A stretch of DNA of 43,463 nucleotides from a virus (Duplodnaviria; Caudoviricetes). How positions within the stretch are numbered: the stretch's first letter is position 1; each line of letters starts with the position of its first letter. Location of the stretch: IMG/VR virus record IMGVR_UViG_3300020045_002735, positions 1 through 43,463 of that record; one strand, written 5' to 3'. Both the position numbers and the translations under genes were made by a program. A model generated the notes under the pieces. That model had not been told where the DNA came from and did not search any database. It saw only the letters and a list, made by a program, of their open reading frames with translations. This document shows positions 1-43,463 of the stretch, piece by piece.

Positions 1-260
1 AAATTTTTCCCCCATTTTCAAAATAAACGTCCTATAGTTTTATGAAATCACTGCACAAGTTTTTAACAGAAAATAATTGTACCGAAAACGAGATAGAAAA
101 GATTTTAACATATCTTATAGCTATTCGTATAACAAAAGATTATCTTTGGTACAAGGCAGTTGCAAATAATAAATCTATACTATTTCTTTTAGGGGGTTCA
201 AAATAAGTAAAAATCGGAATTTTAACCTGGTGCAGAGCGTCCAGATAAATTTGAAATAAA

Positions 261-404
261 ATGTCTAGATTCATCCCACCAAAGAAGCCGGTGTCTCCTT
301 TCGGAGAGCCAAAGAAGTATCCAGATGCCAAATATACAATTCCTTTGTGGATTAGGCTGTTCTGTATCGGTATTTTAATTGGCCTGGTAGTGGCTGTCAT
401 TTAA
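261..404 (+). CDS. Small membrane protein, 47 aa (MSRFIPPKKPVSPFGEPKKYPDAKYTIPLWIRLFCIGILIGLVVAVI)
   Basis: Translated by hand; A-rich start context; C-terminal hydrophobic helix; TATCTTTG -7-like element at 141-148 upstream. Confidence 0.6.
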   Translation: MSRFIPPKKPVSPFGEPKKYPDAKYTIPLWIRLFCIGILIGLVVAVI

Positions 405-407
405 CCC

Positions 408-457
408 ATCCCATTCTCAAAGCGATAAGAAAACGAGCAACGAGGTGGGATTTTTTG
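408..457 (+). terminator. Terminator-like hairpin with U-tract
   Basis: ATCCCAT-T-CTC (408-418) pairs with GAG-GTGGGAT (442-451), followed by TTTTTG; the loop is long (23 nt). Confidence 0.45.
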
Positions 458-480
458 TTATGTAATTTAAAACTTGAAAT

Positions 481-612
481 ATGGCAACAAAGAAAAAAGG
501 CTTGAAAAACAAAAAAGCCAAGTACATCTACCGAAGTGCTGTAAATGGAAGAGTCGTGACTGAAAAGTTTGCGAAAGATAATCCTGATATTACAGTGCGG
601 GAGAAAAAGTAG
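481..612 (+). CDS. Small basic protein, 43 aa (MATKKKGLKNKKAKYIYRSAVNGRVVTEKFAKDNPDITVREKK)
   Basis: Hand translation; resembles the widespread tiny R-S-A-x-x-G-R-x-V-T...A-x-x-N-P-x-x-T-V-x-E protein family. Confidence 0.75.
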   Translation: MATKKKGLKNKKAKYIYRSAVNGRVVTEKFAKDNPDITVREKK

Positions 613-690
613 CCACACAGCTTCTTTCTTGAGGGTTTGCTACTGCGACTTGAGAAAGAAGTTTATTATTAAAAAATCAAATTTTACGAT

Positions 691-873
691 ATGAGCCCTA
701 AAGAATTTTTAGAAAGCAAAGGTATTATTTTTTCAGAAGGAAAAGAAAACTTAATATTAACTATGGAATCTGGAAAAGAGCACAATATTTGTGAATGGCT
801 TAAAGAATACGCTGAAATAAGAACCTGTGAAGATTCTGCTTGTTCAGAAAGAAATGCAAACTTTGACTCTTAA
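691..873 (+). CDS. Hypothetical phage protein (60 aa)
   Basis: ORF track; A-rich start context. Confidence 0.6.
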   Translation: MSPKEFLESKGIIFSEGKENLILTMESGKEHNICEWLKEYAEIRTCEDSACSERNANFDS

Positions 874-910
874 TATTCCAAAAAGTTATCCACCAGTGTT
901 AATAACGTTA

Positions 911-942
911 TTTGGTGGCATTATATACATATCTTATATTTG
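911..942 (+). promoter_or_regulatory. Bacteroidota primary-sigma promoter for the terL/head operon
   Basis: TTTG (911-914), 20 nt, TATATTTG (935-942) matches the -33/-7 consensus. Confidence 0.75.
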
Positions 943-1021
943 TGTTCCGGGTTATTGAGTCGGTTGCCGGTACACTCCAACACTTTGGAACCTGCGCAAG
1001 GCAGCCGGCTTAATAAAACGG

Positions 1022-2257
1022 ATGAAGACTTCAATAATATATAGAGAGACTTTAAGAGAGTTAAGATATGGAACTCGCCGTATTCGTCACCAAGGAGGTA
1101 TGGCAGCGGGAAAGACAGTAAACATTTTAGCGGCTCTCGCTACAATGTGTGCAGAAGATGAAAACCCTTCCGTATCCACAGTTACATCAATGAGTATGCC
1201 TCACATGAAAGGAGGAGCATTGAGAGACTTTGAAATGTATGTCTACGGTACATTTAAGAACGATATTAAGAAATACCATAAAACAGACCACCTCTTCACT
1301 TTTCAGTCTGGCTCGATATTAGAATTTAAGGTATTTGAAAATGAATTTGCAGCAAGAGGTCCAAGAAGAAAAAGACTATTTATAAACGAAGCAAACAGGT
1401 TTGATTTTATGACCTATTTCCAGTTGGATGCAAGGTCAGAACAGACAATAATTGACTACAACCCTACACTTCGATTCTGGGGACACGACCTTGAAGCCGA
1501 CCCAGATACAATTTCTTTTTTCTCAGACCATAGACACAATCCTTTTTTAACCGAACAGAAACACCGTGAAATAGAAGCTCTTTGTACATTTGCTTATGAT
1601 GAGTATGGCAATATGCTTTTCAAAGATGAAGAAAAGAAAGAGCCTGTTGTTTTAAAAGGTAGCTTGGAACTTTGGAAAGTTTATGCTCGTGGATTAACAG
1701 GAAATATTACTGGAATTATCTTTCCAAACTGGGAATGTATTGATGAAGTTGATTTTCCAAAAGCCAAAGAACAAGATTGGACTTTCAGTATCGACTTTGG
1801 ATATACAAACGACCCAACTGCAATAGTTAAAATTTGTAAAATTGGAAACACCCTTTTTATAAAGGAGTTAGCTTACGAGACAGCAATGTCTGAAAGAAAA
1901 ATAAAGGACATCTTAGTAGCTAATGGCTACAACGACAATATGGTTCTTTATTGTGAACACGACCCAGATATGATTGCTGCTTTAAGAAATGTAGGTATAT
2001 TGGCAATGCCAGCAAGGAAAGGGCAGGGAAGTATAAATGCTGGTATTAAGTTAATAAACACATACGATGTTAAGTATCCTAACACAAGCAAGAATTTGCA
2101 CACTGAAAGAAGTTTGTATATATGGGAAGTAGATGAAACTCATATTGTTGATGGAAAACCAAAGACAACAAATATTCCAGTTGATAGAAATAATCACCTT
2201 ATGGATGCTGTGAGATATGGTGTTTATACAAAGTATTTGAGAGCTGAACTAAAGTAA
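1022..2257 (+). CDS. terL: Terminase large subunit (PBSX/Terminase_3-type)
   Basis: Walker A QGGMAAGKT, Walker B LFINEAN, DYNP motif, nuclease motifs IDFGYTNDPTA and NNHLMDAVRY. Confidence 0.93.
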   Translation: MKTSIIYRETLRELRYGTRRIRHQGGMAAGKTVNILAALATMCAEDENPSVSTVTSMSMPHMKGGALRDFEMYVYGTFKNDIKKYHKTDHLFTFQSGSILEFKVFENEFAARGPRRKRLFINEANRFDFMTYFQLDARSEQTIIDYNPTLRFWGHDLEADPDTISFFSDHRHNPFLTEQKHREIEALCTFAYDEYGNMLFKDEEKKEPVVLKGSLELWKVYARGLTGNITGIIFPNWECIDEVDFPKAKEQDWTFSIDFGYTNDPTAIVKICKIGNTLFIKELAYETAMSERKIKDILVANGYNDNMVLYCEHDPDMIAALRNVGILAMPARKGQGSINAGIKLINTYDVKYPNTSKNLHTERSLYIWEVDETHIVDGKPKTTNIPVDRNNHLMDAVRYGVYTKYLRAELK

Positions 2258-2267
2258 ACCCGGAAAA

Positions 2268-2459
2268 ATGTTTAATAATAAAAAACCAGAAATTCCTTAC
2301 AAAGAAAGTAAGGAATTTCTTGACCGTCAACAGAGCATTGATTATCTGCTCGTTCTTTCAAAACTTTTTCTTGAAACTCAGACCATTACTGATATGGAAA
2401 AAGAAATAAGAACTGAATCTGGAAAGCAAATTCAGAAAATATTAGAAAAAATTAAATGA
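2268..2459 (+). CDS. Hypothetical protein (63 aa)
   Basis: ORF between terL and portal, ATGA-coupled to the portal gene. Confidence 0.6.
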   Translation: MFNNKKPEIPYKESKEFLDRQQSIDYLLVLSKLFLETQTITDMEKEIRTESGKQIQKILEKIK

Positions 2460-3931
2460 GCAGTCAACTAATTCTTGCTGAAAAGAAAGCCTTAGCTACC
2501 AGAAATGTTGATATGTCTGGTTCAAATAGTATCTTCGGAACTTTAGGTTCTGGGGCTTTTCCTATTTTATCAAGAATGGATTTTATTCCTACTGATGATA
2601 AAGGCGGAACAATAAGTCTTACTGGTGAAGGAGATTCAATGAATCCAAGATGGGTTGGTCTCGATTCTGTTCAAATGAAATTTTGGGCTTATGTTTATTG
2701 CTCTCCACTTGCATCTGTTATTGACCGTTTAGCAGAAGCAGATACAAATGGAATAGTCCAATTTGTTGATGCAGACAATGGAGTTCCTATAAAAAACGTA
2801 AACAAGATTCCAAAATTATCTCGGATACGTTCATTATTGAGGAAACCAAATCCTTGGCAAACATGGGAAGAATTTGAAGGTGAACAAGTAGTTCTTTGTA
2901 AAATATTTGGATATTGTCCTGTATTTGCAATAGGAAATAGAAGTCTTGACAGGTCTTATACAAAAGCATTGGTTAACCTTAATCCTGTTAGTTGTAAACC
3001 AGTTGCAAACACAGAATTTAATATTTTTAAAAGAGACTCTCAAATAAAACATTGGGAACTTTCAGTCGGACACGGAACAACAGTAACCATAGAATCTGAA
3101 GATATTTTACTTATAAAAGATGGTTTTGTAAGTAAAGGTCATTCTGATATGGGACTTCCTTTATCAAAGGTTCACGGAATGGACTTCTTTGTTTCTAATA
3201 TTTGTGCTGCTATGGAGGCTAATAATGTTATCCTCAAAAAGAAAGGCCCTCTCGGTGTATTCTCTTATGATGCACCTAAAGATATTGCAGGTGTTATTCC
3301 AGCTAAACCAGAAGATAAAGATTCGTTGCAAGCTGATTTGGCAAGATATGGTTTAACAATGGGACAGTTACAATATGTAATTTCCAAGATGCCTTTAAAG
3401 TGGAACGCAATGTCTTTCAACCTGAGAGACTTAATGACAAAAGAGATTATCCGTGATGGTATAGATGGAATATGTGATAGATTCGGTTACCCTGCTGAAC
3501 TTATGAGTGGAAAGAACGCCACTTACGAAAATCGTTCATCTTCAGAAAAATTTCTTTATCAGAACAATATCATACCATTTACCTTGAGGAGAATGACAAG
3601 GTATAACCAATTCTTTGATTTGGAAAATGTTTTACTGCAAAAAAGTTATAAGCACTTACCTGTATTACAAGAAGATATAGTTAAAGCAGGTGAAGCATCT
3701 TTAGCAGAAGCAGAAGCATTACAGATAGAGTGGGAAATGGGACAAATAACTTGGAATCAGTGGCAAGTTAAAAGAGAAAGAGATGCTGTTCCAGGAATGG
3801 ATATTTATTATCCTGATTATATTAAGAAGTATCCCGATATGAATAAAAATAAAGTTGCAGCACCTGCTGTTAAAACAAAAAACAAAGATGAGAAAAAAAC
3901 TTCATCCAAAGATTCTGGAACTAAGGAGTAA
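2456..3931 (+). CDS. Portal protein (HK97 family)
   Basis: LLRKPNPWQTWEEF, ICDRFGYPAELM and ATYEN motifs; position after terL. Confidence 0.9.
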   Translation: MSSQLILAEKKALATRNVDMSGSNSIFGTLGSGAFPILSRMDFIPTDDKGGTISLTGEGDSMNPRWVGLDSVQMKFWAYVYCSPLASVIDRLAEADTNGIVQFVDADNGVPIKNVNKIPKLSRIRSLLRKPNPWQTWEEFEGEQVVLCKIFGYCPVFAIGNRSLDRSYTKALVNLNPVSCKPVANTEFNIFKRDSQIKHWELSVGHGTTVTIESEDILLIKDGFVSKGHSDMGLPLSKVHGMDFFVSNICAAMEANNVILKKKGPLGVFSYDAPKDIAGVIPAKPEDKDSLQADLARYGLTMGQLQYVISKMPLKWNAMSFNLRDLMTKEIIRDGIDGICDRFGYPAELMSGKNATYENRSSSEKFLYQNNIIPFTLRRMTRYNQFFDLENVLLQKSYKHLPVLQEDIVKAGEASLAEAEALQIEWEMGQITWNQWQVKRERDAVPGMDIYYPDYIKKYPDMNKNKVAAPAVKTKNKDEKKTSSKDSGTKE

Positions 3932-4679
3932 GGTTGGTTACAAGCCAATCTACGAATTTCGTCCAAATGCAAAGGCTATGGAGGCTATTGCTATTGAGAC
4001 AAGGTCTCCAAAAGTGTCTGATGAAAACCCTCGTTTAATCAAACAGTATTTTTGCGTTTGGGGTGTTCCTGATGATTATGGTACAAGACCGATAAAAGGT
4101 TTTTCAAAAAAATCTATTCAGGAAAGAGGCCCAGATACTAATGCTACAAATAAAATAGTAGTGTTAAACCAGCATGACCAAAGAAATCCTCTTTGCATAC
4201 CAAAAGTTTTAAGAGAAGATGATATTGGTTTATATGGAGAATATATTCCTGATGAAGGAATTGCAAGTAATGATGAGTTAGTTATTCGTGTAAAAAAAGG
4301 GACTATAAATAACGGTTCTTACGGATTTAACTACTTGTGGGACAAGATGGAATACAATGAGAAAGATGATTGTATTGATATGTTTGAAGCAGAGATTCAT
4401 GAAGTATCTCCTGTTACATTGGGTTCTCAAGGTGGAACATTTGTTGTTCGTGGAAAGGTTTACGATGAAGAGTTGGAAATAGAGACAGAAAGATTTATTC
4501 GTTCTTTTCCGAGAAAACAACAGCTTGAAATGAGAAGTTTAATCACTCGCCATATATCACTTGCCGAAATGCAGCAGCCGCTTGAGGAAGTACCAAAAAG
4601 CACTGGGGCAAAACGCAACAAGCCGAAGCAACGAAAGATTGACTTGGGATTATTAACAGAATTATTGGAAGAAATCTAA
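3888..4679 (+). CDS. Prohead protease (HK97/S78 family); start moved to ATG 3888
   Basis: VLNQHD, LREDDIGLY, GSYGF and IHEVSPVT motifs. Confidence 0.88.
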   Translation: MRKKLHPKILELRSKVGYKPIYEFRPNAKAMEAIAIETRSPKVSDENPRLIKQYFCVWGVPDDYGTRPIKGFSKKSIQERGPDTNATNKIVVLNQHDQRNPLCIPKVLREDDIGLYGEYIPDEGIASNDELVIRVKKGTINNGSYGFNYLWDKMEYNEKDDCIDMFEAEIHEVSPVTLGSQGGTFVVRGKVYDEELEIETERFIRSFPRKQQLEMRSLITRHISLAEMQQPLEEVPKSTGAKRNKPKQRKIDLGLLTELLEEI

Positions 4680-4688
4680 AACTTTAAA

Positions 4689-6143
4689 ATGAAAAAGAAA
4701 TTGTTGGACTTTACTAAAGTCCATTACTTCCAGACGCAAAAAGGATTTGCTCCCGAACTGCGTATGAGACACAACAGGGGAGCACAGTTCCGTACAGGCG
4801 GTGGTGAAGGAGATGATGATGATGATGATGAAGAAGAAAGCAAAGAAGAAAAAGCCTTGATGAAAAGGATTTCTTCTATCATCAAAAAACAAATTGGAAC
4901 AAGAGCATCTAAAGAAGATGTTCAGGGTGTTATTGACCAGTTCAGGGCTATGAACACTGTTACCAATGAAAAAGGTAAGGAAGAAGAAAAGCCTTTCCCT
5001 ATTGAAGCACTTCGTGAAATGGCCGATGAGTCAAACGGTGTAATGAAGAAGCTGGTTGATATGGGATTGGAAATCCAGGAAATGAGAGCCAAAGCTGAAA
5101 AGCAGGTTAAGGCTATGGACATTCGTTCTCAGGTTATGGCATGGAGAGAAGCAAATGCTGACAAGATTGCAAAGCCTGGAGAAAAACAAAGAAAGGTTGA
5201 TTTTCCTGAAATGGTGTTAGACCTTCGTGCTGCAACTATGCACGCATCTACATTTAATTCAGGTTCGTCCCCTTACATTGGCCGTGTTGAAGTAGAAGCT
5301 GGAATGAACTCCATCCTTCGTTTCGACAATACCTTCTGGGATTATATCCGTAAAGGAAGAACCGGTGCGCCTACTTATGTGTGGGTAAACCTTGTTGCTG
5401 GAGATGGTGCAGCAGCCTTTATCGGACCTGGCGTTGCTAAACCTGGTATTGATATTACAGCAGTTGCCGAAACAAGTAATGCAAAGAAAATTGCCGACAG
5501 TGCTAAAGCCGGTACTGAAATTTTGCAGGATATTGATGGTATGGTTGACCTTATCGAAGGTGAATTGAAAGCAAAGATCTACATCAAGTTGAATGAAACT
5601 TTGATGGCTAATTCTGCTGGTTCATCTACAGTTCCTGCCGGTGTTCGTTATTATGCACAGGATGTTGCTGGTGCTGCATTTACTGCCGCATTTGCAGAGT
5701 TGAAAACTACAAATCCAAACAATTACGATGCCATCCGTTCTGCAGTTGCTGCATTACGTTCTGGTGTATTGCGTGGAAAGATTACTGTTTTCGCAAACGG
5801 TATAGATCTTGCAAATATGGATATGGCTAAAGCATCAGATTCTGGTGTTTACATTTTACCTCCATTTACAACTTCAGACGGAAAGAAAATCGGTGGTGCA
5901 ACAGTTGTTGAAGACCAGAACATTGCCGTTGGTTCATTCCTTGCTGTATTCCTGGATTACTATGTAATCAAAATCTACCAGGATTTGGTTGTTATGTGGG
6001 GTTGGGAAATGGATGACTTTACCAAGAACCTTGTTACCGCTATCGGTGAGATGAGGTTGCACCAGTGGGTAAACAGCATCCATACTGGTTTCGCATTCTA
6101 CGATTCTTTTGAAGATGTGAAAACAGCTATCACCCAAGCATAA
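4689..6143 (+). CDS. Major capsid protein (HK97 fold) with N-terminal scaffold/delta region
   Basis: Position; acidic and coiled-coil N-terminus; GPGVAKP, KKIA, GVYILPPF...GATVVED and DDFTKNLVTAIGEMR motifs. Confidence 0.9.
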   Translation: MKKKLLDFTKVHYFQTQKGFAPELRMRHNRGAQFRTGGGEGDDDDDDEEESKEEKALMKRISSIIKKQIGTRASKEDVQGVIDQFRAMNTVTNEKGKEEEKPFPIEALREMADESNGVMKKLVDMGLEIQEMRAKAEKQVKAMDIRSQVMAWREANADKIAKPGEKQRKVDFPEMVLDLRAATMHASTFNSGSSPYIGRVEVEAGMNSILRFDNTFWDYIRKGRTGAPTYVWVNLVAGDGAAAFIGPGVAKPGIDITAVAETSNAKKIADSAKAGTEILQDIDGMVDLIEGELKAKIYIKLNETLMANSAGSSTVPAGVRYYAQDVAGAAFTAAFAELKTTNPNNYDAIRSAVAALRSGVLRGKITVFANGIDLANMDMAKASDSGVYILPPFTTSDGKKIGGATVVEDQNIAVGSFLAVFLDYYVIKIYQDLVVMWGWEMDDFTKNLVTAIGEMRLHQWVNSIHTGFAFYDSFEDVKTAITQA

Positions 6144-6204
6144 TTTTAAAATCCAATATCCTGTAGTTTAGTAAAACTTATTATTCAAACTTTAATTTTT
6201 TAAA

Positions 6205-6621
6205 ATGAAAAATTTGTTTATATTGTTAGTTTCAACTTTGCTGTTGTTGACTCTAACAAGTGAAACGCAAGCACAAGGAGTTGCGTTTTCCAAAACAGCA
6301 AGCAATCCTACTGGTGCTATTACTAACACTGGTATTGATACGGGAACTTATGTATTCACAAAAGGATATGAAAGAATTCTGTTTAACAGTACTTATACAA
6401 GAGCAACTGGGACTGCTGCCGGAACTTTTATTTTAGAGTACAAAATCAACTCTTCTGACAATTATAAGTCTGATGCTGGTGATACTCTAAGCCTTACAAA
6501 CGTAGCAAGTCAAACATTGTACTGGAACAAAACAGTTCCTGCACGATATTGGCGAATACGAACTGGTGGTGGAACAACAGTCACAGCAACGGTAGTTAAC
6601 AGAGCACAGGTAGTTAACTAA
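6205..6621 (+). CDS. Signal-peptide-bearing small beta-sandwich protein, possible head decoration
   Basis: MKNLFILLVSTLLLLTLTSETQA|Q signal; beta-rich body with GTFILEY...RYWRIR; directly after the capsid gene with no terminator between. Confidence 0.7.
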   Translation: MKNLFILLVSTLLLLTLTSETQAQGVAFSKTASNPTGAITNTGIDTGTYVFTKGYERILFNSTYTRATGTAAGTFILEYKINSSDNYKSDAGDTLSLTNVASQTLYWNKTVPARYWRIRTGGGTTVTATVVNRAQVVN

Positions 6622-6635
6622 TTAAAAAATTTACA

Positions 6636-7193
6636 ATGCCTAATATAGTAAATCAGTCATTTTTTGTTGAGCCTATTGATTTCCCTAACTTGACCCATCC
6701 GGCCACTTTAGAGAAGCTCACAAACCAAATAAATAAGTATGAACCACAGTGTCTTCGTAAGATACTTGGATATGCATTATTCAAGGTTTTAACAGAAGGC
6801 TCTCAAAGAATGACTGACTTACTTGATGGCGCTGAGTATACTGATGGTAGAGGAGATTTACAAAAATGGAATGGTTTGGCTTACGAACAAGAAGACACTC
6901 CAATTAGCCTTATTGCAAACTACATCTATTACCATATTAAGGAAAACGAAGCGTCTAATACAGGCCCAAGTGGAACTGTTGTTACAACACCAGCAGCAGG
7001 AACGAATGTATCTCCTGCACAAAAAATGGCAACTGCATGGAATTTTTTCTCTGACGAGGTTTATTCTATGACCTGCTTTTTATGGTTAAAGAAAGATATT
7101 AATGGAGCAAGGGTTTATCCTGAGTTTACATATCATCAATTTTTAGAAACAAGGAGAATATCCAGAAGGATTGACTCTGTATTTTCACTTTAA
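6636..7193 (+). CDS. Probable head-tail adaptor/connector
   Basis: Position; helical, with LRKILG...LF and LIANYIYYH patterns typical of adaptors. Confidence 0.6.
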   Translation: MPNIVNQSFFVEPIDFPNLTHPATLEKLTNQINKYEPQCLRKILGYALFKVLTEGSQRMTDLLDGAEYTDGRGDLQKWNGLAYEQEDTPISLIANYIYYHIKENEASNTGPSGTVVTTPAAGTNVSPAQKMATAWNFFSDEVYSMTCFLWLKKDINGARVYPEFTYHQFLETRRISRRIDSVFSL

Positions 7194-7195
7194 TT

Positions 7196-7744
7196 ATGCC
7201 AATAGAAGAAGTTTTTGTAGTTGATGTTTTAGATTCTGTTGTTGATGCAATGGTAGTACCTATTATAGGTTCTGCTCCTGCAGCAAACTGGAGTATCAAC
7301 TTTGAACCGGGCTTGAACTTTCAAATCATTGAGGCTCTAAAAGCAAAAGACGGAACTACTTATGGAGGATTAAAGTACCCATTAATAGCAGTGGTTATGC
7401 CAATACCAGAAAGAAACAGTGGTTCGGGTTTCTGGGAGGTTACATTTCCAAGAATTGTTTTTGCATACTTAACAAAATCTGGTAAAAACACAGAGTTTGT
7501 AAAAGATAAATACAGTTCAACAGGAGTGTTAAAAGAAATACTTCGACCTGTTTTCAGAGAGTTTATGAATAGGTTGGCTTGGTCAACTTTTACAAATATG
7601 GGAGACCCTGATGCCTACGAGTATACATATAGAGAGTTGTTATCACAACAACAGTTATCAGACCAACTCCCTAATGACTTTGTGGAAATAATAGAAGTAA
7701 CGAACTTGAAAGTAACAATTTTCTCTCAAATTAAAACTTGTTAA
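7196..7744 (+). CDS. Probable neck/tail terminator protein
   Basis: Position before the major tail gene; KYPLIAV motif. Confidence 0.5.
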   Translation: MPIEEVFVVDVLDSVVDAMVVPIIGSAPAANWSINFEPGLNFQIIEALKAKDGTTYGGLKYPLIAVVMPIPERNSGSGFWEVTFPRIVFAYLTKSGKNTEFVKDKYSSTGVLKEILRPVFREFMNRLAWSTFTNMGDPDAYEYTYRELLSQQQLSDQLPNDFVEIIEVTNLKVTIFSQIKTC

Positions 7745-7747
7745 ACA

Positions 7748-8683
7748 ATGAGTGCTATAGTTAAAGCCTGTAACATCACTAACACTCCCAAAAACACTGG
7801 GAAGCAATGTGATACAGCAATGGTTGCAACTGCTATGTTGATTGCAGTTCAATCAGGTCTCACTTTTGACCAGGATGATTTGGACGACCCAGTCACCTGG
7901 TTAACATCGCTTATTCATGCGAAGACAGCGTTTCCTCTTTTTGGCCAGAAAGCCCCTATTCGTGGTATTACGAACAATAAAGAGTCTGACTCTATCGTAA
8001 CCCTCGATGATGGTCTGCAGGTGTTTCTGCGTTACGGCCTTTACAACAGAATGTTTGAGACTACAAGCGGTGGCCTTTGCTACGCTGAGGCTCTTGCAAG
8101 CCTGTTGAACAGTGGTTACGATATTATCGAAATTGACCAGCAAGGACAGATGTTGTTCCGTGACAACAAAGATGGTACATACAGTCCGTTAATTACAGAC
8201 TTCATGTACTCACCTTCTCCAACTCTGGCTGATTTTAAGAGTACGCCTTACAAAAACCATTTTGCTTACAGTTTTTCACCTATCGAACTGGTGAACAACG
8301 GCGTTATCTTTAAAGGGGCAACTGCGCTTCTTTCAATGATGGGCCTACAAGATGCTAAGATTACTGATGATGGTTCATCAACAACAACAATTCTTAAAGT
8401 TGGTGTTGAAACAACCTGTTCAAAAGCAAATCTTTTGCCTCCTAAATTTACTGAAGCACAGTGGGAGCAAACTGATAATTTCCGCATTGAAAATGTTGCA
8501 TCATTAGGAACTGCTATTGTTCCATCGGCAGTCAACCTTGTTGGCGACCATTTGGAATTAGTTGGTGTTTATCCTACAGGTGATACTATCCGTGTATGGG
8601 GTGCAACTCCTGCAGTATGGTTATCAAATGGAATTGAAGGATATGATGCCAGCGATAACTACGTTGACATTGTAATTCCTTAA
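7748..8683 (+). CDS. Major tail (tube) protein
   Basis: Position and size; NTGKQC N-terminus; high-expression codon style; followed by a terminator. Confidence 0.7.
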   Translation: MSAIVKACNITNTPKNTGKQCDTAMVATAMLIAVQSGLTFDQDDLDDPVTWLTSLIHAKTAFPLFGQKAPIRGITNNKESDSIVTLDDGLQVFLRYGLYNRMFETTSGGLCYAEALASLLNSGYDIIEIDQQGQMLFRDNKDGTYSPLITDFMYSPSPTLADFKSTPYKNHFAYSFSPIELVNNGVIFKGATALLSMMGLQDAKITDDGSSTTTILKVGVETTCSKANLLPPKFTEAQWEQTDNFRIENVASLGTAIVPSAVNLVGDHLELVGVYPTGDTIRVWGATPAVWLSNGIEGYDASDNYVDIVIP

Positions 8684-8709
8684 TATTCGTTTTCGTAGAT
8701 TTGGACTTC

Positions 8710-8748
8710 CCCGATAGCCTATCTCCCGTAAGAGATGGGCTTTTCGGG
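8710..8748 (+). terminator. Intrinsic terminator after the major tail gene
   Basis: AGCCTATCTC-ccgtaa-GAGATGGGCT then TTT, extendable with CCCGA/TCGGG. Confidence 0.75.
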
Positions 8749-8760
8749 CGAAAAGAAGTT

Positions 8761-9219
8761 ATGCCACTAGATAATCTTTCAAAAAGAATAAAGGCTCTTC
8801 AAGTTTTTGATATTGAAAGAGAAACCATATCTATAATTAATGAGTATGGGTGGTACATATCAGCTTTATTGAGGACTCAACTTCAAGAGGGTAAAGATAT
8901 GTTTAATGAGCCAGTTACTATTTTTGGAAGAGATTATTACAAGGACGCTACTATTTTTAATAAAGAAAGAAACGGTGTTGGTCTTGGAAAACAAACTGAA
9001 TTTATAACAAACTACGATTCAGGTGCTTTTTATATGTCTTTAAAAACTGTAGCAAAAGGAAGGGCTTTTATTACAGAAAGCAATGTTCCTTATTTTGATG
9101 ATATTATAAGAAGAAGTGGTGATAAGATAATGAAGCTAAATAACAAGCATTTAGGAGAATTTAGAAACGAAATTCTTATTCCAAAATTAAGAGAAAGATT
9201 TAAAGCATACTCAAGATAA
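8761..9219 (+). CDS. Putative tail completion/neck protein; start moved to ATG 8761
   Basis: The upstream part of the called ORF is the terminator hairpin; YDSGAFY motif; position. Confidence 0.55.
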   Translation: MPLDNLSKRIKALQVFDIERETISIINEYGWYISALLRTQLQEGKDMFNEPVTIFGRDYYKDATIFNKERNGVGLGKQTEFITNYDSGAFYMSLKTVAKGRAFITESNVPYFDDIIRRSGDKIMKLNNKHLGEFRNEILIPKLRERFKAYSR

Positions 9220-9815
9220 TGGCATACGAGAAAGTTACTATAGAAGAGTTCATGGAGGCTTGGTTTGAACAGAAAAATGAAAGACTTTCTGAATCTGATT
9301 TTAAAATAGTTTATGCTGAGTATTTGGATGCGTCTGGATTGTTTATGTCAGACGATTTTGAAAAAAGAAGTTTAATACATCATTTAAACTCAAGAATTAA
9401 CTATGTTAAAATGTTTATAAGGTTACAGAGAGATTTTATGAAAGAGTTTGATATGCCTTTTATAAGAGATTTTGAAAGTTTTAAAGACACATATGGTTAT
9501 GTCTTAAAATGGAAAGGAGATTTAAAAGAATTTGAATCTCAGCTTAAAAAAATCGAAACAAGACAAATCAAACATGATTCTTTCCTTGAGGAAAAAATAC
9601 AAGAGTTAAATGAACATAGGGCAAAAATGCAACAAACAAAAAAAGATGAGCCTGAAGTTGATTTGAAAAAAAGCAGAATGTCTTTTATTCGTATGTTAAA
9701 CTCTTTAGGGAAAATTGGTTTTAAAATAGATAAAAAGACAACTACTGTTGAAGAGTTGGCTTTGATGATAAAACAACAATTAGAAGAAAACGATTCTCAA
9801 AATATTAGAAAATAA
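9219..9815 (+). CDS. Putative tail assembly chaperone
   Basis: Helical and charged; immediately before the tape measure; TAATG coupling on both sides. Confidence 0.5.
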   Translation: MAYEKVTIEEFMEAWFEQKNERLSESDFKIVYAEYLDASGLFMSDDFEKRSLIHHLNSRINYVKMFIRLQRDFMKEFDMPFIRDFESFKDTYGYVLKWKGDLKEFESQLKKIETRQIKHDSFLEEKIQELNEHRAKMQQTKKDEPEVDLKKSRMSFIRMLNSLGKIGFKIDKKTTTVEELALMIKQQLEENDSQNIRK

Positions 9816-12800
9816 TGTCTGACGGTCAAGATATAATATCATTGGGTCTTAACATGGACTCTTTTGATAATAATAAGATGGAAATATTGAGAAAATATAT
9901 CCAGCTTTTTACTGACCTTTCTAAGTTTGATGGCAAGATATTCAATCCTGTAATGGGAGATGGATTAACTACATTCAATACTTCTATTGCTCAAACAAAT
10001 AAGTTAATAGATGAAATGAATGGGAAACTTGCTGCTTTAAATGCTGCACAGTCAGCATCATCTAGTTCTTCTAAGAACGCTGCAACTTCTAATACTGAGT
10101 TAGGTCTTGCAATGAGAGAATATGCTAAAAATGTAGACCAAGCTGCAACAAATCAGGCAAAGTTAACAGTATTAACATCTGAGCAGGCTAAAGCAAACAT
10201 GGTTTTGAAACTTCAGTTATCTGAAACTACAAAAGCTATGTTTGAAGAGATTAAAGGAACTCAACAAGCTACTGCTGCAAAGGAAAAAGCTAAAATTATT
10301 GAACAAGAGTATCGTTTAGAAAAAGAAAGAGTTGTAGCAACTTTAAGGGCATTAGCTGTTGAACAAGATAAACAAGACAAAGCCAATATTATTGCATCTG
10401 AAAATGCTAAGAAAGTTGCTGCTGAGGCTTACAGGATTGAGCAAGAAAGAGTTGTAGCAACACTTCGCAAATTAGCTATTGAACAAGACCAAAAAGCTGC
10501 TGCTGACAGAAAAGAATCTTTAAATCAGAAAAATCTTTTATCTGACTACGAAAAGCTAAGAATTGCTTTAAAAAACCAAGCTAATGAGTATGAAAGATTG
10601 TTTTTAGCTAAAGGTAAAGACCATGCAATGACTAAAGCAGCATTGGCAGATTACGCTTCTACTGCAGGTGTTATTAATAAGATTGACGGAAACTTAAATA
10701 AAGCTGGTGCTGGTGCAAGCGGTATGAGTAAGGGATTGGGAACGGCATTTGGGCACTTAAGAAATATAGCATATATACTTCCAGGATTAGGAATAGCAGG
10801 TATTTTTAATCTTGCTTTTGAAGCAATAGAAAACGTTATTGATGCAGTAGGTCTGTTTGATAAAAAACAGAATGATTTGATTATAACTAATACTGCATTG
10901 AATAATAGTATAGCAGAGCAAATTAAGCTATACTCTGAAATGGAGTCTTTAAGAAGAAGTTTTCATGAGAATTATGCAGGCATTTCATACACTGGTTTTA
11001 ATCCATTAGGAACGCTAACAGATAAACAATTAGCTTTAGATGCTAATACAGCAAGAGGCTTAAGTCAAGATAAATTACTTAAACAAAGTGTTGAAACTGC
11101 TCAAAAAAGACTTGATAATGTTACAAATAGAGTTAACGATACTGGAACATTTTCAAATCCAGACGGTTCTTTAGCAAGAGTTCCAACAGCATCATCTATT
11201 AACAATATTAAAGAGCAAATCAATAGAGTTTTATTTGACTTAGGTTCTGCACAGGCCCAATCAAATAGAATTGCTACTGATATTGGACGTAAAGGAAGGA
11301 ATGAGTATGGTGATAAGCATTTTTCAGTTGATGAACTTAAACTTCAAAAAGAAGAGCAAGACTCATTAATTGCATTTAATAAGAATAAGTATGATGTTCT
11401 TAACGCATTGCTTAAAGAATATTTTGATGCTACAAATAGTTTACAGAAAGCTAAAAATACTTTAACTAAGTTCAACGAAGACGAAGAAAGAAAATTTCAA
11501 TTTGAAACTGCTAAAAATGCTGTTGCAGTAAATATTGATAAGAATAAGAAAATTCTTGATAGCGATAAAAAATTCTATGAAGATAAGGAAAGTGCAATTC
11601 TTAAAAACTTTGAAGAGGAAAAGAAACTTAATCAAGCTGCTTATGCAAATGTAGTAAACAACATATCATCTACTCCAAGAGATAAAGGAATAGCATCAAG
11701 CAATCTTACAACTCAAAACAATATTGCTGAAAGAAGAAGAGATGTTTCTTTAGATAAAAATAAAATTGAATTTTATCAAAGAAGGCTTTTGGCTATAACA
11801 GAGATTCAGAAAGATGAGATTGAAATGTCTGCTATATCTGATGAAAGAATTTTCCTAAACGAAAAACACACTTTACAGGAAAGGCTTGATGCTTACGAGA
11901 ATTATATTGTTTCAAGGCAAAGAATTAAAGATTTAGAACATAACCTTGCAATTCAAAGAGGAGCAGCAGATGAAGGAGGGGCAACTTCATTAACTGAAGA
12001 TGAAAAAAGAAGAATTGATGTTCATAGAAATACTCAAAAGTTTAACATACAAGCTGATGCAGAAAAACAAACTTATAATATTGTAAAATCTTCATTAGAT
12101 GCACAGCTTAAACTTGTTGAGGATGCAAACAACAAAGAAGCTGATATTGATAAAGAGGCGTATATAAAAGAACTTAATGCTAATAATGCAAGGTTCAAAG
12201 GTAAGATATTTCAATATGAGGCTTATAAAAGAAACTATGACTTTATAAACAAAAAGTACAAAGTTATTCTTTCCGTTGAGGACGAAATAAAAGATTCAGA
12301 AGAAGATGTTTCTAGGCTAAGAAGTCTATATGAAGATTTGAACGAAATGAAAGAAAAGTCAGACGACCAACTTTCCAAGAAGAAAGGTGATTTAGAAAAT
12401 GAAAGAGCAAGAGGTGGAGATGTTTTAAACTCTGAAAGATTTTTTGATGAGGAGTTAGGTAGAAATAATGCACTTAACGATGCAATATTAAAATCAAAGA
12501 AAGATTTAAACGATGAAATAGCAAAAGGTGATGATGCAAGAATAAGACAAGCAAAGGCTAAATACGAAGAAGAGATTCAATTCGAAAAAGAGTATTCAGC
12601 CAACATGAAGAAGATTAAAGAAGATCTTTGGGATTTTGCAGGTTTAATGATTAACAGAAATGTTGAAAATGAACTTCAATCTATTCAGGATATTCAAGAA
12701 TCTAGAAATGAACAGTTTGAATTACAAAAAGATGCTGTTGAAAAATCATCTCTTAATGCTAAAGATAAAACTGCTCTTGATATTCAATTAAATCAACAAA

Positions 12801-13348
12801 AAATTGAGTCAGATAAACAAGCCGAGGCAGAAGAAAGAAAAATTAAAAGAGAGGCTGCTGAAAGAGATAAACAACTTTCTCTTGCCCGTGTAGTTATAAA
12901 TGGAATAGAGTCTGTTTCTGCTGCATTGAAATTACCTCCTCCTGCTGGTGAAATATTAGCAGCGCAAAGAGGAATTCTTGCAACAATAGCGGCAGCACAA
13001 ATACTTGCAGTTCCAATTCCATCATATGCAGAAGGAACTGATTTTCACCCAGGCGGTAAAGCAAGGTTTGGTGAGGATGGCCCTGAAATAGTTAAAGAGC
13101 CTGGAAAGCCAGCTTATGTTCAGTTGACAGAAACTATATCTTATCTACCAAAAGGAACACAGGTAATACCAATAAAAGATAATTCACCTGAGTTTATGGA
13201 AAATAAATCAGATGATAGTTGGGAGCAAACAAGATTTTTAGCTAAGCAGATTAAGAAAAGCAACAAGGAAATAACAAACGTATTCAAACCAACTATAGTA
13301 GTTGATATGAATTTTGAGTCAAGGAAAAGGCAAATTTTAGGTAACTAA
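9815..13348 (+). CDS. Tape measure protein (1177 aa)
   Basis: Long coiled coil, hydrophobic ILPGLGIAGIF segment, C-terminal YAEGT..HPGG.A.FGEDGPE motif. Confidence 0.88.
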   Translation: MSDGQDIISLGLNMDSFDNNKMEILRKYIQLFTDLSKFDGKIFNPVMGDGLTTFNTSIAQTNKLIDEMNGKLAALNAAQSASSSSSKNAATSNTELGLAMREYAKNVDQAATNQAKLTVLTSEQAKANMVLKLQLSETTKAMFEEIKGTQQATAAKEKAKIIEQEYRLEKERVVATLRALAVEQDKQDKANIIASENAKKVAAEAYRIEQERVVATLRKLAIEQDQKAAADRKESLNQKNLLSDYEKLRIALKNQANEYERLFLAKGKDHAMTKAALADYASTAGVINKIDGNLNKAGAGASGMSKGLGTAFGHLRNIAYILPGLGIAGIFNLAFEAIENVIDAVGLFDKKQNDLIITNTALNNSIAEQIKLYSEMESLRRSFHENYAGISYTGFNPLGTLTDKQLALDANTARGLSQDKLLKQSVETAQKRLDNVTNRVNDTGTFSNPDGSLARVPTASSINNIKEQINRVLFDLGSAQAQSNRIATDIGRKGRNEYGDKHFSVDELKLQKEEQDSLIAFNKNKYDVLNALLKEYFDATNSLQKAKNTLTKFNEDEERKFQFETAKNAVAVNIDKNKKILDSDKKFYEDKESAILKNFEEEKKLNQAAYANVVNNISSTPRDKGIASSNLTTQNNIAERRRDVSLDKNKIEFYQRRLLAITEIQKDEIEMSAISDERIFLNEKHTLQERLDAYENYIVSRQRIKDLEHNLAIQRGAADEGGATSLTEDEKRRIDVHRNTQKFNIQADAEKQTYNIVKSSLDAQLKLVEDANNKEADIDKEAYIKELNANNARFKGKIFQYEAYKRNYDFINKKYKVILSVEDEIKDSEEDVSRLRSLYEDLNEMKEKSDDQLSKKKGDLENERARGGDVLNSERFFDEELGRNNALNDAILKSKKDLNDEIAKGDDARIRQAKAKYEEEIQFEKEYSANMKKIKEDLWDFAGLMINRNVENELQSIQDIQESRNEQFELQKDAVEKSSLNAKDKTALDIQLNQQKIESDKQAEAEERKIKREAAERDKQLSLARVVINGIESVSAALKLPPPAGEILAAQRGILATIAAAQILAVPIPSYAEGTDFHPGGKARFGEDGPEIVKEPGKPAYVQLTETISYLPKGTQVIPIKDNSPEFMENKSDDSWEQTRFLAKQIKKSNKEITNVFKPTIVVDMNFESRKRQILGN
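10323..10488 (+). repeat. 40-aa (120-nt) internal repeat in the tape measure gene
   Basis: AAGAAAGAGTTGTAGCAAC...ATTAGCT.TTGAACAAGA at 10323 and 10443 (ERVVATLR.LA.EQD twice). Confidence 0.85.
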
Positions 13349-16300
13349 TGGACAGGAACATAAAACCAATTTACTGTTTTATATACGATGAGTCGAAAGA
13401 GTTCTATCGTGCTAAACAACTTCCAAATGGAAGTTGGGTTATCACGCATAATTCTGAGATGTATCCATTGAAGTATAATCCTAAAAATCTAAAAGATAGC
13501 CCTGTTGAGTTTGCTACAAATAAGCAATACTTCTCAATGAACAGAAGTATTAACTATCCTTTAGATTTCACTTTCGATGGTGCAGCTATATTGCATCAAA
13601 GATACACTTTGGGAAAAGGTGTTAATGAGATGCTTTACTTTGCAATGTTTGAGTTTGACCCTAATGGTGGAAAATATAAACTAACTTATAATGGAAGGTT
13701 TGATTTTCAGGGAAAAGATAGAGATGATAAATTATCTACATTTACGGTTTCAGTAGTGGATGATTCTTCTTGGGGAATTCTTTCTCAAAACGATGATGTA
13801 CAGTACGCAATAGATTGTTCCGAAAATAATCCAGATACAGTAAAAGTTCTTTTTGATGATTTTACATTATACAACAGGTTCACATATCAAACTGTTCAGG
13901 CTCCAATAACAAGAATTGGATTACCAAACAGTTTTGTTATTCCTTTTGTAATGGTAAATCAAGATGGCGATAGTTCTGGGCTTGTTACTAAAAGCCAAAC
14001 TGGAGATAGCACAGCAAATCAAACTGTTTCTGGTGCACTTGCATCAAATGATTATGTTAAAGATTCTTTGAATTATTTTTTATATTCTTTTTATCAGGTT
14101 AATGATGTTAATATACAAGGAAGTATAAGATTTACATGGAGTATAAATAACTTGGGAGCAAGTCCAATGTATATATTCTTCAGAACATCAACTGGACAAT
14201 CTCAAATAGTTTTTCAGCAGCTTTCTGGTAGTTTAACAGTTGGTCAGATTTACGATATACCTTTCAACTTTGATATTGACCTTGCTCCTGGAGAGAAGAT
14301 ATTCTTCATGACTCAGTTAAATGGTGCTGCAATAAACCTGTTTACAATAACTCCTATAGTAACTAATATATTTGTATCTGTAAATACAAAAGCGGAGTCG
14401 ACTATATGTTACGGACTTAGACCCTTAACCCTATTAAAAGCTATTGTTAGAAAGGCTACTTTTGAAAGATATAGCATTGATTCAGATTTCTTTGCGGCAA
14501 ACAATAACACTATATTGATGCCTGGAGATTCAATTCGTGGTGTTAAAGATTCTAAGATTTACACATCTTTCAAGGACTTCTTTGAAAGTTTTAGTGCTCT
14601 TTTCTTCATGGCTTTAAGAACAGTAAATGGAAATCTGTTCATGGAACTTGCTGATGATGTTTATGGAAATCAAAATACCAACATAATTGATTTAGGTGAG
14701 ATTTCAGAGTGTAAAACATCTCCTGCATCAGAGTACATGGCTAACGAAATTGAAGTTGGCTCTCCAAAACAGGATTACAGGCACGCAAGCGGAAGGTTGG
14801 AGTTTAATGGTCTAATGACATTATCTACTCCATATAACAATATCAAAAGAAAGATGTCTTTTGTTACTAAATATAGAACAGATTGTTATGGTATAATATT
14901 TCTTATTCTGGATTATCGTGGTTTATCCACAAAAGATAATAGCGGTGACAAATCTGTTTTCATAGTTGATATTACAGATGAACTTGGTTCGGCATTAGAG
15001 AACATTGAAACATTCGAGAATATAACTGTTAACAATGCTCCTTTAGCACCGATAATAAAATATCCTTTAACAGGAAGTATTATTAACAACGATTTGCCGT
15101 TATTAAAAGGAGTAGGAATAGTAGGAACAAACGTAAATATTTATATTGGAGCAGTTTTAGATGGTGGTACAACTGTTGGAGTTGATGGAACATGGTCTTA
15201 TCAGATAGTAACACCATTACCATCTTATGACCCAGGAGTATTTGATGGAATATCAGTAATTAATGCTACTAATACAAATATGAGTGGAGCATTAGATACT
15301 ATTCAGTTGTTGATTGATACAACAGTATCTTCTAATACCGGAATAACATATCCAAGACCTGGAGATAGCCTATATAATAATTTGCCTTTAATAAAAGGAG
15401 TTGCACCAGCAGGAACTAATATTGATATTTACATAGACGCAGTTTTAGTTGCATCTGTTGTTGCTGACAACTCTTGTAAGTTTGAATATAAATTAACAGT
15501 TCCTTTAATTAACGGAAATCATTTTATAAATCTGGATGGTAGTTCAACTGGTATAGTTTTTAATATGGATGCTTTCACAGACTATCCAATTATAACTTAT
15601 ATAGGTTCTGAGTTGGATGGATTTCCTTTAGTTAATAATTTACCTTTAATTAGAGGAGTTGGAATACCGGGAACAATAGTTACTATATGGTTAAACTATA
15701 TTAGCTATGCTCCTTTAGGAACTGCTGTTATTGACGCAAATGGTAATTGGAGTTTTCAAGTTGTTGCTGTCAATTATGCAGACCCAAGTAGTGGAGCATC
15801 AATAGTTCTTGCTCCAATTAGGAATGGTGTTAGTACAGTATCAACTTTACTTATTAATAATTCAGTTCAAGTTAATGTAAGTGGATATAAACTTAACAGA
15901 CCGGCATATAGTTCAATAACTGGAGTTATTGATAATACTGTTTTCAATACAAGATTCTCAAGAAAGAGAATGTTGATGAACCACAAGTCTCTTCTTTCAA
16001 GTTTAATGGATAAGCAGAGAAACGAATTTATTGAGTATCAAACACATGATAAAAACCCTAATTTAAGAACTGTATTTGGTACAGAAGTAGTTACAGAACG
16101 GGCTGACATATCACCATCTTCTTTGGGGACTCCGTTGGCTGTTTTAGAAAACGCAAGGATAAAGGTTATTGCAAGAAAATCATTTGCAGAAATCTTATCT
16201 GATTTTAATAACGGTGGAGTTGTTACTGGTAAATTCAAAGGTAAGGATATGTATTTTCTTCCTATTGGAAGTATGAAGATGAAAAGTGTTATGGATAGCG

Positions 16301-17316
16301 TTCAAGAGTTTAATCTATTGATAAGCCCAAGAACAACTTATACACAGTTATTAAATCTTTATAAAAACGGATTAACTATCAATCTCATGCAAAACGCAAT
16401 ATTTCACAGTGATTATAATTCTCTTCATGCAGTTGAGTATAACTATCAACAGCCTGAAAAATATAACTTTAAAACAATGTATCAAGACTGGTTTGACAAC
16501 AGGAATGATGCGTGGTTATTTGGAACTACTAATTATATACAGAAGTATCAAAAAACTGAAATTATAAGAGACCAGATAATTACCAATGGTATATCTTCTA
16601 TGACATTAAGAATGTATAGTTGTAAGGATGCTGAATTGATTGATACTTTTAACTACAATCCAGTTAACCCTGCTCCTATACCAGCGCCTGAAATTGTTTT
16701 AGAGGCAATAGTAGATTTGAATGATTATCCAGTTGGCCAGTATTTCTTTGTTGCTTATGTTAATGAGTTGGCTGTTTACATATTTGAAAGAATTGAAACA
16801 AGAGTTAAATGGCCGAGAACTATATTGATAGAGTCAACAAACTCTGTTAATATGCCTGGAGTTTTTTATTCTACTGGATTTAAAACAATATTGAGAATTG
16901 AAGGTTTAGTAAGAAAATTGCAGCCTGATGTTGATACGGTTGTAGCAAAAGAAGAAAGTGGAAATAAGAAATTGCTTTGGTCTTCATTAGCAAAGAAAAG
17001 AGTAATAAGATATGGAGATGCAAGAGGGATACCAGATTATCTTTCTACAAAAGTTGCAGCGGCAATAATAAACGATACTTGTTTAATTGAGAGAGAGGCA
17101 TATACTATTGAAGAAGGTGAAGGTATTAATCCATCAGAAGATATTCCTGGAGTTCCAATGTTTTATTATGAGGTAATGATGGGTCTTACTGAAAATTCAA
17201 GAGGTAGAGTGTTCGCTGGCGAAGAAGGTGCAGACGTATCTGGTGTTATAATTATTTTAGATGCATCTGCTATTGGCCTTCCAGCACACAGTTTGATAAT
17301 GATAGAAGAGAATTGA
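13348..17316 (+). CDS. Tail tip/hub protein with three inserted bacterial Ig-like domains
   Basis: Follows the tape measure; three repeats of I.YP...NNLPLIKG.G..GT.V.I.I....G....D..G.WS at about 15040-15870. Confidence 0.8.
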   Translation: MDRNIKPIYCFIYDESKEFYRAKQLPNGSWVITHNSEMYPLKYNPKNLKDSPVEFATNKQYFSMNRSINYPLDFTFDGAAILHQRYTLGKGVNEMLYFAMFEFDPNGGKYKLTYNGRFDFQGKDRDDKLSTFTVSVVDDSSWGILSQNDDVQYAIDCSENNPDTVKVLFDDFTLYNRFTYQTVQAPITRIGLPNSFVIPFVMVNQDGDSSGLVTKSQTGDSTANQTVSGALASNDYVKDSLNYFLYSFYQVNDVNIQGSIRFTWSINNLGASPMYIFFRTSTGQSQIVFQQLSGSLTVGQIYDIPFNFDIDLAPGEKIFFMTQLNGAAINLFTITPIVTNIFVSVNTKAESTICYGLRPLTLLKAIVRKATFERYSIDSDFFAANNNTILMPGDSIRGVKDSKIYTSFKDFFESFSALFFMALRTVNGNLFMELADDVYGNQNTNIIDLGEISECKTSPASEYMANEIEVGSPKQDYRHASGRLEFNGLMTLSTPYNNIKRKMSFVTKYRTDCYGIIFLILDYRGLSTKDNSGDKSVFIVDITDELGSALENIETFENITVNNAPLAPIIKYPLTGSIINNDLPLLKGVGIVGTNVNIYIGAVLDGGTTVGVDGTWSYQIVTPLPSYDPGVFDGISVINATNTNMSGALDTIQLLIDTTVSSNTGITYPRPGDSLYNNLPLIKGVAPAGTNIDIYIDAVLVASVVADNSCKFEYKLTVPLINGNHFINLDGSSTGIVFNMDAFTDYPIITYIGSELDGFPLVNNLPLIRGVGIPGTIVTIWLNYISYAPLGTAVIDANGNWSFQVVAVNYADPSSGASIVLAPIRNGVSTVSTLLINNSVQVNVSGYKLNRPAYSSITGVIDNTVFNTRFSRKRMLMNHKSLLSSLMDKQRNEFIEYQTHDKNPNLRTVFGTEVVTERADISPSSLGTPLAVLENARIKVIARKSFAEILSDFNNGGVVTGKFKGKDMYFLPIGSMKMKSVMDSVQEFNLLISPRTTYTQLLNLYKNGLTINLMQNAIFHSDYNSLHAVEYNYQQPEKYNFKTMYQDWFDNRNDAWLFGTTNYIQKYQKTEIIRDQIITNGISSMTLRMYSCKDAELIDTFNYNPVNPAPIPAPEIVLEAIVDLNDYPVGQYFFVAYVNELAVYIFERIETRVKWPRTILIESTNSVNMPGVFYSTGFKTILRIEGLVRKLQPDVDTVVAKEESGNKKLLWSSLAKKRVIRYGDARGIPDYLSTKVAAAIINDTCLIEREAYTIEEGEGINPSEDIPGVPMFYYEVMMGLTENSRGRVFAGEEGADVSGVIIILDASAIGLPAHSLIMIEEN

Positions 17317-17455
17317 TTTTGACGCATTTTAAAGCGATTTAAGCGCATTATATATGTATGAAACGGACATAAAAAAATCATATTAAATTCATCTCTTGGG
17401 CTTAAGAGGTGGCTTAGAGGCAAAATTTGTAACATTATAAACAACATAAAATAAC

Positions 17456-18841
17456 ATGGCAACTGTTGTACTAGACGCATACTCGAAGGCTTATCCCTCG
17501 ATAACAAACAGGATAAGAGCATCTATAACTCTTTCCAATGATGTTGCTATTATAGCCAGTATAATAGATACAACTGTTGGACACCCTGCAAGAGTATGGC
17601 ATTTTCCTGGTCTTTTAAGAGCAAACTATTCTTTTTCACTTGATGAAATAGATGGTGGAGGAACTCCAATAAACAATTTGGCATTGTTTGATGTTGTTCC
17701 TGGTCAGATTGACGGAACGTTAATAAGAAATGATGAACAAATACAAGTTGGAACAACTACAGGTTTTGATGCTGGATTAACAACAGTTACGTTTGATGGA
17801 ACTGGAGGAAAACCTGATTATATCGGATGGGAAATAGTTCCAAGTGAATTAACGGGCAGAGGCATTTTGGTTGAGGGTCTAGATTACTCATGGGTTAGCG
17901 CAACTGGAGTTTTTACATTGTTACAATCTGGAGACCAACTTCAAGATGAAAACTGGTATAACATACATTTTAATCCACAAGAGAATACTACTGGTGGTAG
18001 CGTTCCTTTGAATTCTGATTTTACAGCAAGAATAATAGATGTTGACGATGATATTGAAGTAGAGGATTTTGGCAATACAATTATAGTTGAGCCATCTGGA
18101 GTTTATACAGAATTGCAGTTACCTGATATTACAACTGTTGTTGTTGGAAGAAAGTTAAATATTGAAGTTGAAAAAGCATTAGGTTCTGGAGTTCAATGTG
18201 TAAGAATATTGCCTGATGGAGCAGATGTTATAAACTTTATGAGAGGCAATTTGTTTATGATGAATAATGAGTCTTTAGAAATATATAGATTCTTAAGACC
18301 TGATTTGAGCAATGAGTGGAGAGTAAGAAATGCGCAGGGAAACTTTCATCGTATTGGCGAAAGTGTAGGAGATGATGCTATTCAAACTGGAGTTTATTGT
18401 AAACAGCTTTGGGATGGTTCTATAAGAAATCGCTATCAATATGCAAGAGTTTATGAGGAAATTGTTCTTCGTTTACCGGCAACACAAGTAGTTGACTATG
18501 ACGATTGGGCAACTGGAAATAATAAGTATCTGTTTTCAAAAGCAAATTCAACAGACCCAGGAAATGCAGATAAATTTTATTTTCCTGATAGAAGAAACTT
18601 GTTTGAAAGAAATAATAGTGCCGGAAAAGCAGGTGATTATGCAGATGATGTTATAAAGGTTACTGATTTAAAAGTTGACATTCCTCAAGGTAACAGCTAT
18701 ACAGGTGCTGGTGGGCCTGGAGTATTTGGTCGTGGTGCTGCGTCTCCAAATACAGTAACATTATCGGTTTACGGAACTTTAGGAACCGGAACTGAAACAG
18801 CACCAAAAAATTACTTAACTAATAAATACTGTGTAATATGA
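17456..18841 (+). CDS. Tail fibre/collar-domain protein (no signal peptide)
   Basis: C-terminal FYFPDRRNLFER...AGDYADD...ETAPKN resembles tail-collar/short-fibre ends. Confidence 0.7.
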   Translation: MATVVLDAYSKAYPSITNRIRASITLSNDVAIIASIIDTTVGHPARVWHFPGLLRANYSFSLDEIDGGGTPINNLALFDVVPGQIDGTLIRNDEQIQVGTTTGFDAGLTTVTFDGTGGKPDYIGWEIVPSELTGRGILVEGLDYSWVSATGVFTLLQSGDQLQDENWYNIHFNPQENTTGGSVPLNSDFTARIIDVDDDIEVEDFGNTIIVEPSGVYTELQLPDITTVVVGRKLNIEVEKALGSGVQCVRILPDGADVINFMRGNLFMMNNESLEIYRFLRPDLSNEWRVRNAQGNFHRIGESVGDDAIQTGVYCKQLWDGSIRNRYQYARVYEEIVLRLPATQVVDYDDWATGNNKYLFSKANSTDPGNADKFYFPDRRNLFERNNSAGKAGDYADDVIKVTDLKVDIPQGNSYTGAGGPGVFGRGAASPNTVTLSVYGTLGTGTETAPKNYLTNKYCVI

Positions 18842-21800
18842 AAAATATGAAACTCTTAGTAGCTATCGCAATGCTTTTTTATTGCGGGTCTGTATTTTCC
18901 CAAATTTACACTCCAGTAGTACCTACGACTTGGGGTTTGAAAGTAAACAGGATACAATCTCTTTCAACTTCTCATATTCCAAGTGGAGGAACAAACACAT
19001 TAAACGGAGGAAGCGTAGACCCTGGAGGTTTGTTTTTTAATACTGGAGATAATTACTTCTATGCTTGGAACGGAACTACATTTGATAAGTATGCAAAATT
19101 TTCAGATGTATCTGGAGGTATGACTAATCCAATGACTACTTTGGGAGATATAATTTATATGAACGCAACTCCAGTTCCTGCAAGATTAGCTGGAAATACA
19201 ACTACCGCAAAGAAGATGTTATCGCAAACTGGTAACGGCTCTATAAGCGCATCTCCTTCATGGGAAGTTTTAGTAGCTGGAGATATTCCAGACATATCGG
19301 CAACTTATTTAACAGTAGCTACGGCAGCAACATTGTATCAGCCATTAGATGCAGATTTAACTGCAATATCAGCATTGTCTGGAACGAACACTATTTATTA
19401 CCGTTCAGCATCTAATACATGGACAGCGGTAACAATAGGAACTGGAATGTCTTTTTCTGGAGGAACATTAAGTTCAACGATAACTGGAACAGTAACTAGT
19501 GTAACAGGAACTACAAACAGAATAACATCTAGTGGTGGCGCAACACCTGTTATAGATATTGCAGCTACTTATGTTGGTCAAACATCTATAATAACTTTGG
19601 GAACGGTATCCACTGGTGTTTGGAACGGAACAACTATTGCTATTGCAAACGGAGGTTCTGGACAGACAACAGCAAATGATGCACTTAATGCTTTTTTACC
19701 TACACAAGCAACTCACTCTGGAAAGTTTTTACAAACCGATGGCTCAAATACTTCTTGGGCTTCTGTATCTGGTTCTGGTACTGTTAACGGTGGAACTATA
19801 TATCAATTAGCTTATTATAGCGCAACAGGAACTGCCGTATCTGGATTAACCGCTATAACGGCTTCAAGAGCACTGGTATCAGATGCCAACGGATTGCCAG
19901 TAGCATCTACGGTTACAACAACTCAGTTAAGCTATGTTGATGCAACATCTTCTATACAAACTCAATTAAATGCAAGGCTTACTGCCGAAGTTGATGGTAG
20001 TGTTACTAACGAACTTCAAACGTACCAACAGGTAATGACAACTGGTAGTACATTAACTGGAAATAATACTATAGCTGGCGGTGGATTTACTTATGCTTTT
20101 ACAAATGGCAGGTTTACAACTCCGATGGGAGCAACTGTAGCTGCTGCAAATAATCTTACTTTAGGAACAGACGGAAATTTGTTTACTATTTCTGGTAACA
20201 CTACTATAAATGCAATTACTTCTGCAAGTTGGCAAGCTGGTTCAGAATTAAGATTATACTTTACTGGCACACCATTATTAAAAAATAATACTGCTGGTGG
20301 TGGTGGAACAGCTAAGATGAGATTATCTGGTAATGTTGATTATACTGTAGCTGCTGGAGATATTATTACATTTGTTTATGATGGTTCAGAATTTAAAGAA
20401 TCTGCAAGAATGTTATACGCTGTTGCTTCTGGTACAACTCCTTTAAGTTCTATAACAGCCGCAACTGCATCTAATGTAATAAGTAATGCTGCTTATCAAC
20501 AAACTTGGGATTGGAATAGTTTAGCCTCAGGAATAGGATTAAGGTTGTTATCTACATCTACATCTGCATCTGCTGGAAGCCAAACAATATTAAGCATTGA
20601 GCAATCTGGAGCAAACGTATCTTCTGGACAAGCTACCTATGCTCAAACCATTATTCATACAAAAACTGGAACTACTTCTGAAAACGTTGGAACTTGGTAT
20701 AGTGTTAGTGGTGGAGCATCAAGAAACGATGCAATAGAAATTGCTTCAGGAAGGTTTTATATGAGAAACACTACCGAACAAACAAGAATAGGTTATGATG
20801 CAAGTAATTATTATACGACAACAGTTAACAGTACTGGTAGTCCTACATTTAATGCTGTAGGCACTTCGCCAGAATTTACTTTTAGCGATGCTGTTAACGT
20901 TCCAGATTTTGCTTATGATGCTACTTCTTGGAATGGTAATACTGAAGTTCCCACAATGAACGCCATAAGAGATAAAATTGAAAGTATGGGTAGTGGAAGT
21001 GGTACTGTAACCAGTGTCGCTTGGACAACTTCTCAAGGAGTCAGCGCCTCGATTGCAACAGCTACAACTACCCCAAATATAACGATTACTTTAGGTGCCT
21101 TGACAGGAGTAACAAGTTTTAATGGATTGGTAATTACGGCTAATACTGGAGTAGTAACAACAGGAACTTGGAACGCATCTATTATTGGTAAGGCTTATGG
21201 AGGTACTGCAGAAGATAATAGCACTGGAGGCACGGCTAATACTTTTTGGGCAAGGCCAAATGGAGCAACTGGAGCAGCTACATATAGGGCGATAGTTGCG
21301 GCAGATATTCCTACTTTAAATCAATCGACAACTGGTAGTGCAGCCACTTTAACTACTACCAGAACTATATGGGGTCAAAACTTTAATGGCTCTGCCAATG
21401 TAACTGGAGACATAACGTTAAGCACTTCAAGTATAACAATGACTGGTAGTATAGCGGCTACTGGGGCAAGAGTTACGAAAGGTTGGTTTACTGATGTAGA
21501 GTCAACTAATATGTACACCGTTGGAGGTACTTCATTAACTACTGTTGCACAAACATTTCAGAATAAAACTTTAACCAGTTCTAATAATGTTATTGGTGGA
21601 GTTACAATGACTTTAGGCAGTGACGCTTCTTGGGATATATATGTAAGAAATGCTTCTGGAATATTAGAAAGGCTTGCCAATGGAACGTCAGGACAATTTC
21701 TTGGAGCAAATACTTCTGCTAAACCAAGCTGGCAAACACCGAGTGGAGGTACGGTAACTGGTGGAGCAGATGGTTTAAGTTTGAGTGGTGGAAATATTAT

Positions 21801-22617
21801 AATGGGAGGTTCTGCCTTTACGGCTAATAGGAGTATAACAACAAGTATATATTCTTTAACTGTTCCAAGTAGTAACGGAACAACTACAATGGCAATATCA
21901 AATTCAAGTTCTGGTTCAGGCTCAAATATTTCCTCTAATTCTGGTGTTGGTGCAAATATTTCTTCAACTTCTGGAATAGGTTTAACGGTAACAACAGGAA
22001 CTGGTTCATATTCATTAAAAACTGTTTATACAGGAGTGGCTACAAGCACTCCAGAAACTATTGCAATGTTTACGGCAAATTCAAGCAATACTCCTGCTTC
22101 CGGATATGGAGGATTGATAAACTATAACTTAAAATCAAGCACAACAATAGAACAACCTGCTGCAATGTTTGGATGGAGTTGGGCAACCGCTACGCATGGT
22201 TCAACTGTTGCCACAATAAAATTAGGTGCAGTATATAATGCTTCTATGAATGTCATGTGGATAGCTACGCCTACTTCAAGTTCTGGTGCTCAACAAAGTT
22301 TCTTAGGCCAAATAGGCACTGGACAATTCGCTCTTACAGATGCGGCTACCATAGCAATAGATTTCAATAATGGGCTAACTCAAAAAGTCACTTTAGGCGG
22401 TAACAGAACAATAACTTTTTCAAACCCGGTTGCTGGCAATAAGTACCTTATACATTTAAAGCAAGATGGTACTGGTTCGAGAACAATTACTTGGCCTACT
22501 ATAAAGTGGCAAGGCGGCACTACACCAACTCTTACGACTACCGCAAGTAAAAGCGATTTGATATTTATTACTTATGACGGTACTGATTACTTTGGTGAAT
22601 ATTCTTTAAACTTTTAA
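18838..22617 (+). CDS. Long S/T/G-rich tail-fibre-like protein with N-terminal Sec signal peptide
   Basis: MKNMKLLVAIAMLFYCGSVFS|Q; fibre motifs GTVTSV, G.WN...I....GG, QPLDADLTAI; C-terminal TLGGNRTITFSNP...QDGTGSRTITWP..KW.GG..PTLTT domain. Confidence 0.8.
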   Translation: MKNMKLLVAIAMLFYCGSVFSQIYTPVVPTTWGLKVNRIQSLSTSHIPSGGTNTLNGGSVDPGGLFFNTGDNYFYAWNGTTFDKYAKFSDVSGGMTNPMTTLGDIIYMNATPVPARLAGNTTTAKKMLSQTGNGSISASPSWEVLVAGDIPDISATYLTVATAATLYQPLDADLTAISALSGTNTIYYRSASNTWTAVTIGTGMSFSGGTLSSTITGTVTSVTGTTNRITSSGGATPVIDIAATYVGQTSIITLGTVSTGVWNGTTIAIANGGSGQTTANDALNAFLPTQATHSGKFLQTDGSNTSWASVSGSGTVNGGTIYQLAYYSATGTAVSGLTAITASRALVSDANGLPVASTVTTTQLSYVDATSSIQTQLNARLTAEVDGSVTNELQTYQQVMTTGSTLTGNNTIAGGGFTYAFTNGRFTTPMGATVAAANNLTLGTDGNLFTISGNTTINAITSASWQAGSELRLYFTGTPLLKNNTAGGGGTAKMRLSGNVDYTVAAGDIITFVYDGSEFKESARMLYAVASGTTPLSSITAATASNVISNAAYQQTWDWNSLASGIGLRLLSTSTSASAGSQTILSIEQSGANVSSGQATYAQTIIHTKTGTTSENVGTWYSVSGGASRNDAIEIASGRFYMRNTTEQTRIGYDASNYYTTTVNSTGSPTFNAVGTSPEFTFSDAVNVPDFAYDATSWNGNTEVPTMNAIRDKIESMGSGSGTVTSVAWTTSQGVSASIATATTTPNITITLGALTGVTSFNGLVITANTGVVTTGTWNASIIGKAYGGTAEDNSTGGTANTFWARPNGATGAATYRAIVAADIPTLNQSTTGSAATLTTTRTIWGQNFNGSANVTGDITLSTSSITMTGSIAATGARVTKGWFTDVESTNMYTVGGTSLTTVAQTFQNKTLTSSNNVIGGVTMTLGSDASWDIYVRNASGILERLANGTSGQFLGANTSAKPSWQTPSGGTVTGGADGLSLSGGNIIMGGSAFTANRSITTSIYSLTVPSSNGTTTMAISNSSSGSGSNISSNSGVGANISSTSGIGLTVTTGTGSYSLKTVYTGVATSTPETIAMFTANSSNTPASGYGGLINYNLKSSTTIEQPAAMFGWSWATATHGSTVATIKLGAVYNASMNVMWIATPTSSSGAQQSFLGQIGTGQFALTDAATIAIDFNNGLTQKVTLGGNRTITFSNPVAGNKYLIHLKQDGTGSRTITWPTIKWQGGTTPTLTTTASKSDLIFITYDGTDYFGEYSLNF

Positions 22618-22619
22618 CC

Positions 22620-22706
22620 ATGCCAATTATATTTTATAACATAGCAAAAAGAATGAGGATAGGTAAGAAATTAATTTACGTCCGCAAAAAATCTAAAAAG
22701 AAATGA
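22620..22706 (+). CDS. Tiny basic ORF, 28 aa (MPIIFYNIAKRMRIGKKLIYVRKKSKKK)
   Basis: Fills the gap exactly; ATGA overlap with the 22703 start. Confidence 0.4.
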   Translation: MPIIFYNIAKRMRIGKKLIYVRKKSKKK

Positions 22707-23527
22707 AATTAATAGCAACCATATTTTTATCTCTTTTATTATTTTCTTTTGAGGATAAAAAAGAAATAAAAGATATTCAGTACAGAAGTTTCTATTCCGA
22801 AATGAAGGCTCTTGAAAAACCGCCAAAGGTTACGGCTTTTTCAACTGTTCAAACAGCATCTAATCAAGCTAATTCTGCAAATACTTGTTCTGTAACAATA
22901 TCTTCATCAGGTGCTAATAATTTAATAGTAGTATCTGTTTTATTATTAGCCGCAAATAGTATAACGAGTATAACTGATAATGTTGGACATACTTACGTTT
23001 TAGGTTCTACTTATGCTGTCGCAACTTTTTTTACTACTGCACATGGTTACGGATTTCAAACAACAGGAGGGACTACAAGTGTCACTGTTACAGTTAGTGG
23101 TAATACAGACATTTGTGTTATAGTGGACGAATATTCTGGTTTTACCGGGACACCAACAAATGCAGAATGTTATGATACTGGAAATGCAGGGACAACTAAT
23201 ACTGCCGGTGTATCAATTCAAACTCCGGGTTTTTCTCCAATTAATACTGGTTGTTTAATTGTTACTTCTGGATATGAACTTGGAGTAGCTCCTAATTTAT
23301 CCGCAAGCAGCGGCTTTACTCATTTAGGCACCGGTTCTTATTATGGAACTCCTTACTTTAGTTCATATTATAAGTTATCAGGAACTATGAGTGAAGATGG
23401 TAAAATATTAAATCCTGATGCCTATACAGGATATTCTTATGTTTTTGCAAAATCATTTAAACAAGAAAACGCAACTCCGCCACCTTCTGCCGGAAAAGCA
23501 ATTCGTTCATCATCTTTTAAACCTTAA
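22703..23527 (+). CDS. Fibre-associated beta-sandwich protein with hydrophobic signal-like N-terminus
   Basis: MKLIATIFLSLLLFS; GANNLIVVSV...ITSITDNVGHTY pattern common next to phage fibres. Confidence 0.65.
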   Translation: MKLIATIFLSLLLFSFEDKKEIKDIQYRSFYSEMKALEKPPKVTAFSTVQTASNQANSANTCSVTISSSGANNLIVVSVLLLAANSITSITDNVGHTYVLGSTYAVATFFTTAHGYGFQTTGGTTSVTVTVSGNTDICVIVDEYSGFTGTPTNAECYDTGNAGTTNTAGVSIQTPGFSPINTGCLIVTSGYELGVAPNLSASSGFTHLGTGSYYGTPYFSSYYKLSGTMSEDGKILNPDAYTGYSYVFAKSFKQENATPPPSAGKAIRSSSFKP

Positions 23528-23531
23528 TAAA

Positions 23532-24179
23532 ATGAAAAAATTATTTTTATTACCTTTTTTGTTATTGTCTTTAGCTTCTTACGGTCAGCCTAAAAATTGG
23601 GTTATTACAACAGAAAGCGATACTATATTTTTAATATCTCCAAGTGACGATACTTTAAAGAGGTATAAACCACTAATTTTTCCCGGTGCTACTATGAAAT
23701 GGCTTACTGAAAAAGCTGCAGATAGCATATCAAAAAATATTGATAAACAACACACAAAAATAATAACTGGTAATGTTGTTAATTCTGCAAACAATACTCT
23801 TGCAGATATTACAAATTTATCTTTTGATGTTAGTGCCGATACTTTATACAGTTTTAAATTTTTCATAGTATATAATTCAGCGGCAACAACAACCGGCAGC
23901 CGCTGGACTATAAATGGGCCTGCTAATACATTTTTACATTATACAAGCCAGTACACTTTAACAGCAACATCTTTTACTTTTAATACTTGTTCTGCATATA
24001 ATTTTCCATCTGCAGCCAATGCAAGTTCTTTAACTTCAAATAATATTGCTATAATAGAAGGAATAATAAAACCAAGTGCATCTGGGACGGTAATAGCAAG
24101 GTTTGCAAGTGAGGTGAACAGCAGCGCAATAACAGTACAGGCTGATAAGAGTTTTGTACAATTCAAAGTAATTAATTAA
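23532..24179 (+). CDS. Exported protein with fibre-head (C1q/BclA-like) C-terminal domain; start moved to ATG 23532
   Basis: MKKLFLLPFLLLSLASYG|Q; LADITNLSF.V.A...YSFKF and GTVIARFASEV patterns. Confidence 0.7.
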   Translation: MKKLFLLPFLLLSLASYGQPKNWVITTESDTIFLISPSDDTLKRYKPLIFPGATMKWLTEKAADSISKNIDKQHTKIITGNVVNSANNTLADITNLSFDVSADTLYSFKFFIVYNSAATTTGSRWTINGPANTFLHYTSQYTLTATSFTFNTCSAYNFPSAANASSLTSNNIAIIEGIIKPSASGTVIARFASEVNSSAITVQADKSFVQFKVIN

Positions 24180-24200
24180 ATCACAATAAAAACAAACAAG

Positions 24201-24578
24201 ATGAAAAAAATCCCGGTAATTATCAGTGCATTATTTCTGTTTTCGTGCAGCCAAAGTAAAACAGAGTTGAAATCAGGTTTTAAGGACCTTTATGCAATAA
24301 TTCTTCAAAAAGATAGCACAAGAACTTTTGGTGTTGTTGGAGAAGAGATTGTTATTGATGACAGTACATCTGCAAAAAGAAACAAATTGACTTACAAAAC
24401 AATGTACGGAGTAAGAACATTTAGTTACAAACTTGACAGCCTGGGTAAGCAAATTAGAGATTCTTTAGGAAATCCAATTCTTAATCCACAGCCTATTTAC
24501 ACAATAATTTCTAAAGATTCAATTCTTATATTAAGCCACACTTCAGTTGACAGCTTACTTAAAAAAGGAAAGTTTTAA
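24201..24578 (+). CDS. Lipoprotein (125 aa)
   Basis: MKKIPVIISALFLFS-C lipobox. Confidence 0.75.
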   Translation: MKKIPVIISALFLFSCSQSKTELKSGFKDLYAIILQKDSTRTFGVVGEEIVIDDSTSAKRNKLTYKTMYGVRTFSYKLDSLGKQIRDSLGNPILNPQPIYTIISKDSILILSHTSVDSLLKKGKF

Positions 24579-24603
24579 TTTTAAACTAATAAATTTTTAA
24601 TAG

Positions 24604-25149
24604 ATGTATCTTGGTAAACTATTTTGGGGACTTATGTTAATAGGTATAAATTTCATAATGTCTCCAAGGGCAACGACAATTAGCGTTTTATTCTGCTTAG
24701 TGTTTATTGACTTTATAACAGGTGTTATTAAGGCTAAAATAAATGGTACAGCAAGAACAAGCGAAGGCTTTAGAAGAACATTAAAGAAAATACCTGGATA
24801 CATAATAGTACCAGTAGTTCTTTGGCTTGGTGGTGTATATGCAAAAACTCATGTAGTAAGTACTGAAAGTATAGACATGATAAAAATGGCAAAAATTTTA
24901 CAAGATGCAAGTGGCTGGATTATGCTTTTCATTATGTATATAGAAGTAACAAGCATACTAGAAAACCTATCTGAAATTGATAAACACGGTTCACTTAACA
25001 AGTATTTTGTTAAACCACTTCTTATAATATTGAAAATAGGTATTGACAATAATCCTATGAAAAGACTTTCAGATAAAATAACAGTTGAAAAAGAAAGTAA
25101 AGACACTAAAACAACTGTAACAGTAGAAACTGAAGAAAAACCTAAATAG
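24604..25149 (+). CDS. Holin (Phage_holin_4_1/TcdE-like)
   Basis: Multiple hydrophobic helices; IDFITGVIKA, SEGFRRTLKK and EVTSILENL motifs; charged C-terminal tail. Confidence 0.85.
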   Translation: MYLGKLFWGLMLIGINFIMSPRATTISVLFCLVFIDFITGVIKAKINGTARTSEGFRRTLKKIPGYIIVPVVLWLGGVYAKTHVVSTESIDMIKMAKILQDASGWIMLFIMYIEVTSILENLSEIDKHGSLNKYFVKPLLIILKIGIDNNPMKRLSDKITVEKESKDTKTTVTVETEEKPK

Positions 25150-25176
25150 TATTTATTCACCTTTAAAAATAGAAAC

Positions 25177-25434
25177 ATGAAACAGTTCTTTTTGAATCTT
25201 GTATCTGGCGCTTTTGCTGATGCAGGAGAAACAAAGCTGGAAGAAGTATTACAGCAACTTCATGAAAAAGACCTTGATGGCTACAAAGCAGCTATCTATG
25301 GAGGTCTTGCATTGGTGAAAGCATTGAAACCTTTAACAGAGAAATCTGCTAATAAGATTGATGATGCTTTCATTAATGCAGTTTCAGATGCTCTTACTGA
25401 TTCTGCAAAAGCAAACGGCTTGGAATTGGCTTAA
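25177..25434 (+). CDS. Small lysis-region protein (85 aa)
   Basis: Amphipathic helices; S.NKIDD motif common in lysis cassettes. Confidence 0.6.
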   Translation: MKQFFLNLVSGAFADAGETKLEEVLQQLHEKDLDGYKAAIYGGLALVKALKPLTEKSANKIDDAFINAVSDALTDSAKANGLELA

Positions 25435-25439
25435 TCATT

Positions 25440-25474
25440 TAAGACCCCTGCAACGTCATTCGGCAGGGGTCTTA
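25440..25474 (+). terminator. Stable hairpin (terminator or processing site)
   Basis: TAAGACCCCTGC / GCAGGGGTCTTA perfect 12-bp stem, 11-nt loop, weak U-tract. Confidence 0.6.
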
Positions 25475-25488
25475 TTAAAACTTAAAAA

Positions 25489-26157
25489 ATGAAGGATTCT
25501 ACAAAAATATTAATATCTATTTCAGTTGCCGCTGCACTTTGGATTGGAGGCTGCTATCATGGGGAAAGCAGATGGACAGTTAAAAATGGTGGTTCTGATA
25601 CTGCAATTACCAAAAGAAAAATTGTCCATGTTGGTATCCCTATACCAGTAAGAGTTGTTGAAGATAGTATTGTTTATGTAAAAGAAAAAACAACTGATAG
25701 CTTTTATGTTGATGTACCTTTATCAGATACAGTTCGTATTCCATACACTGTTCCAGATTGGATGGTGAATATTCTTAACGACTATGGAAAAACAAGATAC
25801 TATGACACTTCCGTAATAAATGGAAAAGACACAGTCCGATTTTCAAATATTGTCAGACGAAACAAAATAGATTCTCAAAAGATAAATGCTGTTTTCTATG
25901 ACTCTGTAATTACTCACAAAAAAATTATTTATCCACCAAAGAAGACTGTAGTTTCATTCTTAATATCTGGAATGGGTAACTATTTATTAAACCGTTTCGG
26001 TGGTGGAGCTGGTTTACAATTAAAGACTCCTACCGATAAAACTTACAGCGTCCAAGTTAAGAAGGTACATAACTTACCTATTCTTTTTGAGGGAACTGTC
26101 GGAATACCAATTCGTCTAAAAATATTTCCTAATTTATTTAAAAAAGATTCTTTATGA
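25489..26157 (+). CDS. Putative spanin-like envelope protein
   Basis: N-terminal hydrophobic helix with possible lipobox IGG-C, extended V/D/T-rich stalk, C-terminal amphipathic strands; lies between holin and endolysin. Confidence 0.5.
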   Translation: MKDSTKILISISVAAALWIGGCYHGESRWTVKNGGSDTAITKRKIVHVGIPIPVRVVEDSIVYVKEKTTDSFYVDVPLSDTVRIPYTVPDWMVNILNDYGKTRYYDTSVINGKDTVRFSNIVRRNKIDSQKINAVFYDSVITHKKIIYPPKKTVVSFLISGMGNYLLNRFGGGAGLQLKTPTDKTYSVQVKKVHNLPILFEGTVGIPIRLKIFPNLFKKDSL

Positions 26158-26819
26158 ATGTATTAAAGTTTATAACTGGTAATATTCAGTTAGCAATTAC
26201 TCCTAAATCAACTATTGCATTACAAAACGAGAAATTGTTTTACTCTGCAATATTAAGGGTTGATAAAATAAAAGAGATTGATACCGTATTAAACAAGTTG
26301 ATGCCAAAGCAAGACTTATATGAAACGGTTGCAAAGAAAGTAAATAAAGATATGCCTTGGTGGTTTGTACTTATGGTACACGCTATGGAGGCAGGACACT
26401 TTGCAAATCCATTCAATTATCATCTTCATTGTGGAGACCCTTTAACATCAAGAACATTCCATGTTCCAAAAGGAAGACCTAAACACAATCCAAGATTTGG
26501 TGCATCTCCTCCAACAGTTAAAAATCCTTACAGTTGGGAAGAGTCGGCCTTGGATGCTTTAATGTTATTAAAGTATAATAGTGTAAAAGACTGGTCATTA
26601 GGAAACATACTTTGGTTGTTTGAAGAGTTCAATGGTCTTGGTTATCGTAAGTATCATAAAAGCGTTCCTACCCCGTATGTGTGGAGTTATACCAGCATTT
26701 ACTCTAAAGGTAAATATGTTGCTGATGGTAAGTTCGATAACAATGCAATCTCGAGACAACCGGGCTGTGCAGCTTTTCTTTTGAGGTTAAAGCAACTTGG
26801 AAGAGTTGGTATAGTTTAA
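26154..26819 (+). CDS. Endolysin, lysozyme family (COG5526-like)
   Basis: HAMEA, LHCGDPL, HVPKGRP, FNGLGYR, PTPYVWS and GKYVADGKFD motifs. Confidence 0.88.
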   Translation: MNVLKFITGNIQLAITPKSTIALQNEKLFYSAILRVDKIKEIDTVLNKLMPKQDLYETVAKKVNKDMPWWFVLMVHAMEAGHFANPFNYHLHCGDPLTSRTFHVPKGRPKHNPRFGASPPTVKNPYSWEESALDALMLLKYNSVKDWSLGNILWLFEEFNGLGYRKYHKSVPTPYVWSYTSIYSKGKYVADGKFDNNAISRQPGCAAFLLRLKQLGRVGIV

Positions 26820-26921
26820 CATTAGTTTAACAATGTTTGGCACGATACCCTGCTAAAAATCGTTTTAACAAAACGTTAACAACAAAAATTTGGTGTTATA
26901 ATATGGTATCGCTTACATTTG
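26816..26921 (+). promoter_or_regulatory. Early promoter with phased TTAAC boxes
   Basis: TTTG 26889-92, 21 nt, TACATTTG 26914-21; TTAAC pairs at 26816/26827 and 26865/26876. Confidence 0.75.
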
Positions 26922-26939
26922 CTATTCAATATTAAACCA

Positions 26940-27122
26940 ATGGAAAGCAAAACACCAGAAATGAGAAAGATTGAGAACCAGATAACAGCTATCGAGTCTG
27001 CAATCAAAAAACAAATTGAGTTTCCTAAACCAACAGTAAATTTATTTGCTTTGAATAATAAGTTAAAGACATTACGAAATACACTTGAAGGAATGAAAAA
27101 CTTTGAGTGGTTGGCAAAGTAA
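26940..27122 (+). CDS. Small coiled-coil protein (60 aa); start moved to ATG 26940
   Basis: The called TTG start lies inside the -7 promoter element. Confidence 0.65.
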   Translation: MESKTPEMRKIENQITAIESAIKKQIEFPKPTVNLFALNNKLKTLRNTLEGMKNFEWLAK

Positions 27123-27261
27123 GTTCAGGGGTCTGCAGATGGAATGAACACGGTTTCTTGTAAAGTTGCTATTTACCGTAAAAATAATCAACTGTTATCT
27201 CAAACGCCCCGTACTTGGATTGATTTCCGAGACGGGGATTTGAGTTACAAAAACAAATATT

Positions 27262-27384
27262 ATGAAACAGCAGTTTTGGAACGGATTTTATATGGCAGCA
27301 GGAGCAATACTGTTTCTGCTTGTCATGGCTTGTGCAACCGGTTTAGTTTACTACGTTGCAACAAATTTATCTTCTAATCCTTAA
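27262..27384 (+). CDS. Small membrane protein, 40 aa (MKQQFWNGFYMAAGAILFLLVMACATGLVYYVATNLSSNP)
   Basis: Hand translation; A-rich start; single hydrophobic helix. Confidence 0.6.
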   Translation: MKQQFWNGFYMAAGAILFLLVMACATGLVYYVATNLSSNP

Positions 27385-27404
27385 TAAATTAAAACCCGGA
27401 AATT

Positions 27405-28235
27405 ATGAGTGTTACTCCATTAAGCAATGCACAAATCTTAGCGAAAGAAAGAGAGCAAAAAGAAAAAGAAAAACAACTTCAGTTAGCTAAAGAAAAGGAA
27501 ATGTTCTCATTTCCAAAGCTGGCTCAAATGAGTGGTCTTGATGAACAAATGTTGATGGTTATACAGAACAGTGTAGCCAAAGACACATCACCTGCTGAAT
27601 TTGCATACTTTTTAAGTGTTGCAAAAGACCAACAACTCAGTGCCATCAATAAAGAAATATGGTGCTACAAGAATCACAAAGGAGATGTTATCATTTTCAC
27701 AGGCAGGGATGGATTCCTCAAGAGAAATAAAATGATGCCATCTTACCGTGGAATGAAGACAGCAGAAGTTTGTGAACTTGATGAGTTCGAGATTGATATG
27801 GTTACAAATGAGATTACTAATCATAAAATTACAAATAACAGAGGAAAATTGATTGGGGCATACTGTGTTGTTTACCATGATGGAATGGAGCCTACAACTG
27901 TTTATTTGGATTTTGAAGAGTTTGACTTGGGTCAAGCTAAATGGAAAACATCACCAAAGATGATGTTGAAGAAATGTGCTCAATCTCATGCTTTGAAAGA
28001 GGCTGCCGGTATCACAGGAATACAAGCTGCAGAAAGCTGGAATGTTAAAGATGGTGTTGCTTCGGCTGATAAGCAAGAGCAAGCAACTGAAGATGTTTCA
28101 CATGAAGAAGTTCGTTTGGAAGAGTTAATAAATTCTGCTCCAGACTTGGAAACTCTGAATAAGCATCTGAAACATTGTGAAACCCCTGCGATGATTAATT
28201 TGTTTAATAAGAGGAAAAAAGAATTGGGAGCATAA
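27405..28235 (+). CDS. bet: Single-strand annealing protein (Bet/RecT family)
   Basis: EFAYFL..AK...LS...KEIW, TGRDGF, GAYCVV and W...PKMMLKKCA..HALKEA motifs. Confidence 0.88.
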   Translation: MSVTPLSNAQILAKEREQKEKEKQLQLAKEKEMFSFPKLAQMSGLDEQMLMVIQNSVAKDTSPAEFAYFLSVAKDQQLSAINKEIWCYKNHKGDVIIFTGRDGFLKRNKMMPSYRGMKTAEVCELDEFEIDMVTNEITNHKITNNRGKLIGAYCVVYHDGMEPTTVYLDFEEFDLGQAKWKTSPKMMLKKCAQSHALKEAAGITGIQAAESWNVKDGVASADKQEQATEDVSHEEVRLEELINSAPDLETLNKHLKHCETPAMINLFNKRKKELGA

Positions 28236-28238
28236 GTT

Positions 28239-28490
28239 ATGGCTAAAAACAGAAATACTGCTCATGCTCCAGAATGTGATGGCTGCGGAGAAATTATGAA
28301 ACTTGAAAAAGCTGGTCATGTTGCAGTCGAAAGAGGAAAATGTAGAATAAGAAGATTTGTTTGCAGTGTTTGTGATATAAAGAAAACAATTTATGCTAAT
28401 GGAGCAGGTGATGATAATAGAGTTTATGATGCACTAGAAGACCAAAAGAAATTACATAAGCAACAAGAAGACTATAATAAGAGATTTTAA
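28239..28490 (+). CDS. Zinc-ribbon protein
   Basis: CDGC and CSVC cysteine pairs. Confidence 0.65.
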   Translation: MAKNRNTAHAPECDGCGEIMKLEKAGHVAVERGKCRIRRFVCSVCDIKKTIYANGAGDDNRVYDALEDQKKLHKQQEDYNKRF

Positions 28491-28501
28491 AATTAAGAAT
28501 C

Positions 28502-29377
28502 ATGCCAATTAAAGAAGTTGATTGGGACTCATTTGAGTTCCGCTGCCACTATTTTGGAGAGTTAATGACTCAAGTTCGTGGAAAGACAAATATGGATGCT
28601 TATTTAGAATCTAAACAGAAGTATGATGATTTTATGAGCAAGTTAATGAGTTCTGGTAAACAACCAACGGATGTTCAATTCTTGAGGATGAACAAACTCG
28701 AGAAGGAAATGAACGAACTTGCCAAAGTCAAAGACGTTTTAAAGTTGAGCAACACTTGTAAAAGAAGGCTTGCTCAAATTTATACTGAAGAAACAACCGG
28801 AAGAAAAAAGGTTATTAAGGGTATGCAGTTGGAAAAAGGCATATTGACTGAAGAAGAGTCAATAACTGCTTATTCAAAAGCAACCAATACTTTTTATCTT
28901 AAAAACAAAGAACGCCTTGGAAACGGGTTTGTCAATGGTGAAGTTGATGTTGACGATGTAGATGAAGATATGATTATAGATACAAAATCTACATGGGATA
29001 TTTTCTCTTTCGATGCTAAGATGAATGGAATGAGTTTTATGAATATGTGGCAGGGCCAGATGTATATGTGGTTAAAGAACAGGTCAAAGTTCAGATGTGT
29101 GTTTGTCTTAAATAACACACCTGAAGAACTTATCAAAAGAATGATTAAAAGTTTGGACTACACATTCATTGGTACGGCAGAGCAGCTTGAAGAAGAAAAA
29201 GCAAGATTATTGGATTACCATACCTTTGATGATTTGCCAGATGAAAGAAAAATAAGAATGTTCGATATTGATAGAGATGAGGAAAAAATTCAAATGGCTA
29301 AAGATGCCATACCACAGTTTAGAAATTACTTAAAAAACTTCGATAAAAAACCTGAAATTTATGACACTGAAGATTAA
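28502..29377 (+). CDS. YqaJ/lambda-exonuclease-like PD-(D/E)xK nuclease
   Basis: KG...EEESI, GEVD, IIDTKSTWD and WQGQMYMWL motifs; next to Bet. Confidence 0.85.
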   Translation: MPIKEVDWDSFEFRCHYFGELMTQVRGKTNMDAYLESKQKYDDFMSKLMSSGKQPTDVQFLRMNKLEKEMNELAKVKDVLKLSNTCKRRLAQIYTEETTGRKKVIKGMQLEKGILTEEESITAYSKATNTFYLKNKERLGNGFVNGEVDVDDVDEDMIIDTKSTWDIFSFDAKMNGMSFMNMWQGQMYMWLKNRSKFRCVFVLNNTPEELIKRMIKSLDYTFIGTAEQLEEEKARLLDYHTFDDLPDERKIRMFDIDRDEEKIQMAKDAIPQFRNYLKNFDKKPEIYDTED

Positions 29378-29597
29378 AAAAGACGGAATTATTTACGCCT
29401 GTGAAGAAGGTTTTGAAGACCGTGCCATAGGAACTCTTTTCCCTAATGCAACAGAGGAAGATGAACGTATTATTGAGTGTGGCTCTGAGGCTATTCCTAT
29501 TGTAGAGGAGTTTATTGAAAAAGTTAACTCTGGAAAATTTACTCCAAAAACCGTTGTAAAAGAATTTGAACAACTACTTTTGCGCCATGCAGTCTAA
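29361..29597 (+). CDS. Hypothetical protein (78 aa)
   Basis: ORF track; overlaps both neighbours. Confidence 0.55.
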   Translation: MTLKIKKDGIIYACEEGFEDRAIGTLFPNATEEDERIIECGSEAIPIVEEFIEKVNSGKFTPKTVVKEFEQLLLRHAV

Positions 29598-30198
29598 TGT
29601 TTATATATTGGATATTGACAAAGCAAGGTCTGGATTGATTTCCAAACTGGAATACGATTTAGAAAGTAAAATTATGTCTGTAAGTTTACGGTATAAAACT
29701 CATGCTTTAGAGTATGTTGATGTACCATTCAATTCCTTTGAGGAAATGTCTTTTTCTGAATCCATTGGTAAGTATTATCTAAACAACATAAAATCAAAAT
29801 TTAAATTAAGAAAAATGTCAGACAAAAAAATGCCTAAGGGTATCAACATTGCTAAAGATGAAGTGCGCTGGATAGACATATCCATTGACGTACAGAAAAT
29901 TTTAAAAGAGTGGTTAGTTGCCGGAGAAAAAGGAACGTACCTTAACATGAAATTAAGGATGCTTCCAGATGGCCAGGTTGACCAGTATGAATGTTTGGGA
30001 TTTATAACTCAAACTGTTCCGAAAGAAGTTTACAATGCGGCTGAAAAAGAAAAGAAAGGAAGTGGCCGAGATATTAAAAATGTTATCTTGGGTAATGCCA
30101 AAGAATTGCAGTGGGGTGAAAGAGATACTGAAGGATTGCCTGGCCAACAAAGTGGTAATTTAGTGGGAGACGAACCTGTAGATGATTTGCCGTTTTAA
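29587..30198 (+). CDS. KTSC domain fused to a phage single-stranded DNA-binding protein
   Basis: N-half SGLISKLEYD...EYVDVP..FEEM..SESIGKYYLNNIK (KTSC); C-half IDVQKI...GEKGTYL...DQY...GFITQ...ILGNAK...DDLPF. Confidence 0.75.
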   Translation: MQSNVYILDIDKARSGLISKLEYDLESKIMSVSLRYKTHALEYVDVPFNSFEEMSFSESIGKYYLNNIKSKFKLRKMSDKKMPKGINIAKDEVRWIDISIDVQKILKEWLVAGEKGTYLNMKLRMLPDGQVDQYECLGFITQTVPKEVYNAAEKEKKGSGRDIKNVILGNAKELQWGERDTEGLPGQQSGNLVGDEPVDDLPF

Positions 30199-30235
30199 GG
30201 TGCTGCTTAAAGTTGTGCATAACAACTGTATGGTT

Positions 30236-30308
30236 TTCCTTGTATCTCAGTGGCCAGAGGCCCGGAACGTACAGCCGGTAGTCGCAGGTTCGAATCCTGC
30301 CAAGGAAA
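30236..30308 (+). tRNA. Degenerate tRNA-like gene, nominal anticodon GTA (Tyr)
   Basis: Acceptor TTCCTTG/CAAGGAA, D arm TCTC-AGTGGCCA-GAGG, anticodon arm CCGG-AACGTACAG-CCGG, T arm GCAGG-TTCGAAT-CCTGC; no encoded CCA. Confidence 0.8.
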
Positions 30309-30321
30309 CAAAAATTATATT

Positions 30322-30621
30322 ATGAGTATAAAAGTAGTTTGTATAAGAGAATGTAAAGGTAAAGATATATCAGCAACTTTTAAAGTTGGCGACATTCTTC
30401 ATCAATCTGAAGTTCCTTTAGATTGTCATTTATCTCTTATAATTTTATTTAGAGTAAATCCTGCTGATTATTGTGTTATAGATGAAGACCCAAAAAGAAA
30501 TGGAGAATGGTGTATATGGTTAAAATCTTCATTTGCACCAATCTCAGATATTGACGAAACTGAAATGAAAAGAGATTATCAAAGAGTAGACCAGAGTTTG
30601 CAAAAATGCGTAAAACGTTGA
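30322..30621 (+). CDS. Hypothetical protein (99 aa); start moved to ATG 30322
   Basis: The called GTG start lies inside the tRNA. Confidence 0.65.
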   Translation: MSIKVVCIRECKGKDISATFKVGDILHQSEVPLDCHLSLIILFRVNPADYCVIDEDPKRNGEWCIWLKSSFAPISDIDETEMKRDYQRVDQSLQKCVKR

Positions 30622-30771
30622 TTTTCAACGTTTTAGCTAACGATTTTAAGCCGTTTTAAGCCGTTTTAATTTTATACATACATTCACCCGATTTTGTTAC
30701 TATAATTCAATTCTACGCCAGAGAATGGTGTTAGAGGCAATTTTTACACCATATTACAAATTACAAATAAC

Positions 30772-32007
30772 ATGGTATTTTACTCGTTTTACACAGATAA
30801 ATGGAAGTCGCCAGAAAGTTTGGTTTATCGTATTGAGAATGATGGACACCCAGACAATCCTTTATACAGTCCATTACAGGTTAACCTTAAAATGTTCGAT
30901 GATAAGGCATCAGCTATGAAAGACTTCTTTTCTCTTTTATGGGATAACGAAGACTTCCGTATTGGTGAGTATTTCGATACTGAAAAAGGAAAAAAAGTTA
31001 CAAAGGAAAAAACGAACAAACCCTCAAAAGAAAAGAGTGCCTCCGGTATTCCTGACTTCGTTTATAAAGTCCCAGAAGATTTTAAACTGGAGTTGAATAC
31101 TATTTACAACATGGATTGTATAACTTTTATGGAACAAGTTCCAGATAAGTTTGTTGACTATGTTTTTACCTCGCCTCCATATAATATTGGGAAGAGAACT
31201 TCATTCGGTAAGAATAATGCCATATATGCAGGTACAGAAGAAATGTATAAAGAGTATGAAGATGGATTGTCTCCAGAAGAGTATCGTAAATGGTTGTTTA
31301 AAGTAATTGAAGAGTTGCTGAGAATAACTAAAAAACACATTTTCTTTAATATTCAAATGCTTGCGGAAAACCGTGACACAGTATTGGATATTATCCATGT
31401 TTTCAGAAAGAATCTAAAGGAAATATTTATTTGGAATAAGACTATTGCCTCTCCAAATCTTAACAAAAAAGTTGTTACTTCGGCATTTGAATTTATATAT
31501 GTTTTGTCTAACGACAAACCGCACCTTCGTTCTTTTGACGACTCTAAATTTGAAAGTAAATTTCGTAATGTAATTACCGGAGTTAACTCATCTCAAAATG
31601 AATATAAGGATTTGAACAAAGCAACTTTCCCGCTTTACTTGCCAAGACATTTCATGAATAATTTTGGCAAGGAAGGTGATATATGGTACGAACCTTTTAA
31701 CGGAACAGGTACAACTCCTCATGCTGCAATATTGGAAAAACGAGATTACATTGCAACTGAATTAGACCCTAAGCAGGTTGTTGTTACCGAAGCAAGAATT
31801 GATAATGAGGAAATGAAAACAAAATTTGACTTTAACCAGGAGTATGTTGACAGAGAAGAAACTGAAGAAATTCTTAAAAAACCAACTTCCAAAGCTGTTA
31901 AGAAAGACCAGACAAGCCAAACAAGTATGTTTAATCAACCAATAATAGAAAGAAGAATTTTGGAAGATGGTCAAAATATAGACGATACTTTACCGTTTGG
32001 AGATTAA
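30772..32007 (+). CDS. Solitary DNA amino-methyltransferase (N6_N4_Mtase, beta class) with N- and C-terminal extensions
   Basis: FTSPPYN catalytic motif precedes the EPFNGTGTT SAM-binding motif; ATFP. Confidence 0.9.
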   Translation: MVFYSFYTDKWKSPESLVYRIENDGHPDNPLYSPLQVNLKMFDDKASAMKDFFSLLWDNEDFRIGEYFDTEKGKKVTKEKTNKPSKEKSASGIPDFVYKVPEDFKLELNTIYNMDCITFMEQVPDKFVDYVFTSPPYNIGKRTSFGKNNAIYAGTEEMYKEYEDGLSPEEYRKWLFKVIEELLRITKKHIFFNIQMLAENRDTVLDIIHVFRKNLKEIFIWNKTIASPNLNKKVVTSAFEFIYVLSNDKPHLRSFDDSKFESKFRNVITGVNSSQNEYKDLNKATFPLYLPRHFMNNFGKEGDIWYEPFNGTGTTPHAAILEKRDYIATELDPKQVVVTEARIDNEEMKTKFDFNQEYVDREETEEILKKPTSKAVKKDQTSQTSMFNQPIIERRILEDGQNIDDTLPFGD

Positions 32008-32018
32008 AAACTATTATT

Positions 32019-32285
32019 ATGAAGATAGCATCTTTTTGTAAAATTAGCGATTCTTTAGAATCTGTTAAAGATAATGTTATTAATGATTTAAGAATTATTA
32101 ACTATAAAACTTGTAATAAAAATAGATTATTAAGTAAAAGATACTATAGTATTCCAGGAACTGAAAATATCAGATTTGGTGTCGATGGAGATGATTTTCT
32201 TAATAACATGGTTTCTGTAATTGTTGAGTCAACAGTAAGAACAAATAAAGATGAGAGAAGATTAAGGAGATTAACTTTTCGTTAA
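32019..32285 (+). CDS. Hypothetical protein (88 aa)
   Basis: ORF track. Confidence 0.5.
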   Translation: MKIASFCKISDSLESVKDNVINDLRIINYKTCNKNRLLSKRYYSIPGTENIRFGVDGDDFLNNMVSVIVESTVRTNKDERRLRRLTFR

Positions 32286-32338
32286 CGTTATGTTAACTTA
32301 TCTTTAACACGACATACATTATATATATGGTATGTTTG
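32271..32338 (+). promoter_or_regulatory. Promoter of the helicase/primase operon with four phased TTAAC boxes
   Basis: TTAAC at 32271, 32282, 32293 and 32304; TATGTTTG at 32331-38; no TTTG at the -33 position. Confidence 0.7.
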
Positions 32339-32371
32339 TAAAAATATTACCAACCCTTTAAAATATTAAGA

Positions 32372-34117
32372 ATGGAGTCAAGAGAATACCAAGATAAACA
32401 GTGTGCAGATATAATTGCACAAATCGAAAGACGTAGAACTGTATGTTGTCAGCTACCTACTGGTGGCGGTAAAACAGTTGAGTTCTCTATTATTATAAAA
32501 CGATTTTTGCAGAAATTAATAGACATTGAACACGGCCCTGTGTTGATATTAGTACATCGTGAAGAGTTACTAAATCAGACAGCAGCAGCCATTAAAGAAG
32601 TTCTTGGATTTGACCCATGCCTTATTACCAGCAGCACAAGCAAGTATTACATGGCAAGAGTTTATGTAGGAATGGTTGACAGTACATTGCCAAGAATGCA
32701 TCTCATGGTTACTCCATCAATGATTATTATAGATGAGTGTCACATTAACTCTTTCAACAAGATACATCGTGAGTTTCCTCAAACAAAAATATTGGGATTT
32801 TCTGCTACACCTATTTCTGCACAAAAGAAAGACCCATTAAAAAAGTATTACGAAACAATAGTTTGCGGCCCTTCTATAAAATGGCTTATTAATGAAGGTT
32901 ATCTGGCTCAAAACATTACCAGAGCACCTAAAGGTTCTGTAGACCCATCAAGTTTTACAACCGATGCAAAATCTGGAGATTACAACACTTTTCAGATGGC
33001 AACGGCTTACAGAATGACTTCAAACGTAACAAATGCAGTAAACCAATATCACAAATTTTGTTTGAGGAAAAAGACTCTGATATTCAATGTTAGTATTGAA
33101 CATAGCAAAGAAGTTGACTCTTGTTTCAATGCTTGCGGTTACAAATCAAGACACTTGGATGCAAGTTCAAGCAGTCGGCCAAGCACAGTTATAAACCCTG
33201 AAACTGGAAAGGTTTTTGAAGATGAGAGAAAAGAAATATTCCATTGGTTTAAGACAACTAAAGATGCAATTCTTAATAGCGTAATGATACCAACTATGGG
33301 TTTTGATGAACCTACAGTTGAAGCTATCATTCTCAATTTCAGCACAATGTCTTTAGCTAAATTTATACAGTGTTGTGGTCGTGGAAGTCGTGTAGTTAAT
33401 GAATATTTTATAGAGAAGTTCTGGATGAAATATCCTTACGAATTGAAGTTAAAAACTCATTTCACAATATTAGACTTGGGTAAGAACTGGGAACGTTTCG
33501 GTGATTGGAACGAAGAAAGAGATTGGGAAAGAATATTTAATTATCCTGATTTTCCAGGAGATGGAGTTGCTCCAATTAAAACCTGTCCTGAATGTGAGGC
33601 TTTGGTTCATGCAGCAGCCAGAGTATGCCCTTTTTGTGGACACGAATTTGCAAAGAAGCAAGTTAAACAAGCTGATATTGAAGAAATGATACTTATAACA
33701 AAAGGTATTAATATAGATGCTTTGGTTGAGAAAAGCGAATTAAAACATAAGTATTACGGAATGTTTGAGTTGGCCGTAGATATAGTTAACAATATGTTCT
33801 ATATGCACGGAGGAAATCCATCTCAAAACATAGTTAATCGTTTTTTCAGAATGTACTATGGATTGTGTATTGAGTGGTACAAACGAACATTGAGTGGTAA
33901 AGAAGATGAATTGGAAGATATATCAGATTCTGGATGGCACATAAGAAAAGCAAAACACAACTTTAATGCTTTAATACAAAGGAAAAATAAAGATAATGCT
34001 ATTGTATTGGAGTCAAATCTAAGAGAACTTGTAACACTAAACGAAGAAGAATATTCTAAAGAAATTAAGCGTAAAGAACAAAATTGGCAGGATTATAAAC
34101 AAATTAACTGGGCTTAA
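32372..34117 (+). CDS. Superfamily 2 helicase (RadD/YejH-like) with Zn finger
   Basis: LPTGGGKT, DECH, SATP, GFDEP, QCCGRGSR and CPEC..CPFC motifs. Confidence 0.92.
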   Translation: MESREYQDKQCADIIAQIERRRTVCCQLPTGGGKTVEFSIIIKRFLQKLIDIEHGPVLILVHREELLNQTAAAIKEVLGFDPCLITSSTSKYYMARVYVGMVDSTLPRMHLMVTPSMIIIDECHINSFNKIHREFPQTKILGFSATPISAQKKDPLKKYYETIVCGPSIKWLINEGYLAQNITRAPKGSVDPSSFTTDAKSGDYNTFQMATAYRMTSNVTNAVNQYHKFCLRKKTLIFNVSIEHSKEVDSCFNACGYKSRHLDASSSSRPSTVINPETGKVFEDERKEIFHWFKTTKDAILNSVMIPTMGFDEPTVEAIILNFSTMSLAKFIQCCGRGSRVVNEYFIEKFWMKYPYELKLKTHFTILDLGKNWERFGDWNEERDWERIFNYPDFPGDGVAPIKTCPECEALVHAAARVCPFCGHEFAKKQVKQADIEEMILITKGINIDALVEKSELKHKYYGMFELAVDIVNNMFYMHGGNPSQNIVNRFFRMYYGLCIEWYKRTLSGKEDELEDISDSGWHIRKAKHNFNALIQRKNKDNAIVLESNLRELVTLNEEEYSKEIKRKEQNWQDYKQINWA

Positions 34118-36367
34118 ATGAATATTAGTCTTTTCAAAAATGTGGGTGAAGTGAGAAACCCACAGATATTAGATTTGATAGATTACTTGCGTGACACCAA
34201 AGAAGGTGTATGGTACACTATTGTTCAAGAGTGCAGAGCAATAAAAGACGAAGATGAGAGAAAAGAATTTAAGAAAACAATGCCAACAGCTTGTTTATCT
34301 GGAGAATTTTCTTATCGGTCTGATAAAAACATAGTTGTTCACAACTCTGTATTAGCTATGGACTTGGATGATGTTGAGAATATACCTGCTACCAGAACAA
34401 TTCTTGAGAACGATAAGTATGTATTTTCTTGTTTTCTATCAACAGGAGGAAATGGATTTAGAGCATTGTTGAAGATAGACCCATTGAAACACAATGAGTC
34501 ATTCAAAGGTGCTGTCCAGTATTTCTGGAAACAATACGGTATTAAGTGTGATACTAATAGCAGTTTAAGTAAACCGTATATAGTTAGCTTTGACCCAGAT
34601 CTTTATTTGGCTGACGATATTGAGTCAATACCAGTATTCAAAAAGTATATTAAAGAGACTGTAGTTAAAAACATTCCGGTATATATACATAACAACGATG
34701 ATTTTGAGAATGTACTCAAACAAATCGTTGGAAGAAATATAGATATTACTGGTGGAAACTATGACGATTGGCTTAAAGTTGGATTTGGTATTGCAGAACA
34801 ATTCGGTGAAGCTGGAAGACAATACTTTCATGCCATCAGCCGACCTTACGAAAAGTATAAAGTTAAAAGCACTGACGACCAGTATAAAGCCTGTTTAAAA
34901 CAGACTGGGACTGGAAACAGGGCTAATATTCGTAGTTTTTATTACTTGGCTAAAAGTCATGGAATATCTATAGTTACCGAACGTACAAAAGAAATAGTTC
35001 GTATAACTAGAAATTCAAAGAAAGCTGGATTAAGCAAAGAGCAAATTTCAAAGAACCTCAAAGAAAAAGCTGGCATTGATGGGGTTGACAATTTTATAGA
35101 TAAGGTTTACGACTCAAGTGAGAAGGACGATTTTGAAGAAGATTCTGAATCATTAATACATACTTTAGAATTGTTTATATCAAATAACTATCAAATTCGT
35201 TTTAACGAGTTGAGTGGCTTCTTTGAAAATCAAGGTGTTCAAATAGTCCCGGTTGCAATGAACTCAATATTTATTGCAGCAAAGAAAATACTTCCAAAGC
35301 TGGACTATAATTTAATGATTAAGTTGCTCAAATCTGATTTCATTGAGGTTTACAATCCTTTATTTGAGTTCTTTGGAAGCGATGGAATACCAGTAATACT
35401 TCCAGCAACACCAGTAGAGCAAAAGGGATTTAGTTCTCCTTTGATTGATAAGCTGGCAGAAAGTATTGAAAATGAAGACCCAGCTTTTACCCGTTATTTC
35501 TTGAGGAAATGGCTCGTAAGTATTATTTCGTCTGCACACAAAGTTCACAGCCCGCTTTTACTTTGTCTTTTGGGAAAGCAGGGAACTGGTAAAACCGAAT
35601 TTTTCCGTAGGTTGTGTCCAAAAGAATTGCAACACTACTATGCTGAGAGCAAATTGGATAAAGAGAAAGATGATGAGTTGTTAATGACAGAGAACTTAAT
35701 TATCATGGACGATGAGTTGGGTGGTAAGAGTAAGCAGGATGCAATGAAGTTAAAGAACATTACTTCAAAACAATGGTTCAGCCTTCGCCGTCCGTATGGA
35801 GACCACAATGAAAAAATATTGAGGCTTGCTGTTCTTTGTGGTACAAGTAATTACAAATCTGTATATACAGACCCAACTGGTAATAGAAGAGTAATACCTA
35901 TTGAGGTTGTTAATATTAATAAAGAACTTTACAACTCTATAAACAAGAAAGATTTGTTTATGGAGATGTTTAAATTGTATAAAGACGGCTTTGATTGGAG
36001 AATCGTCCATTCCGATTTAGAGTTATTAAATAAGGACGAAGATAAATATTCAATCGTGGTAAAAGAAAGAGAATTACTAATAAGGTATTTTATACCAAAT
36101 CATGAGTGCCCTAATGAAGAAAGAATGAGCACTACAGATATTTGTGTTGATATAGAAAATCTGACACGACAAAGAGTTAATCCAACAATCGTTGGTAGAG
36201 AGTTGGAGGATATGGGGTTTATGAGGAAAACCACTCGGTTGGGTACAAGCACTCCAAAGCTGTGGTGTGTTGAGAAAATAAACAGGTTTAATGTTGCACC
36301 AAATCCTTTACAACAACCAGTTCCTTTTGAGAAAGAAAAGGATGAGAAAAAAGAATTACCATTTTAA
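34118..36367 (+). CDS. Primase-helicase (BT4734/VirE_N + PriCT-2 + VirE ATPase)
   Basis: SGEF...MDLDD...FLSTGGNG; YDDWLKVGFGI; GKQGTGKT, MDDE, RRPY and DPTGNRR motifs. Confidence 0.9.
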   Translation: MNISLFKNVGEVRNPQILDLIDYLRDTKEGVWYTIVQECRAIKDEDERKEFKKTMPTACLSGEFSYRSDKNIVVHNSVLAMDLDDVENIPATRTILENDKYVFSCFLSTGGNGFRALLKIDPLKHNESFKGAVQYFWKQYGIKCDTNSSLSKPYIVSFDPDLYLADDIESIPVFKKYIKETVVKNIPVYIHNNDDFENVLKQIVGRNIDITGGNYDDWLKVGFGIAEQFGEAGRQYFHAISRPYEKYKVKSTDDQYKACLKQTGTGNRANIRSFYYLAKSHGISIVTERTKEIVRITRNSKKAGLSKEQISKNLKEKAGIDGVDNFIDKVYDSSEKDDFEEDSESLIHTLELFISNNYQIRFNELSGFFENQGVQIVPVAMNSIFIAAKKILPKLDYNLMIKLLKSDFIEVYNPLFEFFGSDGIPVILPATPVEQKGFSSPLIDKLAESIENEDPAFTRYFLRKWLVSIISSAHKVHSPLLLCLLGKQGTGKTEFFRRLCPKELQHYYAESKLDKEKDDELLMTENLIIMDDELGGKSKQDAMKLKNITSKQWFSLRRPYGDHNEKILRLAVLCGTSNYKSVYTDPTGNRRVIPIEVVNINKELYNSINKKDLFMEMFKLYKDGFDWRIVHSDLELLNKDEDKYSIVVKERELLIRYFIPNHECPNEERMSTTDICVDIENLTRQRVNPTIVGRELEDMGFMRKTTRLGTSTPKLWCVEKINRFNVAPNPLQQPVPFEKEKDEKKELPF

Positions 36368-36378
36368 AACTATAATTT

Positions 36379-36693
36379 ATGACTTTTACTGAAATATTTT
36401 ATAAATATTGGGAGTTTGCAGAAAAAACTTTTGATACTTCTGAAACTGAAGCTCTAATTGGATTAAAAAGAGAAATAAAAGAACTAGAAGATTTATGGAG
36501 CAATAGTTTATCTATAGATGTTGACCATGAATTAGAAGAAATGGCAGATATACAGTTTTATTTATGGTATGTAATAAAGAAATCTGGATATAATTTAGAT
36601 GAATTTATTAATGCAATGGAACAAAAACTCGAAGTATTAAAAACTCGCAAATGGAAGAAAGATGAGACTGGTTGTTATTCTCACATAAAATGA
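36379..36693 (+). CDS. MazG-like dATP/dGTP pyrophosphohydrolase (DUF550-like)
   Basis: W...TF, LKREIKE, EEMADI and KLEVLKTRKW...G.YSHIK motifs. Confidence 0.8.
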   Translation: MTFTEIFYKYWEFAEKTFDTSETEALIGLKREIKELEDLWSNSLSIDVDHELEEMADIQFYLWYVIKKSGYNLDEFINAMEQKLEVLKTRKWKKDETGCYSHIK

Positions 36694-36695
36694 TA

Positions 36696-36762
36696 TTAAC
36701 ACCAGTTTAACAATATTTTGTTTGACGTTAACTTTTCGTTAACATTATATAGCTTATATTTG
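36696..36762 (+). promoter_or_regulatory. Early promoter with phased TTAAC boxes
   Basis: TTAAC pairs at 36696/36707 and 36728/36739; TATATTTG at 36755-62. Confidence 0.7.
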
Positions 36763-36784
36763 TATTAATCAAAAATTAAGCAAA

Positions 36785-37243
36785 ATGCAAGAAAATCGCA
36801 AAGTAATTAACCAGTCACAGGCAGTAGCTTTCATGTTGGGAGGAAATGCCTTGTTTACGTTCCGAAACATTGAGTCGGATACGAGATTTACTTTCAAGGT
36901 TTTACAAAACCACAAGAATGAAAATCTGTATGACGTTTCGGTTTTAGTAGGCCCGGATAACACATCAAACTACAGGAAATTCGGAACAATAACTATAGAC
37001 GAAAATGGTATGCCGTTCTTTCGTTCTTTAGGTAGCCATGCTTCCGACAAGTTGTACTGCAAATGGTTTGACAGGATTTTCTTGGATTTGTGTATAGGTA
37101 TTACCTTTCCAAAGCTGGAGATATGGCATTGTGGCAGATGTTGCAAGTGTGGACGTTTACTTACAGTTCCTCGTAGTGTGGATATGGGTATAGGGCCTGA
37201 GTGTGAGAATAAAGTTAACCTTTCAAAATACTCAAATGCTTAA
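36785..37243 (+). CDS. DUF6011-like Zn-binding protein
   Basis: GNALFT, VLVGPDN..NY and GRCCKCGRLLTVP.S...GIGPEC motifs. Confidence 0.8.
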   Translation: MQENRKVINQSQAVAFMLGGNALFTFRNIESDTRFTFKVLQNHKNENLYDVSVLVGPDNTSNYRKFGTITIDENGMPFFRSLGSHASDKLYCKWFDRIFLDLCIGITFPKLEIWHCGRCCKCGRLLTVPRSVDMGIGPECENKVNLSKYSNA

Positions 37244-37397
37244 CGAAGAATATATAATAGTACTTAACGTTATTGAGTATCTTCATGCCATCATTGGCCC
37301 TGAACCTGAAGATAAAGAGTGTAATTTTCTTACTTACGGAGTTAACGGTAAAGAAATTTACACTCAAAATGAAATAAACCAAATACTTTACAATTAA
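37236..37397 (+). CDS. Hypothetical protein (53 aa)
   Basis: ATG 37236 overlaps the end of the upstream gene. Confidence 0.5.
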   Translation: MLNEEYIIVLNVIEYLHAIIGPEPEDKECNFLTYGVNGKEIYTQNEINQILYN

Positions 37398-37407
37398 AAT
37401 TAAGAAT

Positions 37408-37662
37408 ATGAATATCGAACAATTAAGCAAATTTGAGAATGAGTTAGTTAAGGTTTACTTTAAACCTCATGATAAGCGTTATCCAATGTTTGGAAAGATA
37501 GTGAGTTTGAAAGATGGTAATGAACTTGCCAGAAAAGGAATGGTAAGGTTTATAGCAGAAAGGAATCTTGAAGAATGGGACGGTTTTAGCATATCCTCAA
37601 GTAAAATATATGTTGCGGCTGACTTTAAAATTATTGAGTTAAACGGAAAACAATACTTATGA
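37408..37662 (+). CDS. Hypothetical small beta-barrel-like protein
   Basis: ORF track; A-rich start. Confidence 0.65.
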   Translation: MNIEQLSKFENELVKVYFKPHDKRYPMFGKIVSLKDGNELARKGMVRFIAERNLEEWDGFSISSSKIYVAADFKIIELNGKQYL

Positions 37663-38075
37663 GTTTAAGTTCATTATGTAATAATAATACTGCACATTCA
37701 ATAGATTGTGCTAAGCCAGAATGGACTCCAAAATTCAGTCAGCAGACATATACGCAACACACTTGCGGAATCCATGTTATTGCAATGATTACTCATTTGC
37801 CTTATGAGTATATAACAACCGTGTTGCCAAAATTTAAAGGAACTAATCACAAAGAACTTTGTGAAACTCTTTATATGTTGGGATACGATGCAGACTTTGA
37901 ATGGACAAAGTATACTGGACAAACTCTTCCAGAACTTTGTATACTCCATGTGAGAAATCACTGGTGCGTTTACTTTAAAGGTCAAATATGGTGTTCACAT
38001 GGAGACGTTAGATGGACTGTTAAAGAATATGGAAGAGTAAAACATTTTATCAGAGTAACTGTACCAAATGGCTAA
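37659..38075 (+). CDS. Peptidase C39-like (papain-fold) protein
   Basis: QQ.....TCG...IAMI, GTN..EL and HWCVY motifs. Confidence 0.65.
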   Translation: MSLSSLCNNNTAHSIDCAKPEWTPKFSQQTYTQHTCGIHVIAMITHLPYEYITTVLPKFKGTNHKELCETLYMLGYDADFEWTKYTGQTLPELCILHVRNHWCVYFKGQIWCSHGDVRWTVKEYGRVKHFIRVTVPNG

Positions 38076-38613
38076 GAAAAAATCAGCAACACAGATAGCG
38101 GCAGAGTTGGCATATTTCAAGGCTAACAATATTTCATTTGAGGTTAAGCCTCAAAAACAAGGAGTTGCTAAAGTGAAAGCTAATAAACAAGAAGTTGCTC
38201 CTAATCCAAATGGACAGATTTACGGATTTGGTTCTGCAAAGGATTTGGGAATATCAATAAAGTTAATAAGTAAAAATAGGCCAATGGTTCAGTTTTTCAG
38301 TGATAAAGATGTAATTACTACAATTAAAAATAAGTATGAAAGTTTGTTATCAACAATAAACTCTCCATCATTTGTTAGAGAACCTTATGAAATAAAAAGA
38401 TTTATAGAAAAAGAGAATTGCCAAGAAGGGATATGCTACTTTGCCAGAGTTGTTTACGGATGGAGAATATCTGAAACATGGTGGGTAAGAAGATATAGTG
38501 AAGATGGTTTTTGGTGTGAAATACCTGCATTATTGTATACTACAAAAGAATTAATGGAATCAATCTCTTTGAGGATAAAAAACTTAACCGAATTATTAAC
38601 CTTAATTGAATAA
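38068..38613 (+). CDS. Hypothetical protein (181 aa)
   Basis: ORF track. Confidence 0.65.
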   Translation: MAKKKSATQIAAELAYFKANNISFEVKPQKQGVAKVKANKQEVAPNPNGQIYGFGSAKDLGISIKLISKNRPMVQFFSDKDVITTIKNKYESLLSTINSPSFVREPYEIKRFIEKENCQEGICYFARVVYGWRISETWWVRRYSEDGFWCEIPALLYTTKELMESISLRIKNLTELLTLIE

Positions 38614-38614
38614 A

Positions 38615-38878
38615 ATGAGTCGTAAAATTAAAGTTGTATATATTGGATTTAGTTACGGAACTTATCATGCCCAAGATTTGACTGAAGGCAATATACCATC
38701 TATTGAGGATGACTTCTATGAAGTAAGAGAAGATTTGGCACAAACTTGGAATGAAGGAGAATTTTATTCAGAGGATAAAATGGATTTTTCTGTTGAAATA
38801 ACAACTAAAAGAGAGTTTTTACTTGTTCCTTATATAGACCCAAACCAACTCAAATTGTTTAACCCAGAAACTGATTGA
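38615..38878 (+). CDS. Hypothetical acidic protein; start likely ATG 38615
   Basis: ORF track (MSRKIK...), start just after the upstream stop codon. Confidence 0.6.
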   Translation: MSRKIKVVYIGFSYGTYHAQDLTEGNIPSIEDDFYEVREDLAQTWNEGEFYSEDKMDFSVEITTKREFLLVPYIDPNQLKLFNPETD

Positions 38879-38879
38879 T

Positions 38880-39014
38880 ATGAAAATATATAAAGTAATA
38901 ACAGACACTTACCGGCCAGGACCTTATCCTTGCTGGATTGTTTATCACAGAACAAGATGGTATCTGTTTGGATTGTTTCTAACAAAACAAAAACTGGAGG
39001 AAATTAAACAATGA
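38880..39014 (+). CDS. Small protein, 44 aa (MKIYKVITDTYRPGPYPCWIVYHRTRWYLFGLFLTKQKLEEIKQ)
   Basis: Hand translation; fills the gap; ATGA overlap with 39011. Confidence 0.55.
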   Translation: MKIYKVITDTYRPGPYPCWIVYHRTRWYLFGLFLTKQKLEEIKQ

Positions 39015-39304
39015 CATTCGTAATACTCCAGGCCCCAAACAATGGATACTACTGGTTGCTTAGAGCAGCTAAAGATAAACACTTTGAGTGTGTTGACAAA
39101 GGATTTATCGAGATTGCAAGCGGTGAGTTTTATGAAATGCAGGATTTCCTCAAGAATTTGGAGTATGAAATGGCTTACGGGACTGGACAACCAATAATAC
39201 TTTTAAACAAAATAACAGGTGGATATTCTTATTTTTCTGAAGAAAGTCTTCAGTATGTAATGGAATTATCTCCTGATTTTTTAAACGATAAAATTTTTGT
39301 ATGA
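39011..39304 (+). CDS. Hypothetical protein (97 aa)
   Basis: ORF track; coupled to both neighbours. Confidence 0.6.
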   Translation: MTFVILQAPNNGYYWLLRAAKDKHFECVDKGFIEIASGEFYEMQDFLKNLEYEMAYGTGQPIILLNKITGGYSYFSEESLQYVMELSPDFLNDKIFV

Positions 39305-39528
39305 ACCAAGTATTAGCTATAGACAATAGAGGCTCTTTTATTAAAAAAAAGTTTCTAAAAGAAAATGAAATAAATGTTATAATTACTTATAATTGGTTAC
39401 ACACTCAATGTGTAGATAATGTCAAACAATCTTTAGATAAAGATAATCTATATTCAAATTCATTAGTAGCAAGAATTTCTGCAGTTGCACTATTCAAAGT
39501 AAAATTTAAAAATCATGAAAATAATTGA
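39301..39528 (+). CDS. Hypothetical protein (75 aa)
   Basis: ORF track; ATGA coupling. Confidence 0.5.
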   Translation: MNQVLAIDNRGSFIKKKFLKENEINVIITYNWLHTQCVDNVKQSLDKDNLYSNSLVARISAVALFKVKFKNHENN

Positions 39529-40183
39529 ACAAATTAAAAAGTCTTACTATAAGTATTTATCTAAAACTGATAAAGAACCAAACTGTATTACTTTAAACCC
39601 TACTGATTATAAGGAACTTAGAGAAGAAATACGAGCATCAGGCTTAGGGAGTGTTTTTAAGTGTATGGGTATGGATATAAAAGAGTCTTGGATGTTTGAT
39701 AGAGGAAATTTTTTAATATCAAAAGAAGATAATATGAACTACGAATGCACTTGTGATGGAACAAAACCTACTATTTGTAGTTATTGCGAAAAAAGGCATC
39801 GTGAATCGAATAAATGGATTTACTCTTACGATACTTCTCACGAAATGAGAAAATATCTTTCGAGTTTAAAACCAGATATTGAATTAATCTGCAAAGCCTT
39901 TAACTATCCAAGTGAATTATTATCTAGTAACTTAAACCCCGAATATATGACAAATCAATCTTTATTAAAAGGAATTGAATTAGAAAAAGAAATTCGTGAA
40001 GTAAAAGAAAGAATCTCTACATTTGAAAATACTCATGGAGTAGAGTGTGCAGCTTTTAATCACGGATACGGAGAGATTAAAGTGTATAAACAGTTTATTA
40101 ACTTTCCGTCTCTTAAAAAACAGGTTTTAACCTCAATGAAAAAGAGGTTGAACGAACTGGAAAAAGATTTCGCTAAACTTTAA
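39515..40183 (+). CDS. Composite protein: capsid-fragment-like segment, Cys cluster, portal-like motif and coiled coil
   Basis: See findings; in-frame ATGs at 39734 and 39947. Confidence 0.6.
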   Translation: MKIIEQIKKSYYKYLSKTDKEPNCITLNPTDYKELREEIRASGLGSVFKCMGMDIKESWMFDRGNFLISKEDNMNYECTCDGTKPTICSYCEKRHRESNKWIYSYDTSHEMRKYLSSLKPDIELICKAFNYPSELLSSNLNPEYMTNQSLLKGIELEKEIREVKERISTFENTHGVECAAFNHGYGEIKVYKQFINFPSLKKQVLTSMKKRLNELEKDFAKL

Positions 40184-40190
40184 TCAAAAT

Positions 40191-40221
40191 CCGGCCATCT
40201 TCTTTTATTGAGGATGGCCGG
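40191..40221 (+). terminator. GC-rich hairpin (terminator or processing site)
   Basis: CCGGCCATCTTC / GAGGATGGCCGG 12-bp stem; weak U-tract. Confidence 0.6.
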
Positions 40222-40236
40222 CTTAAACTAACTGTC

Positions 40237-40329
40237 ATGAAAAGAGATAACAGCCATATTATTTACTGGTTAATAGCTGCCGCTTTTGCAGCACTAGTAG
40301 CTTTTAACCTTTTAAGAGGAATAAAATGA
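40237..40329 (+). CDS. Tiny membrane peptide, 30 aa (MKRDNSHIIYWLIAAAFAALVAFNLLRGIK)
   Basis: Hand translation; ATGA overlap with 40326. Confidence 0.55.
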   Translation: MKRDNSHIIYWLIAAAFAALVAFNLLRGIK

Positions 40330-40589
40330 AGATAATACCTTGGATTTTATTAGCAATAGTTCTATATGGTATTTGGTATATCCTAAATCACAACGGGTAT
40401 TTCTATTACTATAAATATTTTGACATTTTCAACTATAGAAATCAAACCGATGTAAGGCTTTTTATCTATCGTTACGGAGAAATTAAAGGAATGGACGTTA
40501 TATCTGTAAACTCTTTTGATAAAATAGATTCAGCCAAACAAGTACTTTCTTTGTGGGCTGACACTTTAATACATTACCTCAAAAAGTAA
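40326..40589 (+). CDS. N-terminally anchored membrane protein (87 aa)
   Basis: MKIIPWILLAIVLYGIWYIL hydrophobic N-terminus. Confidence 0.6.
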   Translation: MKIIPWILLAIVLYGIWYILNHNGYFYYYKYFDIFNYRNQTDVRLFIYRYGEIKGMDVISVNSFDKIDSAKQVLSLWADTLIHYLKK

Positions 40590-40593
40590 ATAT

Positions 40594-40773
40594 ATGAAAA
40601 AAATTGAACAAGACATTATCCATTATCAAGACCTTGCTAAACACAGCACAGGTGAACTCAAATTGCTTACATTGCAAACAGTAGATTCGTTGCAAATTCT
40701 AAAACAAGAGATGGAACTAACCGAACTGGATAAACCTGACCACTCTAATCCAGATAAACGATACCAACAATGA
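40594..40773 (+). CDS. Hypothetical protein, 59 aa (MKKIEQDIIHYQDLAK...)
   Basis: Hand translation; ATGA overlap with 40770. Confidence 0.6.
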   Translation: MKKIEQDIIHYQDLAKHSTGELKLLTLQTVDSLQILKQEMELTELDKPDHSNPDKRYQQ

Positions 40774-41051
40774 ACAAGAAACCAATCTCTAAACGCCAAT
40801 TTATTCTTGATTGGTTTAAGAAACAAACTCAATTCGTTGCGTTTACTCAAGGTGTATCATGTGTCCAGCTAACTCAAATAATAATTAAAAAGTACAAACT
40901 TAAAGACAATAAAGCTAAATACTGTGGTGGCGGTGTCAGTACAATTCTTGCAAATTTGGTTAAAACAGGTCATCTCCAGGTTTCACCATTTCGTTCTGGA
41001 GTCAAAGGAGGTAAGATGTATGTACTTCCTCAACCGAAACCACAAAATTAA
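40770..41051 (+). CDS. Winged helix-turn-helix DNA-binding protein
   Basis: RQFILDWF...VSCVQL...VSTILANLVKTGHL.V......GKMYVL pattern. Confidence 0.6.
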   Translation: MNKKPISKRQFILDWFKKQTQFVAFTQGVSCVQLTQIIIKKYKLKDNKAKYCGGGVSTILANLVKTGHLQVSPFRSGVKGGKMYVLPQPKPQN

Positions 41052-41057
41052 AATAAT

Positions 41058-41360
41058 ATGGAGCAAACTAAAGAATTTAGATTTATTGTTAGTAGTAAAT
41101 CAATGTATCGTCATTTGACTGAATACTTATGGAATAACTGGGATGATAAAGGAGATACTATTTTAACAATATCTAATAATAAACTAATGTTTAATAGGTC
41201 TGAAATAAGCCTTGATTGTGAATGTAAAGGAGAAGGAGTTTTTACTGTTGATAGAGATGATATAAAAAGACTCAGAAAGATATGTAAAGCACTTTGTGAA
41301 CAACCTATTTCATTACACTACAATGGCAGATTTAATTTTATAGACAGGCCTTTGATTTGA
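41058..41360 (+). CDS. Protein resembling domain I of the beta sliding clamp (100 aa)
   Basis: FIVSSK.M..HL and G.F.V.......ICKALCEQPISL resemble the Bacteroidota DnaN N-terminus. Confidence 0.55.
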   Translation: MEQTKEFRFIVSSKSMYRHLTEYLWNNWDDKGDTILTISNNKLMFNRSEISLDCECKGEGVFTVDRDDIKRLRKICKALCEQPISLHYNGRFNFIDRPLI

Positions 41361-41424
41361 AATGAATCTAACCTCAACCAAAACCTGATGTTGGGTGAAT
41401 TTTCTGGATTGTCAGCAGTGTATT

Positions 41425-41877
41425 AAATAGCTGATAATCAACACGAAAATTTGTGGTAACACGTGTGGTAATCGAGTGGTAAGATATTTATGTGACTCTT
41501 ACCACACGATAAATAGCTGATTTTCAATGCTTTATTTTTCAAAATATACCATTTGTGGTAGTGTGGTAAGAGAAAAGCCAAAACATTTCATGGAAATTGA
41601 CATAAAAAACGGTTCTTGTAATACTCATAGTCACATTACTTAAGTAATAGTACTAATACTGTATATATTTTCGTAAAATGTATATATATTCGAAAAAAGT
41701 GTTTTTTTCCAGCCTACCACACCTACCACAAACCCGTATAATCGTTTGAAAATCAGCGTTTTGTAGCGTTATCCACACTACCACAAATGTTACCACACCT
41801 ACCACAAATTTTTGTAAGCGATTGATTTGCAGCGATTTGTGGCGGTTTTTCATCTTACCACAAAAAAGTTATCCACA
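41425..41877. repeat. Probable replication origin: TACCACA/TGTGGTA iterons, DnaA boxes, AT-rich core
   Basis: 11 exact heptamers (41452, 41464, 41500, 41554, 41562, 41715, 41724, 41779, 41791, 41800, 41856); TTATCCACA at 41769 and 41869. Confidence 0.8.
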
Positions 41878-41879
41878 AA

Positions 41880-41911
41880 TTTGGAAATGTGGCATCTATG
41901 GGGTACATTGC
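41880..41911 (+). promoter_or_regulatory. Promoter for the operon ending in terS
   Basis: TTTG 41880-83, 20 nt, TACATTGC 41904-11 (a -7 variant). Confidence 0.55.
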
Positions 41912-41916
41912 ATTTT

Positions 41917-42249
41917 ATGAGTATAACCATATTTGATACGGACACTGTAGAGATGATAGCTACAAAAATCTGGGAAAAGTTAAATGTTGGAAGTAGCATA
42001 GATATTTACGGTTGGGCAACTAATGAGATTTCGCAACAGCTATCTCCAGTCGGTGATTTGGTATTAGAGTGGATGAAGCACTTGGATGAGGCTGATAATA
42101 TAATTTATCGTGGTAAGTTGAAGAAAAGACAGAGGCAATTTATATATGAACCAAAATCTATAGGAGGCCCATTAGCACAGAAGATTTTTAAGTTCAATAA
42201 AGTATTTTTAGACAATAACCCAAGAGTAACAATATGGAGAATACAATAA
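41917..42249 (+). CDS. Hypothetical protein (110 aa); start moved to ATG 41917
   Basis: The upstream part of the called ORF overlaps iterons and the promoter. Confidence 0.6.
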   Translation: MSITIFDTDTVEMIATKIWEKLNVGSSIDIYGWATNEISQQLSPVGDLVLEWMKHLDEADNIIYRGKLKKRQRQFIYEPKSIGGPLAQKIFKFNKVFLDNNPRVTIWRIQ

Positions 42250-42458
42250 GTTTCAGCTCGAAGTTCAACCTTCAAATAGTTATCCGATTAGGAGATATTG
42301 ATGATATGGTTAAGATATTGGATAATAACAAATTGCAGTTCACTTACGAGAAAAACGAAGTTGTGAGAATTGGAAGTTTTACTATATATGGTATTGACTT
42401 TAAAAAAGCAAACGCAATAAAGCTACTACTTAAACAAAGTATGATAAAACATTACTAA
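42234..42458 (+). CDS. Hypothetical protein (74 aa)
   Basis: ORF track; TAATG coupling to the next gene. Confidence 0.55.
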   Translation: MENTISFSSKFNLQIVIRLGDIDDMVKILDNNKLQFTYEKNEVVRIGSFTIYGIDFKKANAIKLLLKQSMIKHY

Positions 42459-42814
42459 TGACACATGAACAGTTAATAGCGGCAAGTTTCCAGTGGCATT
42501 GGAACACATTTCCTGAAGAAAGGAGAATGTTGTATGGAGTAAACAACAACGTATCTGCTGGACTATCTAAGCAACAACAAATAACAGAAGGAAATAAGAA
42601 TAAAGCCAAAGGTGTAGTAGCCGGAGTGTTTGATTTTTGTTATCTACCTGTTATGGGTGGAACAGTTTATCTCGATGCTAAAGTTGGTAACGATACTCTT
42701 TCAGACGAACAACTTGATTTTAAGTATAAATGCCATTCTCGAGGAGTACCATGCCACACATTTTCTACCCTTGAGGAATTTCAGCGGTTAATAAAAACCT
42801 ATCAACCTTATTAA
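42458..42814 (+). CDS. VRR-NUC nuclease / Holliday junction resolvase
   Basis: KAKGVVAGVFD, YLDAKV and LSDEQ..F motifs. Confidence 0.82.
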   Translation: MTHEQLIAASFQWHWNTFPEERRMLYGVNNNVSAGLSKQQQITEGNKNKAKGVVAGVFDFCYLPVMGGTVYLDAKVGNDTLSDEQLDFKYKCHSRGVPCHTFSTLEEFQRLIKTYQPY

Positions 42815-42815
42815 A

Positions 42816-43406
42816 ATGAGTCAATCCCTTTGGAAAATAGTAAGTAGCGGCAACATAAAAGTTTATGAGGATGCTAAGGAATTATGGGAAAAAGCAGAAG
42901 CATACTTTGAATGGTGCGACACTAAACCTATAATGAGCAAACGTACACTTCAGTCCGGCAAAGAGGCAGGAAAGAAGGTGGAAATCGAACATACAAGACC
43001 ATACTCCATTAAGGGGTTTTGTCTGTTTACAGGCGTTAATGAGGCTTGGCTAAAGGATATATCTGTATCGAATGGTAAAGACAGTGATTGGTATATGGTA
43101 GTAGAGAAAATAATGTATGTTATCTACAATCAGAACATGGAAGGTGCAATGGTTGACCTGTTTAATCCGATAATGGTAGGAAAGGTGTTGGGACTGGATA
43201 AGCCGGAAGATAATACAGGTAAAGTTACAAGAGTTGAGATAGTGGATTCTGTAAGTAACAAATTATCAAATTCAGAATCTGAAGTTTTGCAAAACCTAAA
43301 TCAGGAAAAGCTGCAAATTGTAAAAGACAAATCTGAAAACTCTAAAAGAGCAATAGACAAATCTGAACATCTGAATGGGAGTGAGGATATTTCTACAGTG
43401 GAGTAG
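42816..43406 (+). CDS. terS: Terminase small subunit (P22 gp3-like, GP3_package)
   Basis: ELWEKAEAYFEWCD, RPYSIKGFCLFTGV and IYNQNMEGA...LFNP motifs. Confidence 0.85.
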   Translation: MSQSLWKIVSSGNIKVYEDAKELWEKAEAYFEWCDTKPIMSKRTLQSGKEAGKKVEIEHTRPYSIKGFCLFTGVNEAWLKDISVSNGKDSDWYMVVEKIMYVIYNQNMEGAMVDLFNPIMVGKVLGLDKPEDNTGKVTRVEIVDSVSNKLSNSESEVLQNLNQEKLQIVKDKSENSKRAIDKSEHLNGSEDISTVE

Positions 43407-43463
43407 TTGTATGTGCGGACTGGTAGTACATGGCATTGCTCAATACCTTTTTATTGTGGGTAC

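Follow-up and report, generated by a model that had tools for sequence, protein, structure and literature searches.

It is generally assumed that tailed phages complete their particles in the cytoplasm; T4 fibres and P22 tailspikes attach late, to finished particles. Conventional fibres and tailspikes (crAss001 gp22, CBA120 TSP4, T4 gp10/gp12) combine a conserved N-terminal docking module with a variable receptor-binding tip, and carry no leader; crAss001 gp22 docks through residues 1-26 (excerpt of PMC10172136). Annotators take a missing signal peptide as a sign that a phage protein is structural (excerpt of PMC6199706). The mosaic adhesive trimer (MAT) fibres of Bdellovibrio resemble phage fibres: they are trimers that carry a signal peptide, a conserved N-terminal domain of ~130 aa behind it, variable tips and an optional S74 chaperone, and they show that such trimers can mature after export; they are chromosomal and cell-displayed, not borne on a virion, and are likened to the fibre described here by analogy only (excerpts of PMC10769870). 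Phage genes with Q-rule signal peptides are also known from Porphyromonas gingivalis prophages, where five such genes, of unknown function, are read as outer-membrane modifiers and are not identified as fibres or virion parts (PMC10367356).

Two sets of cultured phages come closer. Cellulophaga phages phi19:1 (gp101-104, KC821607), phi10:1 (gp091-094, KC821618) and phi18:3 (gp085-087, KC821620) have, like our phage, consecutive leader-bearing fibre-slot genes ahead of the lysis genes, with a leader on every one and Gln after a small residue in 10/11. These leaders are mentioned neither in the three records nor in any paper that we found. The same proteins are annotated as structural by MS/MS, which denotes co-purification rather than attachment or cleavage, whereas adjoining membrane and lysis genes have no such note; we take the annotations to come from a PNAS paper. 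phi19:1 also has a distant capsid (27%) and the hub domain in common with our phage, but the Cellulophaga phages have other fibre sequences, matching our N-terminal domain weakly (E=0.0024 among 30 proteins), and no collar ortholog. Phage Pan5 (ON968456; PMC9837993) shares the gene order, with orthologs of gene 6205 (gp7), the hub and a 461-aa collar, and its gp7, gp18 and gp19 carry Q-rule leaders; it differs in a split hub, in capsid and portal, and in the fibre N-terminal domain, which is unmatched at E<=0.1. Its reported host is a cyanobacterium ('Pseudanabaena'), in a culture that contains companion bacteria (PMC9837993). In the open-licence literature we found no account of tailed-phage virion parts that are exported by Sec.

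The window (the whole stretch of 43,463 nucleotides analysed here) comes from an uncultured, long-tailed phage, whose host phylum we infer to be Bacteroidota. Searches by tblastn and of genome contigs found no close cultured member of the family and no host genome, nor any prophage in genome contigs (a single 25-residue match is chance), and no sequencing run is listed for 17456-26157. The leader-bearing cassette is flanked by gene 17456, which has no leader, and by a Phage_holin_4_1 gene; the coordinates and N-termini that a sequence-only reading had assigned to five leader genes (18838, 22703, 23532, 24201 and 6205) were reproduced (Table 1).

Table 1. Positions of the genes and domains discussed, in window coordinates
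Position	Strand	Feature	Details
6205..6621	+	138 aa, single jelly-roll with leader	ETQA/QGV; directly after the major capsid gene
13348..17316	+	Tail-tip hub without leader	PHROG 15220 virion structural protein
17456..18841	+	Collar/short-fibre adaptor without leader	161 homologs
18838..18900	+	Predicted Sec/SPI signal peptide of fibre	Conserved Cys-Gly; predicted cleavage S21/Q22
18901..19098	+	Conserved ~66-aa N-terminal fibre domain	IYxPxxPTxYG..R..HxP
19099..22617	+	Fibre body (mosaic) and C-terminal head	No Cys, no D-S/T dipeptide
22620..22706	+	28-codon basic ORF, putative gene only	Overlaps next start codon
22703..23527	+	274-aa beta-sandwich	Hydrophobic N-terminus MKLIATIFLSLLLFS; four Cys
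23532..24179	+	215 aa: leader, sequon-rich linker, fibre-head domain	ASYG/QPK (G18/Q19)
24201..24578	+	125 aa, predicted lipoprotein	LFS-C16; sequon-rich
24604..26819	+	Lysis block	Holin, 85-aa protein, 222-aa likely spanin, 221-aa likely endolysin

The fibre (18838-22617, 1259 aa) opens with a leader that ends in SVFS and is followed by QIY; fibre leaders of the Bacteroidota type occur in well over a hundred relatives. To call leaders we combined alignment with a rule on hydrophobicity. The window and 148 hits, clustered at 50% identity, make 149 rows, and in 140 of these a leader precedes the conserved N-terminal domain. Of the 140 leader-bearing rows, 138 show the motif [AGSCT]Q where the domain begins, compared with a chance rate of 8% per window; position -1 is occupied by S/A/G in 128/135, only 5/135 leaders contain D/E, and the Q-rule and SPI-type -3/-1 residues are maintained over 135 divergent leaders. 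Met falls within the last 8 residues of only 13/135 leaders, so that there is no conserved internal start, and the second in-frame ATG of the window fibre (18847) still retains the leader. A basic n-region, an uncharged h-region, small residues at -3/-1 and Gln at +1 are found in the products of 18838, 23532 and 6205. The claim that these three genes bear Q-rule leaders is confirmed, and goes beyond chance in the fibre count and in 50/50 homologs of 6205 with [AGS]Q within residues 6-36; the comparative evidence strongly supports routing of such proteins to Sec. The cassette is not peculiar to this phage: the trait is family-wide and extends to the cement-like gene behind the capsid gene. It varies between genomes, one of them (G008) having a leader on the fibre and none on the next two genes. 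The Cys-Gly of the fibre leaders is not a lipobox, because a bulky residue (F/L/I/Y) precedes the conserved Cys, which is Trp in 12 rows. A conserved mRNA hairpin at the fibre start was also rejected (z from -1.85 to +2.07 over 23 loci).

Position after the tail tip, a conserved N-terminal domain, a variable tip and fibre domains mark 18838 as a siphovirus tail fibre/tailspike gene. Its C-terminus matches phage tail/minor-tail proteins, and S74, K1-lyase_C and pectate-lyase-like tailspike domains are found on leader-bearing fibres of the family. The N-terminal domain, predicted to be a virion-attachment/trimerisation module, has 591 cluster representatives (E<=0.001); neither it nor the whole fibre has a sequence match in the PDB. 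The collar gene, whose stop codon overlaps the fibre start, likely encodes the docking platform for the fibre: its AF2 model partially matches a Lilla1 baseplate chain (E=7.7e-4) and, in an adaptor-like fold, the CBA120 TSP4 N-terminus and T4 gp10. Pan5 gp17 matches the collar by profile only (E=8e-17), hub homologs occur in Pan5, P12002S and phi19:1 (gp98), and tblastn against cultured phages gave no match for the collar, 215-aa or 274-aa protein.

We propose, with a probability of about 0.65 on the basis of these sequence comparisons, that the fibre, the 215-aa protein and the 6205 protein undergo Sec export, mature in the periplasm and attach at lysis. The host Sec machinery would export and cleave the three proteins, which would fold in the periplasm, exposed there to glutaminyl cyclase, disulfide formation and the D-(S/T)-x O-glycosylation system; head and tail would be built in the cytoplasm, the exported parts attaching once the holin opens the inner membrane, with the mature fibre N-terminal domain docking on the leaderless collar/hub. 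The fibre and the predicted cement are likely finished in the periplasm because both start with a Bacteroidota-type secretion signal; Q-rule signals and periplasm-only glycosylation are described in PMC5837995 and PMC8729774 (both in excerpt). Likely benefits would be that host glycans and disulfides come within reach, and that adhesive or polysaccharide-cutting parts are kept off the particle until release. The sequence-only reading had offered three functions: of these, maturation in the periplasm with arming at lysis is clearly favoured, because leaderless orthologs keep the domain in the same slot and the Cellulophaga slot proteins are annotated as structural by MS/MS; exclusion of other phages comes out weak, and decoys are possible but less likely.

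Nine fibre orthologs are leaderless, their N-terminal domain beginning at residue 1-5, i.e. at the predicted mature N-terminus; they cluster on trees (2 changes vs 8.8 shuffled; on another tree 2 vs 4.7). These sister phages presumably make the domain in the cytoplasm and dock it on the collar/hub. Their sequons, defined as D-(S/T)-(A/I/L/V/M/T) after Bacteroidota O-glycosylation, are at chance (24 vs 22.8 expected; 1.05), while 136 leader-bearing fibres have 1088 vs 433 expected (observed/expected 2.5), with 0.59 for E-[ST]-x and 1.12 for the reversed motif; z-scores for sequons overstate independence, as homologs share kinship. The same head domain gives 2.06 with and 0.65 without a leader, and across 11 genomes sequons number 15 vs 4.4 in post-capsid proteins, 38 vs 13.8 in leader-bearing cassette proteins, and 239 vs 231 in 328 ORFs without a hydrophobic N-terminus; Pan5 gp18 has 14 vs 3.5. 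Departures occur: the leaderless collar family shows an excess of 1.41, the N-terminal domain of leaderless fibres retains 6 vs 1.7, and 8/119 leader-bearing fibres fall below expectation. The window fibre has no sequon and 0 D[ST] vs 11.4 expected, a depletion shared with the Cellulophaga virion proteins (4 vs 12.8; 3 vs 9.7). Most family fibres appear selected to gain glycan sites and the window fibre to avoid them; the sequon test is weakened if both excess and deficit count as a periplasmic signature. In PxxCG fibres a second Cys is present in 43/43, a co-varying pair.

These data bear on an alternative in which the leaders are real but the virion copies stay cytoplasmic, through leaky late export or trimming by a phage protease, so that particles are armed before lysis. 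To our knowledge, all described tailed-phage assembly is cytoplasmic, and the existence of leaderless orthologs means that the N-terminal domain can function without export. Cleavage by a prohead protease has also been suggested for signal-like capsid-protein leaders (excerpt of PMC10367356). However, we consider this alternative unlikely, given the maintained Q-rule and -3/-1 residues, the departure of sequon use from chance mainly where there is a leader, and the lack of a conserved internal start or of conserved RNA structure at the start.

Distinctly unlikely, in our view, is that the exported proteins are not particle parts and are freed at lysis as adhesins, decoys or depolymerases that aid the progeny. 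Several cassette proteins of relatives do resemble host-type secreted enzymes (PKD, pectate-lyase domains), and cellular secreted fibre-like proteins (P0222, and P0363 on a 3.2-Mb contig) have modules in common with the phage proteins; but in 25/25 aligned loci the collar gene is followed by a gene with this N-terminal domain and a variable tip, which is the tail-fibre pattern, leaderless orthologs sit in that slot, and the cultured slot proteins have MS/MS structural notes. Free release may apply to the 274-aa protein or to accessory enzymes. Retention in the envelope of the infected cell, as a receptor block (superinfection exclusion) or a MAT-like surface display, appears quite improbable. 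The display of signal-peptide fibre-like trimers on the Bdellovibrio surface (excerpt of PMC10769870), the outer-membrane modification proposed for Q-rule phage genes (excerpt of PMC10367356) and the lipoprotein in the cassette would suit it, but the genes sit among the late structural genes and overlap the collar gene, none of the 53 window ORFs scanned matches an integrase or repressor family, and the cultured analogues are annotated as structural. Nor did a T9SS tail turn up: as the sequence-only reading had it, no T9SS C-terminal sorting domain family is among the Pfam or NCBIfam matches of the window and related proteins, a search that divergent domains can escape. The profile libraries presumably include models of this domain. 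The envelope reading fits most plausibly the lipoprotein alone. That the leaders have no function and survive from a capture of the fibre genes from secreted proteins of the host, as the likeness of the N-terminal domain to a module found in QVGIGT-type cellular secreted proteins (P0222) might suggest, is very improbable and already largely refuted by leader conservation (140/149 rows, D/E in 5/135) and by the independent presence of a leader on an unrelated cement-like gene.

Maturation in the periplasm would extend to the capsid if, as predicted, 6205 (cleavage predicted at A23/Q24) is a decoration (cement) protein: it is a small jelly-roll whose gene adjoins the major capsid gene, and its leader-bearing Pan5 ortholog gp7 (E=4e-24) is annotated 'cement', a label based on cryo-EM or AlphaFold2, which of the two not being specified (PMC9837993). 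Its AF2 model (pLDDT 88.8) matches the Bordetella phage cement 3j4u_H (Z 8.8, rmsd 2.9, 106 aligned) and the Carin1 capsid 8cjz_B (Z 8.2), in a generic fold that also matches many other jelly-rolls, the top Z of 9.8 being with an unrelated protein; PDB sequences match only at E>0.1.

On a broader proposal we are evenly divided: that Bacteroidota tailed phages may run a two-compartment assembly line, in which heads and tails are made in the cytoplasm, while secreted fibres, tailspikes and cement receive pyroglutamate, disulfides and host O-glycans in the periplasm and snap on at lysis. Virions would then wear the glycans of their last host, and fibre lineages would tune glycosylation by the gain or purge of D-S/T sites. 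The sister lineage without leaders would have gone back to making its fibres in the cytoplasm; its cement gene would be lost, and it lacks an endolysin that can be recognised. If virion parts are indeed secreted and matured in the periplasm, this would be a new assembly step coupled to lysis; host glycosylation could then help to determine how the phage adsorbs, how stable it is and which hosts it infects, and versions of such fibres expressed in E. coli would be without their modifications. The cultured phages phi19:1, phi10:1, phi18:3 and Pan5 make the model testable now.

The remaining genes of the cassette are more varied. Position 23532 is the real start of the 215-aa protein, as had been claimed: its context is A-rich, that of the alternative 23418 is poor, and the sequence collection's own gene call gives 215 aa. 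The head domain has 1018 homologs, with a leader called in 53/120 and none in 67, and the protein has 4 sequons vs 1.0 expected. The lipoprotein 24201, with a small residue before its Cys, has 6 vs 0.6 expected (6205 has 1), and may help assembly in the periplasm or form part of a spanin; Pfam, NCBIfam, PHROG and the atlas gave it no family match or fibre motif, with nothing above lead level in the atlas search. Export signals on four consecutive genes hold for the fibre, the 215-aa protein and the lipoprotein, but the 274-aa protein has the weakest leader of the set, and ordinary fibre motifs hold for the fibre and the 215-aa head but not for the lipoprotein. The 274-aa N-terminus may be an uncleaved anchor, because it has no Gln or clear c-region, the protein has no strict sequon (count 0), and tblastn found no relative among the related loci examined; in the atlas the protein lies next to virus clusters (feature score 0.92-0.93). 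Like the fibre, this protein and the lipoprotein probably reach the periplasm, but they are tied only loosely to the export mechanism. In the lysis block the holin matches PF05105; neither the 222-aa protein (membrane-anchored, 7 sequons) nor the leaderless 221-aa protein has a family match, and position and sequence suggest that they are likely spanin and endolysin, respectively. A 28-codon ORF sits between the fibre gene and the 274-aa gene.

The genome is 98% complete (CheckV), almost every gene lying on the same strand, and runs from terminase, portal, prohead protease, HK97-type capsid and tail genes to a likely tape measure (1177 aa), a 1322-aa hub, a 461-aa collar-like gene, the cassette, a holin and replication genes; a Pfam search of 53 ORFs found no integrase or repressor families. 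We infer a Bacteroidota host, because the best named cultured matches of the capsid are Cellulophaga and Flavobacterium phages (27-28%) and the leaders (N-terminal secretion signals) obey the Q-rule, Gln following the predicted cleavage site (PMC5837995). Genome-contig searches found no host genome.

The sequence-only reading had described export signals at five N-termini (fibre, 274-aa protein, 215-aa fibre-head protein, lipoprotein and post-capsid gene 6205), and these N-termini are borne out; in three a small residue precedes Gln, one has a lipobox, and the 274-aa protein is hydrophobic near its start and shows no clear cleavage site. That reading saw no T9SS C-terminal domain, and no T9SS tail family was among the matches. 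The fibre motifs claimed for the cassette hold for the fibre, whose tip matches annotated tail proteins, but not for the lipoprotein, which has neither a family match nor a fibre motif. Between the fibre and 274-aa genes lies a 28-codon ORF, with no relatives in the related loci compared.

Coordinates of the features discussed
Feature	Record	Positions	Remark
Post-capsid gene 6205	window	6205-6621	138 aa
Collar	window	17456-18841	461 aa, leaderless
Fibre	window	18838-22617	1259 aa
Leader Cys-Gly	window	18883-18888	
28-codon ORF	window	22620-22706	Lys/Arg-rich; overlaps start at 22703
274-aa protein	window	22703-23527	
Fibre-head protein	window	23532-24179	215 aa
Lipoprotein	window	24201-24578	
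Likely spanin	window	25489-26157	222 aa; N-terminal hydrophobic segment, Cys22
KTSC fusion	window	29566-30198	
KTSC fusion	L040	9998-10555	
KTSC fusion	L068	16839-17378	
Non-structural gene	window	40326-40589	87 aa; hydrophobic N-terminus, two sequons
Leaderless-lineage region	G001	21216-27171	
Leaderless-lineage region	G006	13635-18000	
Leaderless-lineage region	G007	26773-31600	
Genes with Q-rule leaders or sequon excess	Pan5 (L086, ON968456)	2946-3347, 15043-19087, 19658-20299	

The leader on the fibres is a real, conserved and widespread feature. We found 161 collar homologs, and in 25/25 aligned cases (the window and 24 loci, counting no duplicates and none that stop short of the fibre; two of them, L029 and L033, are almost the same) the following gene opens with the same ~66-aa domain, behind a leader in 20 and directly in five. 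A profile of the mature domain only matched 591 cluster representatives; the best 150 of these, once a fragment and a cellular protein of QVGIGT type had been removed and the window added, gave 149 fibre rows, 140 with a leader and nine without. Within this best-150 set, [AGSCT]Q stands at the domain start in 138/140 leader-bearing rows (8% by chance), and S, A or G occupies position -1 of 128/135 leaders; leaderless fibres open M-IY, MS-IY or similar, that is, at the predicted cleavage site. Leader state changes twice on the collar tree (25 rows) and twice on the N-domain tree (149 rows, 72 columns), both unrooted. The slot leader is not universal, since Hattifnatt9-1 and P12002S have none. 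Cys-Gly occurs in 81/135 leaders of the best-150 set, with Trp for Cys in 12; a lipobox and an RNA hairpin were both rejected as its explanation, in the window and in homologs.

All 50 homologs of 6205 carry [AGS]Q within residues 6-36, 37 passing the full leader rule, while in the other 13 the gene call starts at a Met within the leader. The protein is confidently predicted to be a jelly-roll, and matches to the model include phage cement proteins amid many generic ones. A leader-bearing post-capsid gene is present in 8/11 genomes (G000, G002-G005, G008-G010), seven of which have a leader-bearing fibre, the fibre start of G002 being cut by the contig end; G008 is mixed, its next two genes lacking leaders. 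The three genomes with leaderless fibres (G001 and the near-identical G006 and G007) all lack the post-capsid gene, and their cassette genes, one a pectate lyase, are leaderless in 14/14 cases. No endolysin, lipoprotein or spanin was recognisable after these cassettes, although Pfam missed the window's own likely endolysin too; what this lineage has instead is a pectate lyase that lacks a leader, together with a proline-rich protein of 168-219 aa. A 282-aa connector gene follows the post-capsid gene in G002 (L042-L044), G004 (L048) and G005 (L050); it opens with a domain similar to the second domain of the collar (NDEQIxVG...FDGTxGKPDY), and to this domain the head-tail connector is fused.

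The sequon D-(S/T)-(A/I/L/V/M/T) is O-glycosylated in Bacteroidota on exported proteins only (PMC8729774). In fibres from the best 150 of 591, less the fragment, the cellular protein and three uncertain starts, 136 with leaders hold 1088 sequons versus 433 expected (898 versus 409 outside the shared domain) and nine without hold 24 versus 22.8, all rows being related by descent; control motifs score about 1 or less. Across the 11 genomes, sequons reach 3.4 times the expected number in post-capsid proteins, 2.4 times in fibres with a leader and 2.7 times in cassette proteins with one, versus 0.9-1.2 times in the leaderless equivalents and 1.03 times in 328 further ORFs. Proteins that share the head of the 215-aa protein (120 of 1018 homologs) score 2.06 with a leader (n=53, two probably false calls) and 0.65 otherwise (n=67, a few truncated), the head domain itself being depleted in both. 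PxxCG is paired with a second Cys in 43/43 fibres, any Cys there occurring in 11/93 others (best-150 set), the pattern that a disulfide would give. Two results do not fit a simple sequon story: the collar family, though leaderless, scores 1.41, and the N-domain of leaderless fibres retains 6 sequons versus 1.7 expected.

The window fibre has no D-S/T at its 39 Asp (11.4 expected; 0/5000 shuffles as low), whereas S/T-D matches expectation; among long leader-bearing fibres of the best-150 set (n=119) the sequon ratio is below 1 in 8 and at least 1.5 in 100. Glycan-site purging, proposed for abundant surface proteins (PMC8729774), may explain this as an after-the-fact reading. In the likely spanin, 10 of the 14 Asp belong to D-S/T dipeptides. 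Sequons abound in the spanins of relatives too, and these proteins may therefore be glycosylated.

Among the domains of leader-bearing fibres are those of tailspikes (S74, K1-lyase_C, pectate-lyase-like, YadA head), and the predicted collar model partly resembles baseplate and tailspike-platform modules. In cultured Cellulophaga phages, phi19:1 gp101-104, phi18:3 gp085-087 and phi10:1 gp091-094 all have leaders and are annotated as structural by MS/MS proteomics; the slot proteins of phi19:1 and phi18:3 are sequon-poor, like the window fibre. Membrane and lysis genes alongside in the three phages have no such annotation, nor has phi10:1 gp095, which bears a leader. Leaders are also borne by Nekkels_1 gp53-55. 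Gene 6205 (E=4e-24), the collar (8e-17) and the hub (3e-28) all have orthologs in Pan5, an isolated siphophage whose 'cement', fibre and lyase begin with Q-rule leaders. PMC9837993 describes CsCl purification, a cyanobacterial host cultured with companion bacteria, and a 'cement' assignment from cryo-EM or AlphaFold2, which one being unspecified. Pan5, deposited as a Pseudanabaena cyanophage, is kin to the window family and shows a Bacteroidota-type sequon excess (gp18 14 versus 3.5, gp22 5 versus 0.4); it may really infect a Bacteroidota bacterium among the companions of that culture.

We favour, at a probability of about 0.65, Sec export with periplasmic folding and modification and attachment at lysis, because this explains most simply why proteins that co-purify with virions in cultured analogues have conserved cleavable leaders. 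Of the rivals, retention in the cytoplasm is unlikely, free release of the exported proteins slightly more so, an envelope function improbable, and relic leaders most improbable. Leader-bearing fibre-type proteins would leave the cytoplasm, be folded and modified in the periplasm, and attach through the exposed N-terminal domain once holin and endolysin open the cell; the compartments would mix then, because the phage encodes a holin and its likely endolysin lacks a leader. The two-compartment mechanism that we infer is well constrained, and phi19:1 and Pan5 are cultured phages in which export can be put to the test.

No description of Sec-exported parts of tailed virions was found in the literature searched, mostly papers free of subscription. 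P. gingivalis prophages have Q-rule genes of function not known (PMC10367356), signal peptides were counted in rumen Bacteroides phages (PMC5723332), and Bdellovibrio exports fibre-like trimers (PMC10769870); a term search of the accessible PMC10172136 found no mention of signal peptides, and the accessible parts of PMC5026251 and PMC13288928 contained nothing touching the export claim.

Cellular-type secreted QNVGIN/QVGIGT proteins (P0337, P0352, P0363, P0399, P0222) have a fibre-head or N-terminal module in common with these phage fibres, which suggests that adhesins of the host and fibres of phages exchange modules. Another recurrent protein of the family joins a KTSC domain to an acidic tail with DDLPF at its end; such tails are typical of single-strand-binding proteins. 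The 87-aa non-structural gene product is a candidate membrane or exclusion protein.
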